A stretch of 64,000 nt of DNA from a virus (taxonomy: Duplodnaviria; Caudoviricetes): positions 1-64,000 of IMG/VR virus record IMGVR_UViG_3300027769_000023, one strand, 5' to 3'. Below the pieces are notes generated by a model. The model was given only the letters and a program-made list of their open reading frames with translations. It did no database searches and was not told the origin of the DNA. Both the position numbers and the translations under genes were made by a program. Shown in pieces: positions 1-64,000 of the stretch (position 1 is the first letter of the stretch; every line of letters begins with the position of its first letter).

Positions 1-114
1 GTTACAATTTTAAGTAAAAATAGCAATAAAAATATTGCCTCAAGATGGTCTGGAGCAACAATTGTTAAAACAGATACCAACACTTGGGTCTTAATTGGCG
101 ATTTGATTGCGTAG
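1..114 (+). CDS. 3' end of a tail-fibre-like protein (truncated by window start)
   Basis: Frame 1 is open from base 1 to TAG at 112-114 (VTILSKNSNKNIASRWSGATIVKTDTNTWVLIGDLIA). The ending resembles the C-terminus of 7004..9133 (TNSVVTAMKTSSGWLVFGDLSA). Not in the ORF track. Confidence 0.75.
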   Translation, partial: VTILSKNSNKNIASRWSGATIVKTDTNTWVLIGDLIA

Positions 115-121
115 GTAAGCC

Positions 122-676
122 ATGTTAGGTTGGATTGGACGCTGGGCACAATCAAAGGGTATGAAACTTCTTCCAAGTTGGCTTGGAGTAGACAAGACTA
201 CAGCACAATCACAGATCGTTACAGAAGGGTTTACGGTTGGAACAATAACAGAGTCACCTTCTGATGTAGCAGCAGAATTAGCAAATCACAATAAAGTAAT
301 TTCTCAAACACCCACATCTGCAACAGAACAAGACTATGAAACACCTGTAAATATTACTTGGAGAAATTTTGCCTTTACGCCATTTGCTGTTTTTGGTTTT
401 TCCCCAACTCCACCCTTTGGCGTATTTGGATTCTCTCCATTTGCTGTTTTTGGATTCTCTCCGTTTACTGTTTTTGGATTTTCACCATTTAACGTGTTCG
501 GATTTTCACCATTTAACGTGTTCGGATTTTCACCTACCCCACCTGCTGCTGGAGGAGATTACACAAGATGTACTTCTGCAGACGTAGCGGCATATCCTTC
601 ATTTTGTAATTTTTCAAATTGCTGCGGTGCTGGTTCTGGTGCTGCCTGTGCTACATGTTCTTGCCGTGCTTGCTAG
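122..676 (+). CDS. PASTA-domain protein with FxVFGFSP repeats and a Cys-rich C-terminus; probable virion accessory protein
   Basis: Residues ~16-80 (LPSWLGVDKTTAQSQIVTEGFTVGTITESPSD...KVISQTP...VNIT) fit the PASTA pattern. Then six FxVFGFSP units and 8 Cys in the last ~36 aa. Confidence 0.7.
   Translation: MLGWIGRWAQSKGMKLLPSWLGVDKTTAQSQIVTEGFTVGTITESPSDVAAELANHNKVISQTPTSATEQDYETPVNITWRNFAFTPFAVFGFSPTPPFGVFGFSPFAVFGFSPFTVFGFSPFNVFGFSPFNVFGFSPTPPAAGGDYTRCTSADVAAYPSFCNFSNCCGAGSGAACATCSCRAC
383..535 (+). repeat. Coding tandem repeat, 6 x FxVFGFSP, including an exact 24-nt tandem duplication at 477-534
   Basis: Read directly: GATTTTCACCATTTAACGTGTTCG twice plus a 10-nt partial copy. Confidence 0.95.
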
Positions 677-680
677 TTTG

Positions 681-689
681 TGCTATAAT
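681..689 (+). promoter_or_regulatory. Extended -10 promoter (TGCTATAAT)
   Basis: TGnTATAAT in the intergenic gap, followed by an AAGGGAG SD and ATG 710. Confidence 0.7.
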
Positions 690-709
690 TATTAAAAAGG
701 GAGTTATAA

Positions 710-1159
710 ATGTTAACAGATAACGATATTACTTATTCATGGAATAAAGATAATCCAGATGAAAGAGGCTCAGCACTTGCTTTTATTATTAATGAAGATG
801 TAGTCTACGATGCTCCATTCTATAATTGGGCAGCAGACATGTTTATCCGTGCAGACTCTTTTGTAGAAATTCCTCAGGACAATCCCACAGATAAAATTAT
901 TGTTTCTATTATGGAAAATGATATTGAATTGGATCAACTAGAAACAACGGAATACTTTGGAAGCATATTGCTCAGTAATCCGATGATCAAAGATTTAAAT
1001 GCTTATCCGTATGGACGATATGTTATTTCTCCAAATGCAAAGTTTGTTAATAATGAATTTGTTGTCCTTGATATGAATACAGAAGGCCTACCGCCATTTA
1101 TTACAGATGAAGAGATAGCCCAGCGCCAGGCAGCATACGACGCAGCCCAAAATGCCTAA
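710..1159 (+). CDS. Hypothetical acidic protein
   Basis: 149-aa ORF with its own promoter and SD; no motif recognised. Confidence 0.7.
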   Translation: MLTDNDITYSWNKDNPDERGSALAFIINEDVVYDAPFYNWAADMFIRADSFVEIPQDNPTDKIIVSIMENDIELDQLETTEYFGSILLSNPMIKDLNAYPYGRYVISPNAKFVNNEFVVLDMNTEGLPPFITDEEIAQRQAAYDAAQNA

Positions 1160-1382
1160 AAGTAGGTGGGAACAATATAAAGAAAAAAATGGAGTTACTC
1201 CATTAGATTTATTAAATCCAATGACTTTGCCAGCAACAGAAGAGTTGGCAGATTTAAGGATGTCTATTTGTCATGAGTGCCCAGAATTGCGAAAGATAAC
1301 AAAACAATGTAAAAAGTGTGGGTGCTTTATGAATGTCAAATCTAAGTTAAATTCAGCAAAATGCCCTATTGGAAAATGGTAA
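1152..1382 (+). CDS. Small Cys-rich (probable metal-binding) protein
   Basis: CHEC...CKKCGCF...K...CPIGKW; overlaps the upstream stop. Confidence 0.75.
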   Translation: MPKSRWEQYKEKNGVTPLDLLNPMTLPATEELADLRMSICHECPELRKITKQCKKCGCFMNVKSKLNSAKCPIGKW

Positions 1383-1420
1383 AAAAATAAGGAGCCTTTC
1401 GGCTCCCTATCTCTTTTTAT
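1381..1420. terminator. Bidirectional intrinsic terminator between convergent genes
   Basis: GGAGCC-TTTC-GGCTCC hairpin (1391-1406), A-run on the left and T-rich tract on the right. Confidence 0.8.
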
Positions 1421-1421
1421 A

Positions 1422-1979
1422 CTACTTAGGAAATTTCAACATCCATTGTTTTGTCTTGGGGGTAATACCCTTCCAAGAAGACCAATCGTCTCCGCCACTG
1501 GTCATGTAATATGCGATTTCTGCATTTTTTACGGGATTGAATAATTCTGCATTTGAATCAAGATCAAACTTGTTTCTACGATCTGGCCCTAGATCATCGA
1601 TCATGTTGATCTGAAACATACCATAAGACGAGTCACCAGTCTTGTGGTTTCCGTTAAAGGCTAACGGTCTTCCGTTAGATTCCTTTTTTGCTACAGCCCA
1701 AGCGACGATAAGGTCTTTTCCTTTAAAACCAACTAGAGATAAGAGTTCTTTAAGTTCAATATCTGTTAGGTGTGTTTTATTTTCAAAAGACTCCAGTTTC
1801 TTTGCTTTAGAAACCAAAAAAACCTCTTTCGAGGTAGATTTCAAAGGCTGAGCCTGTTCAGTACTAAAATTGTTATTGCTGTTAGTCGAGGCATTGGCAT
1901 TTCCAGTCAATACAGTAACCAACATTCCGATACTGAGTATGCTAATGATCTCTTTGTTTCTTTCGATAAATTTAATCAT
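1422..1979 (-). CDS. Secreted lysozyme-fold lytic transglycosylase (SLT-like)
   Basis: WAVAKKES (catalytic Glu), SYGMFQIN and W..W motifs. N-terminal hydrophobic stretch ending ANA-S. AGGAGG SD supports start 1979 rather than 2006. Confidence 0.85.
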   Translation of the reverse strand: MIKFIERNKEIISILSIGMLVTVLTGNANASTNSNNNFSTEQAQPLKSTSKEVFLVSKAKKLESFENKTHLTDIELKELLSLVGFKGKDLIVAWAVAKKESNGRPLAFNGNHKTGDSSYGMFQINMIDDLGPDRRNKFDLDSNAELFNPVKNAEIAYYMTSGGDDWSSWKGITPKTKQWMLKFPK

Positions 1980-2027
1980 AGTTTCCTCCTTAGAAAACAA
2001 CAACACCTTGTTAGGTGTCTACTGATA

Positions 2028-2057
2028 AGTATAACATCAATTCTTGGTCAAAGTCAA
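2028..2057 (-). promoter_or_regulatory. sigma70-type promoter for the transglycosylase
   Basis: Minus strand TTGACT-N18-TATACT, with TGT immediately before the -10. Confidence 0.7.
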
Positions 2058-2133
2058 CCCAAAGGTGGTTTAATAGTAAGATAATAAAAAAATAATTAAT
2101 TATTTAAATAGACGTATATTGAGGTAAAGTTAG

Positions 2134-2142
2134 TGATATAAT
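2134..2142 (+). promoter_or_regulatory. Extended -10 promoter, leaderless transcript
   Basis: TGATATAAT; ATG 2149 lies 6 nt after the hexamer with no SD. Confidence 0.75.
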
Positions 2143-2148
2143 GTAATT

Positions 2149-2667
2149 ATGGCAACAGGTCAATCAGATACATACAATTTACCATATCCCCAAGTTGATG
2201 ATAATGTCAACGTACACGGAGATATAGCAATTTTGGTTAGCACTCTTGAGGGAGTTCTTCAAGGTCTTGGTCTTTCTTATATGAAGTTAGATGTTAAAAA
2301 TGTGACGGGATCTACTATACCAGCAGCAACCCCAGTGTATGCAACAGGCTTTGATACTAAAACAACAATTGCTGTTGCTCTTCCATCTACTACAAATCCT
2401 ATTATTGGTTTAACAAAGACAAGCATTGCAAATAATTCAGAAGGGGTTGTTGTTGTTTCTGGAGTAATGCCAGATGTGGCTACAAGTTCTTTTGCAAATG
2501 GATCTATCTTATATGTGAAGGCTGGCGGAGGGCTAACTACTACTAGACCAGCAGAAGGTGCTGCAGCAGTAGGAGTAGTTGCTAACTCAGATGCTGCTCA
2601 TGGAATTATTGTAGTAGAAGCAAAAGGAAATGGCACATGGGGCGCATTGAAAAATGGAATGTCCTAA
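2149..2667 (+). CDS. Virion structural protein (capsid-cement/fibre-like beta domain)
   Basis: NVTGSTIPAATPVY...IGL...IANNSEGVVVVSG pattern typical of small phage decoration domains. Confidence 0.5.
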   Translation: MATGQSDTYNLPYPQVDDNVNVHGDIAILVSTLEGVLQGLGLSYMKLDVKNVTGSTIPAATPVYATGFDTKTTIAVALPSTTNPIIGLTKTSIANNSEGVVVVSGVMPDVATSSFANGSILYVKAGGGLTTTRPAEGAAAVGVVANSDAAHGIIVVEAKGNGTWGALKNGMS

Positions 2668-2670
2668 TTG

Positions 2671-2679
2671 TGGTATAAT
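2671..2679 (+). promoter_or_regulatory. Extended -10 promoter, leaderless transcript
   Basis: TGGTATAAT; ATG 2686 lies 6 nt downstream. Confidence 0.75.
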
Positions 2680-2685
2680 TAAAAA

Positions 2686-3093
2686 ATGGCAATCCTAAGA
2701 AACTCATCCCAAAGCCTTTATAACATTGGTGAAAAACCTCCATTTGTTAATTGGACTGTTGTAAGAGGTGACACATCTGGATTTAAAGTTTATCTGGAAG
2801 ATGATTCTAAAACTCCACTGATTGTTTCAGACTGGACGATCTCTATGAAAGTTAAGAGACCAAATGTTTCTCAGTTGACTCCAGTTATTACAGACGAAGC
2901 AACAACAATAATGCAACTACTTCCAGAGGCAGATGCTGATGATTTAGTTGGAGAGTTTACAGTATTTCTATCATCTTCACAGTCTTTAATTCTTCAAACT
3001 GGAGACATCTTTGATATTCAAGTATCCAATGGGGAAATTGTATGGACAGTTTGCCAGGGTAGCATGATTATCCTTGAAGATGTAACTGATTAA
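2686..3093 (+). CDS. Putative virion protein (Ig/BppU-N-like beta sandwich)
   Basis: VVRGDTSGFKV...FDIQVS...WTVCQGSMII pattern; position in the fibre module. Confidence 0.5.
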   Translation: MAILRNSSQSLYNIGEKPPFVNWTVVRGDTSGFKVYLEDDSKTPLIVSDWTISMKVKRPNVSQLTPVITDEATTIMQLLPEADADDLVGEFTVFLSSSQSLILQTGDIFDIQVSNGEIVWTVCQGSMIILEDVTD

Positions 3094-3317
3094 TGGCAAC
3101 ATCCTTAATCCTAGAAGACTCTAAAAACAAAGTAAAAAACATATATCAGGTAGGAGCCGTAAAGTCTGTCATTGTTTTTCAAAATCCTTCAGTTTCTATT
3201 TCCTCAACACTACCGTTTAGAGTAAAGTTTACCTCTATAAAGGTTCCTGGATATAGTTCATCCAATCCCCCGCCAATCCCACTTCAACTCATCGGATTCA
3301 GTAACTATATACTTTAA
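3093..3317 (+). CDS. Small hypothetical virion-associated protein
   Basis: TAATG-coupled to the upstream gene; C-terminal PPPIPLQLIGFSNYIL. Confidence 0.6.
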   Translation: MATSLILEDSKNKVKNIYQVGAVKSVIVFQNPSVSISSTLPFRVKFTSIKVPGYSSSNPPPIPLQLIGFSNYIL

Positions 3318-3331
3318 GATTTAAAAAATAG

Positions 3332-3340
3332 TGTTATAAT
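3332..3340 (+). promoter_or_regulatory. Extended -10 promoter, leaderless transcript
   Basis: TGTTATAAT; ATG 3347 lies 6 nt downstream. Confidence 0.75.
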
Positions 3341-3346
3341 TTAGAC

Positions 3347-3793
3347 ATGGCAAAGATATCCCTCTCAGGCGTAAAAACCAAGTTTCAAACTGGTGACCGC
3401 CCAACGCAAGAAGACTATGTAGATCTAATTGATACTACATCTGCACAATCAACAGATCTTGGATCTGCTGGTAACAATGAAATTGCAATCTATGATATTC
3501 AGAACCCAACAACTGTTGATAACTTTGACGCAACAACTTGGCGAATGGTCAAATATCTTATATCTATTGCACACACATCTGGTGGCGTAAATAAGTTTTA
3601 TGCTACAGAAATAACAATTTTGGTTGACGGTACAGGAGTATCAGTCAGCGAATATGGAACAATCGACAACAATGGGAATATTGGCACCATTACTGTCTCC
3701 CGCACTGGAAATACCGTAGCCCTAGTGGTTACTCCAGAAAGCGGTATTACACCTATAACCGTACGTTATGCACGTATTGGATTAAAGGCTTAA
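3347..3793 (+). CDS. Short fibre-associated protein
   Basis: N-terminal KTKFQTGDRPTQEDYVDLIDT. The C-terminal ~95 aa resemble the C-terminal domain of 3806..6457. Confidence 0.6.
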   Translation: MAKISLSGVKTKFQTGDRPTQEDYVDLIDTTSAQSTDLGSAGNNEIAIYDIQNPTTVDNFDATTWRMVKYLISIAHTSGGVNKFYATEITILVDGTGVSVSEYGTIDNNGNIGTITVSRTGNTVALVVTPESGITPITVRYARIGLKA

Positions 3794-3805
3794 GGAGATA
3801 AAAAA

Positions 3806-6457
3806 ATGGCAACAGTAAATAAAAACTTTAAGATCAAAAGCGGTCTTGTAGTTGAAGGTACAACAGGTACAATCAATGGATTTAACATCCTTACAGAAAA
3901 CCAGGCTTCAGAAGACTACATCGTTGGTATTGTTGGAGGAACTACACTTGTTACCTCCGTTGAATCAACACAGATGGAAGTTGTCGCTGGTGAACTAAAT
4001 ATTAAGTCAGGCGTGTTTGATGCGTCAGGCGCAGCAGCAGCAGCGCAAGCAGCAGCAGCAACAGATGCTACAACTAAGGCTAACAATGCCAAGAGTGGTG
4101 CAGAGGCTACAGCATCAGCAGATGCAACAAGTAAAGCAAATGCTGCACAAGCAGCAGCAGAAGCGACTGCCTCAGCAGATGCAACTTCAAAGGCTAACGC
4201 TGCAGTTTCAACAGCAGCAGCAGATGCTACTTCAAAGGCTAACGCTGCACAATCTGCAGCAATCTCTGCAGCAGCAACAGATGCAACCACTAAGGCTAAC
4301 AACGCTAAGTCAGGTGCAGAAGCGACTGCCTCAGCAGATGCAACAGCAAAGGCTAACGCAGCCCAGGCTGCAGCAGAAGCAACTGCAGCACTAGATGCAA
4401 CTGCAAAAGCAGATGCAGCACTTGTAGCAGCAAATGCTCATACAGATGCAGAAGTTGCACTTCTTGTTAATGGAGCCCCAGACCTTCTTAATACTCTTAA
4501 TGAGTTAGCAGAAGCAATTGGTGAGAATCCAAACTATGCAACAGATCTTGCTACATCAGTAGGAGGAAAGGTTGCCAAGGCTGGCGACACAATGACAGGT
4601 GCTTTGACACTTTCAGGTGCACCAACATCATCACTACATGCAGCAACTAAGGGCTATGTAGATGGAGAAATTTCTGATCTTGATACAGCAGCACAAGGCT
4701 ATGCTTCAGCAGCACAATCAGCAGCAGAAGCCACAGCATCATCTGACGCTACTTCAAAGGCTAACGCAGTAGCAGGAGATCTTACAGATCACGAAAATGC
4801 TACAGAAGCACACGGTGCAACTGGTGCGGTAGTTGGAACAACCAACACACAAACATTAACAAACAAGACTATTGGAGATACACTTAACTTCACTGGCGCA
4901 GGAGCAATGACAATCAATTCTGATTCTCATATCGTTCTTACTCCAGCAGCAGGTTCTTCTGTTAAGTGGGGATCAGATGTTCTTGCAACTCAAGCATATG
5001 TTGATGACCAAACTACAGATACTATTGCAGAAGCAGGAAACCTTTACTTCACAAATGCACGAGCAATCGCTGCAGTAGGTGGAACTATTGGAGATGCAAT
5101 TAATGATCTTGATACAGATGACATTGAAGAGGGTTCAACAAACCTTTACTTTACAAATGGTCGTGCAGTCTCTGCAACAGCAGCATCATACGATGTTCTT
5201 GGTGCAGCAGCAGCAGCAGATATTTCAGCAAGAGGATATGCAGATAGCCTTGCAGTCAACTATGACGCAGCAGGATCAGCAAACACAGCATATTCAGATG
5301 CCGTCGCAGCAGCAGCAACAGATGCAACTACAAAGGCTAACAACGCTAAGTCAGGTGCAGAAGCGACTGCCTCAGCAGACGCAACAAGCAAGGCTAACGC
5401 TGCTAAGAGCGGAGCAGAGGCTACAGCAGCCCTTGATGCTACAGCAAAGGCAGACGCAGCAGAGGCAGCAGCAATCGCTGCAGCAGCACTAGATGCTACT
5501 TCAAAAGCAAATGCTGCACAAGCAGCAGCAGAATCAACTGCTTCATCAGCACTTACAACTGCAATCTCAACAGAGGTTTCAAACCGTAACTCTGCTATTG
5601 CGTCTGCAATTTCAACTGAGGTTTCAGATCGTAATGCAGCAATCACATCAGCAGTAGCAGCAGTCGTTGATTCAGCACCTGCAGCACTTGATACTCTTAA
5701 CGAATTGGCTGCAGCACTTGCTGATTCACCAGATACAGTTTCAAACCTTACAACTCTTGTTGGAACAAAGGCACCATTGGCATCACCAGCATTGACTGGC
5801 GTACCTACAGCCCCAACAGCAGCAGCAGACACAAGCACAACTCAGATTGCTACAACAGCATTTGCCAAGGCAGAGGCTGACGCAGCACAGTCTGCAGCAG
5901 AAGCGACTGCCTCAGCAGATGCAACTTCAAAGGCTAACGCTGCACAAGCAGCAGCAGAGGCTACAGCATCAGCAGACGCAACTACAAAGGCTAACAACGC
6001 TAAGTCAGGTGCAGAAGCAACCGCTTCAGCAGATGCAACATCTAAGGCAAATGCAGCAAAGACTGCAGCAGAGGCTACAGCCCAAGCAGCACTTGATGAT
6101 GTACTTGATGCAACAACAGCATTTACAGCATTAAATGTTAATGATGAGGCTAAGCACTTCGCAGCATCTTCTTCAGGAACAGCGACAGTCATAGGAACAT
6201 CTTATGAGTGGGCAAAGGCGGATTACCGTTCAGCCAAATTACTTGTTAAAATTGACAACGGAACACACAACGAAATGTCAGAAATTCTAGTAACACTTGA
6301 TTCAACAGACAACATTGCAATTACAGAATATGCAATTGTTGGAACTAATGGAACAAGAGGAACTATTACAGCAGATATTTCAGGTTCAAATGTAAGAATA
6401 AGAGTTACTCCAGTTAATAATTCAACAATTAAGGTCACTGGAACACTTCTTAAGTAG
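3806..6457 (+). CDS. Long tail fibre with Ala-rich coiled-coil repeats
   Basis: DAT(S/T)KAN repeats; fibre motifs APAALDTLNELAAAL, SPALTGVPTAPTA and TQIATTAF; AAGGAG SD. Confidence 0.8.
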   Translation: MATVNKNFKIKSGLVVEGTTGTINGFNILTENQASEDYIVGIVGGTTLVTSVESTQMEVVAGELNIKSGVFDASGAAAAAQAAAATDATTKANNAKSGAEATASADATSKANAAQAAAEATASADATSKANAAVSTAAADATSKANAAQSAAISAAATDATTKANNAKSGAEATASADATAKANAAQAAAEATAALDATAKADAALVAANAHTDAEVALLVNGAPDLLNTLNELAEAIGENPNYATDLATSVGGKVAKAGDTMTGALTLSGAPTSSLHAATKGYVDGEISDLDTAAQGYASAAQSAAEATASSDATSKANAVAGDLTDHENATEAHGATGAVVGTTNTQTLTNKTIGDTLNFTGAGAMTINSDSHIVLTPAAGSSVKWGSDVLATQAYVDDQTTDTIAEAGNLYFTNARAIAAVGGTIGDAINDLDTDDIEEGSTNLYFTNGRAVSATAASYDVLGAAAAADISARGYADSLAVNYDAAGSANTAYSDAVAAAATDATTKANNAKSGAEATASADATSKANAAKSGAEATAALDATAKADAAEAAAIAAAALDATSKANAAQAAAESTASSALTTAISTEVSNRNSAIASAISTEVSDRNAAITSAVAAVVDSAPAALDTLNELAAALADSPDTVSNLTTLVGTKAPLASPALTGVPTAPTAAADTSTTQIATTAFAKAEADAAQSAAEATASADATSKANAAQAAAEATASADATTKANNAKSGAEATASADATSKANAAKTAAEATAQAALDDVLDATTAFTALNVNDEAKHFAASSSGTATVIGTSYEWAKADYRSAKLLVKIDNGTHNEMSEILVTLDSTDNIAITEYAIVGTNGTRGTITADISGSNVRIRVTPVNNSTIKVTGTLLK

Positions 6458-6489
6458 TACAAATTTGTGGGGAAAAGGAGCAGTAAATA

Positions 6490-6945
6490 ATGACAACAGA
6501 AAACAAAGACTTTAAGGTAAAGAATGGACTACAGGTCGCAGGATCTGGTAGTTTTGGAGGTACCTTAACAGTAGCAACACCAACAGAGGCTACACATGTA
6601 GCAACTAAAGGATATGTAGATTCTCTTTCAGGATCTATGGTGGTTGGCAATGCTGCTCCTGCTTCACCTACAAACGGAGATCAATGGTTTGATACTCTAA
6701 CAGAAAGAGTTAATGTTTATTATGAAGGCACTTGGCATACAATGGCCTCAATTGATGATACATTAAACTTAGCACAACACATCCACGATACAGCAATCGA
6801 TGGAACAGGATTTATTGTAACTACTTTCCGAGAAGGTGGTAGTTTCAATAGCCCACAGGGATCTTCAGTTGATGCGGGTGGACCTTCCACTACGACATGG
6901 ACTACAGTTCTTGATGGTGGGTCAGTAGTAGATAATTTCAATTAA
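6490..6945 (+). CDS. Short fibre/virion protein
   Basis: N-terminus MTTENKDFKVKNGL matches MATVNKNFKIKSGL of 3806; also ATKGYVD and PASPTNGDQWFDT fibre motifs. Confidence 0.65.
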   Translation: MTTENKDFKVKNGLQVAGSGSFGGTLTVATPTEATHVATKGYVDSLSGSMVVGNAAPASPTNGDQWFDTLTERVNVYYEGTWHTMASIDDTLNLAQHIHDTAIDGTGFIVTTFREGGSFNSPQGSSVDAGGPSTTTWTTVLDGGSVVDNFN

Positions 6946-6952
6946 AAATTGA

Positions 6953-6961
6953 TGTTATAAT
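6953..6961 (+). promoter_or_regulatory. Extended -10 promoter; leader contains an ATGCGT-AGA-ACGCAT hairpin (6975-6989) before the SD
   Basis: TGTTATAAT, a perfect 6-bp inverted repeat, AGGGGGA SD, ATG 7004. Confidence 0.65.
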
Positions 6962-7003
6962 AAGATAGTAATTCATGCGTAGAACGCATTAGGGGGAATA
7001 TAA

Positions 7004-9133
7004 ATGGCAACAAGAATGCAACAGCGCAGGGGAACTGCAGCACAATGGATAGCAGCAGCACCAGTAGTTTTAGCAGCAGGAGAAATTGGTTTCGAAACAG
7101 ACACCAATCAGTTTAAGATGGGTGACGGAACAACCGAATGGCAAGTTCTGTCCTACTTTAAAAATCTAGAAGACCTAGGCGGATCACTTGATGATTATAT
7201 TCCTCTAACACAAAAGGGTATCGCAGGCGGAGTCCCAACTTTAGATTCAGGTGGACTCATTCCATTGGCTCAACTGCCAGGAGCAGCAGCCCTTGATGCA
7301 GAAGTAACATCTGCCGTATCAGCAGCAACTTCAGCACTCACAACTTCAATTAACACAGTAGATGCAAAGGTTGATACCAAGCATGGTATTGCAATGGCAG
7401 CAACAGAGGCAGCAATTTCTGCTGAAGTTACAAGAGCCAACGCTGCATACGATGTACAGGGAGCAGCAGCAACAGCACTTACAACTGCTCAGGCTCATGC
7501 ATTAACCGCAGCAGATGCTGCAGGAGATGTTGCAGAAGCAAATGCAAATACTTATACAAATACAACAGTTGAAGCAGCAATTGAAGCAGAAGAGACAAAT
7601 AGAGATGCTGCAATTTCAACTGCTGTCTCAGGAGCAATCTCAACAGAAGTTACAAACCGTAACACAGCAATTGATTCTGCAGTAGATGCAGAAGCAGTTC
7701 TTCGAGATGCAGCAATTTCAACACAGTCAGGTTTGGATAGAGCATACACAAACACCGCAGTTTCAACACTAAGCACTACTGTTGACACTAACTTGACTAC
7801 ACACATTGCAGACACTACAAATATTCACGGCATTGCAGATACAACTGCTCTTGCTACAAAGACTTATGCAGATACAGCAGTATCTACAGCAATGACAACA
7901 CACGAAGCAGACACTACATCCGTACACGGAATTGCAGATACATCACTTCTAGTAACAACAACTGGAACACAGACACTAACAAATAAGACACTAACAAGCC
8001 CAACAATTAATGGAGCAACTGTCGGTGGAAACGTAGTCCCATCTGTAGATAATACATATGACCTAGGCTCTCCTACTAACATGTGGAAAGATATTTATGT
8101 CGGTCCAGGATCTCTTTATGTTAATGGACAGAAAGTTCTTCAGGATGAGTCAGGAGCAATCGTTGTATCAGCAGATATTAACGAAAATCTAGGACTACGA
8201 ACAAGCGGAAGTGGTAACATTGAGTTTGATCCAACAGGAACAGGTTCTATTAATATTAAGGGGCCAGTAGTTGTCGAAGCAGGAGCAAACTTCTCAAGCG
8301 CAGACGGCAATGGAATTACATTCAGTAATGGATTAAAGTCTGACTCTGTTACAAGCAAGACAACAGATACAGACCTATCCTTGTCAGGTAATGGAACAGG
8401 AAAAGTTTATCTTAATGATAACGCAGAAGTAAATGGAAACCTTGTTGTTGGTGGAAACCTAACAGTAAGTGGAACAACAGTTTCAATTAATACTGAAACA
8501 ATCTCTTTGGCTGATAATATTATCGACCTAAACAGCAACTTTACTACTGGAACTCCAACAGAGAATTCAGGAGTAAGAGTTATCCGTGGAGACTCTAACG
8601 CAGTGCAAATTCGTTGGAACGAATCTACAGATGTTTGGGAGTTCACAAATGATGGAACAACATATTCCACAATTGCACCTCTCAACAACCCAACATTAAC
8701 AGCATCAATTGACGCAAAACTTGCTTCTGCAACAGCAGCAACAACATATGCACCAATTGCTTCTCCTACATTTACAGGAACAGTAACACTTCCAGCAGCA
8801 GGAATAGTATTCTCTGATGGAACACAGTCTAAGGTGGGAGTCCCTTCTGTTACAACAATTGCAACAGCATTGACTGCTAGCGGAACCCTTGCAGCAGGAG
8901 AGCAGGACAAGTTCGTCCCTATCACTGGAGCAGTTCAGGTAACACTTCCAGCAACTGGTTATTCAACTGGTCAGTCAATTGACTTCTATCAAGCATCAGG
9001 AACTGGCGCTTCATTTGCAGCAGCAAATAGCGTTGTAGGTACACCAGGGCTTAAGTTTAGAACTACAAACTCAGTTGTAACAGCAATGAAGACTTCAAGT
9101 GGATGGTTGGTCTTCGGAGACCTATCAGCATAA
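7004..9133 (+). CDS. Tail fibre with an Mtd_N-like N-terminal domain
   Basis: MQQRRGTAAQW...LAAGEIGFETDTNQFKMGDG (Mtd_N/hyaluronidase-type N-terminus), Ala/Thr coiled coil, HxADTTxxHGIADT repeats, C-terminal GDLSA. Confidence 0.8.
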   Translation: MATRMQQRRGTAAQWIAAAPVVLAAGEIGFETDTNQFKMGDGTTEWQVLSYFKNLEDLGGSLDDYIPLTQKGIAGGVPTLDSGGLIPLAQLPGAAALDAEVTSAVSAATSALTTSINTVDAKVDTKHGIAMAATEAAISAEVTRANAAYDVQGAAATALTTAQAHALTAADAAGDVAEANANTYTNTTVEAAIEAEETNRDAAISTAVSGAISTEVTNRNTAIDSAVDAEAVLRDAAISTQSGLDRAYTNTAVSTLSTTVDTNLTTHIADTTNIHGIADTTALATKTYADTAVSTAMTTHEADTTSVHGIADTSLLVTTTGTQTLTNKTLTSPTINGATVGGNVVPSVDNTYDLGSPTNMWKDIYVGPGSLYVNGQKVLQDESGAIVVSADINENLGLRTSGSGNIEFDPTGTGSINIKGPVVVEAGANFSSADGNGITFSNGLKSDSVTSKTTDTDLSLSGNGTGKVYLNDNAEVNGNLVVGGNLTVSGTTVSINTETISLADNIIDLNSNFTTGTPTENSGVRVIRGDSNAVQIRWNESTDVWEFTNDGTTYSTIAPLNNPTLTASIDAKLASATAATTYAPIASPTFTGTVTLPAAGIVFSDGTQSKVGVPSVTTIATALTASGTLAAGEQDKFVPITGAVQVTLPATGYSTGQSIDFYQASGTGASFAAANSVVGTPGLKFRTTNSVVTAMKTSSGWLVFGDLSA

Positions 9134-9156
9134 TACAAAATTAAAGGAGAATAAAT

Positions 9157-10476
9157 ATGTCAAAGCAAGCAGGTAGAATGAGCCAGTCGTCAAATGACTT
9201 CTTGGCCCCATACGCACCAACAATAGGAACGGCAACAGATGTTGGAACTGGTAGAGCATACAATAATGGAGCAGTAACAATTACTTTTACTGCAGATCCA
9301 CGCAATGTAGCAACATCATTTACAGCAACAGCCAGCACGGGACAAACTGTAACAGGTGCATCTTCTCCGTTAACACTTACTGGATTTGCATCAGAAGCAG
9401 TTGCAACCATTACAGTAACAGCAACAAATGATTATGGAACTTCTCCTGCATCTGCAGCATCTAATTCAGTAACAGTAACAACTGTTCCAGCACAGCCAGC
9501 AGCACCAGGAGCATCATCCCCATCAGGAACATCATATGATACTGTAACTTGGACTGCACCTGCAAATGGTGGAAAAGCAATTACTAATTACTATGTTTAT
9601 TCATCTGACGGCAAGCCAAATAATACAGCATCTACATCAATAAACGTAAACCAAGAAGCGGGAACAGCACAGACATATAACGTTCGTGCTGACAATGCAA
9701 ATGGATCTTCTGTAACATCTGCTGAATCTGGATCAGTTACAACATTCTCATTCGTACCGTTTTCAGTATTTGGATTCTCTCCATTTAACGTGTTTGGATT
9801 TTCTCCAACACCTCCATTCGGAGTGTTTGGATTCTCTCCAACACCACCATTTGGTGTGTTTGGTTTCTCACCAACTCCTCCATTTGGAGTATTTGGATTC
9901 TCACCAGTAGCATTCGGAGTGTTTGGATTCTCTCCAACACCACCATCATTCTCTGTATTCGGGTTCTCTCCATCACCAAGATGTATTGATCAAGATACCC
10001 CAATTGCAACGGTTGGTCTAAATGGAGCAATTGTAATGAAGGCAGCAAAAGCAATCATTGCAGGAGATGAAGTTTATGCAGCACAATGGTCAGAACTTGT
10101 TGATGAATCATTCGGAACACCTTTTGATGACCCAAGTCCAACATTTACAAACCCTGAGTTAGTTGTAACAACAATTTCATCAGTTCAGGCAAGTACAAGA
10201 AGCACAACAGTATACTTTAATAATAACATGTCTAAGAGATTCTCTCTTGAAGAGCAGATCCTTGTTAAAAGAGATGGATACTATCAGTTTGTTGTTTCAG
10301 GTCAGGTTTTAGTTGGAGACGCAATAATTGAGGTTTCTGGTAATATATTCTCAGAAGCCTATGTTACAGACGTAACTCTAGTAAATGAAGATCGTGTAGT
10401 TTACACATTTGACTGTGAGCCTACAGACACTCTTATTGCTGGAAATATAGTCGTTCACAACGCTAAAGCATTCTAA
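9157..10476 (+). CDS. 2 x fibronectin type III + 7 x FxVFGFSP + C-terminal Hint (intein-like) domain
   Basis: FN3 motifs (VTWTAPANGGKAITNY, YNVRADNANGS). The Hint segment starts at Cys276 (C-IDQDT) and ends VVHN-AKAF. Confidence 0.8.
   Translation: MSKQAGRMSQSSNDFLAPYAPTIGTATDVGTGRAYNNGAVTITFTADPRNVATSFTATASTGQTVTGASSPLTLTGFASEAVATITVTATNDYGTSPASAASNSVTVTTVPAQPAAPGASSPSGTSYDTVTWTAPANGGKAITNYYVYSSDGKPNNTASTSINVNQEAGTAQTYNVRADNANGSSVTSAESGSVTTFSFVPFSVFGFSPFNVFGFSPTPPFGVFGFSPTPPFGVFGFSPTPPFGVFGFSPVAFGVFGFSPTPPSFSVFGFSPSPRCIDQDTPIATVGLNGAIVMKAAKAIIAGDEVYAAQWSELVDESFGTPFDDPSPTFTNPELVVTTISSVQASTRSTTVYFNNNMSKRFSLEEQILVKRDGYYQFVVSGQVLVGDAIIEVSGNIFSEAYVTDVTLVNEDRVVYTFDCEPTDTLIAGNIVVHNAKAF
9760..9972 (+). 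repeat. Coding tandem repeat, 7 x FxVFGFSP with TPP spacers
   Basis: Read from the translation; codons are synonymously diverged between units. Confidence 0.95.
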
Positions 10477-10492
10477 TAAAGCGTATAGCATA

Positions 10493-11164
10493 ATGGTAGG
10501 TATTAGAAATTATTCTAGTATCTACCATTTGCACATTCCCAGAACGGCTGGAGTGTTTTTAAGAAATCATTTATTACAAGAGTTTCATGGTAAAGAATGC
10601 TTTGCAACTCATTATGATCCAATTGATAAAAACTCTTTAATGCAAAAATATTATGTAGGTGGTCATTTTGGAACAAGCCCTATCTCATATATGGACAACC
10701 CACTAGTCTTTACTGTATTAAGAAATCCAATTGATAGGTTTATTAGTTATGCAAAATACACAAGGTCATTCTTTCAAAAAGACTCTATGGATGAACTTAT
10801 TTATGGACAATACTCTAGCCTACATGAAAATACACAAACCAAGTTTATAACAAATAATATAGATATAGATAAATACAACACAAATCTTGTAAGTCCAGAG
10901 ACAATTCAGAATAATTGGTTCATAGGACAAAAAGAATCTTTTGATTTAGCAAAAGACTTTATTGATAATAATGTTGTAGTTACACTAGAAGACATAGATA
11001 AACTGCCTGACATTTTAGGTATTGAAAAGTTTAAAAATATGTCAAAAGTAAATGAGACAAGAAATTTAAGTGGGGTAACAAAAGAGCAGTATGATAAAAT
11101 TGTATCTATGAATGAGTTAGATCTGGAGGTTTACCAATATGCAAAAACTAAAAAAAACTACTGA
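10493..11164 (+). CDS. Sulfotransferase-family protein
   Basis: HIPRTAG (5'-phosphosulfate-binding loop) and FTVLRNPIDRFISY (3'-phosphate-binding motif). Confidence 0.8.
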   Translation: MVGIRNYSSIYHLHIPRTAGVFLRNHLLQEFHGKECFATHYDPIDKNSLMQKYYVGGHFGTSPISYMDNPLVFTVLRNPIDRFISYAKYTRSFFQKDSMDELIYGQYSSLHENTQTKFITNNIDIDKYNTNLVSPETIQNNWFIGQKESFDLAKDFIDNNVVVTLEDIDKLPDILGIEKFKNMSKVNETRNLSGVTKEQYDKIVSMNELDLEVYQYAKTKKNY

Positions 11165-11705
11165 TTGGTCAATCTTACATATTAAAGATTATAACGTAGA
11201 CCACTTGGTTAGGTACTCTGCTTCATTAAACTCTGAGTGGTTCTACGACACATCCAGACAACAAACCTATAAAACACATAAAGATACCCAAATGTTTCCT
11301 ATTCGTTTTATGGATTATGAGTGGAATCCTGGAGACCCCATTACAATTCTAAACAAAAATAATATAATTGATATAGAGGCTAAAGAGCAACTAGATAGTA
11401 TAATTAATGATCTAGAAAAAGACTATGAGTCAAAAGTAGTAAGAATTGAATTTGTTAGAATGCCAGCCCAGACATCTGTCAGACCACATGTTGATGGTGG
11501 AGACATGCTTTACCTTATTAGAAGGTGTCACCTACCAATGGTTACCCACGAGGATGTTCTATTTACAGTTTTAGATAATACACTGAATATGAAGGTCGGA
11601 AGCGCATATGAGATTAATAATGGAATGCCACATTCTGTTATAAATAAAAGCGGGATAGATAGAATTCATCTAATTATAGATCTACTCCCAAATGAGCATT
11701 TTTAG
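11139..11705 (+). CDS. Asp/Asn beta-hydroxylase-like 2OG-Fe(II) oxygenase
   Basis: PHVD...RCHLP...YEINN..PHSVIN...RIHLIIDL. Confidence 0.8.
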   Translation: MQKLKKTTDWSILHIKDYNVDHLVRYSASLNSEWFYDTSRQQTYKTHKDTQMFPIRFMDYEWNPGDPITILNKNNIIDIEAKEQLDSIINDLEKDYESKVVRIEFVRMPAQTSVRPHVDGGDMLYLIRRCHLPMVTHEDVLFTVLDNTLNMKVGSAYEINNGMPHSVINKSGIDRIHLIIDLLPNEHF

Positions 11706-11710
11706 CAATA

Positions 11711-11719
11711 TGATATACT
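11711..11719 (+). promoter_or_regulatory. Extended -10 promoter (TGATATACT)
   Basis: Intergenic, followed by a GAGGAG SD and ATG 11747. Confidence 0.7.
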
Positions 11720-11746
11720 TATAAAGTAACCTACAGAGGAGTAAGA

Positions 11747-12409
11747 ATGCAGTCAAACTATCCACCAGAAATTAAAAGTGTCAGCCAGTCAGTCCAGCCA
11801 CATAAGTTTTTTGAAAGAAATGTAACTGGAGATCTACCAAAGTTAGTAAAAGAACTTGAAGATAGATACAGTAAGATTGAGCGTGCAGAACTCCTTGGTG
11901 TTTCACCACTTAAAGATAATGAATCTTGGAAGCAGTCTAATAGTGTTTCAACAATGAAGTGGAGAGAGTATAACGTTTTTCAGTTCCACATCGATGAACT
12001 GTATGACCTATACAAGTCTATTTCTGACATGACAAAAGAAGCCTGTGAATACTATGAAATTGATTTTGAAAAGCAAAAATTCTTTATTCAGGGTTGGTTT
12101 AATATTAATCATACTAAAAAGGGAAAGTTAGATTGGCACGATCATGGTCCTTGGGGAGCCCCTAATTTTCATGGCTACTATTGCGTTAAGGCAGAGCCTT
12201 CGTCTACATATTACAAAGTATTTGACAAAGAAGTTGAAAATAAAAATATTGATGGAAGAGCCATTTTATCTGAGATGGGACATCCACATGCACAAGCAGA
12301 CTGGGACTGGGAAGGTCCAAGAGTTACTGTAGCATATGATGTAATTCCATTGTTTGGACTAAAACAAAATGGAATGCACCAAGAGCAGCATTGGATTCCT
12401 TTGGTATGA
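11747..12409 (+). CDS. Putative 2OG-Fe(II) oxygenase, paralog A
   Basis: WFN...WHDH...FHGYY...GHPH...RVTVAYD: facial-triad residues plus the 2OG-binding Arg. Confidence 0.7.
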   Translation: MQSNYPPEIKSVSQSVQPHKFFERNVTGDLPKLVKELEDRYSKIERAELLGVSPLKDNESWKQSNSVSTMKWREYNVFQFHIDELYDLYKSISDMTKEACEYYEIDFEKQKFFIQGWFNINHTKKGKLDWHDHGPWGAPNFHGYYCVKAEPSSTYYKVFDKEVENKNIDGRAILSEMGHPHAQADWDWEGPRVTVAYDVIPLFGLKQNGMHQEQHWIPLV

Positions 12410-13041
12410 GTCCAGTCAAAGTAAATAAAGATCACAAATTTTTTGAAAGATTTTTAACAAATGATTTAGATTCTCTATCTTCATATTTAATTCAAAAACA
12501 AGATGATCTGTATGCTGGCAAGGTTCCAAACATTGGAATAGATCATGCAAGTCAAATTCATGGTGTTCATAATCTTGGAGATAAATATAACATCTTTCAG
12601 TTCCATAACGATGCCATTCACAGCCTGTATGAGGCTCTTAGAGAGATGACTGTAGAGGCTTGCGAGTATTATGGTATAGACTTTAAACAAAGTCAGTTTA
12701 TGATTCAGGGATGGTTTAATACTGACGGAATTAAGTCACCACCTACAGATTTGGACTCTCATTATCATGATCATCTTGGAGGAACAGGAGCCCCTAATTT
12801 TCATGGATATTATTGTGTTTCTGCTGAACCATCTAGCACTTATTATAAGATAGGTGGTCATGAAGGAAGTGCATTTGAAAATAAGAACCTTAACAATAGA
12901 GCAATTCTTTCCGAAACAGGACACCCACATGGCATTGGTCCTTGGGTATCAGATGAGCCAAGAATTACTATAGCCTACGACATATCTCCATTGCGTTATA
13001 TGTCTGGAGATAAAGAACAACACTGGGTTCCCCTTGCATGA
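12406..13041 (+). CDS. Putative 2OG-Fe(II) oxygenase, paralog B
   Basis: Shares long blocks with paralog A (HKFFER, EACEYY.IDF, GAPNFHGYYCV.AEPSSTYYK, EQHW.PL). An ATGA overlap supports start 12406. Confidence 0.7.
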   Translation: MSPVKVNKDHKFFERFLTNDLDSLSSYLIQKQDDLYAGKVPNIGIDHASQIHGVHNLGDKYNIFQFHNDAIHSLYEALREMTVEACEYYGIDFKQSQFMIQGWFNTDGIKSPPTDLDSHYHDHLGGTGAPNFHGYYCVSAEPSSTYYKIGGHEGSAFENKNLNNRAILSETGHPHGIGPWVSDEPRITIAYDISPLRYMSGDKEQHWVPLA

Positions 13042-13166
13042 AAAACCTGATTTGCTTTTTGTTTGGGCATAAAGTAGTTTCAACAACATGTCCTTACACA
13101 AAAGCAACATATTCACAATGTCAAAGATGTGCTCCAAAAGCACACAGTAAATCAACTTTTAATTAA
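13038..13166 (+). CDS. 42-aa Cys/His microprotein (C.LFGH...C...C..C)
   Basis: MKNLICFLFGHKVVSTTCPYTKATYSQCQRCAPKAHSKSTFN; ATGA overlap with the upstream stop; below the ORF-track cutoff. Confidence 0.6.
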   Translation: MKNLICFLFGHKVVSTTCPYTKATYSQCQRCAPKAHSKSTFN

Positions 13167-13211
13167 CTCTCAACCACTTGTTTAGGTAGAGTTTTGCTTT
13201 TTAGAAAACTC

Positions 13212-13220
13212 TGCTATACT
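13212..13220 (+). promoter_or_regulatory. Extended -10 promoter (TGCTATACT) for the RNR gene
   Basis: Intergenic; AAAGGA SD before ATG 13255. Confidence 0.7.
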
Positions 13221-13254
13221 TAAGACTTATTCCGTTTTTGAAAGGACGATACAC

Positions 13255-15285
13255 ATGTCAGATTTTTTTAGTTTTAGACTTCCAGAGGACTTTGTAGAAA
13301 AATATAAATCTCAAGAAAATCCATTTGGTTTTAAAGATGCAGCAGAAAACTCACTTGGAGAAATTACTTTTATTCGTACATATTCTCGTATGAAGGAAGA
13401 TGGAACAAAAGAAAGATGGCATGAAGTTTGTCGCCGTGTAATTGAGGGTATGTATTCAGTTCAGAAGAATCACGCCAAAGAAAATCGTCTACCATGGAAT
13501 GATTATAAGGCTCAGAAGTCAGCACAAGAAGCATTTCAAAGAATGTTTGAATTAAAGTGGACACCACCAGGACGAGGTATGTGGGCTTTTGGAACTCCTA
13601 TGACTATGGAGAAAAAGAACTCAGCAGCACTACAGAACTGTGCAATGGTTTCGACAAAAGATCTTGACAAGAACGATCCAGGAGCCCTATTTGCTTGGGT
13701 TATGGATGCCCTAATGCTTGGGATTGGTGTAGGGTTTGATACAGTAGGACAGGATAAGAATTTCTCAATCTATGCCCCAACAGAACCAGAACAGGTGTTC
13801 GAAATTCCAGACACTCGTGAAGGCTGGGTAGAATCTGTAAGACTTTTAATTAACTCTTATTTGAGAGCAAACCAAAGCATTCAGAAGTTTAGTTATGATT
13901 TGATTAGACCTCTAGGAGCCCCAATAAAGGGCTTTGGAGGCGTTGCATCAGGACCTGCACCTCTTATCAAGTTGCACGACCATATAGACCGTGTAATCGG
14001 CTCCAGAGCAGGTGAAACACTAGACTCTCGTGCTATCGTAGACTTAGTAAACCTTATTGGCACCTGCGTTGTATCAGGTAACGTTCGTCGCTCAGCAACC
14101 CTTGCTTTGGGCAATGCAGGGGATGAAACATTCATGAATTTAAAGAACTCAGATATGTTCCCAGAGCGTAACTCATTTGATCCAGAGAATCCAGGTTGGG
14201 CTTGGATGTCTAATAATTCTATTTCAGCAGAAGTAGGAACAAAGTACGGAGACTATGTAGATTTAATTACGGAAAACGGAGAACCAGGATTTATCTGGCT
14301 TGATGTTGCTCGTAATTATGGCAGACTAAAGGATGCGCCAGATGGAAAAGACTATCGTGTGATGGGCTTTAATCCCTGTGCGGAGCAGCCATTAGAATCA
14401 TATGAACTATGTACACTTGTAGAAGTGCACCTAAATCGTCATGAATCTAAGGAAGACTTCCTGCGTACCCTAAAGTTTGCATACCTTTATGGAAAAACTG
14501 TAACACTTGTTCCAACACATTGGCCACAAACAAACGGTATTATGCAACGTAATCGTCGTATTGGAACATCTCTTACTGGTATTGCATCATTTGCAGATCA
14601 AAAAGGCTTACCAATTGTCCGTGAATGGATGGACGAAGGCTACAATAAGATTCGTCACTATGACCACCAATATTCAGAATGGTTATGTGTTCGTGAATCA
14701 ATTCGTGTAACAACAGTAAAGCCATCGGGATCAGTTTCAATTCTTTCTGGTGCAACACCTGGAGTTCACTGGGGTCCTGGAGGAGAGTTCTTCCTTCGTG
14801 CAGTTCGATTTGGAAATACAGATCCAATGATGCATTTGTTCAAAGCAGCAGGGTACACAATCGAAGATGACGTAGTGTCAGCAAACACATCAGTTGTATA
14901 CTTTCCAATCAAGTCAGGTCATCCAAGATCTGAAAAGGATGTTACATTATTTGAGAAGATTGCACTTGCTGCAACTGCTCAGAAGTACTGGTCAGACAAT
15001 GGTGTTTCTGTAACGCTTTCATTTGACAAGGAAACAGAATCAAAGCACGTTGTTCCAGCACTGCATATGTACGAGGGGCAATTAAAGGCAGTTTCATTCC
15101 TTCCAATGGGAAATCACACGTATCCACAACAGCCATACACTCAGATTACTGAGGAGGAGTATAATGGTTATATTGGCAAATTGAAGCACATTGACTTTGG
15201 AGCAATTTACGACGGTGTAGATAATCTTGAGGCCCAAGGTGAAGCATATTGCACAACAGACTATTGTGAAATTAAGGTGAACTAA
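13255..15285 (+). CDS. nrdJ: Class II (adenosylcobalamin-dependent), monomeric RTPR-type ribonucleotide reductase
   Basis: PPGRG.W, ALQNC, GNVRRSA, FNPCAEQPLESYELCTL, TVKPSGS and C-terminal CTTDYC; no NrdB/F partner nearby. Confidence 0.9.
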   Translation: MSDFFSFRLPEDFVEKYKSQENPFGFKDAAENSLGEITFIRTYSRMKEDGTKERWHEVCRRVIEGMYSVQKNHAKENRLPWNDYKAQKSAQEAFQRMFELKWTPPGRGMWAFGTPMTMEKKNSAALQNCAMVSTKDLDKNDPGALFAWVMDALMLGIGVGFDTVGQDKNFSIYAPTEPEQVFEIPDTREGWVESVRLLINSYLRANQSIQKFSYDLIRPLGAPIKGFGGVASGPAPLIKLHDHIDRVIGSRAGETLDSRAIVDLVNLIGTCVVSGNVRRSATLALGNAGDETFMNLKNSDMFPERNSFDPENPGWAWMSNNSISAEVGTKYGDYVDLITENGEPGFIWLDVARNYGRLKDAPDGKDYRVMGFNPCAEQPLESYELCTLVEVHLNRHESKEDFLRTLKFAYLYGKTVTLVPTHWPQTNGIMQRNRRIGTSLTGIASFADQKGLPIVREWMDEGYNKIRHYDHQYSEWLCVRESIRVTTVKPSGSVSILSGATPGVHWGPGGEFFLRAVRFGNTDPMMHLFKAAGYTIEDDVVSANTSVVYFPIKSGHPRSEKDVTLFEKIALAATAQKYWSDNGVSVTLSFDKETESKHVVPALHMYEGQLKAVSFLPMGNHTYPQQPYTQITEEEYNGYIGKLKHIDFGAIYDGVDNLEAQGEAYCTTDYCEIKVN

Positions 15286-15815
15286 TGCAAAACTTTATAG
15301 ATCAAATCCATTATGTAAAAGGGTTTATGCCAAAAGATGTAGCAGAAAGAATTGGGTCATATGCAAAAGACCACACTCTATTGTTTGATGAGTTTGGAAA
15401 TGGAGAAAAAGAGTTTACAGTACACACATATCATTCAATTGAAAAGCATGACCCTGCACTATTAAAGACAATGCAAGAGTATGCAAATAAAGTCTATGAG
15501 TTTGTTAAAGAAAAATATGAAGGACCGTTTCAAGACTTTTATGAAACAAAAACTCATATAGCAAAGTTTATGCCAGGATGGGGAATGCATGAGCACTATG
15601 ATGCTAGCAGACCTAATGACATAGCAACTTTAGTTTATATAAATGATGATTATGTTGGAGGAGAAATTTACTTTCCAGCCTATGATATTTCATATAAGCC
15701 AGAGCCAGGAGATTTGCTTTGCTTCCCAGATAACCCAGATTTTGTTCATGGAGTTAAAGAAATCAATGATGGAATTCGATATACAACTCCTCGCTGGTTT
15801 ACCCGCATTGTGTGA
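15285..15815 (+). CDS. Prolyl-4-hydroxylase-like 2OG-Fe(II) oxygenase
   Basis: HEHYD...LVYINDDYVGGEIYFP...HGVKEI..GIRYT; TAATG-coupled to nrdJ. Confidence 0.85.
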   Translation: MQNFIDQIHYVKGFMPKDVAERIGSYAKDHTLLFDEFGNGEKEFTVHTYHSIEKHDPALLKTMQEYANKVYEFVKEKYEGPFQDFYETKTHIAKFMPGWGMHEHYDASRPNDIATLVYINDDYVGGEIYFPAYDISYKPEPGDLLCFPDNPDFVHGVKEINDGIRYTTPRWFTRIV

Positions 15816-15821
15816 TAAAAT
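15813..15821 (+). promoter_or_regulatory. Extended -10 promoter (TGATAAAAT) overlapping a TGA stop
   Basis: The TGA stop of 15285..15815 supplies the TGn; AGGAGA SD; ATG 15837. Confidence 0.55.
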
Positions 15822-15836
15822 AGACTAGGAGAACCT

Positions 15837-18800
15837 ATGTCGAACCCATCTAATCTATATGCGGAAAAAGTTTATTCAGAACACCCAACTCTTTTGTGGG
15901 CCCTGGACGACACTTGCGACTACTTATCTCTACTAACTCCAATCACTTCTGACCTATCAACATGGACGGCTACAAACGGTTCTGTAGCAGAAACAACAAG
16001 CATTCCATCACAGCCATTTCTGAACAACACTTTATTTGAACTTTCTGGTGTACCGTCAGAAGAAGTTATTCAGTATACAACATTAGTCAGCCCAGACATA
16101 ATTAATATGACAGAACTAAACGATGCTTTAGATTCTTTTGCTTTTGGGCTTAATGTTTTTTCTTCTGGATCACACCTATACTCAATATCTTTAGGTTATG
16201 AGTATAACGATGTTTCAAGTGGAAGTACAATTCAAAAATTAAAAGACTTTCCAATTAACTTGTCAGATAAATGGATTTTTATATCCGAAACATTTTTAAA
16301 TCCAAATCAAAATACTACAATGAGACTTATTATTAAGATTGGATATTCTCCAAGCCCAGACGGACCAGAAGAGTATAAGTTTTTGCTTAATGGTATTAAT
16401 CTCGGTCAGTGGTCAGAAGAATTTATCTCTAGTTCATCAGGACTAACAGAACTGCAAGACTTACCCTCCGATATTGCTTTAGAAACTTGCAAGGTCGTAA
16501 ATGCAAATGCTTACGGCTTATCTTCTGGACATGGATATTATTTGTCAAAATCCAATGCTTTATCAGCAAGAAACTTTGGTGTTCCTCTTGTATATGGTGC
16601 ACTAAACTCAACAGTCTTATCTCCAAACACTAATTTAGATGGTAGCCCAAAGCCATCTTTGATAGTTCCAGGTATTGGATTTATGAATGAAAGCGGAAGA
16701 TATAAAGAGTACACTGTAGAGTTTTGGACTAGAGCAACATCTGATTCACCAAAAGCAAAAAGAATATTTGGTCCAATTTCAAATACAGACGGACTCTATG
16801 TAGATGGTGCTTTTTTAACTTTATCAGTAGGAGACCAGTTTGATTCAAAGTATGTAGGTGAGTGGGGAAGACCTATGCTAATTCAAGTCACTTACTACAA
16901 TAATAAAATGACGGTAATCTTAAACGGAGAGTCTGTCATATCTTTGACAATAAACACATCAACTTTAGAACTTCCAGCAAAATTAAATTCTAGCGGTAAA
17001 GATCAAGACTGGCTAGGATTTTATGCTTATGATGATATATATCCACTAGAAGTAGATTGCATAGCAATATATCCCTATAATGTTCCCGAGGTTGTAGCAA
17101 AAAGACGATGGACATATGGACAAGCAGTTACATCAACAGAAAGAATTAATAATCAGTATAACGGAACATCTTCGTTTATAGACTATGCATTTGCTAACTA
17201 TGATGCCAACTATAAGTATCCACAAATGGGATCTTGGAGCCAGGGAACTTTTGATAACGTTGTAACTGATGGACTATTCCTTTCCACACCGTCTTATTCA
17301 CTTCCAGACTATTACTTTGTTAACGCAACAATTGATGATTTATATCAAAGCAATAAAGACCTTCAACCAATTAACGGCCAGGCAAATGGAGTAGAAACGA
17401 ATACATTCCTTTCATTAAGTGCAGAGCAAGAGATTAATGGATACTTGAAGTTTAATAATCTTGGGATTTTGACAGAAAAGATAAAAGGTATTTTTGGAGT
17501 CTTTAAGGTTAAAGATGTTCCGACAGAAGAAGAAATTCTTTTTATATTTGAAAATAGAACAAACCTCGATACATTTAAGGTGTCCATTTTAAATCAAAAC
17601 ATAATCTATAAAATTAAGGTTAATGGAATCGAAACTACAGTTAAAACTGTTCCCTATATAACTAACGATATTTTTGCTGCTGGTTTTGATATCGACAACA
17701 TTTCTGAGTTTTTCGGTAAAGATGTTGCCACATTTTTTGGAAGTTTATCTCTTCTCACTCTTTATGTTTTAAACAACAAAACACTGTCTTCAAAATTTAA
17801 TGGAAACTTTTACAGAATGTCTTTCTCTTCACCAAGAAACTTTACATCAATTTCACAACACTTTGGACTAGATGGCGTATGCTTTGAGCACGGGAATCTA
17901 GTAGATCATATTGCAAGTTATACTCTTATTCCAACAATAGAATATGAAAAGTTTTACTTAGATGTTGGTGTTTCTGGATATTGGGAAGACTACATTCCTT
18001 TATCTTATTTTGCAAAATATATTAAAGATGCATCTGGCAAAGATCGATATGATTTAGACTTTATACAGTTCAATATAGACTACCCATCTCCGTCTGTTTT
18101 TAAGACAGTTAGTGAGGTCAATAGTTGGACATACAGAGAGTTAAACGAACAGTTTGCAGATCCAGTTCAGCAAACATACGAAGTGCTAGATAATTCTTTA
18201 TACACTGGATATCAGGACTACGATGATTTGTCTAAAAACAGATCATTGCTTAATTATGAATACAACACTGCAGACTCTATAGTGAGGTCTTATGTTTCTT
18301 TTCAGTTTGTTGCAGATGGGGCAAATAAATTTTATACAGACTTTAGCAATACTGCTCCTGCATTAAAAGCAGGGATTATTGATATAGAGGGTGGACTTGA
18401 ATGGCAAAACACCAAGTATGAAGTTGTTAACGATACAATAATCTATCCACCAAAAAGTGTTGACTTTAATGATCTTGCTATCGTCACCCACCTTGAATTT
18501 AAGCATAGAGGTATTCTTGGTAAGCAAGTAAAACTAAGATCTTTGGAGTTTGCTTCTCAATCACTTAATGAGACATCTGCAAATCCAATTGGAACAAAGT
18601 TTGGAAAAGATATTTTCCCATATACAAAATCTGGAATATACTATGACTATAAATCAAAGAACCCTATTAGTATTTATAAAAAAAGCACACCATATTTATA
18701 TCTAACAAGATATAGCGGAATTCAGGTCCGTGGTGACTTTGATCCATTTGTTAATAGAGGAATAAGCATTCCCATTAATTCAAATAAAACAGAAGAGTAT

Positions 18801-19463
18801 CGGGTAAACTCTATTCAACTTGCTTTGAGATATGACAATAACTCATTTCCAGTTACACCATATGAGATATTTGAAATAAAAGACTCACAATCAACTATTA
18901 AGTTTTTTATGGTTGCCAACAGTCCTTCTGGAGATAGAGCAAAGATTTATGCAGTAAATGCACAAACAGGAAAAGTTCAAGATGGAATTTCTTATTATAT
19001 TAATGGACAGTTGGTTTCATACCCAGTAATTACAATTAAACAATGGGCATTCCTTGGAATTTCTTTTGGATCTCCGTTATCATTTTCTGGTTACTCTGGC
19101 TACATAAACTTAAACGGTTCAATGCTTTTTAATCATGTGTCTTATTATCAAATGACAAGCCTACAACAGAAGCAAAGTTTCTCTTATAGAATTTGGGATG
19201 AGGTAAAGGAGCAGTATGTTCCAGGTGACCCAACCCCAGTTCCATTCCAGTGGGATTATTGGAATGCAGCATATATCTGGTTTTCTGTCTTAGTAAGATC
19301 TTCATCTTTTTCTTATGGAATCACCCCAGGAGATATCTACAGGACATATATAGGCACTAATAAGATTATTATTGATAGTGAAAAGACTTTTAGGCTTTCT
19401 AATGACCCAGTTTCTGTATATACAGAGTCATCATGGAAGCAATACATATCCTCTCCTCTCTAA
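15837..19463 (+). CDS. Large probable virion protein (beta-rich, LamG/ConA-like segments)
   Basis: 1208 aa, aromatic- and Ser/Thr-rich, YTVEFW..., W...LI.VTY motifs; no enzyme motif seen. Confidence 0.5.
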   Translation: MSNPSNLYAEKVYSEHPTLLWALDDTCDYLSLLTPITSDLSTWTATNGSVAETTSIPSQPFLNNTLFELSGVPSEEVIQYTTLVSPDIINMTELNDALDSFAFGLNVFSSGSHLYSISLGYEYNDVSSGSTIQKLKDFPINLSDKWIFISETFLNPNQNTTMRLIIKIGYSPSPDGPEEYKFLLNGINLGQWSEEFISSSSGLTELQDLPSDIALETCKVVNANAYGLSSGHGYYLSKSNALSARNFGVPLVYGALNSTVLSPNTNLDGSPKPSLIVPGIGFMNESGRYKEYTVEFWTRATSDSPKAKRIFGPISNTDGLYVDGAFLTLSVGDQFDSKYVGEWGRPMLIQVTYYNNKMTVILNGESVISLTINTSTLELPAKLNSSGKDQDWLGFYAYDDIYPLEVDCIAIYPYNVPEVVAKRRWTYGQAVTSTERINNQYNGTSSFIDYAFANYDANYKYPQMGSWSQGTFDNVVTDGLFLSTPSYSLPDYYFVNATIDDLYQSNKDLQPINGQANGVETNTFLSLSAEQEINGYLKFNNLGILTEKIKGIFGVFKVKDVPTEEEILFIFENRTNLDTFKVSILNQNIIYKIKVNGIETTVKTVPYITNDIFAAGFDIDNISEFFGKDVATFFGSLSLLTLYVLNNKTLSSKFNGNFYRMSFSSPRNFTSISQHFGLDGVCFEHGNLVDHIASYTLIPTIEYEKFYLDVGVSGYWEDYIPLSYFAKYIKDASGKDRYDLDFIQFNIDYPSPSVFKTVSEVNSWTYRELNEQFADPVQQTYEVLDNSLYTGYQDYDDLSKNRSLLNYEYNTADSIVRSYVSFQFVADGANKFYTDFSNTAPALKAGIIDIEGGLEWQNTKYEVVNDTIIYPPKSVDFNDLAIVTHLEFKHRGILGKQVKLRSLEFASQSLNETSANPIGTKFGKDIFPYTKSGIYYDYKSKNPISIYKKSTPYLYLTRYSGIQVRGDFDPFVNRGISIPINSNKTEEYRVNSIQLALRYDNNSFPVTPYEIFEIKDSQSTIKFFMVANSPSGDRAKIYAVNAQTGKVQDGISYYINGQLVSYPVITIKQWAFLGISFGSPLSFSGYSGYINLNGSMLFNHVSYYQMTSLQQKQSFSYRIWDEVKEQYVPGDPTPVPFQWDYWNAAYIWFSVLVRSSSFSYGITPGDIYRTYIGTNKIIIDSEKTFRLSNDPVSVYTESSWKQYISSPL

Positions 19464-19465
19464 TA

Positions 19466-19474
19466 TGGTATACT
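19466..19474 (+). promoter_or_regulatory. Extended -10 promoter (TGGTATACT), near-leaderless
   Basis: ATG 19482 lies 7 nt downstream. ATG 19476 is too close to the -10 to be transcribed. Confidence 0.65.
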
Positions 19475-19481
19475 TATGGTT

Positions 19482-19886
19482 ATGAATATTGAAAATCCAA
19501 AGAAAAAGCGCAAAGCATTGCCCAAAATGAAAGGGCAAATCGGGGAATCCAAAGTAAAGGTTATTGAAAAACACTATGAGTGGGGCCTGTATGTTTACAA
19601 AAAGGCTAATGGAAAATGGTTTACAGACGGAACGGGATCAATTTTAAATATTGAATCCATGAAAGGCGACATTCTTCAGATCTCAAAACTTAAAGATGCT
19701 GCAAGGTATTATGGTGATGAAGGAGACGGAGAGTGCATCTTCGTTCCAGGACTAACAAGAATCTCAGAAGAAGAATACTCTGAGCAAAAGCAAAGACTTT
19801 CAGAAGGACTTATTCCTTCTATGAACGACCTTGGTGCAGTTCAAGCAGCCAAAGACACTATATCGAAATATGGAAGTGATGACTAA
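19482..19886 (+). CDS. Hypothetical protein preceding the portal
   Basis: Basic N-terminus; TAATG-coupled to the portal gene. Confidence 0.7.
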   Translation: MNIENPKKKRKALPKMKGQIGESKVKVIEKHYEWGLYVYKKANGKWFTDGTGSILNIESMKGDILQISKLKDAARYYGDEGDGECIFVPGLTRISEEEYSEQKQRLSEGLIPSMNDLGAVQAAKDTISKYGSDD

Positions 19887-21496
19887 TGAGTGATGAAAGA
19901 GAATATAGAATTGGTGCAAGAATTGACGATTTGCCAAAAGCAGACGATACATTTCAGAAACAAGATCCATTTAACAAGAGTTGGGATGAACTCAAAAACC
20001 TAAATGGATTAGACAACAACTTTAAAAGACGTGCTTCAAGAATTGTAAAAGCAGAAGCCCCACAAGCATACATTGATAATGCCCTTGCAGTTAGTTCTGG
20101 TATTGGTGGAGCAAAATCAAAAGAGATTAATCCAGGAGTTTTATATCATAACGCATATGGGTTGTTTGATGTTATTACTCCACCATGGAACCTATACGAA
20201 CTTGCAAACTTTTATGACACTTCGTTTGCAAACCATGCAGCCATTGATGCAAAAGTAGAGAACATTGTTGGACTAGGTTATGACTTTGAGATCTCGCCAA
20301 GAACAATGCTTAAACTTGAAACTGCAGAAAAGGGTACGGCAGAAAAAGCAAGAAAAAGAATTGAAAGAGCAAAAATTGAAGTTCGTGATTGGCTTGAAAG
20401 CCTTAATAGTGATGACTCATTTACTTCTTCAATGGAAAAGGTTTATACAGATCTTCAGGCAACTGGAAACGGGTACCTTGAAATTGGTAGAACAACTCGT
20501 GGTGAAATTGGGTATGTTGGACACATACCAGCAACAACAGTAAGAGTCAGACGACTAAGAGATGGCTTTGTTCAGGTAATTGGAAACAAGGTTGTTTACT
20601 TTAGAAACTTTGGTGCAACCAACGTTAACCCACTTGGAACAGACGGAAGGCCAAATGAGATTATTCATTTTAAGTCTTACTCTCCACTAAACACATTCTA
20701 TGGTGTTCCAGACATTATTTCTGCCATCAACTCTTTACATGGAGATTCTCTAGCCTCACAATATAACATCGACTTCTTTAGCAACAAGGCTGTGCCAAGA
20801 TATGTGGTTACATTAAAGGGTGCAAAGTTATCTGCAGAAGCAGAAGATAAAATGTTTAGATTTCTGCAAACTGGTCTTAAGGGTCAGAACCATAGAACGC
20901 TATACATCCCTCTTCCTGCTGACTCAGATACAAACAAGGTTGAGTTTAAGATGGAGCCAATTGAAAATGGAATTCAAGAAGGTTCATTTAAGGAATATCG
21001 TAAACAAAACCGTGACGACATCTTAGTTGCACACCAGGTTCCACTATCAAAACTTGGCGGGGGAGACTCAGGGTCTATCGCAGCAGCCTTAGCACAAGAT
21101 AGAACATTCAAGGAGCAGGTTGCAAGACCATCTCAGAGACAACTTGAGAAAATGATTAATAAGGTCATTCGTGAAAGAACAGATATCCTTGAATTTAAGT
21201 TCAATGAACTGACTTTGACAGATGAGATTGCTCAATCACAGATTCTTGAAAGATATGTAAAGAATCAGATTATGCTTCCTAATGAGGCACGTTCAGCATT
21301 GGGTATGCCACAAAGAGAAGGTGGGGATGATCCTCTAGATTTGAAACCTCAGCAAGCAGCAGAGGCAACCACTACTCGTGCAAGAGATGCAGAAAGAGTT
21401 AACAATAACTCCGATAGTACATCAACAGTTGCTGGAAGAAATCCAAAGGGTGAAGGTCGTAAAGTTGACGAAGAGCCCGATATGTCCACATTGTGA
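19886..21496 (+). CDS. Portal protein (PBSX/HK97-like)
   Basis: TGNGYLEI.R, HIPA.TVR, EIIHF...YGVP, N.AVPRY..., RDDIL.AHQVP...LG; first gene of the head module. Confidence 0.9.
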   Translation: MSDEREYRIGARIDDLPKADDTFQKQDPFNKSWDELKNLNGLDNNFKRRASRIVKAEAPQAYIDNALAVSSGIGGAKSKEINPGVLYHNAYGLFDVITPPWNLYELANFYDTSFANHAAIDAKVENIVGLGYDFEISPRTMLKLETAEKGTAEKARKRIERAKIEVRDWLESLNSDDSFTSSMEKVYTDLQATGNGYLEIGRTTRGEIGYVGHIPATTVRVRRLRDGFVQVIGNKVVYFRNFGATNVNPLGTDGRPNEIIHFKSYSPLNTFYGVPDIISAINSLHGDSLASQYNIDFFSNKAVPRYVVTLKGAKLSAEAEDKMFRFLQTGLKGQNHRTLYIPLPADSDTNKVEFKMEPIENGIQEGSFKEYRKQNRDDILVAHQVPLSKLGGGDSGSIAAALAQDRTFKEQVARPSQRQLEKMINKVIRERTDILEFKFNELTLTDEIAQSQILERYVKNQIMLPNEARSALGMPQREGGDDPLDLKPQQAAEATTTRARDAERVNNNSDSTSTVAGRNPKGEGRKVDEEPDMSTL

Positions 21497-21522
21497 TATA
21501 ATTAGAAAAAGGGGTTTATAAT
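21494..21522 (+). promoter_or_regulatory. Tandem -10 elements upstream of the protease
   Basis: TGATATAAT 21494-21502 (TGA is the portal stop) and TATAAT 21517-21522. In-frame GTG 21529 lies 6 nt after the second. Confidence 0.6.
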
Positions 21523-21525
21523 ATA

Positions 21526-22872
21526 ATGGTGAGCAATATAACTAAAGCCCATTGGAATTCAGATGGGGAGAATTTGCGTCTTTCTATGCCACTTACAAAA
21601 GTGGATAAGGATCGTCGTATCGTTTCTGGTTTTGCATCTTTGGATAATGTCGACAAACAAGATGACATTGTAACAGCAGAAGCATCAATGAATGCCTTTG
21701 CAAAATTCAGAGGGAACATCAGAGAAATGCATCAACCATTAGCAGTAGGAAAGATGGTCTCTTTTAAAGAAGATAAATACTTTGATCCAGAAACAAAAAC
21801 AATGTACAAAGGTGTTTTTGTATCAGCATATGTTTCAAAGGGTGCACAGGATACATGGGAAAAGGTTCTTGACGGAACATTAACTGGATTTTCAATTGGT
21901 GGAAGAATGAACAAGTGGGACGACGCATATGATGAGAAATCAGATAAGTCAATTAGAGTTATTAAGGAATATGATTTGGTAGAGTTGAGTCTTGTAGATT
22001 CCCCTGCTAATCAGTTTGCAAATATTTTATCTGTTGAAAAGGTAGACGGAGTAGATGTTATTAAAGGTGACGAAACACTTTTAGAAAACGTATTTTGGGA
22101 CAAAGAATCTGGACTAGTAATGGTTTCAGAAAATGAAGCAGAGGCAAGCCCCACCACAGGAGAGCCAATGGCTAATATAGGGTTCGTTGAAAAAACGGAT
22201 ATTGACAAAACAAATATGATAAAGTTCTTAGTTGATAGTGCTAAAGGCATTAATACTTCTAAGATGAACAAGGAGGAAAACCTTATGGCAAAAGCAACAA
22301 AGCAGACAGAAGAAATCGTAGAGAAGACTGATGTCGTAGTTGAAGATGTACAGGTCGCTCCAGAGGCAGATGCGAAAGCAGATGTAGTAGAGACTACAAC
22401 AGAGGAAGTTTTAACAGAGAAGGCAGCAATGCCAGCACCTGCTAAAGAAGAGACTGATGAAGATGATGCTGCAGAAACTCCAGCAGATGAAGAGGCAGAG
22501 GCTAAGAAGCCAATGGCTCCTAAGTCAGATGAGGTAACTACTGATGTAGTTCCAGAAACAAATGACGGTCTTGAAAAAGCCTTTAGCGATCTAGTGTTAA
22601 CAGTTAAATCTTTGCAGGCAGAAGTAGAACTTCTAAAGTCTTCAAAGGTTGATATTGAAACAGCAAAAAGTTCATTTGATGCAGTAGCAAAAGACATTGC
22701 AACAGCAGCAATTGAGTTCAATGAATTTGGTAAGCGAGTAGATGCAATTGAAGCAGACACGGCTTTCCGAAAGTCTGGCGATCTCGGCGAGATTGTACAG
22801 GATCAACCTGAAATGGTTGAAAAATCCCTATGGGGCGGTAGTTTCCTCAAAACAGCCGATCTATTCATTTAG
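21526..22872 (+). CDS. Prohead protease (HK97/S78-like) fused to an acidic scaffold-like C-terminus
   Basis: GFAS...DKQDD, EMH, LTGFSIGG, ELSLVDSPAN; the start may be GTG 21529. Confidence 0.85.
   Translation: MVSNITKAHWNSDGENLRLSMPLTKVDKDRRIVSGFASLDNVDKQDDIVTAEASMNAFAKFRGNIREMHQPLAVGKMVSFKEDKYFDPETKTMYKGVFVSAYVSKGAQDTWEKVLDGTLTGFSIGGRMNKWDDAYDEKSDKSIRVIKEYDLVELSLVDSPANQFANILSVEKVDGVDVIKGDETLLENVFWDKESGLVMVSENEAEASPTTGEPMANIGFVEKTDIDKTNMIKFLVDSAKGINTSKMNKEENLMAKATKQTEEIVEKTDVVVEDVQVAPEADAKADVVETTTEEVLTEKAAMPAPAKEETDEDDAAETPADEEAEAKKPMAPKSDEVTTDVVPETNDGLEKAFSDLVLTVKSLQAEVELLKSSKVDIETAKSSFDAVAKDIATAAIEFNEFGKRVDAIEADTAFRKSGDLGEIVQDQPEMVEKSLWGGSFLKTADLFI
22285..22872 (+). CDS. Probable nested, in-frame scaffolding protein (195 aa)
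   Basis: Perfect AGGAGG at 22271-22276 before in-frame ATG 22285 (Met254), at the boundary of the acidic/coiled-coil region. Confidence 0.55.
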   Translation: MAKATKQTEEIVEKTDVVVEDVQVAPEADAKADVVETTTEEVLTEKAAMPAPAKEETDEDDAAETPADEEAEAKKPMAPKSDEVTTDVVPETNDGLEKAFSDLVLTVKSLQAEVELLKSSKVDIETAKSSFDAVAKDIATAAIEFNEFGKRVDAIEADTAFRKSGDLGEIVQDQPEMVEKSLWGGSFLKTADLFI

Positions 22873-22895
22873 AAAAAATCACAGGAGGTGACAAT

Positions 22896-24044
22896 ATGTC
22901 GGAACAAAATATAGAAAAGAACCAGCCAGGTACCTCAGGTAACATTGGCGGAACAGCACCAGGACTCTACCAGGGTCAGGGAGCGTTCGCATCAGGTTCA
23001 GCAGCAGGCGATAACGTACCAGGCAATTACGGTAACGGTGGAGTTCTAGGAAACCTAGACACATCACTTAACGGAATTACATCAGGTCCAAACGCAGTAA
23101 ACCCTTCAGGTGAGGCTGGAAGCGGAATTCTCCGCCCAGAGCAAGCACGTCGTTTTATTGACTACGTGTGGGATGCTACAACCCTCGCCCAAGATGGTCG
23201 TCGTGTTACTATGAGAGCCAACACAATGGAACTCGAAAAGGTAAACGTCGGAGAGCGTGTAATTCGTGCAGCAGCGCAAGCAGTTGGCGATTATACAAAC
23301 GCAGGAGCAACATTCTCAAAGGTTGAATTGACTACAAAGAAGATTCGTCTTGACTGGGAAGTTGCTGCAGAAGCACTAGAAGATAATATCGAAGGTGCAC
23401 AACTAGAAGATCACATTGTCCGTTTGATGACAAATGCTTTTGGTAATGATATCGAAGACCTAGCCATTAATGGTTTGGGTTCAGGCAGCGATGCATTCCT
23501 TGGAATCATGGAAGGCTTCGTAAACCGTGTAAAGACAGACGGAGATGCTCACGAGTCAGTTGTAACAGTCGCTAATAACGCTTGGACAACAGACGTAATG
23601 CAGAACATCATCACAGCAATGCCACGTAAGTATCGTGCTATCAAGTCTAACTTGAAGTTCTATGCTGGTACAGACGCATTCCAAGGAATCGTTAAGAATA
23701 ACGGAACCCTTGCAGACGCTGTTGCTGAAGCATTTGCTTCACAGGCTGGCGGAACACCACTCAATCGTCAAGCATACCTTGATGGTGGCGGACAGACATT
23801 CGGTGGAGCACGTACAACACGTGTCCTAGGTGTCGATGTTCAGGAAGTTCCATACTACCCTGCAGGATATGTCGACTTGACATTCCCACAGAACCGTGTA
23901 TGGGGATTCCAGCGTGACATTACAGTAAACCGTGAATACAAGCCAAAGAAGGACACTGTAGAATACACAGTCTTCGTTCGCTTCGGTATTCAATGGGAAG
24001 AGCAGGATGCAATTGCATTCGCTGACGCTGCTGCAGATGCATAA
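22896..24044 (+). CDS. Major capsid protein (HK97 fold)
   Basis: GILRPEQARRF, VELTTKKIRLDWEV..EALEDNIEG, R..GFQRDITV.RE; GGAGGTG SD; highly expressed codon style; followed by a terminator. Confidence 0.9.
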   Translation: MSEQNIEKNQPGTSGNIGGTAPGLYQGQGAFASGSAAGDNVPGNYGNGGVLGNLDTSLNGITSGPNAVNPSGEAGSGILRPEQARRFIDYVWDATTLAQDGRRVTMRANTMELEKVNVGERVIRAAAQAVGDYTNAGATFSKVELTTKKIRLDWEVAAEALEDNIEGAQLEDHIVRLMTNAFGNDIEDLAINGLGSGSDAFLGIMEGFVNRVKTDGDAHESVVTVANNAWTTDVMQNIITAMPRKYRAIKSNLKFYAGTDAFQGIVKNNGTLADAVAEAFASQAGGTPLNRQAYLDGGGQTFGGARTTRVLGVDVQEVPYYPAGYVDLTFPQNRVWGFQRDITVNREYKPKKDTVEYTVFVRFGIQWEEQDAIAFADAAADA

Positions 24045-24065
24045 TCTGTAAACAGTACCTTTAAT

Positions 24066-24103
24066 GGGGGGCGGGAGTTCACTCTCCTGCCCCCTTATTA
24101 TTT
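24066..24103 (+). terminator. Intrinsic terminator after the capsid gene
   Basis: GC-rich GGGGGCGGGAG / CTCCTGCCCCC stem followed by TTATTATTT. Confidence 0.8.
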
Positions 24104-24107
24104 ATAA

Positions 24108-24116
24108 TGATATAAT
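24108..24116 (+). promoter_or_regulatory. Extended -10 promoter (TGATATAAT)
   Basis: Immediately after the terminator; AGGAGG SD; ATG 24137. Confidence 0.75.
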
Positions 24117-24136
24117 ACTATTTAGGAGGAAATACA

Positions 24137-24571
24137 ATGGAAAATAATTTTAACAATCAAGAAACTCCAAAGGTTGAAGAGCCTGCAATTAAAGCACCAG
24201 AGGTTGCAGTAGAAACAGCAGTTGTAGTAGAAGAAAAAGTAGAAGCAGTTGTAGAAACAAAGGTTGAGGATGTCATTAAGGCACCCGCCTACTCTGCACC
24301 TGTTGAGCAAGTTCCAGCCTTAGCACCAGTTGCTAATGGTGTCATTGGTACAGGAACAGCAGACAAACCAGTAAAAAAGGTTTCAACTCCAAAGCCAGCA
24401 AAGGAAGATACAGTGGCAATCAAGTCAACCAAGAACGTAACTTGGATTGGCGTAGGTAAGATTTCTAAGGGAATCAACATTGTTTCTAAGTCAGAGGCAG
24501 CAGAATGGCTTACACGTGATCACGTAACTAAGGTAGAACCAGAAGAAGTTGCGAAGGAATTCGGTAAGTAA
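24137..24571 (+). CDS. Hypothetical head-associated protein
   Basis: Glu/Val/Pro-rich N-terminal half and a compact C-terminal domain; position after the capsid gene. Confidence 0.6.
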   Translation: MENNFNNQETPKVEEPAIKAPEVAVETAVVVEEKVEAVVETKVEDVIKAPAYSAPVEQVPALAPVANGVIGTGTADKPVKKVSTPKPAKEDTVAIKSTKNVTWIGVGKISKGINIVSKSEAAEWLTRDHVTKVEPEEVAKEFGK

Positions 24572-24573
24572 AA

Positions 24574-25476
24574 ATGGAGGTTTTGAGAGTTCCACCTTAT
24601 CCCCTTGTACCAATATGGACTGTTTCATCAGCAAATGCTCCATATACTATGTACATTGAGGATCTGGTGGATCACTCAATAGAAACCCTAGAGTTAACAT
24701 CAACAGCACTATCTCAAGTTTCATACACCTTTCCAATTGAAAAGGCACAGTATGACAGAAAGTTCTTTGTAAAAATTGTTGATGATAATGGCCATAGTGA
24801 AATTGAAGAAAATCTAGATATTTTAAGACCATACATAGACCCTAAAAAATTAGGTACATCAGCAACAGAAATTCAAGAATACAAGATATTAGAACTCATT
24901 GCTAGATCAGTTATTGACAATATCATTCCAAGTGGTTTTTACAACACAAAAAGTATCCTACAGGGTGTAGGTAATAATACAGACTATTTCCCAGTCTGGA
25001 AAGAAACAAACAAAATTTTAAAAGTTTATCAAAACAATATATTAGTTTACGATGTTGCATCTGAAACGAATGAATACTCATACTCTTTGACTCTTGATAA
25101 CTCAGCAATACAGAGAACTTTTGTTGGAGGATACAACCGTGCAGAGTCTGCCATTATGCAAACTCCTTATGCTCAAGGAGATCTTGGCTATTATGGATTT
25201 AGTGGTGTGGCATTTCCAGCAGGAGTAGACTATACATTTATATTAGACACTGGATACAAAGCAGTGCCAGCAGATATTGAGCAAGCAACAAAGATTTTGA
25301 TTGAAGATATTAAGTGCGGGAACTTAGACTATTACAAGAGATTTACAAAGAACTATCAGACAGATCAGTTTAAAGTAGAGTTCTCAGAAAAACTATTTAG
25401 CGGAACTGGGAACCTGCTTGTTGATAAAATACTAGACAAGTATTCAAATACAATACTACGACCAGGGTTGATATAA
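24574..25476 (+). CDS. Head-tail adaptor (connector) protein
   Basis: YTFILDTGYKAVPADIEQATKILIEDI adaptor-like motif; synteny. Confidence 0.65.
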   Translation: MEVLRVPPYPLVPIWTVSSANAPYTMYIEDLVDHSIETLELTSTALSQVSYTFPIEKAQYDRKFFVKIVDDNGHSEIEENLDILRPYIDPKKLGTSATEIQEYKILELIARSVIDNIIPSGFYNTKSILQGVGNNTDYFPVWKETNKILKVYQNNILVYDVASETNEYSYSLTLDNSAIQRTFVGGYNRAESAIMQTPYAQGDLGYYGFSGVAFPAGVDYTFILDTGYKAVPADIEQATKILIEDIKCGNLDYYKRFTKNYQTDQFKVEFSEKLFSGTGNLLVDKILDKYSNTILRPGLI

Positions 25477-25925
25477 TGTCATGCGATTCACCATCTGCTA
25501 TATATCCAATGCTTGTTGACATATACTATGCTGGTGTAAGCCAAGGAACTTATGGTAATGTAAAGAAGCAGTGGATGTTTTCAAAATCAGTTCCATGCTA
25601 TTTTGCACATGCAGGATTAAAGAATAAAGAAGAGTTTAGAACAAACACTGTTGCAATTACTCAGGACACCACACTGCTTGGAAGAACAGCCTCAGACATA
25701 AGATTTTCTGAACTAGGAGATAGCACATCTAGCAACAACGTATTGCTTACAAATATTCGTGATTCTTCTGGAAGCCCAATATATGTTGAGCCTGCTGGAG
25801 AAAGAGTTGGAAAGTCAACCCTATTTGAAATAGCATCAGTTGCCCCAACAATTGGTATGTTTGGAAAAGTAGAATACTACAAGATTGTCTTGCGTAGATC
25901 TGATAACCAGGCGGTAGACCTATAA
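25476..25925 (+). CDS. Head-closure/stopper protein
   Basis: Synteny, size and beta-rich pattern. Confidence 0.55.
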   Translation: MSCDSPSAIYPMLVDIYYAGVSQGTYGNVKKQWMFSKSVPCYFAHAGLKNKEEFRTNTVAITQDTTLLGRTASDIRFSELGDSTSSNNVLLTNIRDSSGSPIYVEPAGERVGKSTLFEIASVAPTIGMFGKVEYYKIVLRRSDNQAVDL

Positions 25926-26599
25926 TGATAAAATTTAATTCAAAGCAGTTTAAGATTGATCTAACAAACATCGTAGAGTATTCCGTTGGATTCTTAGATG
26001 GAATTCACGCAGGTAAAAAAGTATTTCTAAATAATCTTGGTAAAGAATCTGTAGAAGTTATTAAACAGTTTATTGATTCAAATGCAAAGGCTGATCCAGC
26101 AATGCTCGCACACGTATACGAATGGTATCAAGTTGGTAGCCCAGACGCAAGACTATATGACATTAACTATACTGTAAGTAATCTTGGTCTTTCTTTCTTG
26201 TCAACCTTTAAACAATCATCAACTATTAAAGATGGATCACGAGAGCCTTTTTATAATAAAGCAAGAATTATGGAAGAAGGAATTCCTGTTGTCATTAGAC
26301 CAAAGGTTGCAACAACACTAGTATTTGAACAAGACGGAGAAACAATTTTTACAAAAAATGCAGTAAAGGTAGATAATCCTGGAGGAGTAGAAGCACAAGG
26401 GGGATTTCAAAAAATGATGGACATCATCTTTAGTAAGTATTTCTCCCAAGCACTCCTAAGAACAACAGGGCTTGACCTATATCTAAACAATCCTAGAGTA
26501 TATAAAACCAATATGGCAGCAGGCAAACGATCTGGAAGATCTGCAGGTTACCCAACAGGATTTAAGTGGATTGCAAATGCGGGGGTAGTAAATGGCTAA
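25925..26599 (+). CDS. Neck/tail-completion protein
   Basis: Synteny; KARIMEEG motif resembling HK97 gp10-type proteins. Confidence 0.5.
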   Translation: MIKFNSKQFKIDLTNIVEYSVGFLDGIHAGKKVFLNNLGKESVEVIKQFIDSNAKADPAMLAHVYEWYQVGSPDARLYDINYTVSNLGLSFLSTFKQSSTIKDGSREPFYNKARIMEEGIPVVIRPKVATTLVFEQDGETIFTKNAVKVDNPGGVEAQGGFQKMMDIIFSKYFSQALLRTTGLDLYLNNPRVYKTNMAAGKRSGRSAGYPTGFKWIANAGVVNG

Positions 26600-27110
26600 T
26601 ATATACCATCCTCCGTCATTGATCAATGCCTATTTAGCAGCAAAGGTTAATCCCGCTTTTGATGATCAAACAGAAAATGCTATCAACCTAAGATTCTTTC
26701 CAACCAGCCCGACATCTATTGATACTTTGACTGAAACCTTCCCAGATGGTGGAGGGACATTCGCAGTTTATGACAGAATGCTTCGTATGCGTAGACAGCC
26801 ATTCCCTCATATCAAATGTGAGCAAGTCTTGTATTATTTTTATGCTTTTGGAGAAAACCATATTGAGAGCATGGTCAAGATTACGGCAGATGTAGAAGAG
26901 TGGCTAAACAATGGAGACGAATCCGCAGAAGATCTAAACAAATGGGCAAGAGAAAATACTGCTTTATGGTCAGATGCAACCCTACCTATTCAGTTCCATA
27001 ACTTCAAGGTATACCAACTACAGGAGACCAGAGACATCATTGATTTTGGTACAGCACGAACATATGCAGGAAACAAGATTATAGTCGATTTTGACTGGCA
27101 CAAGGGCTAG
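26592..27110 (+). CDS. Tail terminator protein
   Basis: Synteny directly before the major tail protein. Confidence 0.5.
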   Translation: MANIYHPPSLINAYLAAKVNPAFDDQTENAINLRFFPTSPTSIDTLTETFPDGGGTFAVYDRMLRMRRQPFPHIKCEQVLYYFYAFGENHIESMVKITADVEEWLNNGDESAEDLNKWARENTALWSDATLPIQFHNFKVYQLQETRDIIDFGTARTYAGNKIIVDFDWHKG

Positions 27111-27119
27111 TAAAAAGGC

Positions 27120-27155
27120 TGTTATAATTGTAGATGAGGAAACACGCCTACAATT
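27120..27155 (+). promoter_or_regulatory. Extended -10 promoter (TGTTATAAT) overlapped by inverted repeat AATTGTAG-N14-CTACAATT
   Basis: Hexamer at 27123-27128; arms at 27126-27133 and 27148-27155. Confidence 0.6.
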
Positions 27156-27190
27156 TCATATAGTAAACTAAAGAAAAAGAGGTGGAATAA

Positions 27191-27835
27191 ATGGCTTATA
27201 CACGTGGCTCGTCCAATAACATCATCGTGGGAGCAGCAGCGCTGTTCACATACGATGGTTCATTATCGGGACAAATCGGAGATTCTCTAGGGACTCTCCC
27301 AGGCTTTGAAGCAGGACTATCTTATAAGGATACCCTAGCAGATGAGGCTAATTATACAAACGTAGGATATACCAGCAATGGTATTGAACTTACATTCCAG
27401 CCTGACTTCGGTGAAGTTCAGGTTGACCAGGTACTTGACGTTGCTCGTCTTTTCAAGCAAGGTATGCAGGTATCACTTAAGACTTCATTCGCTGAGGCAA
27501 CACTAGAAAACCTTTTGGTTGCAGTTGCAGCACAGGATGAGGATCTTGATGCCCTTACAGGCACAGGAGTTGGAGCAGGAAGCAAGTCTTTCGACATCAA
27601 CTCAGGAGCACTAGGAGAAGTTCCACTGGAGCGAGGAATCGTTGCAGTAGGACCAGGAACTGGTGACCCAGCAATTGACAAGGAGCGTATTTACATCGGA
27701 TACCGTGCACTCTCAATTGAGAGCGTAACTGCATCTGCTAAGCGTGATGCTGCTTCTATGTTTGACGTAACTTTCCGTATGCTTCCATTGGATAATGGTA
27801 TGTATGGTAAGATCGTTGACCGCAGAATTGCATAA
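27191..27835 (+). CDS. Major tail (tube) protein
   Basis: NIIVGAA, VGYTSNG..L.FQP...EV.VDQ, EATLENL, F.VTF..LP tail-tube pattern; followed by a terminator. Confidence 0.85.
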   Translation: MAYTRGSSNNIIVGAAALFTYDGSLSGQIGDSLGTLPGFEAGLSYKDTLADEANYTNVGYTSNGIELTFQPDFGEVQVDQVLDVARLFKQGMQVSLKTSFAEATLENLLVAVAAQDEDLDALTGTGVGAGSKSFDINSGALGEVPLERGIVAVGPGTGDPAIDKERIYIGYRALSIESVTASAKRDAASMFDVTFRMLPLDNGMYGKIVDRRIA

Positions 27836-27853
27836 TTAATTTATTAATTATAC

Positions 27854-27890
27854 GAGAACTGCCCTTTCTTAGGATTGGGCAGTTTTCTTT
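27854..27890 (+). terminator. Intrinsic terminator after the tail tube gene
   Basis: GAGAACTGCCC / GGGCAGTTTTC stem followed by TTT. Confidence 0.8.
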
Positions 27891-27898
27891 GCTATAAT
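27890..27898 (+). promoter_or_regulatory. Extended -10 promoter, leaderless transcript
   Basis: TGCTATAAT; ATG 27905 lies 6 nt downstream. Confidence 0.75.
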
Positions 27899-27904
27899 GG
27901 TTTA

Positions 27905-28582
27905 ATGGCCACTAAAGTATACCAAGAGCATCCAGTCACCCTTTTTGATGGAACCGTAATATTACTATCACCATTAAAAATTAAATACCTACATCAGGTT
28001 ATGGAAACATTTCTTTCTGTTAAAAAAGCAAAAAATGATTTAGAGGCTATAGCAGTTTTGACAGAATGTACAAGATTGGCAATGCAACAATATTGCCCAA
28101 GACTATCCCTAAGTATTGAAGATTTGGAAGATGCTGTCGACCTGCCAACAGTTTACAAAGTAATGGATATTGGCGCTGGAATAAAGATTGATGATAAAGA
28201 CGATCAACCAGTAAAAGAGCAAGCAGCCGAAGGTGGTGACACTTGGGATAGCCTAGATTTATTAAAGTTAGAGTCTGAAGCATTTTTGCTGGGGGCTTGG
28301 AAAAATTATGAAGACCTAGAACTATCTATATCAATGCCAGAACTATTACAGATTATATCTATGAGGAGAGAACTTGACCATATGGAGAAAAAGTTCTTAG
28401 CAGCAATTCAAGGTGTTGATATAGATAAAGACAAGGGCGATGATAAATGGGAAGAAATGAAAAATAGAGTTCTGTATAAGGGCAAAGGCAGTAACGATAT
28501 TACAAACCTATCAGGAAAGCGTGCAATGGAGGCTGGGTTTGGAATAGGCAACGGTCTAGACTATGAAGAAATAACTGCATAA
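27905..28582 (+). CDS. Tail assembly chaperone, GT-like (G-like N-terminal half plus T-like extension)
   Basis: The N-terminal ~100 aa align with 28633..28953; lies between tail tube and tape measure. Confidence 0.7.
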   Translation: MATKVYQEHPVTLFDGTVILLSPLKIKYLHQVMETFLSVKKAKNDLEAIAVLTECTRLAMQQYCPRLSLSIEDLEDAVDLPTVYKVMDIGAGIKIDDKDDQPVKEQAAEGGDTWDSLDLLKLESEAFLLGAWKNYEDLELSISMPELLQIISMRRELDHMEKKFLAAIQGVDIDKDKGDDKWEEMKNRVLYKGKGSNDITNLSGKRAMEAGFGIGNGLDYEEITA

Positions 28583-28598
28583 AAAACACGCTTGTTTA

Positions 28599-28607
28599 TG
28601 CTATAAT
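28599..28607 (+). promoter_or_regulatory. Extended -10 promoter (TGCTATAAT)
   Basis: Followed by AAGGAGG SD and ATG 28633. Confidence 0.75.
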
Positions 28608-28632
28608 TGATACAACCTTACAAGGAGGAAAA

Positions 28633-28953
28633 ATGGCAACAACAGTCCATGAAGAAAAGACAGTAACACTGATTGATGGAACAAAGATCAAGGTAAGACC
28701 ACTAAAGATTTCTCTACTTCGTCCGTTTATGAAGAAGTTTGAAGGAGTCGCAGCAGTAGCAGAAGATAACGAAAAGTCAATGAACATTCTTATGGAATGT
28801 ATTCAAATTGCAATGAAGCAGTACAAGCCAGAACTTGCAGAAGATTTGGCAGCATTGGAAGATAATATGGATCTCCCAACTGTGTACAAGATTATTGAAG
28901 AAGCATCTGGAGTTAACCTTTCAGATACACCAGTTCTCAATACTCTTCCATAA
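28633..28953 (+). CDS. Tail assembly chaperone, G-like
   Basis: 106 aa directly before the tape measure; VTLIDGT...PLKI...DLPTVYK shared with 27905. Confidence 0.75.
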   Translation: MATTVHEEKTVTLIDGTKIKVRPLKISLLRPFMKKFEGVAAVAEDNEKSMNILMECIQIAMKQYKPELAEDLAALEDNMDLPTVYKIIEEASGVNLSDTPVLNTLP

Positions 28954-28979
28954 ATAAAACTATAAAGAGGTAATAATGA

Positions 28980-31900
28980 ATGGCTGATATTCAGTCCAAT
29001 ATTGTAGTCAATATTGATACATCTGCAGCACTTGCAGAACTCAAAGCGCTACAACGCCAGATATCGGCTTTTCATTCCTCAATGGCAAAGGGTGGTGCTG
29101 CTAGCACTGCTGTTTCTGCCAACATGCAGCAAAACCTTGCAAACACTATTAATTCTAGTGGCAAGTTTCATGCTGAGATGGTTCGTGTAAGATCTACAAC
29201 AGAATCATTTAATACAGCGCTTGCTAAAAACCAACTCTCAATGAAAGAGTATTTTAGATATGCTGGTGGAGCATCTAAAACATTCGGTAGACTATTTAAG
29301 CAAGAGCATGAAACAATCAACAAGGTTGTAAGAGAAAATGTAAAGACTCTTCAGACTCAGTATATAAAGATGGGTCGAGATGCATCTGGATCTTTAAAGG
29401 CCATGTCAGTACGTCCACTAGCCTTGGACATGAAAAATTTACAAACACAAACAGCCCTTGCTGCACAAAAGCAAGCATTGCTAAATCAACTTTTAAGACA
29501 AGGTTCTACAAACCTTCTAAACTTTGGTAAGAATACTCAGTGGGCTGGACGACAGTTGATGGTTGGTTTTACAGTTCCACTTATGTATTTTGGTGCAGCA
29601 GCAAGCAAGACATTCATGCAAATAGAAGAGCAAGCAATTAAGTTTAAACGTGTTTACGGAGATCTTTTCACAACATCCTCTGAGTCTGCAAAAGCATTAA
29701 AGGATGTTCAACTTCTTGCAAATGAGTTTACAAAGTATGGTATAGCCGTAGCAGATACAATGAAGATGGCAGCAGATGTTGCTGCAACTGGTAAGGTTGG
29801 CGCAGACCTAATGTCTCAAGTTGCATCTGCAACAAAACTTGCAGTTCTTGGAAACATCGATCAAGAAAAATCTCTTGAAACTATCATCTCTCTTACATCT
29901 ACATTTGGTATTGCTGCAAATGATTTAGCACAAAACATTGACTTCCTTAACGCTGTAGAAAACCAGACAATCTTAAACATCGATGACCTAACAACTGCTA
30001 TTCCAAAGGCAGCACCAGTAATTAAACAACTTGGTGGAAACGTACAAGACCTTGCATTCTTTATGACAGCAATGCGTGAAGGTGGTATTAATGCATCAGA
30101 AGGGGCTAACGCACTAAAGTCTGGTCTTGCTTCTATGATTAACCCATCAGCAAAAGCAAGTGCTTTCTTAAAAGACTTAGGCATAAATCTTAAAGGAATT
30201 GTTGAAAGCAATCAGGGAGATATTAAAACTACTGTTATTCAGTTTGCACAAGCACTAGACACTTTAGATCCTCTTAATCGTTCTCGTGCAATTGAGCAAC
30301 TATTTGGTAAGTTCCAGTTTGCTCGTATTTCTACACTGTTCCAGAATGTACTTAAAGAAGGAACGCAAGCACAAACAGTCTTAGGCTTAACAAAAGCCAC
30401 AACAGAAGAACTTGCAATCCTATCTGAGCGAGAATTGTCAAAAATCTCAGACTCTCCAATGTTTAAATTTAAAAAACAAATAGAAGATCTTAAAGTTGCT
30501 ATAGCCCCAATTGGTGGAGAGTTCTTAAAAGCACTAACTCCAGTAGTTAAATTCTTTGGTGGAATATTTGAAAAGTTTAATGGCCTTTCAGATGGTGCTA
30601 AAAAGTTTATTGTTATTCTTACAACAGTAGTTGCTGGTATAGGACCACTACTACTTATGTCTTTTGGTTTATTGGCAAACGGTGTTGCAAATATAATTAA
30701 GATGTTCGTTGGAATTAAGTCTATATTCAATGGAGTTGGAAAATCATCTCTCGGTCTTGGCGAACAGACTAACTATCTTACACAACAGCAGATGGAAAAT
30801 GCAGCCTCTGCAGCATCTCTTGATCAAGCACATCAAAGATTACAACAAAGATTTACATCTGAAAAGACTGCGGTAGTTCAGTTAACAGCAGCATATCTAC
30901 AAGCGGTTCAAGCACAGAGAGCCTTTGGAATGCCTGCCATGCGCCCTGGTATGCCTGGTAAGCCACCAATGCGTCTTGCTGAAGGAATTGTTACAGTACC
31001 AGGACCAAAGGGCGCAGGAGACGTTGTTCCAGCAATGCTATCTCCAGGAGAGTCTGTAATTCCAGCAAAGCAGTCTGATAAATATGCACCACTTATTTCA
31101 GGAATTATTGCTGACAATATTCCAGGGTACATAAAGGGTCTTCAAGGCGCAGGAGGAAAGACAGAATTCGCACACATTGGATCAATGACTCCAGTCCCTG
31201 CTGCAACACTTGCAGCACAGTTAAATCAAATGGAAGGTGCAGTAACAGCAAGAGCACTTAGAGTAATCAATGCAGTTGCTGCTCAATTTGGAAATGCTTT
31301 GATGGTAAATGTTTACGGTAAGTTGGGTATGACAACTGGACAAACATCAACTGGAAAGAGTATTAATGGACTTCTTGGTAAGCCAGGAGGAGTAGCAAAA
31401 TCAGAATTTGTTGCAGACTTTGACAAGCAAGGTATGCAAAGATGGAAGGCATCATTAAAGGCTGCAGGATTAAAGATGGACGATGTGTCTGCAGAGTTGA
31501 CACAATTAGATCGTGGTATCAGAGAGTACATGACATCTGTTCACAAGGGTGCAGTAGTTACTGATCAAACAGTAAAGCAAGCATATGAATATTCAACCAA
31601 AAAGATGGCAGCAGATAGCAGAGTAGTCACAGCATTTAATCAGTTAGCAAATACTGCTGGAGAAGCAAGAGTAAATATCTCACAAGCAGTTGCTGCCAAG
31701 TTTGGATTGTCAAAGGTTCCTACTGCAGGAAGCAAGCCAGTAGTTAGAGTTGGCGAAGAAAGAATTAGAACTGGTGGAGATAGACTCCCATTCTATAGAA
31801 GTGCAGGATTTGATATTGTTAAGGCTGCTACAAGGGCTATTGCAGAAGGCGCAAAGAGCGCCCTTAAAGTTGCTTCTCCTTCAAAGGAAATGCGTACTGT

Positions 31901-34900
31901 TGGAGAGCAGTCTGGAGCAGGACTTGTTCTTGGTGCTAAGGGTCAGATTGATGATGCAACTGTAGCAGGTCAGCAAATCGGTGCAGCAATTAAAACTGGT
32001 GCAGTCTCAGGACCAATGCCAACGGGATCTCAGTCAGGAAATCGTGCAGCACTTTATGGAACTGGTCCAGTAGATGCTAATGCTAAGTCAGTTCGTAGAC
32101 AACTAGAACTCGTTGAGAAACGTAAGTTAGCAGAAGCAAAGAAGCAGTTAAAACTAGATGAAAGAATTTCTCAGTCTAAGCAAGCGTTGTATGGAACAAC
32201 TGGTGAAATCACACAAGACATGAGAACTCAAAGAAGATTAAGACAGGCTACAGAAAGAGCATTAATCAAGGCACAGGCAGAAAGAGCAAAGGCAGAAGCA
32301 GCAGCAGCAGCCAATGTAATTAAGCAATCATCGCTTACTGCAGCCCTTGAAAGACTTAAAAACAGAGCAATCATGGCTCGTACAGACTCAGAATTAATGG
32401 CAGCAAAAAGAGCAAAGATGTCTTCTGTAGGTGGAAAAATTGGTGGAGCAGCAATGGGCCTATCCATGGTAGCCATGATGGGGTCTATGGCTGGCGGTAA
32501 AGTTGGAGAAATGTCTCAAAAGGCAATGATGCCACTAATGTTGTTATCTATGGCTGCAACAATGGCAGGAAGTTCTTTGGGTCTTCTTGCTCTTGGAATT
32601 GGTGTTGTTATTGGTGCTTACGTAATGAATAGAATGGCAGTAGATAAAGCAGGAGATGCTGCTATAGCGTTTGCTGATAGAGTAAATGGATCAAACCAAG
32701 CATTGCAAGGTTTTGCAGAATTTGCTGGACGTGTCACTGCTTCTGAAATTATGGATAGAAGACGTAAGGATGAAATTAAACAGTATCAAACTAAAACTGG
32801 TAAAACAACATTTGGAGAAAGTTTTGTAGCAGGAGAAAAGGGCAAGGCTCTAGTAAAAGACGTTGGCGCTAATATTGGTCAAAACGGTACTGCACTAGCC
32901 TCTACTCAGTTATTTAGACAGTTAGCAATGGGTGTGACATCTGGAGCAATGACAACACAAGAGGCTAGATCTATTGCCATTAATATTGGTGATGAGTTAG
33001 GAAACCAAGCCTTTGGTATTCAGGTTAATGCTAAGTTGACAGAGTTGCTTGGACCTAATGGAGAAAATTATTTGAAGGATCCTTTGGCAATTAGAACAAA
33101 GATGGTAGATGCAACTAACAGAGACCTAAAGGCTAGCAGTAAGCGAGCAGGTCAGAGTTTTGGATATACAGGAAAGGATTTAAAGAATATTGGCGGATAC
33201 ACAGCAGCAGGTGCAGGCGCTGGCGCAGCAGCAGGAGCCATCGCTGGCCAGATGCTAATTCCAATCCCAGGAGTCGGTGCAGCAGTAGGTGCTGTTCTTG
33301 GAACTATTATTGGTGGAACAGCAGGATACTTTAAGGGAAGAACTGAAAGAGGAAAGAGAATTGCAGCAAATACTGGCGCAGATGCTGCTATGCAAAAGAT
33401 TGCCCTAGAAGAGCAACAGCAAATGCTTGACGGTCTTGAACTTGATTATCAAAAAAGAATTGACATTGCAAAGGCAGCAGGAGATGCAACAGAAGCATCA
33501 AGACTTGAGAACCTATATCTAGAGGATAAGCAAAAACTTCTAACTAAGCAAAAAGAAACTACTGACATGATCATGACAAACTTCAAGGGTGCAGATAGTG
33601 CTATCCAAGATGCATACATGAATAGTGCAAACAAGTTAATGACTAAAAAATATAAGGGTACTGCTGTAGAGGATGTAGTCCCTATGGCACAGCAAGCAAT
33701 TGATGACTCTGCTGGAACTAAAGAGCAGAAGTATTTGCTTAAGATGGAGGTTGCATCTGGAAATATTGATCCTGTCATGCTTATTAGTTTGATGAATCTT
33801 GCCTCAACAGACAAAGCAGCGTTTGACTCAACGATGAATATTATTACAAAGTTTGGTGGTAAGGCTGCATCAGAGGCACAACAAGTTGCAGATTTATTTA
33901 TTGGAGCAGATGGAAAGCCTAATACAAAACTTCAAACAGACTTTATGCTTAAGGTTAGTAAAGCAACTACAGCAAAAGAAGCACAAAAGATTATTGATTT
34001 TAATCAGCAGATTACAAGAGCAGGTGGAGAACTTGATGTTGCATACCTTATTAGTTACTATGAGAAAAACCCAGATGCAGCAGGAAAGTTGCAAGAATAC
34101 TACGATCTACTAAAGGCAAATGGTGGAAACCTAGAAATTTCTGTTATGACTAAGTTTCTTCCACCAGAATACTTGGGAGCAATTGATCAGGCATACTATA
34201 ACAAACTAACAGACAATGAAAAACAAGTCTATATGAATGAAATTGTTACAATCATGTCTATTACAGATGAGGCTTCATTTAAGGCAGACCCAGATGTTCA
34301 GAAATGGCTTAGTGAGCCAAAAGAAAAGGGCGGTGGAGAATTTTATCAGGGCGCATCATTCCCAGTTCAAAAGCAGATGTATGCTCAACATCTTGCTGGA
34401 ATTAAAACAGAAGCCTTAGATGGTACAGAAGGAGTAAACCTCGGCGGTGGTGGCGGTGCAAAGACAGGACCAACAGCATCACCACTAGATGAACTAATTA
34501 AAAAGATTAGAGATTTAAGAAAAGCACAGCAAGGCTTGACTGTCGGCTGGGGATCATCAATGAAGGCGATGAATGCCCTGTTTACTGACGCAAAGGGTAA
34601 AGTTAAAAACCTATCTCCATCAAAAGACAAAAATGGTAAGTCAACAGGACCATTTAATGGTCTTGAGAATAACCTAAGAAAGAAGGGCATGGGGCAAGGA
34701 GCCATTGACTTCTTAACAGGATTAAGCGTAGAAGACTACAAGAAGGTTGGACCTAAGTTTATTGAGATAGATAAAAAAACAGGTGCTATCAGAGTAAAAA
34801 ATGCAGCACAACTTAATGCTTTATTGAATAATATTGCTATTGGTAATTTCCAAAATGAAAATGAAAAGTTTATTGATAATATAAAAAATCAAGGCTCTGC

Positions 34901-37040
34901 AATAAATAAACTTATGGGTGCAGGGATGTCTCTAGAAGATGCTTATGCTGCTGTAGAAGATTCTCAATTTGCTGCTGCAATCGCAACTGGTAACTTTACC
35001 ACAGCAGAAATAAAGCAAATGGTTGCAACAAAAAATAATGCAACAGCATTAAAAGAACAATCAGAACAACTTAAGTCTGTAAGATCATATTTTGACTCAT
35101 TAACAAAGGCTGTTACAGATCAAAAGATATTCTCTGGTCTTGCAAAGGATTTGTCAAAAATGGGGATGGACTCCTCTATGATTGCTACAATCCTAGCAGA
35201 CCCAACTCTAGCAAAGGGTATGGCAGATAAGTTAAAGTCTGGAAAATTAGATGCAGAAGGAATTCTTGCAGCAATCAAAAAGATCAAGGATGCACAAACA
35301 GAAAAAGCAATTACTAATATTAACTCTGGAGATTTTGCAGCAGCGTTCCAGCCTGGATATGATGCAGCACAGAAACTCTTTGATATTCAAGAAAGAATGC
35401 TTGATAAGCAGTATCGTGCAATCTTTGCAGCAGATGAAGCAAAAATTGTTAGCGCAGAAGCATTAGTAACAGCAAAACAAAAAGAAATAGATGTACAGCA
35501 GAAGAATGTTGATCTTGCTGAGCAAGGTGTTGAGGCTGCCAATAAGTTAATTGAAGCACAAAACACAAGAAACGAAAAGTTATCTCATGACTTAAAGTTG
35601 ATGGATAAGGCTGCACAGTCAATTAATGATAAGTATGATAAGCAAAAGGCTGCACTTGATAAGATTTCTTCTATTAACTCTGTTATTGCTAATCAACAAA
35701 AGAAGCAGATGTCTCTTGCAGATGCTCTTACACAGGGTGATATTTCAGCAGCAGCGCAAGCAGCGCAAGAACTTAGGGACCAGCAGGCAGCAGATGCACT
35801 TGCAGAACAGTCAAAGGGCATAGACTCATTAAGAGAATTAGAACTTTCACGACTTGTAAATGATGAAGGAAAAACTCGTTTACAGATTGAAGAAGAGCAG
35901 TATGTTATTTCTGAAAAGATCTATGCTATTCAGCAGAATGAACTTAAAACTGCACAGGCTGCAGTTGATGCTGCAAATGCTGTACTAAAATCTCGTCAAG
36001 ATGAACTTATTCCACTACAACAAGCAGTAACTGCTGCACAAGAAAAACTAAAAGCAGACCAAGATGCTCTAGAAGCAGCAAAGAAAAACTTAACAGTTCT
36101 TGGACAAACAAAGCAAGAGTGGGAAGATATGAAGTTGCGTGTAGATGCTGCACAACTTGCCAACGATAAATTAATGGCTGGCCAACTAGCAGCAGCACTT
36201 GCTACAGCAGCCGTAGTTGACAAGACTTGGACCGAGATTACAAATAAACTTGCTGAGTATTATAAAAAAGATGGAACTTCTATTACTATTAAAGAGATTC
36301 ACGAAATCTATGAAGTTATTATGGGGTCAACTGGATCTTCAGGTTCTAGTGGTTCTACTGGTTCAACAACAGCAAACCCTGGAAACATTGATGCAGTAAA
36401 TACAACAGTAAATGATGAATCTGCAAAACTTATACAAGCAGTAAAAGACGGAACACAAACTGATGTAACTGCAGGTAAAATTGCAAATGATATGGCAACA
36501 TCATTGCTTAGCGATAAGGCTGCCACAGCAGCCCTTGGCGGAGTTCCAGGAGTTCTTTCAACTGCAAGGTATACAGGTCAGGCTATTGCTTACGCAGCGC
36601 AAGAGGCAGCAAAAGCAAAGGCTCTGGCAGATGCAGAAGCAGCAGCAGCACGAGCAGCAGCAACCAAGGCCCTAATGTCAGGTGGCGCAGATGCAGAGTA
36701 TGATAGAAGGACTGGATACTCTAGATACGCTATGGGTGGAATGGTTGGAAGTTATTTAGCAGGTGGAGGGTTTGGAATGAAGGCAGTTGGAACAGACATT
36801 ATTCCAGCAATGCTAACTCCAGGGGAGTTCGTCGTTACCAAATATGGAGTTCAAAATTATGGAGTTGAAAACCTTCGTGCAATCAATTCTGGAAGTAAGA
36901 ATTTAGATAGCAACTCAGTGTATAATTATAGTCTAACAGTAAATGCAAAGTCAGACGCTAGCCCAGATGATATTGCAAGAACGGTTATTTCACAAATTAA
37001 ACAAATTGACGCACAAAGAATTCGGGGGAATAAACTATAA
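28980..37040 (+). CDS. Tape measure protein (2686 aa)
   Basis: TP901-type TMP core (GINASEGANALKSGL...), transmembrane/Gly-zipper segments, long coiled coils, two GxD..PAML.PGE motifs. Confidence 0.92.
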   Translation: MADIQSNIVVNIDTSAALAELKALQRQISAFHSSMAKGGAASTAVSANMQQNLANTINSSGKFHAEMVRVRSTTESFNTALAKNQLSMKEYFRYAGGASKTFGRLFKQEHETINKVVRENVKTLQTQYIKMGRDASGSLKAMSVRPLALDMKNLQTQTALAAQKQALLNQLLRQGSTNLLNFGKNTQWAGRQLMVGFTVPLMYFGAAASKTFMQIEEQAIKFKRVYGDLFTTSSESAKALKDVQLLANEFTKYGIAVADTMKMAADVAATGKVGADLMSQVASATKLAVLGNIDQEKSLETIISLTSTFGIAANDLAQNIDFLNAVENQTILNIDDLTTAIPKAAPVIKQLGGNVQDLAFFMTAMREGGINASEGANALKSGLASMINPSAKASAFLKDLGINLKGIVESNQGDIKTTVIQFAQALDTLDPLNRSRAIEQLFGKFQFARISTLFQNVLKEGTQAQTVLGLTKATTEELAILSERELSKISDSPMFKFKKQIEDLKVAIAPIGGEFLKALTPVVKFFGGIFEKFNGLSDGAKKFIVILTTVVAGIGPLLLMSFGLLANGVANIIKMFVGIKSIFNGVGKSSLGLGEQTNYLTQQQMENAASAASLDQAHQRLQQRFTSEKTAVVQLTAAYLQAVQAQRAFGMPAMRPGMPGKPPMRLAEGIVTVPGPKGAGDVVPAMLSPGESVIPAKQSDKYAPLISGIIADNIPGYIKGLQGAGGKTEFAHIGSMTPVPAATLAAQLNQMEGAVTARALRVINAVAAQFGNALMVNVYGKLGMTTGQTSTGKSINGLLGKPGGVAKSEFVADFDKQGMQRWKASLKAAGLKMDDVSAELTQLDRGIREYMTSVHKGAVVTDQTVKQAYEYSTKKMAADSRVVTAFNQLANTAGEARVNISQAVAAKFGLSKVPTAGSKPVVRVGEERIRTGGDRLPFYRSAGFDIVKAATRAIAEGAKSALKVASPSKEMRTVGEQSGAGLVLGAKGQIDDATVAGQQIGAAIKTGAVSGPMPTGSQSGNRAALYGTGPVDANAKSVRRQLELVEKRKLAEAKKQLKLDERISQSKQALYGTTGEITQDMRTQRRLRQATERALIKAQAERAKAEAAAAANVIKQSSLTAALERLKNRAIMARTDSELMAAKRAKMSSVGGKIGGAAMGLSMVAMMGSMAGGKVGEMSQKAMMPLMLLSMAATMAGSSLGLLALGIGVVIGAYVMNRMAVDKAGDAAIAFADRVNGSNQALQGFAEFAGRVTASEIMDRRRKDEIKQYQTKTGKTTFGESFVAGEKGKALVKDVGANIGQNGTALASTQLFRQLAMGVTSGAMTTQEARSIAINIGDELGNQAFGIQVNAKLTELLGPNGENYLKDPLAIRTKMVDATNRDLKASSKRAGQSFGYTGKDLKNIGGYTAAGAGAGAAAGAIAGQMLIPIPGVGAAVGAVLGTIIGGTAGYFKGRTERGKRIAANTGADAAMQKIALEEQQQMLDGLELDYQKRIDIAKAAGDATEASRLENLYLEDKQKLLTKQKETTDMIMTNFKGADSAIQDAYMNSANKLMTKKYKGTAVEDVVPMAQQAIDDSAGTKEQKYLLKMEVASGNIDPVMLISLMNLASTDKAAFDSTMNIITKFGGKAASEAQQVADLFIGADGKPNTKLQTDFMLKVSKATTAKEAQKIIDFNQQITRAGGELDVAYLISYYEKNPDAAGKLQEYYDLLKANGGNLEISVMTKFLPPEYLGAIDQAYYNKLTDNEKQVYMNEIVTIMSITDEASFKADPDVQKWLSEPKEKGGGEFYQGASFPVQKQMYAQHLAGIKTEALDGTEGVNLGGGGGAKTGPTASPLDELIKKIRDLRKAQQGLTVGWGSSMKAMNALFTDAKGKVKNLSPSKDKNGKSTGPFNGLENNLRKKGMGQGAIDFLTGLSVEDYKKVGPKFIEIDKKTGAIRVKNAAQLNALLNNIAIGNFQNENEKFIDNIKNQGSAINKLMGAGMSLEDAYAAVEDSQFAAAIATGNFTTAEIKQMVATKNNATALKEQSEQLKSVRSYFDSLTKAVTDQKIFSGLAKDLSKMGMDSSMIATILADPTLAKGMADKLKSGKLDAEGILAAIKKIKDAQTEKAITNINSGDFAAAFQPGYDAAQKLFDIQERMLDKQYRAIFAADEAKIVSAEALVTAKQKEIDVQQKNVDLAEQGVEAANKLIEAQNTRNEKLSHDLKLMDKAAQSINDKYDKQKAALDKISSINSVIANQQKKQMSLADALTQGDISAAAQAAQELRDQQAADALAEQSKGIDSLRELELSRLVNDEGKTRLQIEEEQYVISEKIYAIQQNELKTAQAAVDAANAVLKSRQDELIPLQQAVTAAQEKLKADQDALEAAKKNLTVLGQTKQEWEDMKLRVDAAQLANDKLMAGQLAAALATAAVVDKTWTEITNKLAEYYKKDGTSITIKEIHEIYEVIMGSTGSSGSSGSTGSTTANPGNIDAVNTTVNDESAKLIQAVKDGTQTDVTAGKIANDMATSLLSDKAATAALGGVPGVLSTARYTGQAIAYAAQEAAKAKALADAEAAAARAAATKALMSGGADAEYDRRTGYSRYAMGGMVGSYLAGGGFGMKAVGTDIIPAMLTPGEFVVTKYGVQNYGVENLRAINSGSKNLDSNSVYNYSLTVNAKSDASPDDIARTVISQIKQIDAQRIRGNKL

Positions 37041-37681
37041 TGGCTACAGTACAGTATCTACAGGGACGTAAAAAATATGTAAGACCACAGGCCATCATGC
37101 TATCCAATAACCCTGGAAGACTTACTATGGATGAGAATGGTGTTCCATACTTCTACCCAGTAGGTTATGAGGTTGGTCAGGATATATCTGATACCAGCGA
37201 GGTAAGACAAAACGACTTTTTAATATTATCAGACCATAATAGACAGCCTATTGATGTGTCCATTGAAAGACTAGAAAAGCGTGAAAGAACTATTAATGGA
37301 AGAATGAGATCCTATCACATTGCAGATAAAAGAAAGTTTTCATTGTCATGGGACAACATCCCATCAAGAGCATTTTCTGAAAATCCACTATTTGATGCAA
37401 ATGGAAAAGCAGCAGACGGGGTTATCTATCACACTGTTGATGGAGGAGCAGGCGGAGCAGAAATGCTTGAATGGTACAAGAACTCTGTCGGATCAATGTG
37501 GGCTTATCTTGCTTATGATAATCGTCCTCTTTTTGGAACTACAGATGCAGCATATAATAGTTTACAAAGATACCAAGAAGTTGTTGAGGTTTTTATAGCA
37601 GACTTTTCTTTTAATATTTCAAAAAGATCTCAGGGAAACTATGATCTATGGAATGTCTCTATGTCATTGGAAGAAGCCTAA
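37040..37681 (+). CDS. Distal tail (Dit-like) protein
   Basis: First gene after the TMP; RTINGRMRSYHIADKRKFSLSW motif; TAATG coupling. Confidence 0.6.
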   Translation: MATVQYLQGRKKYVRPQAIMLSNNPGRLTMDENGVPYFYPVGYEVGQDISDTSEVRQNDFLILSDHNRQPIDVSIERLEKRERTINGRMRSYHIADKRKFSLSWDNIPSRAFSENPLFDANGKAADGVIYHTVDGGAGGAEMLEWYKNSVGSMWAYLAYDNRPLFGTTDAAYNSLQRYQEVVEVFIADFSFNISKRSQGNYDLWNVSMSLEEA

Positions 37682-40600
37682 TGTTTCAGAGCAGTGAATT
37701 AAAAGATCTTGTTGAAAAGTTTTCAACCCTAAAGTCACGAGGTATTGTGACAATGGAATGGAACCTTAATGTATCTAGCAATATTGCTGCAATTGGAAAC
37801 TATAGATATAGACCGTTAGAGGCATCCTCCATATATAGAAGTTTGACACAAACCTATGACATTAATGATACTGGTAAATTTTATACAGACGCTACAGATG
37901 CTGATATTATTGTAGATGGTGGATACAAAGATAATAATACTCCAGAAGTCTTTAAATCTAAAAAAGAAAAAATTGCACAGTTATACTCTCTAGAGGATTG
38001 CTTTAATGCCTTTAGGCCTAGATCTGGAATTAATAAGTTGTCTTATTTTGCAAATAAGTTTACTCATAATACAAACCAGTTCCTTGCACAACGACCAAGA
38101 TACTACATGTCTGATAGCAAAGACAAGTTTAAGTATTGGTCATCTTTTAGAACAGAAGAAAATATTGAGCGAGGAATTGCAAAAAATATTTCAAATGGAC
38201 AATTTTATATTGATGATGCATGCCCATATGTTGTTTACAAAGAACAGGTTCCAGCCAATAGGCTTGTTGTTAAAATGCAAACAAATGTTGGAACCAAAGA
38301 TCTTGGCCCATTCTCTACTGGATCTGGATTGCTTAGTGACCCACTATTTGGTGATTCAAATAAAACAACTCCAGTGAAATGGAAAATTCAGGTACTTAAA
38401 GATAATAACTGGATAGATGTACAGTCATTTAATTCACTTTCAAGAAGATCAGATGGTTCAGCAATCATACAAGAAGATGGCTATTTAGAACTATCATATG
38501 GACTTATTATTCCAGATAAGTATGAAAGCATATTCATTAATGCAGGAGATTTAATATCAACAGAGCAACTGCCAGAAAGTCCAATTCCTGGATTCTCTTA
38601 TTTAGTAAAGTCTACAGAAGAAGACCTTGGAAAGTTTTATATATGGCTAAATGGTCAGTATGAAACCTTTACCCCAAACTATGGATGGCATATTGCTAGT
38701 TCTGTTGTTGGACAAAACACAAACTTTGTTACTGATTTTACTAGCCCAAAAACATTCTTAAACCCACAGACACAATCTATTGCATATAAAGAGTTTGATT
38801 ATATTACTGGAATTAGAGTTGCAGTAGAAACAATGAATAAGTTTGACTCATGCTTTGATCTTATTGAAATTTCTCCAAGGTTGATTTCTGATGTTTCTGA
38901 TAAAACTACTGAGTTTGAAGTTAACAAGATTGCATCAGATCTGGGCGGATCTGGATTACCAGTAGGACAACTTTTAGCATCCACAGGAACTATTACAATT
39001 ACAGACTACGATTTATCATTTAATGAAAATAATACAAACAGCATAGTAAAGAACTATTTAAATAAAAACGTTAAGTTTTCATTCTATGATGCAATTGACA
39101 ATTATTCTGGTTATGAATTTTATGTACCAATCAAAACCCTGTATTCAGAATCAGTTCCAAAAACAAACTTAGAGTCAAGAACAATATCTATGGAACTTAG
39201 AGATATGTATTTTCATTTTGAGTCCTTATCTGCACCAGACTTACTACTAACGGATGCGTCACTTTCTTTCGTAATTTCTACACTGCTAGACTCGATAGGA
39301 TTTAGCAACTACTCTTTTAAGTTTTTAACTGGTCAAAAGGATATAGTTATCCCATATTTCTTTTGTAGTTCAACACAGACAATTGCCGAAGTTTTGAATG
39401 CCCTTGCGGTATCTTTTCAGAGTTCTATGTTCTTTGATGAGTACAATAATTTTATTGTAATGAGTAAAGAGTACACCCTTCCATTAGGAACATCAAGAGG
39501 TATAGACTCAACCCTTTATGGCTCACCTGCAGACGATCCAGATATCTTTGAAAACATTATTGGCGTTTCTTCTATAGACAACAATGTCTACAATGATGGA
39601 AAGATTGATTATACTACTAGATATATTCAGAGGTCTTATGGTTCTATTAAGCAATCAACAATGCTAGACCAAGATAAAAACTGGGTATATAAGCCTTACC
39701 TACTTTGGGAAGTTACAGGAACAGAAAATACAAAGTCCGTAAATGACAATGTTGCAAACATGTCCAAGCACATGCTTTCTGCAATGCCACTAAGTTCTGA
39801 TCTTTCAAACCTTGTTCCTAAAGTTGTAAATAATATTTTAACTAATAACATTATAGATCTTGGCGAAAATGCTTATTGGCTTACACGATACAATGGATAT
39901 CTTTATGCAAATGGAGAAATTATTAAGTATGATGCTGCTCAGTTTAATGTTTCAAAGATAGGAAATGTTTGGATATCTAGCGTTGAAGAATATCAAAACT
40001 ACTTTTCTTCTTTGCCTTTTAATGGTAAGATTTACCCAACAGGACTATTGCGAATATACTCTGAGCCAGATTACGAGATTGTTAACGGTGTGACCAGGCT
40101 AAAGTCTGGAGAAGTTAAAAAGCATGGCCGTGGCCAATTTGGGACAACTGTAACTAGTCATTCTGCTGGCCTGAATTCTTATTGGACAAATAATGATAAT
40201 GTTCGTGGATGCAATATGTATTCAGAATTTTTGTTTACTTCAAATGAAAATACTAAGACTACGGTTAATGAGGCAGCAGGTGTAAACAATGAACTTGCAA
40301 AACAGATGACAAGGACGGGAGTTATCAGAAACTTTTTAACAAACTCTTATATTTCTGAGTATGATGATTCTAAAAAGATATCGACTACTTCTGGATCCGT
40401 TCAGTCATCAGCGCTTGTAATGACTGGTCCAAACTTTACTACCACACAAACACCAATTGAGAATATTAGTTATGTATATAAACCACTTACAAATAAGTTT
40501 AAGCATTTTGGAACAAGGCTTAGAATTATTGGAAAAATTGAAAATAATGAAGTTCGTGGGCAAACTCCATCTGGTAGCATGACATACTACGTAATACCTG

Positions 40601-41940
40601 GAACAGACCCATCTCAAAATATTAGTATTGGAGGAGGATCTGGAGGACTTGGTGTAATGGTAAATCCAAGTACAAATGCTGGTTACTATTTTGAAATAGC
40701 AGCACTTACAGATACCAACATATCAAAATATACAGATGGAGACGATACTCACAACCTATTCTTTTACAAAATACAAAAAGATTCGGCTTCCGATAAAGCG
40801 GTACCTATAAAACTTTGGGGAGGGCTAAGTAGTGTTATTGTTGATGATGGCACACTAGTAGGCCAGTATAGAGTTAATGGGGAAGAAAATCCAACAGTAT
40901 ATGATATTGCTGTTGAGTATATGGACATAGGCTCAGTAAGAAACTTTTATTTGTACATTAATAATAAGATAGTTGCAACAGTAACAGATACAAATCCGTT
41001 ACCAGTTTATAACAATATGTGCTTATTTACTCGTGGTTCTTCTAAGTTGATGTTTGAAAATATTTTTGCTGTTACTGATAACTATTCACAGAATACAACT
41101 TTTGCGGTTGATATCCCATTTAATCAAGTTTTTGATAATCAAGAAATTAATGCAAATGAGGCATTTAGAAAATACGCAATGAGTGGAGTTATTCAGTCAA
41201 CGTACCTTGCAGGTATAAGTCCAAGCCAACCACCATCTTACTCTATGTATTTTGATGAGTTTGGAACAATCATGAGAGAGTGCGAGTACTTTAATATAAA
41301 ATACGATAAAGCCTATCCTGCTCTTTATGCAAAAATATCTCCAACATTTAATAAGATCAAGGGCTATGCAATCTCAGGATTTCAGGCAAACCCATATGGT
41401 GCGGAGTTTTTAATCTTCAATGCAACAGATTCAGCACTCAGTCTTGATGAAACTACTGGAAACTATCTTAGAATCCAGGGAGTAACTTTCACGCAAGATT
41501 CCCAACACTCCTTAACTGTTGACGACTACTTTGCAGAAAAGTCAAGTTTTTCAAATCCTAAATTTTTAAATAACAACCTTGTTAGTTCTCCATATACAGA
41601 ATTAGAAAAATATAATAAAATAAATTTAAGCAGATCAACTTATGGTAAAAAAGAATTTTCATTAGAGTTACCGTATGTACAAACACAGGATGCTGCAAAG
41701 AATATGATGGGCTGGATTATCAATAAGATAATGAAACCAACAAAGTCTGTTGGGCTTGACATATTCTCTAATCCAATGATTCAATTAGGAGATATTCTAA
41801 ATATTAATTATAAAGATGATTCGGGTATGGATATTATTTCAAGCACAGATACAAAGTATGTAGTTTATAATATCAATTACGCCAGAAGCAGCCAAGGTCC
41901 GTCTATGACACTCTATCTAAGCGAGGTTCCAAATGACTAG
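37681..41940 (+). CDS. Tail tip/hub (Tal-like) protein
   Basis: Large protein after Dit; C-terminal PMIQLGDILNI typical of hub proteins. Start at the TAATG overlap 37681. Confidence 0.6.
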   Translation: MFQSSELKDLVEKFSTLKSRGIVTMEWNLNVSSNIAAIGNYRYRPLEASSIYRSLTQTYDINDTGKFYTDATDADIIVDGGYKDNNTPEVFKSKKEKIAQLYSLEDCFNAFRPRSGINKLSYFANKFTHNTNQFLAQRPRYYMSDSKDKFKYWSSFRTEENIERGIAKNISNGQFYIDDACPYVVYKEQVPANRLVVKMQTNVGTKDLGPFSTGSGLLSDPLFGDSNKTTPVKWKIQVLKDNNWIDVQSFNSLSRRSDGSAIIQEDGYLELSYGLIIPDKYESIFINAGDLISTEQLPESPIPGFSYLVKSTEEDLGKFYIWLNGQYETFTPNYGWHIASSVVGQNTNFVTDFTSPKTFLNPQTQSIAYKEFDYITGIRVAVETMNKFDSCFDLIEISPRLISDVSDKTTEFEVNKIASDLGGSGLPVGQLLASTGTITITDYDLSFNENNTNSIVKNYLNKNVKFSFYDAIDNYSGYEFYVPIKTLYSESVPKTNLESRTISMELRDMYFHFESLSAPDLLLTDASLSFVISTLLDSIGFSNYSFKFLTGQKDIVIPYFFCSSTQTIAEVLNALAVSFQSSMFFDEYNNFIVMSKEYTLPLGTSRGIDSTLYGSPADDPDIFENIIGVSSIDNNVYNDGKIDYTTRYIQRSYGSIKQSTMLDQDKNWVYKPYLLWEVTGTENTKSVNDNVANMSKHMLSAMPLSSDLSNLVPKVVNNILTNNIIDLGENAYWLTRYNGYLYANGEIIKYDAAQFNVSKIGNVWISSVEEYQNYFSSLPFNGKIYPTGLLRIYSEPDYEIVNGVTRLKSGEVKKHGRGQFGTTVTSHSAGLNSYWTNNDNVRGCNMYSEFLFTSNENTKTTVNEAAGVNNELAKQMTRTGVIRNFLTNSYISEYDDSKKISTTSGSVQSSALVMTGPNFTTTQTPIENISYVYKPLTNKFKHFGTRLRIIGKIENNEVRGQTPSGSMTYYVIPGTDPSQNISIGGGSGGLGVMVNPSTNAGYYFEIAALTDTNISKYTDGDDTHNLFFYKIQKDSASDKAVPIKLWGGLSSVIVDDGTLVGQYRVNGEENPTVYDIAVEYMDIGSVRNFYLYINNKIVATVTDTNPLPVYNNMCLFTRGSSKLMFENIFAVTDNYSQNTTFAVDIPFNQVFDNQEINANEAFRKYAMSGVIQSTYLAGISPSQPPSYSMYFDEFGTIMRECEYFNIKYDKAYPALYAKISPTFNKIKGYAISGFQANPYGAEFLIFNATDSALSLDETTGNYLRIQGVTFTQDSQHSLTVDDYFAEKSSFSNPKFLNNNLVSSPYTELEKYNKINLSRSTYGKKEFSLELPYVQTQDAAKNMMGWIINKIMKPTKSVGLDIFSNPMIQLGDILNINYKDDSGMDIISSTDTKYVVYNINYARSSQGPSMTLYLSEVPND

Positions 41941-42409
41941 CCCAACACCAAATACTCCAGGGACGCAGGCAGCCACAACTGCTAGTTCTAAGTCATCAAC
42001 ACCACAATATAGAATTGATCTAAAGGACGAAGAACTAAGCGAATACATGATGACACGACTTGTCTTTGAAGACATTGGTGGAGAAGAAGTTCTAAGCATT
42101 TCAAGAAACGATACTGTCTTTGGTGAAAACTTGATATACCAGCCAATCAAAAATATGATATCTCTTGCACAGAGATATAATTCCCAAAATCTTTTATCTT
42201 TGTATGGAACTGCTCAGTCCTACTTTGATAATTTTCTTATAAAGTTCTCTGACAAGATACCAAATGTTGGCAATGGCATAAATGGTTCTAATGTATATAT
42301 TGAAAATAGCACAGGAGATCTAATAATTGAGGTTGTAAATATGCAGGATGACGAAGAAGTAGAGGTCAGCATTATGGTTTCTGGAGATATTCTACGTGAT
42401 ACAATATAA
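41933..42409 (+). CDS. Tail-tip-associated protein
   Basis: Synteny; overlaps the upstream stop. Confidence 0.5.
   Translation: MTSPTPNTPGTQAATTASSKSSTPQYRIDLKDEELSEYMMTRLVFEDIGGEEVLSISRNDTVFGENLIYQPIKNMISLAQRYNSQNLLSLYGTAQSYFDNFLIKFSDKIPNVGNGINGSNVYIENSTGDLIIEVVNMQDDEEVEVSIMVSGDILRDTI
42397..42405 (+). promoter_or_regulatory. Extended -10 promoter (TGATACAAT) in the last codons of the upstream gene
   Basis: Followed by an AGGAGA SD and ATG 42425. Confidence 0.5.
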
Positions 42410-42424
42410 CATAGGAGAAATAAG

Positions 42425-43576
42425 ATGATTACTAATAAAGGCAAAGACATTATTGGAAAGTACTTGCTTGGGCAAGCCCCAGCATACGCTTCATATATTG
42501 CTGTTGGTTGTGGCGCTAAGCCTCTAGAGCCATATGTCAGTGGTGCAATTCCAGACTATTCAGCCAAGAAAACTTTAGATTTTGAAATGTTTAGAATTCC
42601 AATTTCTTCTCGTGGCTTTATTGATGATGATGGTGTGTCAAAAATTGTTTTAACTGGAGAACTTCCAACTGAAGAAAGATATGAAATTACAGAGGTTGGA
42701 ATTTTTTCTGCAAAGTCAAACTCCTTGGCGGGATCAACAGATAGTAAAAATCTATATGCATTTACTACTAATGAAAATTGGAAAATAAATGGAGTTTCAT
42801 CAGTTGTAGCCATACCAGAAAGACTAGATAGCGAAACATTTCCAAACATTATTAGAGACTCTTTCTCAGGTACAGCAAGAGATATATTTCAAACGAACGC
42901 AGACAATCAGGTTTTTACATATGATGTTAGAGAGTCAAGACATGAAAGATCTAGATTTTTAAATAATATGATTATGCTAAGAGGAAACTCTTCTGTTATT
43001 TCAAGTGGCTCAAGCACATGGACAGCCACTGGTAATTTTATTCAATTGTCATCAACCTCAGCAGACTTGTCTAAAAACTCACTAGACGATGAGTTAAGAT
43101 TTGCATTTAGCGTTGTTTCAAAAGATGGAACAGTTCAGACAGTACCAAACTATATGAATGTTAAAATTATTGTTGAGTTTTCTTCTTCTACTGTGTCTGG
43201 ACAAACTTCAAAAATGCAGATTAATCTAGACCATAGCAATACTGCTGGTAGTTTAAATAATTTTAATAACAATAGATATTTTGTAATAAATAAAAAAATA
43301 GAAGAATTAAAAACAACAAGCGGTTTTCCATGGAAGGCTGTAGACACAGTAAAGGTTTATGCAGAAATCAAAAGCGGGGCCTCTTCAGCAAATGCTGTAG
43401 ATGACGACTATTATGTTGCTTTAGATGCATTAAGACTAGAGAACACAACATCAGAAAATGCGTTGTACGGACTAACAGGATACTCTGTGATCAGAAACAT
43501 TTCAGGACTACCTATTGTCAAAAATGGAAATACAAGTAACTATATTGAGTTTAGGTTTGCAATGGATGTGTCATAA
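42425..43576 (+). CDS. Tail/baseplate structural protein
   Basis: MITNKGK..., IAVGCG, EITEVGIF motif typical of fibre-anchor proteins. Confidence 0.55.
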   Translation: MITNKGKDIIGKYLLGQAPAYASYIAVGCGAKPLEPYVSGAIPDYSAKKTLDFEMFRIPISSRGFIDDDGVSKIVLTGELPTEERYEITEVGIFSAKSNSLAGSTDSKNLYAFTTNENWKINGVSSVVAIPERLDSETFPNIIRDSFSGTARDIFQTNADNQVFTYDVRESRHERSRFLNNMIMLRGNSSVISSGSSTWTATGNFIQLSSTSADLSKNSLDDELRFAFSVVSKDGTVQTVPNYMNVKIIVEFSSSTVSGQTSKMQINLDHSNTAGSLNNFNNNRYFVINKKIEELKTTSGFPWKAVDTVKVYAEIKSGASSANAVDDDYYVALDALRLENTTSENALYGLTGYSVIRNISGLPIVKNGNTSNYIEFRFAMDVS

Positions 43577-44088
43577 TGGCAGACAAAGACATAAAAGTTA
43601 TAAGAATTAAAAAAGAAGATCTACCAGCAATAAATCCAACAACCGAAGGATACAACTTTAGATACAGAATAATTTCTGAAGATAAGAATAGAACATCTCA
43701 CTGGTCTTCTCAGATATCATTATCAACCGATTACACATATGTTGCTGGTAATAAGAGTATTTCAGTCCTTGGTGGCGTTGCTTCCGTAACTTGGGAACCA
43801 GTTAAAATTAATAAGGTTGTTAGTGGAATTACCTATAGCCTTGGAACAGAATCAGAATACGACATATGGGTTAAATGGGACAGGGGTGATTCTGGAGACT
43901 GGGCGTATAAACAAAGAGTACAAGGAACATCCATTTCTTTGATTAAGCCAAGTACTTATTTTATTAATAATGTGGAAACAACACTTCCACCAACCTTCGT
44001 AACTGTTGAGATTTTTCTTAAAGGTCTAAAAATAGACAGAAGTATTTCTTATTTGAAAGCATATACGCTTGGCCCACAGGCAGTTTAA
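43576..44088 (+). CDS. Virion protein (FN3-like)
   Basis: YNFRYRI..S.WS and VTWEP...EYDIWV patterns. Confidence 0.45.
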   Translation: MADKDIKVIRIKKEDLPAINPTTEGYNFRYRIISEDKNRTSHWSSQISLSTDYTYVAGNKSISVLGGVASVTWEPVKINKVVSGITYSLGTESEYDIWVKWDRGDSGDWAYKQRVQGTSISLIKPSTYFINNVETTLPPTFVTVEIFLKGLKIDRSISYLKAYTLGPQAV

Positions 44089-44097
44089 TGGTATAAT
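44089..44097 (+). promoter_or_regulatory. Extended -10 promoter (TGGTATAAT), near-leaderless
   Basis: ATG 44107 lies 9 nt downstream; no SD. Confidence 0.65.
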
Positions 44098-44106
44098 AGA
44101 ATAACC

Positions 44107-44547
44107 ATGCCAAACATTCCATTGCCAAATAGAGGCCAACCAATTGACGTAAGTTACCTGTATCAAATTGCAGATGCGGTAAACTCTTTGACCACAAGTA
44201 TTTCTTCTGCATCAAATAAATATGTTACAGTAGACACCATTAGTTTTGGCAAAAAAGATATGGGCGCTTCAGAGATGCGTATGGTTGGCGGATATGCTGA
44301 AGTAGCAAATAACAGTCCAGTAAGTGCAGGAGGAGAGTTACCATTTTCCCTGACGTATAGTGGATTTAAATATGCCCCAATTGTAACAGCAACACCAATC
44401 AACCTTGGCGCCACAGCAGCAGGATCAGATATATCAGTAGTTTTAAAAACAGTGACTGCCTCTAGAGTAGACGGTATCGTTAAGTTTAAAACTGGAGGAA
44501 ATGTAACCCTCGGGGTAAATCTTATTGCTATCGGATTACCAAATTAA
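44107..44547 (+). CDS. Virion protein (H-type-lectin/gp53-like C-terminal fold)
   Basis: FSLTYSGFKYAPIVTATP...VNLIAIG. Confidence 0.45.
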   Translation: MPNIPLPNRGQPIDVSYLYQIADAVNSLTTSISSASNKYVTVDTISFGKKDMGASEMRMVGGYAEVANNSPVSAGGELPFSLTYSGFKYAPIVTATPINLGATAAGSDISVVLKTVTASRVDGIVKFKTGGNVTLGVNLIAIGLPN

Positions 44548-44738
44548 TGCTAAGATGCAGCAGATGTAAGGGTAGGATGTTTGTTGACAGACAATATAGT
44601 TCTGCTAGTTTTTTAGAAATTTATTGTATTTTATGTGGGTTTAGAAAAATGTTTAACCCACCAGAGCAGTCTCAGGAGGGCAAATGGCTACTACAAAAGG
44701 AAATCTTGAGAGCGAAGCATATAATGTCGCACCTGTAA
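44547..44738 (+). CDS. Small zinc-ribbon protein
   Basis: CSRC...CILCG. Confidence 0.6.
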   Translation: MLRCSRCKGRMFVDRQYSSASFLEIYCILCGFRKMFNPPEQSQEGKWLLQKEILRAKHIMSHL

Positions 44739-45229
44739 TTCCAGGTAACAAAAAGGTATGGTTCTTAAATGGTGAACTTGTTAGGATACATCATTACAAT
44801 AAATCAAATGGAATAATGTCTGTTTACAATATTACAAAGGGACAGATTGAAAGTTGTTTAATTAGTGATTTTAGAAGTAAAAGAGAAAGAGCGTATACAG
44901 TTGGTCAGACTGCAGAACTTGTCAATAGACATAAAAAATATATGCCATCTTTAATGAAGCGAGGAGTTATTCCTTTTCCAACTGGTTCTCAAAAAGGAGG
45001 GGCAAGAGGGTTTCAAGTAAGATCATATTACTCTGAGTCGCAAGTAAAAGAGATTCGTGATATCCTTGCTACTATGCATATTGGTAGACCAAGAAAAGAT
45101 AATTTAATTACAAATGATATTACACCCAGCAGACAAGAGTTGACACGTCGTATGGGGGATGGTATACTTACATATACGAGAACAGAAGATGGTAGGTTTA
45201 TTCCTATCTGGAGTGAATCTATTAACTAA
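44684..45229 (+). CDS. DNA-binding protein (MerR-like HTH)
   Basis: AYTVGQTAELVNRH...LMKRGVIP...RSYYSESQV; CAGGAGG SD. Confidence 0.6.
   Translation: MATTKGNLESEAYNVAPVIPGNKKVWFLNGELVRIHHYNKSNGIMSVYNITKGQIESCLISDFRSKRERAYTVGQTAELVNRHKKYMPSLMKRGVIPFPTGSQKGGARGFQVRSYYSESQVKEIRDILATMHIGRPRKDNLITNDITPSRQELTRRMGDGILTYTRTEDGRFIPIWSESIN
45140..45168 (+). promoter_or_regulatory. Near-consensus promoter TTGACA-N17-TATACT inside the HTH gene, facing the replication genes
   Basis: Exact spacing counted; TGG precedes the -10. Confidence 0.75.
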
Positions 45230-45250
45230 CCCTTGGGAGGGGTAAATAAA

Positions 45251-45478
45251 ATGTCAGACAGCAATTATGTAGTAACAAACGAACCAACAAAGGTATCCGT
45301 AACACTTGGATACACGTTAAACCTTGGCAATTTTCAGTCGCTTAGACTTGATCTTGGCATCATTGATAATAAAAGAGATGGCGAGAATACAAACGAAGCA
45401 TTTGAGCGTGTGTATAAGTTTGTAGAAGATAAGTTAACTGAAAAGATTAACGAAGCAAAGTCTGAAATTAACGAGTAA
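45251..45478 (+). CDS. Hypothetical protein
   Basis: GGAGG SD; VSVTLGYTLNLGNFQSLRLD. Confidence 0.7.
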   Translation: MSDSNYVVTNEPTKVSVTLGYTLNLGNFQSLRLDLGIIDNKRDGENTNEAFERVYKFVEDKLTEKINEAKSEINE

Positions 45479-45786
45479 TGGCTGAACGCAAAGACCGAAT
45501 GGCTTTGCTATCACGCTACAGCAAGTTCCATACTACAAGGTATGAGCAAAAGCCATCACTTAATCTAAACGTCGAGCAGTGGGCATCTGATGCCCTTATA
45601 GAGTCATATGGCATTGGAGTGTGTTATGATTTACTTGAGTATTACTTTAGTGTTTCTCAGTCTCCTTCTTGGAACTACTTTGCGTACAATGCAGAAAAAA
45701 TATTTCAAGCAAGACTAGATAGACAAAAAGATGACAAAGAAAGAATAGAGCGTAGACGAATGGCTAAGGAGTGGCTAAGTGAATAA
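45478..45786 (+). CDS. Hypothetical protein (possible helicase loader/initiator)
   Basis: Coupled directly upstream of the helicase; function inferred from position only. Confidence 0.5.
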   Translation: MAERKDRMALLSRYSKFHTTRYEQKPSLNLNVEQWASDALIESYGIGVCYDLLEYYFSVSQSPSWNYFAYNAEKIFQARLDRQKDDKERIERRRMAKEWLSE

Positions 45787-46999
45787 TACAGAAGCAAAAC
45801 TAATTACAGCCGTATTAACTGATAAGCAAATCCATGTTCTCTTGCAGGCCAATGTTGATAATCTTCTTCGCACACATAATGATATTTGGACATTTATTCG
45901 CAATTACTTTGAGCACAACAGCGCAGCGCCACCACTAGATCTTGTTGTTGATAAGTTTAGAGACTTCCAACCAATTCAGGGGATTGGAGCAACAAAGCAT
46001 CACCTAGAAGAACTTCAAACTGAATATTTAAATGATAGTCTAAAGGATATAATTCGAACTGCTGCTTCAGATGTACAGTCTGGTAATGGTAATGATGCAT
46101 TAGATAATTTAATTACAAAGACTTCTGAGTTAAAGAAAAATACTTCTGCCATTCGTGACATTGATGTTACAGACTTAGAGTCAGCAATTGCATATTTTGA
46201 AAATGTAAAAGAACAAAAGGCACTTGGTATATCTGGTATTAAGACTGGACTTCCAGGGTTTGACAATTATCTTCCTGCTGGAATTATGCCAGGACAACTT
46301 GGAGTGTTCTTAGCATATCCAGGAATTGGTAAATCCTGGCTTGCTCTTTATTTTGCAGTGCAAGCATGGAAACAAGGAAAGTCTCCAATGATCATTTCTT
46401 TAGAAATGTCTGAGACAGAAGTTCGCAATCGTGTATTTACAATTATGGGTGAGGGACTTTGGTCTCATAGAAAAATTTCTAATGGTGAGATTGAAATGGA
46501 TATGCTAAAGTCTTGGCATGCAAAGAATCTTGCTGGTAAGCCAGAGTTTCATATTATTTCAAATGATCAGGGTGGAGAAATCACTCCTTCTGTTCTTCGT
46601 GGAAAGATTGATCAGTACAAGCCAGACTTTGTGATTGTTGACTACTTGCAGTTGATGAGCCCAAATCAAAAGGCAGATAATGAAACGGTACGAATGAAAA
46701 ACCTATCAAGAGAACTTAAACTTATGGCTATTGGAGAAGAAGTTCCGATTATCGCCATTTCCTCTGCAACACCAGATGATGTTAATGATCTTAGTTCCGT
46801 ACCAACCCTAGGTCAGACTGCATGGTCAAGGCAGATTGCCTACGATGCAGACTGGGTTCTAGCACTTGGCCGAGCAACAAATAGTGATATTATTGAATGT
46901 GCTTTCCGTAAAAACCGTAATGGGTATATGGGGGACTTCCTTGTACAATGCGATTTTGACAAGGGATACTATAGATACAAAGACTTTGAGGATAAGTAA
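45779..46999 (+). CDS. dnaB: DnaB-like replicative helicase
   Basis: AYPGIGKS (Walker A), SLEMS, VIVDYLQLM, IAYDAD, KNRNG; GTG start. Confidence 0.92.
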   Translation: MNNTEAKLITAVLTDKQIHVLLQANVDNLLRTHNDIWTFIRNYFEHNSAAPPLDLVVDKFRDFQPIQGIGATKHHLEELQTEYLNDSLKDIIRTAASDVQSGNGNDALDNLITKTSELKKNTSAIRDIDVTDLESAIAYFENVKEQKALGISGIKTGLPGFDNYLPAGIMPGQLGVFLAYPGIGKSWLALYFAVQAWKQGKSPMIISLEMSETEVRNRVFTIMGEGLWSHRKISNGEIEMDMLKSWHAKNLAGKPEFHIISNDQGGEITPSVLRGKIDQYKPDFVIVDYLQLMSPNQKADNETVRMKNLSRELKLMAIGEEVPIIAISSATPDDVNDLSSVPTLGQTAWSRQIAYDADWVLALGRATNSDIIECAFRKNRNGYMGDFLVQCDFDKGYYRYKDFEDK

Positions 47000-47008
47000 A
47001 CATATGGG

Positions 47009-47014
47009 TATAAT
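47009..47014 (+). promoter_or_regulatory. -10 element (TATAAT), leaderless transcript
   Basis: ATG 47021 lies 6 nt downstream. Confidence 0.6.
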
Positions 47015-47020
47015 TAATGT

Positions 47021-47347
47021 ATGGCAAATTATCATCACAAGCCAATTAAAAAGTTTAGTCTGGATGGCGTAATCCACGATGACTCTGCTATTGGTAGGCT
47101 TAAAGGGGAGTACATTAGACTTGTCGTATCGGAGATGCGACTGTGTGGCTATGTGCCCAGATTTGACATTGAGCCAGTTTTTACGATAGACTACATTGAG
47201 AATAAAAAATGTTTTAACTTTGAATTATCAATACACGGAGTATACGCAGGGAAAAGGAAAAGCGAATGGATAGCAGGAATAGACGTAAACAAGGCAATAG
47301 TTATACCAAAGACCAAATCCAAAGAGTTATCACAGGAGCAGGTCTAG
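47021..47347 (+). CDS. Hypothetical protein
   Basis: 108-aa ORF with a leaderless promoter; overlaps the primase start by 82 nt. Confidence 0.65.
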   Translation: MANYHHKPIKKFSLDGVIHDDSAIGRLKGEYIRLVVSEMRLCGYVPRFDIEPVFTIDYIENKKCFNFELSIHGVYAGKRKSEWIAGIDVNKAIVIPKTKSKELSQEQV

Positions 47348-48210
47348 ACGTTGAATCAGAAGTAGATTCTGATTATATTATTTTCTGTCCATTTCATGCA
47401 AATAACAGAACTCCAGCAGGAGAAGTAGACAAGAACAATGGAACATTTTTTTGTTTCTCATGTCAAAAGGTTGCAGATTTAGTAGAATTAGTTATGCATG
47501 TTTCTGGAAGAACCTACTTTGAGTCTATTCGATTTATTAAAAACAAAGAGCAAGAAGGAAACTTAGAGCAAGAAGTAAATAAGCAGTTATATAAAAAGCC
47601 AGACTTCGTACCATTCGATGAATTAATTCTTAAAAGACTTTACAATAATTTACTAACGTCTGACAGAGCAAAAGATTATTTTAAATATAGAAAACTTGAA
47701 ACTACCTCATGGGCAAAGTTTTCATTGGGTTACTCAGAAAAACAAGACATGGTTACTGTTCCAGTTCATAGTCCAGATGGAATACCAGTTGGATTTGTTG
47801 GAAGATCTATTGAGGGTAAAGAATTTAAAAATACACCTGGACTTCCTAAATCAAAAACGCTGTTTAACCTTAACAGAGTAAAGACTGCAGATCGTGTATA
47901 CGTGGTAGAGTCATCGTTTGATGCTATTAGACTTGATCAGATAGGCTTTCCAGCAGTAGCAACACTTGGAGCAAATGTCTCCAACATACAAATAGAATTG
48001 CTTCAAAAGTATTTCAATAACATTATTGTTATTGCAGATAACGATGAGGCAGGAGGAAACATGAAAAGCAAGATACTTGAAAAACTTGGTTCTCGTGTTT
48101 CTGTTATTAAATTAGATAAACAATATAAAGATATAGGCGACATGACAGACGAGGAAATAAAGAAGTTAGACTTCCAGTTTGACAAATCTATCATGGCTAT
48201 GCTAAACTAA
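47266..48210 (+). CDS. dnaG: DNA primase (CHC2 zinc finger + TOPRIM)
   Basis: CPFH...CFSC, VVESSFDAI, VATLG, ADNDEAG, YKDIGDM. Confidence 0.92.
   Translation: MDSRNRRKQGNSYTKDQIQRVITGAGLDVESEVDSDYIIFCPFHANNRTPAGEVDKNNGTFFCFSCQKVADLVELVMHVSGRTYFESIRFIKNKEQEGNLEQEVNKQLYKKPDFVPFDELILKRLYNNLLTSDRAKDYFKYRKLETTSWAKFSLGYSEKQDMVTVPVHSPDGIPVGFVGRSIEGKEFKNTPGLPKSKTLFNLNRVKTADRVYVVESSFDAIRLDQIGFPAVATLGANVSNIQIELLQKYFNNIIVIADNDEAGGNMKSKILEKLGSRVSVIKLDKQYKDIGDMTDEEIKKLDFQFDKSIMAMLN
48179..48208 (+). promoter_or_regulatory. Promoter TTGACA-N18-TAAACT in the last codons of the primase gene
   Basis: TGC precedes the -10; AAGGAG SD; ATG 48236. Confidence 0.65.
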
Positions 48211-48235
48211 TATACACGACACAAAGGAGAACACT

Positions 48236-48889
48236 ATGAGCGTAATTAAGGGATTAAAAGATATCAACGCCCTGCTCGAAAAACCAAAATATGAAGGAAC
48301 AGGACAGAAAGTTCGCTGGGTTAAACTAGCGGATGCACAATCTGCAAAGATTAGATTTGTAGAAGAACTAGACCAAGACTCAGCAAACTTTTCAGAAGAC
48401 CGTGGTCTTTCTGTTGTTGTTGCAGAGCATACAAACCCAAAGGACTACAAGCGCAAGGCTGCTTGCACAATGGATTCAGAGGGTCGTTGCTTCGGTTGCG
48501 AAATGGCAAAGAAGGAACCAAAGTCAGGATGGCGTGCACGTCTTCGCTTTTACTGCAACGTGTTGATTAATGATGGCACAGAAGATCCATACATTGCTGT
48601 ATGGTCTCAGGGCATATCAAAGCAATCAGCATTTAATAACATTCGTGAATATGCTCTTGATACAGGAAGCATTTCAAATCTTGAGTGGAAGTTAAAGCGT
48701 AATGGTCAGGGAACTGAAACCAATTACACACTTCTACCATCAAAGCCAGATGCAGAACCATTTGCATGGACTGGTTTTGAATTCTTCAACCTAGAAAAGG
48801 TTGTCCGTGAGGTTCCATATCCAGAGCAAGAAGCATTCTTCTTTGGATTTGATTCACCTTCTGTTACCAGCACAAACATCGACTGGTAA
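48236..48889 (+). CDS. Single-stranded DNA-binding protein (T4 gp32-like)
   Basis: H...C...C..C zinc ligands, WKLKRNGQGTETNYTLLP, acidic/aromatic C-terminus; position between primase and polymerase. Confidence 0.65.
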   Translation: MSVIKGLKDINALLEKPKYEGTGQKVRWVKLADAQSAKIRFVEELDQDSANFSEDRGLSVVVAEHTNPKDYKRKAACTMDSEGRCFGCEMAKKEPKSGWRARLRFYCNVLINDGTEDPYIAVWSQGISKQSAFNNIREYALDTGSISNLEWKLKRNGQGTETNYTLLPSKPDAEPFAWTGFEFFNLEKVVREVPYPEQEAFFFGFDSPSVTSTNIDW

Positions 48890-48892
48890 TAG

Positions 48893-51800
48893 ATGTCTTA
48901 CGTAGGCTTACACGTACATACTCACTACTCGTTATTTGACGGGATTGCTACTCCAGAAGAATACGTTGACCGTGCAGTTGAGTTAGGGATGCCAGCAATT
49001 GCCATTACTGACCACGGTACTTTATCTGGGCATAGGGAACTGCACCGTATTGCAAAAGCAAAGGGTATTAAGCCTATACTTGGCGTAGAAGGCTATATGT
49101 GTCAAGATAGATTTGATACTAGGGATAAGTCTGAGAGAGATGGAGACCTAGATCTAATTTACAACCATATAGTCCTTCTTGCCAAGAACCAAATTGGTTT
49201 AGAAAATTTAAATAAAATTAGTGAAATATCTTGGACAGAAGGCTTTTTTAAAAAGCCAAGATTTGACTTTGAAGTATTGGAAAAGTATTCAGAGGGCATC
49301 ATTGTTACTTCGGCTTGCCCAAGTAGCGTTCTGGTTAAAGCACTTGAGAATGATGAGTTTGCAGTTGCAAAGAAGTACATTGAATGGTTTAAGCGTGTAT
49401 TCAATGATGACTACTATATTGAGGTTATGCCGCATAACCCAGCAGAAATAAACAAGCAACTAATTCAGTTAGCAGATGAGTTTTCTGTAGAGGTCGTTGT
49501 AACTCCAGACTGCCATCACAGTTGTGCAGAACAAAAAGAGATTCAAGAATTTAAACTGCTTCTTAACACACACGTTAAGATTGACAAAGAGCATACATAC
49601 GAAAAGTCAAAGAAAAAAGAAAACATGATGGAACGACTTGACTACCTGTATGGAGAAGACCGTCAAATTACATTTAATAAGTTTGATATCCATCTTTTGT
49701 CTTATGAAGAGATGAAGTCTGCTATGGAAGCCCAAGGTATTGATCGACCAGACATCTATGCAAATACATTAAAGATTGCAGAAAAGATTAGTGATTATGG
49801 AATTCAAGAAGGACTAGACCTTCTTCCTGTTCAATATAAGCACCCAGACAAAGAACTTAAAGAGTTAGCCCTAGAAGGATTAAAAGAAAGAGGTCATGAA
49901 GGTGATAAGGTATACCTAGATAGACTAGATGAAGAACTAAAAGTAATCAAGGATAAGAAGTTCGGTCCATACTTTTTGGTTGTACGAAACATGATTACAT
50001 GGGCAAAGAAAGAAGGTATCATGGTTGGTCCAGGTCGTGGATCAGCAGCAGGATCATTGCTATGTTATGTCCTTAGGATTACAGACATTGACCCAATAAA
50101 ACATAACCTACTCTTCTTTCGTTTTATTAATCCAGAACGAAATGATTTTCCCGATATTGACACAGATATCCAAGACTCACGTCGTGAGGAAGTAAAAGAT
50201 TATTTAGTTAGACAATACCGACATGTAGCATCAATTGCAACATTCCTTTCATTTAAAGATAAAGGTGTTGTCCGAGATGTTGCAAGAGTTTTAAATATCC
50301 CACTTACTGATGTCAATAAAGTCCTTAAACTTGTTGATACATGGGATGAGTACTGCACATCAAAAACAACACGGGAATTCCGTGAGAAATATCCAGAGGT
50401 AGAAATATATGGGGAACAACTTCGTGGTCGTATTAGAGGTACTGGCATTCACGCTGCTGGTGTTGTCACTAGTAAAGATCCTATTTTTAGGTACGCACCA
50501 ATGGAGACACGCTCTTCTACTGGTAGCGATGAGCGCATTCCTGTTGTTGCGGTTGACATGGAAGAGGCTGAAAAGATTGGCCTTATCAAGATCGACGCAC
50601 TTGGACTTAAAACTTTAAGTGTGCTTAAGGATGCTTTGGAGATTATTAAAGAGAGAGACGGAAAACTTATTGATCCACTAGACATCCCTATGGATGATAT
50701 CCGTGTTTATCAAATGTTATCTGACGGGTATACCAAGGGAGTCTTCCAGTGTGAAGCAGCACCATATACAAATCTGCTTGTTAAGATGGGTGTAAAAAAC
50801 CTTTCAGAACTAGCAGCATCAAATGCACTAGTACGCCCTGGAGCAATGAATACAATTGGCAAGGACTATATTGAGCGCAAGCATGGTCGTCAAAATATTG
50901 GATATACTCATCAAGTATTAAAAGAATTTACGGAGGAGACATATGGCTGTATTCTTTACCAGGAACAAGTTATGCAAGCATGCGTATCGCTTGGCGGTAT
51001 GTCCATGTCGGAAGCAGACAAGGTTAGAAAGATCATTGGAAAGAAAAAAGATGCTAAAGAGTTTGATCAGTTTAAAGAGAAGTTCGTAGAGGGAGCCTCT
51101 AGGTTTCTTTCTCCAAATACTGCAAGGGATCTTTGGCACGACTTTGAGGCTCACGCAGGGTACTCATTTAACAAGTCCCACGCAGTAGCATACTCTACAT
51201 TATCTTATTGGACTGCATGGCTTAAATATCACTATCCATTAGAGTTTATGTATTCACTACTAAAAAATGAAAAGGACAAAGATGCAAGAACTGAATATCT
51301 TATTGAAGCAAAAAGAATGGGCATTAGCGTTAAACTTCCTCATATCAATGATTCAGATATTGACTTTAAGATTGAGGGTAAGGGTATTCGCTTTGGTCTA
51401 TCTGGTATTAAATATATTTCCGATAAAATTGCTGAGAAGTACATTGCAGCACGACCTTTCGATTCGTATGCTCAACTTGAGGAGTTTACGTTTACTAAGG
51501 GAAATGGAGTTAACTCTCGTGCTCTTCAAGCACTACGAATTATTGGTGCAGCAACATTCAGAGATAATCCGAGAGATGAACAAGAGATTAAAGAAAACCT
51601 ATACGACTATTTAAATCTACCAGAGTTTAATATTTCTATTCCAGCACACTATCATGCCTTTATCCAAGACATAGAAGAGTTTGAAGAAAAGGGATCTTAT
51701 ATTTTAATGGGAATGGTTAAGTCAATTAAGAGAGGCACTGGATGGTCCAGAGTCGAAGTACTAGATAAAACAGGAAGCGTAGGGATTTTTGATGACGAAC

Positions 51801-52168
51801 AAACAACTATTGAAGCAGGCTTATCGTATATCATTCTTGCTAATGATAATAGGATTCTTTCTGCTGTGCCTGTCGACTCCATAAAAGGGTCTACAACTGG
51901 ATTAATTAAATTTTTAGGATACAAGCAGTTGCCATATAAAGATGATGAGATGCTTGTTGTTTCATTTAAGCCAAGGGTTACTAAGGCTGGAAAGAAAATG
52001 GCATCTTTAACATTAGCAGATACAAGTAGAGACTTGCACTCTGTTACAGTATTCCCTACAAGTTTTGCAAAAGCATATATGACGCTAGAAGAAGGAAAGG
52101 CATATAAATTTTCTTTTGGTAAAACAAAAGATGGAACAACAATATTGGAGGATATAAATGTCGGTTAG
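48893..52168 (+). CDS. dnaE: DNA polymerase III alpha subunit
   Basis: PHP domain (HVHTHYS, TDHG, PDCH), GPGRGSAAGSL, FPDIDTD, KIDALGL, YSFNKSHA, C-terminal OB fold; no intein. Confidence 0.95.
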   Translation: MSYVGLHVHTHYSLFDGIATPEEYVDRAVELGMPAIAITDHGTLSGHRELHRIAKAKGIKPILGVEGYMCQDRFDTRDKSERDGDLDLIYNHIVLLAKNQIGLENLNKISEISWTEGFFKKPRFDFEVLEKYSEGIIVTSACPSSVLVKALENDEFAVAKKYIEWFKRVFNDDYYIEVMPHNPAEINKQLIQLADEFSVEVVVTPDCHHSCAEQKEIQEFKLLLNTHVKIDKEHTYEKSKKKENMMERLDYLYGEDRQITFNKFDIHLLSYEEMKSAMEAQGIDRPDIYANTLKIAEKISDYGIQEGLDLLPVQYKHPDKELKELALEGLKERGHEGDKVYLDRLDEELKVIKDKKFGPYFLVVRNMITWAKKEGIMVGPGRGSAAGSLLCYVLRITDIDPIKHNLLFFRFINPERNDFPDIDTDIQDSRREEVKDYLVRQYRHVASIATFLSFKDKGVVRDVARVLNIPLTDVNKVLKLVDTWDEYCTSKTTREFREKYPEVEIYGEQLRGRIRGTGIHAAGVVTSKDPIFRYAPMETRSSTGSDERIPVVAVDMEEAEKIGLIKIDALGLKTLSVLKDALEIIKERDGKLIDPLDIPMDDIRVYQMLSDGYTKGVFQCEAAPYTNLLVKMGVKNLSELAASNALVRPGAMNTIGKDYIERKHGRQNIGYTHQVLKEFTEETYGCILYQEQVMQACVSLGGMSMSEADKVRKIIGKKKDAKEFDQFKEKFVEGASRFLSPNTARDLWHDFEAHAGYSFNKSHAVAYSTLSYWTAWLKYHYPLEFMYSLLKNEKDKDARTEYLIEAKRMGISVKLPHINDSDIDFKIEGKGIRFGLSGIKYISDKIAEKYIAARPFDSYAQLEEFTFTKGNGVNSRALQALRIIGAATFRDNPRDEQEIKENLYDYLNLPEFNISIPAHYHAFIQDIEEFEEKGSYILMGMVKSIKRGTGWSRVEVLDKTGSVGIFDDEQTTIEAGLSYIILANDNRILSAVPVDSIKGSTTGLIKFLGYKQLPYKDDEMLVVSFKPRVTKAGKKMASLTLADTSRDLHSVTVFPTSFAKAYMTLEEGKAYKFSFGKTKDGTTILEDINVG

Positions 52169-53168
52169 TATAGAAGAAGCATTAGCACAACTCGATCCTA
52201 AGTTAAGGAAAAAACTTGGAAGCGGTGTAGGTATTGACTATGAGTATCAGCCAACACCTAGTTTTGGTTTAAACCGTGCTCTGGGGGGTGGCCTTCCATA
52301 TGGTAGACAAGTACTCATCTGGGGCTCAAAGTCGTCTGCAAAGTCCTCTATGTGCCTTCAAATGATTGCTCTAGCACAAGCAGAGGGAAAGTTGTGTGCT
52401 TGGATTGATTCAGAAATGTCATACTCTGAAGATTGGGCTAGACAACTTGGGGTAGACCCAGAAAAGTTAATTTATTCACAGGCAAGAACAATCAGTGACA
52501 TGGTTGACGTTGGCGTAGGGCTTATGAATGCTGGAGTTGATCTAATTGTGGTAGACTCTATTACATCAATGCTTCCAGCAATCTATTTTGAAAAAGATAC
52601 GGATGAAATGAAAGCACTAGAAAATACAAAACAGATTGGAGCAGAATCCCGTGACTTTAGTAACGCATGGAAAATGCTTAACTATGCAAACAATAAAGTT
52701 AAGCCAACTCTGCTTGTTCTTATTTCTCAGTCTCGCAACAATATCAATGCTATGTATACTAGCCAGCAGCCTTCTGGTGGTCAGGCTACTAAGTTTTATT
52801 CCTCATGTATTGTTAAACTCTTTTCTTCAGAGTCGGACAATCAAGCAATTAAGGGAAAGATCAAAGTAGGAGATAAATTGATTGAAGAAAAAGTTGGAAG
52901 AACTATCCGTTGGGAACTTCAATTTTCTAAAACATCTCCAGGATTTCAAAATGGCGAGTATGATTTTTATTTTAGAGGTGACAATATTGGACTTGACACA
53001 ATTGGTGATTTGGTGACTACAGCAGAACTAAATGGAATTGTGGAACGCACAGGTGCCTGGTATATACTTCCAGATGGATCAAAAGTACAAGGTAAAGAAG
53101 CATTCATTAATCGTGTAAGAGAGGACCTTGACTTGCAAGAATCCATCAAGAAAAAGTTAAATGGCTAG
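52158..53168 (+). CDS. recA: RecA/UvsX-like recombinase
   Basis: LGGGLPYGR, GSKSSAKS (variant P-loop), WIDSE, LIVVDSI, GGQATKFYSS, GAWY. Confidence 0.9.
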   Translation: MSVSIEEALAQLDPKLRKKLGSGVGIDYEYQPTPSFGLNRALGGGLPYGRQVLIWGSKSSAKSSMCLQMIALAQAEGKLCAWIDSEMSYSEDWARQLGVDPEKLIYSQARTISDMVDVGVGLMNAGVDLIVVDSITSMLPAIYFEKDTDEMKALENTKQIGAESRDFSNAWKMLNYANNKVKPTLLVLISQSRNNINAMYTSQQPSGGQATKFYSSCIVKLFSSESDNQAIKGKIKVGDKLIEEKVGRTIRWELQFSKTSPGFQNGEYDFYFRGDNIGLDTIGDLVTTAELNGIVERTGAWYILPDGSKVQGKEAFINRVREDLDLQESIKKKLNG

Positions 53169-53337
53169 TTACACAGTATACCCAGGAAAGTGGCCATGCC
53201 ATACATGCAAACAAGTTGTTCCTACACTGAGATGTTATGCAGAAACAAAAACTTTGACTTGGATGTGTAAAGATAAACACTTAACTACTGTATACCTTGG
53301 TAAAAGAAAGAAGAAGGACTTTGACGGAGAAGAGTGA
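53161..53337 (+). CDS. 58-aa zinc-binding microprotein
   Basis: MASYTVYPGKWPCHTCK...WMCKDKH...; CxxC...C...H; below the ORF-track cutoff. Confidence 0.6.
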   Translation: MASYTVYPGKWPCHTCKQVVPTLRCYAETKTLTWMCKDKHLTTVYLGKRKKKDFDGEE

Positions 53338-53617
53338 GAGTAAAAGAATAGGTGCTAAGCAGCACAAGAACTCAGGACGTGGTACGCACAAAGGTGATGC
53401 TTCTTGGGAAAATTTTACAGTAGACTTTAAAGAAGTTGGAAAATCCTTTACTATTAATAAAGATGTTTGGGCAAAGGCTGTGACTGATGCAATAAGAAAC
53501 GGGAATGATCCTGCAATAATTATTGCCATGGGACAGGCAAACACAAAGGTAAGACTTGCTATTGTAGAGTTTTCTATTTTAGAACAGTTAGTAGATGGTA
53601 GCAAGAGCAATGATTAA
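53321..53617 (+). CDS. Putative Holliday junction resolvase (Hjc-like PD-(D/E)XK)
   Basis: NSGRG..KGD...VDFKE..KSF; TTG start after an AAGGA SD. Confidence 0.65.
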   Translation: MTEKSESKRIGAKQHKNSGRGTHKGDASWENFTVDFKEVGKSFTINKDVWAKAVTDAIRNGNDPAIIIAMGQANTKVRLAIVEFSILEQLVDGSKSND

Positions 53618-54149
53618 CTCTGTTTATACTAACATTCTTTCAGAAGATCTTTTATTCAGCCTACAAAAAACTATTGATAATGAGTTATCTAAAAGAACAA
53701 TAAAAGATATACCAGCCAACTCTGATGGATACTCTGGAGAGTTAGACACAGATCAATTTATAAGACTAGAAAAAGGAAGAATTCAATTAGAGTTGTTCCC
53801 AATTCCAAGAGAAGTCATGAAAGCATTTAGTAAAGTTATAAAAAAGGATCATGGTCAGCACTCACTTATTGGAGCAGTTTACTGTGAGTACAATACAAAG
53901 TATGGAGAAATGTCTCTTCCTATTCATAAAGATAGAAACAAGGACAACCTTTGCTTTGATTATCAAATATCTGCAAGCATTGATTGGCCTATAGTAATTG
54001 ATAATAAAAAGTATTCTTTAGATGATAATTCTGCAGTAACCATGTGGCCAAAGGTTCAAGAGCATGGAAGAGTTATTCAGAATTTTGAGGACGGAAGTTT
54101 TGTTAAGATGTTGTTTACCTTTTGGAGAAAAAGAGGTATTGAGCAGTGA
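53610..54149 (+). CDS. 2OG-Fe(II) oxygenase, tandem copy 1
   Basis: LPIHKD...FDYQ...DWPIV...EHGR. Confidence 0.7.
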   Translation: MINSVYTNILSEDLLFSLQKTIDNELSKRTIKDIPANSDGYSGELDTDQFIRLEKGRIQLELFPIPREVMKAFSKVIKKDHGQHSLIGAVYCEYNTKYGEMSLPIHKDRNKDNLCFDYQISASIDWPIVIDNKKYSLDDNSAVTMWPKVQEHGRVIQNFEDGSFVKMLFTFWRKRGIEQ

Positions 54150-54164
54150 AAAAGGGGAAGGGTG

Positions 54165-54170
54165 TATAAT
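54165..54170 (+). promoter_or_regulatory. -10 element (TATAAT), leaderless transcript
   Basis: ATG 54177 lies 6 nt downstream. Confidence 0.65.
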
Positions 54171-54176
54171 ATAATT

Positions 54177-54833
54177 ATGAGCAACTTTGACCCAGCCATA
54201 TATAATGAGTCCTACGAAAATGGTCATGTAGACAATCGCAACTTTAAACCGTTTATTATTAATAATCTAATTACAGATACAGATGTTAATAATGTCTACA
54301 AAATGGTAAGAGATAATCCAGACGGGTTTTTATTTCAAAAGTTTGCTGGTCACAGAGCCTGGACATTAAGCGATAAAGAATTTGAGGATAGATTAAGTAA
54401 ATCTGTTAGTGACTGGCTTGGCGAAAAGGTAATACTTAGAGAATATTCTTTTGCCAGGTACTCAAATAAATTCGGGTATAAACCAAAACTATTCCCACAT
54501 TATGACACCCACAAGTTAGATGGCCAAAGAGTTACAGTAGATATACAACTAAATAAGAATGTTGAATGGCCTGTAGTCGTTGAGGGCGAGTCTTTTGTAT
54601 TTGATATAAAAGATGCTCTAGTTTTTTCTGGTACTCAGCAGGTTCATTGGAGATCCAATATGGACCTATCGGATGATGATGAGGTTGATATGATTTTTGC
54701 ACACTTTGCATATGTAGATCAAAAGCCTTGGTCAGAAAATCAAAAAGAAATTTTGGAATACTGGTCTCACAGATTACGTGAAAGAGTTGGCATATCCAAT
54801 CAGCCAGAACCAAATTCGTGGCTTAGTGTATAA
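54177..54833 (+). CDS. 2OG-Fe(II) oxygenase, tandem copy 2
   Basis: LFPHYD...DIQ..NVEWP...FSGTQQVHWR...MIFAHF. Confidence 0.75.
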   Translation: MSNFDPAIYNESYENGHVDNRNFKPFIINNLITDTDVNNVYKMVRDNPDGFLFQKFAGHRAWTLSDKEFEDRLSKSVSDWLGEKVILREYSFARYSNKFGYKPKLFPHYDTHKLDGQRVTVDIQLNKNVEWPVVVEGESFVFDIKDALVFSGTQQVHWRSNMDLSDDDEVDMIFAHFAYVDQKPWSENQKEILEYWSHRLRERVGISNQPEPNSWLSV

Positions 54834-54854
54834 TAGAGTTATAGGAGATATAAA

Positions 54855-55511
54855 ATGAGAAAAAATTTACCAAACCTGGTATTAAAGGATTTGTTAACAC
54901 AAAGTCAAATCAACACAATCTTTGATATTGTTAATAAAACAAACAGTCAGGATTTTCACAATGAGTTGTCTTATAACAGTTGGCACATTGTTTTGCCACA
55001 AGAGATAATTGACATCTTTACATCTAAAGCAGAGTCAGTTGCTGGAGAAAAACTAATACTTAAAGAGTACAACTTTTCTCGATATGAAAAAATAACATCT
55101 AGTTGTGGTAAACATGTCTTTAATCCACTCTTATTTCCACACACCGATGAGGCTTTCAGTGGACCACGTTTTACTTTGGATTACCAAATTAGATCTAACA
55201 TTGACTGGGATATAGTCGTTGATAACTGGGAAGAAGAGCAAACATTTTTAATTAAAGATAATGAGGCATTAACTTTTTCTGGTACACACCAGGTACACTG
55301 GAGACCTAAGAGAGACTTTGTTGAAGGAGAATTCCTAGAGGCAATCTTTATGCACTTTGAACCAGCACAGCCATATGTGCTTTCAACTGATCACATAAAT
55401 GCCATGAGACAAAAGGGTCTAGAAAAATTCAAGGCTTGGAAAGAAACACCAGGAATAACATCAAACGTTAATCATGAACATCAGGAACACCGATATAGAG
55501 AGAAGAAATAA
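54855..55511 (+). CDS. 2OG-Fe(II) oxygenase, tandem copy 3
   Basis: LFPHTD...DYQ..NIDW...FSGTHQVHWR; preceded by TATAAT 54829-54834 and a GGAG SD. Confidence 0.75.
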   Translation: MRKNLPNLVLKDLLTQSQINTIFDIVNKTNSQDFHNELSYNSWHIVLPQEIIDIFTSKAESVAGEKLILKEYNFSRYEKITSSCGKHVFNPLLFPHTDEAFSGPRFTLDYQIRSNIDWDIVVDNWEEEQTFLIKDNEALTFSGTHQVHWRPKRDFVEGEFLEAIFMHFEPAQPYVLSTDHINAMRQKGLEKFKAWKETPGITSNVNHEHQEHRYREKK

Positions 55512-55512
55512 C

Positions 55513-56283
55513 ATGGCTGAACTGCATAAATACTTAACTGGATTTGACAAGTACAACAAAGAACTTCCACTGTATGTAAGTAATCCATTTACAGATGCTC
55601 AGGTAAAACTTTTAAGAGATACCATTGAAAATAACAGGAATAGGGTTGTAGACTACACGGTTGTTCCTGGTGATCAAGAAATGTATCATGGCGGATCGAG
55701 ATACGATCCAAAGAAGATTGTCCATATGTCCAGACAACTAGTAGAATTTGATTGTCCAAAAGAAATCGAAGAAGTTATGGATTCGTATGCAAAACAGTTC
55801 TATAGCGAAGAAATAAAACTTTGTCACTATAATTATATTAAGTATGATCTTGAGTATGGAGATAACACTTACGCTCCTACACTGCCACCACACATTGATG
55901 CTGATGAAAACTTGGTTACTTTCAATTTTCAAATAGGTGCAAACATTGATGACTGGCAACTAGTTGTTTCTGGAAAACATTTTGATTTAAAAACAAATGA
56001 TGCGATTGTATTCAGTGCCGTTAATCAAGTACACTGGAGACCAAAGAGAAAGTGGAAGAAGGGTGAGTTCTTAGAGATTGTAAGTTTTGATTATTGTCCA
56101 CCAACAAACTATAGATTTACTGGTGAAGATAATCCTATCGATCAATTTTTACATACAGAAAAACGAAAGAACTATGTAGATTCTTTAAACAATCATCCAG
56201 AATTTCAGAGCGCTTGGGCTCAGTATCATGAAGAAGGATTAAGAATTGGAATACAAGAAAACGAAAATGGAGCAATAGCATGA
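55513..56283 (+). CDS. 2OG-Fe(II) oxygenase, tandem copy 4
   Basis: LPPHID...NFQ..NIDDW...FSAVNQVHWR. Confidence 0.75.
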   Translation: MAELHKYLTGFDKYNKELPLYVSNPFTDAQVKLLRDTIENNRNRVVDYTVVPGDQEMYHGGSRYDPKKIVHMSRQLVEFDCPKEIEEVMDSYAKQFYSEEIKLCHYNYIKYDLEYGDNTYAPTLPPHIDADENLVTFNFQIGANIDDWQLVVSGKHFDLKTNDAIVFSAVNQVHWRPKRKWKKGEFLEIVSFDYCPPTNYRFTGEDNPIDQFLHTEKRKNYVDSLNNHPEFQSAWAQYHEEGLRIGIQENENGAIA

Positions 56284-56585
56284 TTGAAGAAAAGACAACC
56301 ATAGATATGGTTAATGGCCTTGTGGAGATTGCAGACTATATGCAAGATGAAGAACTCACAACAGCCCTTACCTTTATTGCTAAAATAATTATAAAGCCAG
56401 ATATTCCTCTTAATGTAGCCACTGTCGAAATTGTAAGGCTACAAGCAATCGCTGCAAAGATGGCATTTAAGGCAACATGGATGGCAAATGTAGATAAGTC
56501 TGATCGTGGAAAGAAAAACTTATACTATACCGCAGCAGAATCAATTAACAATCTAGTCTCAGCATTGAAATATATCACAAGATAA
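56280..56585 (+). CDS. Hypothetical helical protein
   Basis: ATGA overlap; no motif recognised. Confidence 0.65.
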   Translation: MIEEKTTIDMVNGLVEIADYMQDEELTTALTFIAKIIIKPDIPLNVATVEIVRLQAIAAKMAFKATWMANVDKSDRGKKNLYYTAAESINNLVSALKYITR

Positions 56586-56587
56586 TC

Positions 56588-56596
56588 TGCTATACT
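56588..56596 (+). promoter_or_regulatory. Extended -10 promoter (TGCTATACT)
   Basis: Intergenic, upstream of ATG 56622. Confidence 0.65.
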
Positions 56597-56621
56597 TATA
56601 GTAATAGAAACGAGTTATGAA

Positions 56622-57416
56622 ATGACAAAAAGTTTACTGCAACAAATCATGGTAAAAAAAGAAGTTCTTCCAGCACATCCTATGGATGTAGCAGGGATTA
56701 CAGAAAAGATTAAAGAAGGCTATACTATTAACCGTATAGATAAGCACACACAAAAGAAAACCTTTGCGCCATCAACCATTGCCTATGGTCACGGAGAGTG
56801 CCCAAGATATTGGTACTTAGCCTTTGATGGTCAGACATTTGAAGACAACGCTGATGCTTATGGAGCAGCAAACATGACTGCTGGAACTAAGTCTCATGAA
56901 AGAATTCAATCTGCAATGGGGAATGTTCCAGACTTTCTAATTGATTCAGAATTTAAAATTACCTATTCTGATCCACCAATTTTTGGTTATGGAGACGTAA
57001 TGCTTAATTGGCAAGGAGAGCCATTGCTTGGTGAAATCAAGACAATGATGAATGAGGGCTTTGAGTACCGAAAGGCACATATGAAGCCAAAGACTGGTCA
57101 CTTAATCCAGTTGCTTATATACATGAAGATTCTAAAAAAGGCTAAGGCTGTTTTAATTTATGAAAATAAAAATAATCATGAATTATTGCTTTTGCCAGTA
57201 GAAGTAAATGATCATTACCGCAGGTGGGTAGACCAGGCGTTTGATTGGATGAGAACAGTTCGAAAGGCTTGGGTAGACAGAACTTTACCTAAGAAAAATT
57301 ACAGATCTAATTCAAAGATTTGTAAGAACTGTCCAATTCAAAAAGCATGTGCGTCAGCAGAGGTTGGGGAACTGAAAATAAATTCCTTGGAGCCTTTGAC
57401 TGATGAAGCATTGTAG
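56622..57416 (+). CDS. Cas4-like PD-(D/E)XK exonuclease
   Basis: PSTI...CPRYW, GTKSH, GYGD..L....GEIKT, QLLIYM, C-terminal CKNCPIQKAC Fe-S ligands. Confidence 0.8.
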   Translation: MTKSLLQQIMVKKEVLPAHPMDVAGITEKIKEGYTINRIDKHTQKKTFAPSTIAYGHGECPRYWYLAFDGQTFEDNADAYGAANMTAGTKSHERIQSAMGNVPDFLIDSEFKITYSDPPIFGYGDVMLNWQGEPLLGEIKTMMNEGFEYRKAHMKPKTGHLIQLLIYMKILKKAKAVLIYENKNNHELLLLPVEVNDHYRRWVDQAFDWMRTVRKAWVDRTLPKKNYRSNSKICKNCPIQKACASAEVGELKINSLEPLTDEAL

Positions 57417-57687
57417 TTGGTGCGATAAGGAATTCCTTACAGCAATATCTTACCAGATTTATTGCTCTGTAGAATGTAGAGAGGCTGCAACAAAAGAAAA
57501 GATTGCAGCAAGATACATTATTGCTAGAAGGCAAAAAAGAATAGGTAAGAAAAGGATTTGTAAAAACTGCCAAGAAGAACTATCAGTCTTTAATGATGAA
57601 GTTCTTTGCGGTAGGTGTAACATAAATCCAAGCCAAGTTTCAAAAGTGTTAAAGCAGATTAGGATTATTTCTAATGGTAAAGAATAA
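57403..57687 (+). CDS. Zinc-ribbon protein
   Basis: CSWC...YCSVEC...CKNC...CGRC. Confidence 0.7.
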   Translation: MKHCSWCDKEFLTAISYQIYCSVECREAATKEKIAARYIIARRQKRIGKKRICKNCQEELSVFNDEVLCGRCNINPSQVSKVLKQIRIISNGKE

Positions 57688-58270
57688 GTGGGGTATGGAA
57701 ATGATTCCAAATACTATATGTTCTATTGACGCTAGTACCAATAGCCTTGCATTTGCCCTATTTGATACCCAACAAAAAACGTTGGGCGTAATAGGAAAGA
57801 TTAACTTTGAAGGAAAAGATACATATGAAAAAGTTATGGATGCAGGCCAAAAGGTTAAGGCTTTCTTTGATTACTATGGTGGGTTTGAAGCAATAGTTAT
57901 TGAGCATACTGTATTTATGAATAGCCCAAAAACGGCTGCAGATCTAGCGCTAGTGCAAGGAGCAATCCTTGGCGCAGCAGGTCAGTCTGGAACAAAAGTA
58001 ATAGGTAAGGTTTCTCCAATTACTTGGCAAAATTTTATTGGTAATAAAAAAATATCTAAGGATGAAAAGTTTTATATAAAGGCACAAAATCCTGATAAGT
58101 CAGACTCATGGCTAAAAACTTATGAGAGAAATCTGAGAAAAGAAAGAACAATAAAATTTATTAATGTTCAGTACGATAGGACTATTACTGATAATGATGT
58201 AGCAGATGCGTGTGGAATTGGGCATTGGGCTATGAAAAACTGGGGCAAAGCAATAGGAGTTGACAAGTAA
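57674..58270 (+). CDS. ruvC: RuvC-like resolvase/nuclease
   Basis: SIDASTNSLAFA, IVIEH, DNDVADACGIG. Confidence 0.75.
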   Translation: MVKNKWGMEMIPNTICSIDASTNSLAFALFDTQQKTLGVIGKINFEGKDTYEKVMDAGQKVKAFFDYYGGFEAIVIEHTVFMNSPKTAADLALVQGAILGAAGQSGTKVIGKVSPITWQNFIGNKKISKDEKFYIKAQNPDKSDSWLKTYERNLRKERTIKFINVQYDRTITDNDVADACGIGHWAMKNWGKAIGVDK

Positions 58271-58288
58271 GGCCATGTCTGCTAAACT
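58260..58288 (+). promoter_or_regulatory. Promoter TTGACA-N17-TAAACT spanning the ruvC stop and the HTH start codon
   Basis: Spacing counted; TGC precedes the -10. Confidence 0.6.
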
Positions 58289-58430
58289 ATATACAAGTGA
58301 GTCTTTTATGCGTAAGAGATATGTTATGGATAAAAAGACTCCAGAAGATATTGCAAAGGAGTGCGGAGTTAGTGTTGAAACTATTTACGTATACCTTGCT
58401 AAATTTGGATTAAGGAAATCAAAACGATGA
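58275..58430 (+). CDS. 51-aa helix-turn-helix protein
   Basis: KTPEDIAKECGVSVETIYVYLAKFGL; below the ORF-track cutoff. Confidence 0.7.
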   Translation: MSAKLYTSESFMRKRYVMDKKTPEDIAKECGVSVETIYVYLAKFGLRKSKR

Positions 58431-58552
58431 GTAAAGTTGAAAAGACATTGATTGCTATTGCTGTAGCAGGCATGGTTGGATTTGGATTTGCCATTGCATC
58501 ACTAAAGGGAATTCCAGAAGCATTTGATTGGGAAGAGGATGACAGTGAGTGA
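58427..58552 (+). CDS. 41-aa single-pass membrane microprotein
   Basis: MSKVEKTLIAIAVAGMVGFGFAIASLKGIPEAFDWEEDDSE; ATGA overlap. Confidence 0.6.
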   Translation: MSKVEKTLIAIAVAGMVGFGFAIASLKGIPEAFDWEEDDSE

Positions 58553-58811
58553 AGAAACACAGTTTACAATTTCTCAAGTATGCGATGAGATAAAGACAAT
58601 GCTAATCACTAAGAATAAGTCATATGGCGATAGCGCATTAAACCCAGTAAGAATTTTTGCTACTGCTGATAATGTTGAACAACTTCATGTACGTATTGAT
58701 GATAAGTTATCCAGGATTACTCGTGGAGGTTCTTTTGTTGGCGACAACGATATTGATGATCTTATTGGATACCTAATTCTATTAAAGATTGCAAGAGAAT
58801 TAAATGGATAG
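58539..58811 (+). CDS. Nucleotide-modification-associated domain protein (DUF1599/Nmad1-like)
   Basis: KNKSYGDS...RIDDKLSRI...DLIGYL. Confidence 0.6.
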   Translation: MTVSEETQFTISQVCDEIKTMLITKNKSYGDSALNPVRIFATADNVEQLHVRIDDKLSRITRGGSFVGDNDIDDLIGYLILLKIARELNG

Positions 58812-59766
58812 ACCAGAGATGATGCATGATGGGAATAGGCCATCAAATCAGGTTGGCTTTATTACAAATGTAAAAGTTAATTCACCACTTAAAAAAGAAT
58901 TAGATGGATGGCCTATGCTACAAGATGCCCTCAATGATCTGTCTTCTGATAATAAAGCATACTCTACAGCCGAAAATATGGAATGGGCTAGAGGATCTAA
59001 TTGGGAAGAAGACCCATTTCCAGTAAACAAAAGTTTATTTAGGTGTGACGAATTTACAAAAGATCACGATGGAAAGCATGTACTATTTTCTGGATGTTCT
59101 GTTACCTACGGTGTTGGTCTTTATACAACAGAAACATGGTCTTATAAGATTTATAAAATGATGCAACAAGAAGAAAAGATTTCTGGCTATTTTAATCTTG
59201 GCAAACCAGGAACATCTATCATGGATATTATTTCTAATGTTTTTAAGTATATAAGTTTATATGGAAAACCAGATGTGATATTTTTAGATCTACCAGACCT
59301 TAATAGGCACTACTCAATCAGAGATGATAGAAAAGATGTATTAAAAGGTTCTGTTGAAGATATAGAAAACAAAACTATTAATAGTCTTTACCATGGAATG
59401 TACAGAGGTAAAGCAAACATGAGGAATCAGGAAATGAGAATTTATGTTTACCAGTACCTCATGATGCTAGAACAATACTGCAAAGACCTGGGAATTGAAC
59501 TGTATGTCTTTTCATACGTAGATGGTACAAATGATTTAATAAAAAAGACAGACATTGAATCAATGAAATTTTTAGAAAACCATGATATTGTTGAAGAGAT
59601 ATATGATTATGCAGAAAAAAATAAGAACAGCATTGATGAGTTTTTCCTTACAGCAAGAGATAACCAGCATCATGGTTGGGGATACCACGACATATGGTCT
59701 AGAATAATGTTTGAAGAATATAGTTTAGGTGGTGGACGATATGCCAGACGCACACGGAAAAGTTAG
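58804..59766 (+). CDS. SGNH-hydrolase-like protein, paralog 1
   Basis: FSGCSVTYG (block I), NLGKPGTS (block II), RDNQHHG (block V). Confidence 0.7.
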   Translation: MDRPEMMHDGNRPSNQVGFITNVKVNSPLKKELDGWPMLQDALNDLSSDNKAYSTAENMEWARGSNWEEDPFPVNKSLFRCDEFTKDHDGKHVLFSGCSVTYGVGLYTTETWSYKIYKMMQQEEKISGYFNLGKPGTSIMDIISNVFKYISLYGKPDVIFLDLPDLNRHYSIRDDRKDVLKGSVEDIENKTINSLYHGMYRGKANMRNQEMRIYVYQYLMMLEQYCKDLGIELYVFSYVDGTNDLIKKTDIESMKFLENHDIVEEIYDYAEKNKNSIDEFFLTARDNQHHGWGYHDIWSRIMFEEYSLGGGRYARRTRKS

Positions 59767-60694
59767 CATAAAAGATATTTCTCCAAAAATTAAAGAAGAG
59801 TTATTTAATCAAGGAATAACCCCCAGCGCAAAAATAAAAAATGCATTTAATAAAAATTTAGAAGGGTGGGATTTAGTTCAAGACGCACTTAATGATTTAA
59901 GTAGTGAAGATCCTTATTATAATAATCTAGAATCCTCTCAATGGTGCAGAGATCAAAAATGGGAAGAAGACTCATTTAAAGTTAACACTCTTAATTTTAG
60001 ATCAGATAATTTTATAAAAGTTCATAAAGGAAAACATGTTTTGTTTTCGGGCTGCTCTGCAACTTATGGAGTGGGTCTGTATGCAAAAGAAACTTGGCCG
60101 TATAAGGTTTATTCAAAGATTTTAGAAGAAGAAGACTTGTCTGGTTATTTTAATATTTCAAAACCAGGATCATCAATTATGGAGATTGTGGTAGGAATTT
60201 TTAAATATACTATTTCTTATGGAAAACCAGATGTTGTTTTTATAAATTTACCAGACATGTATAGAGGATACAAAATTTTAAGTGAAAAATCTATCTCTGG
60301 ACATGGAGAAGAGTTTATTAAAAACACTATAGATGGGTTTTTTCAAGTTACGGGAACTCCAAGAGTAACAATAGAAAAACATGAGTATTCTGTCTACAGT
60401 TATCAGTACTTATTGATGCTTGAAACCTTTTGTAATTTTTTAGGAATAGAGTTATATGTTTTTTCATATAACCAAGAGTTAAATGACCTCTTAAACTTTT
60501 GTGATTTAGAGTCTATGATTTTTGTAAATAGGAAAGATGTAAATAAAAGTGTGTTCAAATCTGATACAAATATAAGTAGTCCATATGGATTAACTGCAAG
60601 AGATGGTCACCATCATGGATCCGCTTTTCATGATGTCTGGTCTGATATAATGTTTAATGAATACAAAACAGGCAGGGGAAAATATGTCAGATAG
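59741..60694 (+). CDS. SGNH-hydrolase-like protein, paralog 2
   Basis: FSGCSATYG, NISKPGSS, RDGHHHG; shares QDALNDLSS and WEED blocks with paralog 1. Confidence 0.7.
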   Translation: MPDAHGKVSIKDISPKIKEELFNQGITPSAKIKNAFNKNLEGWDLVQDALNDLSSEDPYYNNLESSQWCRDQKWEEDSFKVNTLNFRSDNFIKVHKGKHVLFSGCSATYGVGLYAKETWPYKVYSKILEEEDLSGYFNISKPGSSIMEIVVGIFKYTISYGKPDVVFINLPDMYRGYKILSEKSISGHGEEFIKNTIDGFFQVTGTPRVTIEKHEYSVYSYQYLLMLETFCNFLGIELYVFSYNQELNDLLNFCDLESMIFVNRKDVNKSVFKSDTNISSPYGLTARDGHHHGSAFHDVWSDIMFNEYKTGRGKYVR

Positions 60695-61214
60695 TCAACT
60701 AGTAGAGCATCTAGATGAAGTTAACCGTGTTGTTGAAGAGTACCTAAAGGGAAATGACCCTACTGTAATTTCTAAACAATTAGCAATCCCTAGAACAAGG
60801 GTTGTTCAATTAATAAATGAGTGGAAAGTCATGGCTTCTGCTAATGAGGCAATCAGAGCACGGGCAAAAGAAGCACTTGCAGCAGCAGACACACACTATA
60901 GCAAGTTAATTTCAAGATCCTATGAGGTTATTGATGAAGCATCTATGACTAATAACCTTGGTGCAAAAACTGCAGCAATTAAGTTGGTTATGGATATTGA
61001 GTCTAAGCGTATTGACATGTTACAAAAGGCTGGTCTGCTAGAAAATAAAGAACTTGCAGAAGAGATGGTAGAGATTGAAAATCGACAAATGGTACTTATG
61101 TCAATATTAAAAGATATTGCCTCAGAGCATCCAGAGATTAGGGATCAGATTATGAGAAGACTATCTGATATTGCCAAAAGAGATGAAGTCATAACGGTAG
61201 TTCATGATGGCTGA
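60684..61214 (+). CDS. Putative terminase small subunit
   Basis: N-terminal HTH plus helical body, directly upstream of and overlapping terL. Confidence 0.6.
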   Translation: MSDSQLVEHLDEVNRVVEEYLKGNDPTVISKQLAIPRTRVVQLINEWKVMASANEAIRARAKEALAAADTHYSKLISRSYEVIDEASMTNNLGAKTAAIKLVMDIESKRIDMLQKAGLLENKELAEEMVEIENRQMVLMSILKDIASEHPEIRDQIMRRLSDIAKRDEVITVVHDG

Positions 61215-62988
61215 TTTTAATGATTTTTTAGAAGCACTTAAGGATAGTCACTTTGAGGAAAAGCCTGTAGACGCAAAGACTTTTGTTGAAGACGAAAAGT
61301 TCTTAGGCCAGCCAGGACTGTCTGATATCCAGTACGATATCGTAGAAGCAATGAGTCAAATTTATAAAAAAGAAGACCTGCTAGATTTACTGGGAGAAGT
61401 TGAAGGAACAAGGTACTATGAAAAATATACAAAAAACGAAATCATACTTCAACTAGGTAAGGGTAGTGGAAAAGACTTTACATCTACTGTTGCTTGCTGC
61501 TATATTGTATATAAACTGTTATGTTTAAAAGATCCTGCTAAGTACTTTGGTAAGCCATCTGGAGATGCTATCGACCTAATCAATGTTGCTATTAACGCAC
61601 AACAGGCAAAGAATGTTTTCTTTAAAGGCTTTAAGAGCAAGATTGAAAGATCCCCTTGGTTTGCTGGTAAGTTTTATGCTAAGGCAGACTCAGTAGAGTT
61701 TAACAAATCAATAACTGTTTATTCTGGTCACTCTGAAAGAGAATCTCATGAGGGACTAAACCTTTTGCTTGCAGTGCTCGATGAGATTTCTGGCTTTGCA
61801 TCTGAAGTTAATACAGGTAATGAGCAGGGAAAGACTGCTGACAATATCTACAAAGCCTTCCGTGGATCAGTAGACTCCCGTTTCCCAGATCTTGGAAAGG
61901 TTGTTTTACTTTCTTTCCCTAGATACCCAGGAGACTTTATTTCAGAAAAGTATGATGCTGTTGTTGCAGAAAAAGAAGTTGTTGAAAGATCTCACACATT
62001 TATCATTAATCCATTATTACCAGAAGATGATCCATCAAATAAATTTGATATCACATGGGATGAGGATCAGATTACATCGTACAAGTATCCAGGAGTATTT
62101 GCACTAAAGAGACCAACATGGGAAGTAAATCCAACAAGAAAGATTGATGATTTTAAGATTGCTTTTATGACTGACCTAGGAGATGCAATGATGCGTTTTG
62201 CATGTGTTCCAACCTTTGCGTCTGATGCTTTTTTTAAGCAGGCAGACAAAGTTGCAGCGTGCATGACACTAAGAAATCCAATTGATAACTTTAGAAGATT
62301 CGATGAATCATTTGTGCCAGATCCAAATAAGGTTTACTATGTCCACGCTGACCTTGCACAGAAGCACGATAAGTGTGCAGTAGCAATTGCTCATGTAGAT
62401 AAGTGGGTAAATATTCAGGTAATCAATAACTATGAACAGGTAGCACCAATAGTTGTAGTTGATGCCGTAGCATGGTGGGAGCCAAAAGTAGAAGGGCCAG
62501 TTAATCTTTCAGAAGTTAAGCAGTGGATTCAAAACCTTCGTAGACTTGGATTTAATATTGGAATGGTTTCGTTTGACCGTTGGCAATCGTTTGATATTCA
62601 AAATGAATTAAAGCAGGTTGGAATGAGAACTGATACTGTTTCTGTTGCCAAGAAGCACTATGAGGATATGGCAATGCTTGTATACGAGGAAAGGCTAGCA
62701 ATGCCATCAATTGATCTACTCTTTGATGAACTGACGCAGTTGAAAATTATGAAAAATGATAGAGTTGACCACCCCAGAAAAAAGTCAAAGGACTTGGCTG
62801 ATGCTGTGTGTGGTGCTATTTTTGGTGCTATTTCTCACACGCCCAAAAATAATAACACTGAGGTTGAGATTCACACATTTAGGGATAGACCAAAGGGTGA
62901 ACTTGACATTGGGAAAGACAATGTGATACAATTTAAACCTATGCCAAACGATGTAAAAGATTATTTGGATAGATTAAATCTACTATAA
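61207..62988 (+). CDS. terL: Terminase large subunit
   Basis: LGKGSGKD (Walker A), LAVLDE (Walker B), HADLAQKHD and DHP...KDLADA nuclease motifs. Confidence 0.92.
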   Translation: MADFNDFLEALKDSHFEEKPVDAKTFVEDEKFLGQPGLSDIQYDIVEAMSQIYKKEDLLDLLGEVEGTRYYEKYTKNEIILQLGKGSGKDFTSTVACCYIVYKLLCLKDPAKYFGKPSGDAIDLINVAINAQQAKNVFFKGFKSKIERSPWFAGKFYAKADSVEFNKSITVYSGHSERESHEGLNLLLAVLDEISGFASEVNTGNEQGKTADNIYKAFRGSVDSRFPDLGKVVLLSFPRYPGDFISEKYDAVVAEKEVVERSHTFIINPLLPEDDPSNKFDITWDEDQITSYKYPGVFALKRPTWEVNPTRKIDDFKIAFMTDLGDAMMRFACVPTFASDAFFKQADKVAACMTLRNPIDNFRRFDESFVPDPNKVYYVHADLAQKHDKCAVAIAHVDKWVNIQVINNYEQVAPIVVVDAVAWWEPKVEGPVNLSEVKQWIQNLRRLGFNIGMVSFDRWQSFDIQNELKQVGMRTDTVSVAKKHYEDMAMLVYEERLAMPSIDLLFDELTQLKIMKNDRVDHPRKKSKDLADAVCGAIFGAISHTPKNNNTEVEIHTFRDRPKGELDIGKDNVIQFKPMPNDVKDYLDRLNLL

Positions 62989-63006
62989 AGAAAAGGAATA
63001 AATTAA

Positions 63007-64000
63007 ATGAACTCATTTAAGAAAATCGCACTAGCCATGGTTGCAGCCATGACTTTGGGCACAATCGTAGCATCACCTGCAAGTGCTGCTGTAATGACAG
63101 TCGCTGTATCGCTTGACACTGTAGCAAACACTACATCATCAGCAATCGCCACGCCTGCATCATTGCCAGTGCCTGCAGACAATTCAGTTGACGCTGCTGA
63201 TGCACTAAAGTTTATTGCAACAGTTGATGTTGGAACAAACGTAACAGTCGTAGCAACAAATGCAACAATCGTGTCTGCACTACACACAACTGCTGCACCA
63301 GTAGGAGCAACATCAGGATCATCATCTTTGACAATTGCAACTGGTACAGGAACAACAGCAACATTTTATGTCTATACAAAGACAACAGCAATTGGTACAG
63401 TTGTAATCACCAACGGTGGAACACAACTTACATACTACGTACAGGGAACTGCTGGCAAGATTAATAATCTAACAGTATCTGCTCCTGCTACAGGCGCTGC
63501 TGGTACAAAGCAAGACATCACAGTTACAGCATCAGATGTATTCGGAAACAAGGTTTCTGGTAAGTCTATCACTGCAACAGTGTTTGCTTCAACAGCAGTA
63601 ATGGATACAGCAACAGCAACAACTGGTGCTACACTTTCAGATTTTGGAGTTGCTGCATTTAAGGCAACACTTCCAACAACTGGAACACGCTCACTTATTA
63701 CATTCGCTGCAACAACATCTACTGATGCCGTTGCTGCTGCTGTAACAGGTTTGACTGCTCCAACACTTTCACCATTTGCAGAAATTACAGTTCGTGATCT
63801 AGCATCAGAACTTACTGCACAGGTCGCAGCAAAGGATGCAGCACTTGCTGCAAAGGCTGCTTCGGATGCAGCACTAGTTAAGGCAACTGCAGAGCACACT
63901 GCTCTAATTGCTGCTGAGAAGGCTGCTTCTGCTAAGGCTCTTGCTGATGCAAAGGCTGTTTCAGATGCTGCACTTGCTTCTAAGGATGCAACAATTGCTA
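63007..64000 (+). CDS. Secreted Thr/Ala-rich surface protein with Ig-like domains and a coiled coil (truncated by window end)
   Basis: Open frame to the window end, absent from the ORF track. Signal peptide MNSFKKIALAMVAAMTLGTIVASPASA; DVFGNKVSG Ig-like motif; AAGGA SD. Confidence 0.8.
   Translation, partial: MNSFKKIALAMVAAMTLGTIVASPASAAVMTVAVSLDTVANTTSSAIATPASLPVPADNSVDAADALKFIATVDVGTNVTVVATNATIVSALHTTAAPVGATSGSSSLTIATGTGTTATFYVYTKTTAIGTVVITNGGTQLTYYVQGTAGKINNLTVSAPATGAAGTKQDITVTASDVFGNKVSGKSITATVFASTAVMDTATATTGATLSDFGVAAFKATLPTTGTRSLITFAATTSTDAVAAAVTGLTAPTLSPFAEITVRDLASELTAQVAAKDAALAAKAASDAALVKATAEHTALIAAEKAASAKALADAKAVSDAALASKDATIA

Follow-up and report, generated by a model that had tools for sequence, protein, structure and literature searches.

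T2/S16-type gp38 adhesins and Tfa are small, modular proteins encoded directly after the fibre gene, with Gly-rich motifs and variable parts. Self-removing C-terminal domains are also known. The peptidase S74 chaperone domain of tailspikes and fibres is C-terminal and is autoproteolytically removed after maturation, and the Hint domain of Hedgehog makes its cut at its own Cys1, with possible transfer of the N-terminal part to a nucleophile. Within the Hint superfamily, BIL domains are divided into A-type and B-type, split by the His-Asn end, and are located in hypervariable proteins (PMC7765530).

The window analysed here, a stretch of 64,000 nucleotides from a virus record of 86,919 bp, contains two genes, A and B, whose products join a folded part, a Phe-rich array and a C-terminal module (Table 1). 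The elements listed by an earlier note on this DNA were all found in their places, and the architecture of binding domain, Phe repeat and C-terminal module that it described recurs in relatives, at least 1,481 of which were found for protein B. The combination of a fibre with a Phe-array protein is a real design, widespread in this phage group and hitherto undescribed. With middling confidence, A and B are best explained as exchangeable accessory or adhesin proteins at the tips of two different tail fibres, in a phage that is probably actinobacterial. Like gp38 and Tfa, they are small modular proteins with Gly-rich repetitive motifs and variable parts, encoded directly after a fibre gene, and a fibre-tip role is probable; the likeness is one of gene position and layout, the repeat of A and B being Phe-rich and predicted to be unfolded and their N-terminal parts being PASTA or FN3.

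The phage is a freshwater siphovirus of about 115 kb, and its DNA occurs in freshwater metagenomes. Its host probably belongs to the Actinobacteria: a WhiB gene, proposed as an actinophage indicator (PMC10202952), is present, so that the phage is probably an actinophage, and its capsid protein is 43% identical to Streptomyces phage capsid proteins.

Table 1. Positions of the genes and domains discussed, numbered along the window
Feature	Position	Strand	Basis and details
Fibre-knob protein gene, 3' end	1..114	+	Translation; cut by contig start; ends ...WVLIGDLIA
Protein A, 184 aa (PASTA, Phe-rich array, Cys-rich tail)	122..676	+	ORF translation
PASTA domain of A, about residues 15-80	164..361	+	Family profile; Pfam
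Phe-rich array of A	368..544	+	Lead-in FAFTP, six xxVFGFSP units, two TPP inserts
C-terminal tail of A, 8 Cys	545..673	+	ORF translation
Tail fibre, 709 aa, Mtd_N-type N-terminus	7004..9133	+	PF18454 E 2.6e-14; tail-fibre PHROGs; ends ...WLVFGDLSA
Distal knob domain, common to both upstream genes	8786..9130	+	hhalign; AF2; fold matches
Protein B, 439 aa (conserved N-terminal peptide, two FN3, Phe-rich array, Hint)	9157..10476	+	ORF, AF2, alignment
N-terminal peptide of B	9157..9216	+	K3, G6, S9, N13, D14, F15, L16, P18; alignment A1
Two FN3 domains	9214..9747	+	AF2; structure matches
Phe-rich array of B	9745..9981	+	Lead-in FSFVP, seven xxVFGFSP units, TPP/VA inserts
Hint (BIL-like) domain, Cys276 to His434-Asn435, then only four residues	9982..10473	+	Fold; profile
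Sulfotransferase-like gene (weak call)	10493..11164	+	PF03567 E 3.3e-4, 21.3 bits vs cut-off 22; phrog_3347 1.5e-6
Asp/Asn beta-hydroxylase-like 2OG oxygenase	11139..11705	+	PF05118 E 2.9e-12 (good call)
Two paralogous genes, probably PF13759-type 2OG oxygenases	11747..12409, 12391..13041 (11747..13041)	+	Look-alike search

Knob domains and the proteins encoded after them

The earlier note held that the same layout occurs twice. This is correct as regards the knob ends of both upstream genes, but the gene upstream of A does not encode a long fibre: its entire copy in a related locus (L084, 5352..5993) encodes a protein of 213 aa. By hhalign (Prob 99.9, E 6.6e-33), the last ~100 aa of this protein and the terminal part of the 709-aa fibre are homologous; its C-terminal 90 aa also hit minor-tail and virion-protein PHROGs at their ends. 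As modelled (AF2 mean pLDDT 86), the shared knob has the fold of phage spike and fibre ends, with matches to the phage Pa223 spike (Z 12.9), to CBA120 TSP4 (Z 8.8) and to many tail-fibre and Gordonia phage minor-tail models. The intergenic gaps are 7 nt (knob gene to A) and 23 nt (fibre to B). Both gene orders are kept across 80 + 46 related loci, the 709-aa fibre gene being directly upstream of B in 77 of the 80 B loci.

In two loci (L026, 2..1366; L052, 3..1910), the reading frame of the knob protein runs on, adding Pro-Thr linkers, Cys-rich domains and, at the end, Phe arrays. These fusions place arrays on a structural protein and speak against A and B being fibre assembly chaperones, or non-structural host-wall proteins outside the virion, in which the array would be a passive linker giving recombination homology. 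A position after the fibre gene would fit an assembly chaperone too, since genes just 3' of fibre genes often encode such proteins (Tfa, gp38), and the PASTA domains of PknB and PBPs bind peptidoglycan precursors, as a host-wall protein might; this explanation nevertheless appears quite improbable. The fused forms also bear on the fibre-tip reading that we prefer, and count against it in one respect, as they lack PASTA, the only folded domain of A.

Regarding A itself, the PASTA domain gives a weak match as a single sequence against Pfam (PF03793, E 7e-4) and a firm one when family profile A3 is compared with PknB PASTA structures (E 1.1e-12); together with the six repeat units, this bears out the proposed composition of PASTA, repeat and 8-Cys end. 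The 8-Cys tail has no family match. It is kept in close relatives (L081-L085, L108), and a different short Cys-rich tail is found on an FN3 scaffold in L112. RiPP-style release of Pro-bounded octapeptides was raised earlier, and this tail might be thought to be freed likewise as a small peptide; all that speaks for such an origin is that the core is repetitive and that A ends in a Cys-rich stretch. Such release is unsupported and can be considered extremely unlikely: the arrays are inter-domain linkers in large A-type relatives, where they separate folded domains (P0163, P0166, P0192), the Cys tail is one among several interchangeable ends, and no RiPP maturase family was met in Pfam scans of those neighbouring genes that were scanned.

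The composition of B as two FN3 domains, repeat and Hint was likewise upheld. Its FN3 domains are modelled by AF2 with pLDDT above 90 and match FN3 tandems, and most B relatives have a precomputed PF00041 annotation. The N-terminal 20 residues, which belong to the most strongly conserved part of the family alignment, with the positions named in Table 1 invariant or near-invariant in A1, may be a docking segment.

The Hint domain and the exchange of C-terminal modules

The fold of the C-terminal domain of B (residues 273-436) is matched by BIL2 (6tmm, Z 18.0), Hedgehog (1at0, Z 17.3) and the Npu DnaB intein (Z 17.2), and profile A2 matches the BIL domain 2lwy (E 3.7e-5). C276 and N435 are invariant in the family alignment, H434 and T281 nearly so. 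As in BIL domains, position 1 is Cys or Ser, a terminal His-Asn is present in the Cys-type and absent from the Ser-type, there is no +1 nucleophile, and the host proteins are hypervariable and non-conserved (PMC7765530). Unlike BIL domains, the phage Hint is located at the extreme C-terminus, with only 3-4 residues after it, and always directly follows a Phe-rich array in fibre-module proteins. Considering the lack of a +1 nucleophile, cleavage would be expected rather than splicing; the window's copy, which differs from BIL domains in lacking the block-B His (FSLEEQ at this site), may cleave itself slowly or not at all.

Hedgehog/Hog proteins resemble B in that an N-terminal extracellular-type domain is followed by a C-terminal Hint, but B has no sterol- or adduct-recognition region after Hint and shows no sign of adduct transfer. 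By its logic, the Hint of B would be a self-removing C-terminal domain comparable to peptidase S74, from which it differs in fold and in chemistry (N-S acyl shift versus Ser-Lys dyad); a chaperone role for it is conjecture.

Relatives end in a Hint of the Cys or the Ser type, in a Cys-rich tail, or without any C-terminal module. These ends have changed places on the PASTA scaffold as well as on the FN3 scaffold, so that the modules had rightly been called swappable. In the Hint tree, A-position and B-position Hints pair within phage lineages, with 9 label changes, and monophyly of the A-position Hints is rejected (p-AU 8.5e-10). Hints group by phage lineage, not by gene, and the 3' cassette has moved repeatedly between A and B genes, which fits the earlier idea of swapping tips. 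The repeated exchange could also be taken to favour a passive linker providing recombination homology, as could the nucleotide identity of the A and B arrays (80-86% over 51-89 nt). However, within a genome the 3' parts of A and B are only 68-75% identical in DNA, and recent conversion is thus not seen.

Sequence and variation of the Phe-rich array

Both arrays are charge-free and consist of about 38% Phe. The VFGFSP core, which is absent from the record outside these two arrays in any frame, is identical in all 13 units (6 in A, 7 in B), with no degenerate unit left out of the count. Its six third codon positions all vary among these units and all nucleotide differences in the core are synonymous. 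Purifying selection acts on the array peptide, as had been supposed from the sequence. Synonymous-only variation and the kept Phe content also argue against the passive spacer that a chaperone or host-wall protein would carry.

The octapeptide had further been described as near-invariant, but among relatives it is not; all that stays constant there is the Phe content and the absence of charge. Repeat forms among B relatives include VFGFSP, FGFTP, (AFG)n and FFxPP, and arrays range from 22 to 159 residues; in 87 distinct proteins, Phe amounts to 28-45%, charged residues to ~0, Pro to 0-40%, Gly to 0-33% and Ser/Thr to 0-28%. The array is best read as a selected low-complexity connector or tail, in which Phe density and chargelessness are kept rather than a particular peptide. 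It takes the same architectural place as the Pro-Thr/Pro-Val linkers of extracellular multidomain proteins, and PT, VTP, PVVPP and ATPP replace or accompany Phe arrays, the last three standing in the array's place in A-position genes of other lineages. What sets Phe arrays apart from these linkers is their strong hydrophobicity and a composition kept constant by selection. Nucleoporin FG repeats (FxFG, GLFG) show similar Phe-Gly and FSF-type motifs, predicted disorder and few charges inside motifs, but have long hydrophilic spacers where the phage motifs are contiguous, with 38% Phe, and no homology is implied.

The array of B has a pLDDT of 35-41 in an AF2 monomer model; fibres being trimeric, an ordered trimeric rod would stay invisible in such a model. 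It is conceivable, if unlikely, that the arrays become ordered solely within the fibre trimer, as a shaft with a Phe core, either a triple beta-helix like T4 gp5 or, for (AFG)n, a collagen- or polyglycine-II-like rod. VFGFSPFx formally fits VxGxxxxx, the octapeptide motif of the T4 gp5 beta-helix, (AFG)n has Gly at each third residue, the proteins sit in the fibre module, and an unfolded segment with 38% Phe would hardly remain soluble. Such a shaft is difficult to reconcile with units of 3, 5, 8 and 11 residues mixed in single arrays, with copy numbers from ~4 to >20 among close relatives and with the substitution of Pro-Thr/Pro-Val linkers for arrays in sister proteins. Moreover, neither PASTA nor FN3 is known as a typical trimerising domain of fibres.

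Modifying-enzyme neighbours and the fibre tip

A sulfotransferase and three 2OG oxygenases had been reported after B. The AspH-like gene is a good call and the sulfotransferase a weak one; the two paralogs matched no Pfam model and lie near PF13759 only by a language-model look-alike search (atlas, score 0.96). Of the 80 B loci, 51 have the paralog pair downstream of B and 5 have the sulfotransferase/AspH pair beside it; in one genome (G002), the latter pair lies ~53 kb away from B. Sulfotransfer_2 occurs in 6 of 29 related records and 1 of 7 near-complete genomes, and the AspH-like gene in 6 of 16 related records. P4H-type (PF13640) genes occur in 16/16 related and 7/7 near-complete records, the match at G000:73469 being confirmed. 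The number of oxygenases beside B rises with array Pro, which hints that the arrays may exceed passive connectors. As for the proposed Ser/Thr sulfation, (AFG)n arrays are almost without Ser/Thr and Sulfotransfer_2 is rare, so that sulfation cannot be the general role.

It is doubtful, though compatible with the fibre-tip reading, that the arrays are modified by enzymes of the phage, above all by P4H-type 2OG oxygenases with Pro as their target; glycosylation or sulfation might then follow. The PBCV-1 prolyl 4-hydroxylase acts on Pro-containing peptides; here, unlike there, the enzyme-repeat link is a correlation only, and hydroxyproline was not found in PBCV-1 virions, which counts against this explanation. 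In its favour, B is the last gene before a 2OG-oxygenase-rich island in most lineages, and oxygenase genes between B and RNR rise with the array Pro fraction (Spearman rho 0.72, n=54; the counting window is wider in loci without RNR). FFxPP arrays (34-40% Pro), which form two groups differing in N-terminal clade and Hint type, have 3-5 P4H-type genes adjoining B, (AFG)n arrays have no such genes there, and FFSPPG units contain Pro-Pro-Gly. The association is, however, not independent of ancestry: (AFG)n arrays fall in one Hint clade, so that the association may reflect one inherited 3' block, and an independent-pairs test gave 3.5 pairs the same way, 0 opposite and 3.5 unchanged (p 0.125). Arrays can do without Pro, Ser and Thr, since the (AFG)n form occupies the same place, and Pro-bearing arrays without an oxygenase between B and RNR exist (L008, L025/L027, L062, L070). 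The sulfotransferase/AspH pair is seldom present and has no fixed position relative to B, no modifying-enzyme genes adjoin A, and PF13640 genes are common in aquatic phages generally. On the whole, a link between arrays and neighbouring modifying enzymes is only weakly supported.

In the reading that we prefer, A and B would be present in the virion, docked to the knobs, with PASTA in A and the N-terminal peptide and FN3 in B as the folded binding part. The charge-free array would be an adhesive or tethering connector or tail, filling the niche of the Pro-Thr/Pro-Val linkers of sister proteins, and the interchangeable module would end each protein. Hint would act as a BIL-like autoprocessing, self-removing cap, most likely cutting itself off at Cys276, which would leave mature B with the Phe array as its C-terminus, a state already found in relatives without a C-terminal module. 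If the arrays were in addition enzyme substrates, the fibre tips would bear hydroxyproline-rich, possibly glycosylated appendages.

The Phe-rich arrays of proteins A and B

The arrays of protein A (PASTA domain, array, Cys-rich tail) and protein B (two FN3 domains, array, Hint domain) are both detected by Tandem Repeats Finder (period 24 with 87 % matches; period 33 with 76 % matches), and their VFGFSP motif can be found beyond the two ORFs in no frame of the whole 86,919-bp viral record (CheckV 79 %), of which the window covers the first 64 kb. Over the 13 units, none of which was excluded from the codon count, each of the six core codons encodes a constant residue and third positions vary at all six, bearing out the earlier proposal that selection acts on the repeat peptide. 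The near-invariant octapeptide that had been described along with it is not kept among relatives; in 87 distinct proteins it is instead Phe density (28-45 %, median 38 %) and the absence of charge (charged residues about 0) that are conserved, with 0-40 % Pro, 0-33 % Gly and 0-28 % Ser/Thr. The units of relatives are VFGFSP, FGFTP, (AFG)n, xFF[AS]PP or YSFVP, with copy numbers from about 4 to over 20, and units of 3, 5, 8 and 11 residues often coexist in a single array.

Neither Pfam nor the searched literature holds a counterpart of a charge-free array with ~38 % Phe, and a full-text literature search for the repeat motifs returned irrelevant matches only. FG-nucleoporin-type repeats were rejected, as the array motifs are contiguous and lack hydrophilic spacers, and so were collagen-like Gly-X-Y repeats for the window, where the period is 8 or 11 residues; a period of 3, with Gly at every third residue, is limited to the (AFG)n relatives. 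The unit does match the VxGxxxxx octapeptide of T4 gp5-type triple beta-helices, but this register is broken by the 11-aa and 5-aa units. When A was compared by phmmer with 1.84 billion representatives, the non-phage matches to its array (a neuropeptide-like precursor, an FG-type repeat protein, LYGLGPND repeats) were compositional only, and the remaining matches were ordinary multi-PASTA proteins. A word-index search gave no longer protein matching the array alone at E <= 0.001, which is not evidence of absence because low-complexity scoring suppresses such matches. In the AlphaFold2 model of B the array (residues 201-273) has a pLDDT of 35-41, a low value that is not by itself decisive for disorder; the array may be a sticky, unfolded segment or may take the form of an ordered rod in a trimer.

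Features of the window, its record (G000) and related loci (L) or records (G)
Record	Position	Strand	Feature
Window	1..114		3' end of the gene for the 213-aa knob protein
Window	122..676		A, 184 aa; lead-in FAFTP and six units with core VFGFSP
Window	1152..1382		76-aa Cys-rich protein, DUF6171 (E 3.5e-6), two genes past A
Window	1422..2006	minus	lysozyme-like SLT_3 protein (E 4.8e-15), hydrophobic N-terminus
Window	2149..2667		172-aa protein, Phage_cement_2 match (PF09956, E 8e-7)
Window	3806..6457		883-aa fibre, largely Ala-rich 19-aa (57-nt) tandem repeats
Window	9157..10476		B, 439 aa; lead-in FSFVP and seven units with core VFGFSP
Window	15285..15815		PF13640 (P4H-type) 2OG oxygenase
Window	15837..19463		1,208-aa ORF without Pfam or PHROG match
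G000	85341-85514		WhiB-like gene (PF02467, E 2e-12)
L084	5352..5993		complete copy of the 213-aa knob protein gene
L062	496..2250		Cys-rich domains with the W-x-x-W...C-S/T motif
L015	2329..3087		B relative with out-of-frame tail after three units; Hint-coding frame from 2852
G002	C1:26899-28010		sulfotransferase-like and AspH-like genes
L057	11486..12758		sulfotransferase-like and AspH-like genes
L004	12013..13460		DUF6065 in island after B
L044	11618..12340		DUF6065 in island after B
L033	12278..12991		DUF6065 in island after B

Fibre context, gene order and likely host

The genes upstream of A and of B encode a 213-aa knob protein and a 709-aa fibre, respectively, which BLASTP relates by their last nine residues only. 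Compared profile against profile, the last ~110 residues of the two families align (Prob 99.9, E 6.6e-33). The model of this C-terminal knob (pLDDT 86) resembles the Pa223 spike (Z 12.9) and CBA120 TSP4 (Z 8.8), and it also matches many BFVD tail-fibre and Gordonia-phage minor-tail models, with E down to 1.8e-11. The same layout thus occurs twice, as the earlier note had it, insofar as both upstream genes share the knob, but the one preceding A is a short knob protein and not a long fibre. In two related loci (L026 and L052) the knob protein continues in frame through Pro-Thr linkers and Cys-rich domains to Phe arrays at its end, which ties the arrays physically to a fibre end. The A and B genes appear to encode the part of the virion that recognizes the host.

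Clustered at 90 % identity, the B family comprises no fewer than 1,481 distinct proteins; the comparison of loci covered 80 for B and 46 for A. The syntenic order runs from the knob protein through A, the lysozyme-like gene on the opposite strand, small structural genes, the 883-aa fibre, a 151-aa gene, the 709-aa fibre and B to a variable island, which is followed by the class II RNR, the PF13640 oxygenase, the 1,208-aa ORF and the portal. Apart from the lysozyme-like gene, which keeps its place in 36/80 loci, the region has no sizeable gene on the minus strand. The 1,208-aa ORF, between RNR and portal, is conserved in 55/80. The PF13640 gene, whose best PHROG carries the annotation 'DNA endonuclease', lies immediately 3' of the RNR in 66/80. 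The cement-like protein is encoded in the fibre module, away from the capsid genes. Many skips and back-joins inside the 883-aa fibre in metagenome contigs suggest length variants or assembly collapse.

Further downstream can be found the portal, a prohead protease, a 2,686-aa tape-measure-sized ORF, DnaB and Pol III alpha; a scan of large ORFs turned up no terminase large subunit. The capsid protein shares 43 % identity with its counterparts in Streptomyces phages of ~130 kb, near-complete relatives measure 104-123 kb, and the record has a WhiB-like gene; WhiB has been proposed as an actinophage indicator (PMC10202952). Window DNA was detected in runs of 14 studies, mostly labelled freshwater or lake water. 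To judge by these sequences, the hosts are likely freshwater Actinobacteria. Among 50,697 phage records, megablast with 1..13300 and tblastn with B gave no relative and one weak intein match (Phage NCTB), so that no annotation can be drawn from any cultured phage. When the B profile was run on prokaryote genomes it returned generic FN3 tandems, the sole real relative being a phage contig that binning had assigned to a MAG. Contigs of four metagenome runs break within the arrays, as expected of repeats. RNA-library contigs extend over the fibres and B and leave 10561..11440 uncovered, a gap that is not evidence of silence, DNA carry-over also being possible.

Folded domains, end modules and their exchange

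The PASTA domain at the N-terminus of A is recognized over its whole ~65 aa when the family profile is compared with PknB (2kui, E 1.1e-12), the single sequence scoring 20.0 bits against Pfam PASTA, under the cut-off of 23.2. Pfam on single sequences detects neither the Hint nor the FN3 domains of B, so profiles and fold searches were needed. An AlphaFold2 model built with 60 relatives resolves two FN3 domains as well as a domain at the C-terminus, each with pLDDT above 90; the FN3 assignment is supported by tandem matches (Foldseek E 5e-9, VIA Z 14) and by PF00041 on relatives of B. Residues 273-436 adopt a Hint fold in the model, closest to the bacterial intein-like (BIL) domain Tetrahymena BIL2 (6tmm, Z 18.0, rmsd 2.4, 142 aligned), followed by Hedgehog (1at0, Z 17.3), the Npu DnaB intein (4o1r, Z 17.2) and the C. 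thermocellum BIL domain (2lwy, Z 17.1). At the sequence level a profile of 20 of these Hint domains matches 2lwy (E 3.7e-5) and, about equally well, the gp41-1 intein (E 3.8e-5).

At position 1, that of the nucleophile, C276 is invariant in 60 sequences, a second subtype having Ser there; C276 and N435 belong to just 27 invariant columns of the B family, and H434 and T281 are nearly invariant. The window's Hint has the C-terminal His-Asn found in A-type BIL domains and inteins and lacks the block-B Thr-x-x-His, having FSLEEQ instead; the block-B His is retained in Ser-type Hints and in the Cys-type Hints of L004 and L005. An intein was rejected, as His-Asn is followed by AKAF only, with Ala at +1 and no Cys/Ser/Thr C-extein, and so was a Hedgehog/Hog protein, as B ends 4 residues past the Hint without an adduct (sterol) recognition region. 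With so short an end and Ala at +1, autocleavage rather than splicing would be expected of this Hint. The Cys-type Hints, ending in His-Asn, and the Ser-type Hints, ending in [HFY]-Asp, mirror the A-type and B-type BIL domains described in hypervariable proteins (PMC7765530).

On both scaffolds the C-terminal end can be a Cys-type Hint, a Ser-type Hint, a short Cys-rich tail or nothing; should the Hint cleave itself off, almost every form would mature to a Phe-array end, the Cys-tailed ones, such as the window's A, excepted. In large A-type relatives (P0163, P0166, P0192) arrays lie between folded PASTA, FN3 and W-x-x-W Cys-rich domains, and in other lineages VTP, PVVPP or ATPP linkers fill the array's place in A-position genes. 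The Cys-rich domains of these three proteins and of L062, set apart from one another by Phe arrays, have a W-x-x-W...C-S/T motif that resembles the one in thrombospondin type 1 repeats. The B relative of L015 has likely undergone a frameshift inside its array, through sequencing or assembly error or as a real slippage variant.

Within one genome A and B are usually alike in repeat form and end module (L003, L014, L016, L028, L030, L043/L054, L062, L065), the window being an exception. A tree built on 69 Hint domains pairs copies from A and B positions within lineages, with 9 label changes. Forcing together the 21 A-position Hints, a group chosen once the first tree was known, costs 881 log-likelihood units (p-AU 8.5e-10). 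The 3' parts of A and B of the same genome share 68-75 % DNA identity over 270-594 nt; the cassette exchanges are old ones, not fresh conversion.

Neighbouring enzymes and the role of the arrays

The proposed link of modifying enzymes to the repeats is a weak one. The sulfotransferase/AspH pair lies directly after B in 5/80 loci and ~53 kb away from it in the related record G002; Sulfotransfer_2 can be found in 6/29 related records and AspH in 6/16, each in 1/7 of the near-complete ones. The two genes move as a unit whose location differs between genomes (G002, L057). Two paralogs behind the pair resemble PF13759 oxygenases and occur 3' of B in 51/80 loci, and P4H-type PF13640 genes are present in 16/16 records tested, in 1-7 copies. 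The island is always rich in oxygenase or DUF6065 genes, and DUF6065 is its most constant member (L004, L044, L033 and others), present even where oxygenases are lacking.

Oxygenase content of the island tracks array Pro content, a suggestive pattern. FFxPP arrays (34-40 % Pro) have 3-5 P4H-type genes next to B, VFGFSP and FGFTP arrays 0-2 together with 0-3 PF13759-like genes, and (AFG)n arrays neither type. Spearman's rho between Pro content and oxygenase number is 0.72 over 54 loci, with a count window that differs between loci (genes from B as far as the RNR, or over 6 kb if the RNR is absent). Several Pro-bearing arrays have no oxygenase between B and RNR, and the Hints of the (AFG)n arrays all fall in one clade, so that these arrays represent a single inherited block. 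In an independent-pairs test 3.5 pairs changed in the same direction, none in the opposite one, and 3.5 showed no change (p 0.125); the informative pairs are too few, and they are not independent as regards the 3' block. Pro hydroxylation of the array is possible, and the basic role does not require it. Ser/Thr sulfation, also put forward earlier, is excluded as the general purpose because (AFG)n forms exist, and RiPP-style release was rejected, the Pfam matches of the scanned neighbouring genes including no maturase.

The repeat-protein design is real and not an ordinary one. There is about an even chance that A and B are exchangeable fibre-tip accessory proteins, in which the Phe array would serve as a connector or tail of low complexity kept by selection and the Hint as a BIL-like cap removing itself. 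Rather unlikely, by comparison, is a bolder reading in which the arrays would be substrates of the phage P4H-type oxygenases, and possibly of glycosyl- or sulfotransferases, giving hydroxyproline-rich tips similar to plant cell-wall proteins, with the P4H number tuned to array Pro and the Hint releasing or ligating the modified tail; the correlation speaks for it, and the oxygenase-free islands beside Pro-bearing arrays speak against it.

Three traits are unusual, namely an array without charged residues and about 38 % Phe that selection maintains, a Hint as the terminal module of a fibre-module protein, and an array and end-module cassette repeatedly exchanged between two genes of one genome. 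The Hint end is a natural candidate for a self-cleaving tag. The phage group is common in lakes, and few cultured phages exist for its likely hosts, the abundant freshwater Actinobacteria. Should the arrays serve as adhesive tails, they would represent a new means of phage attachment to the cell, and if they are hydroxylated, this would provide a function for many orphan 2OG oxygenases of aquatic phages.
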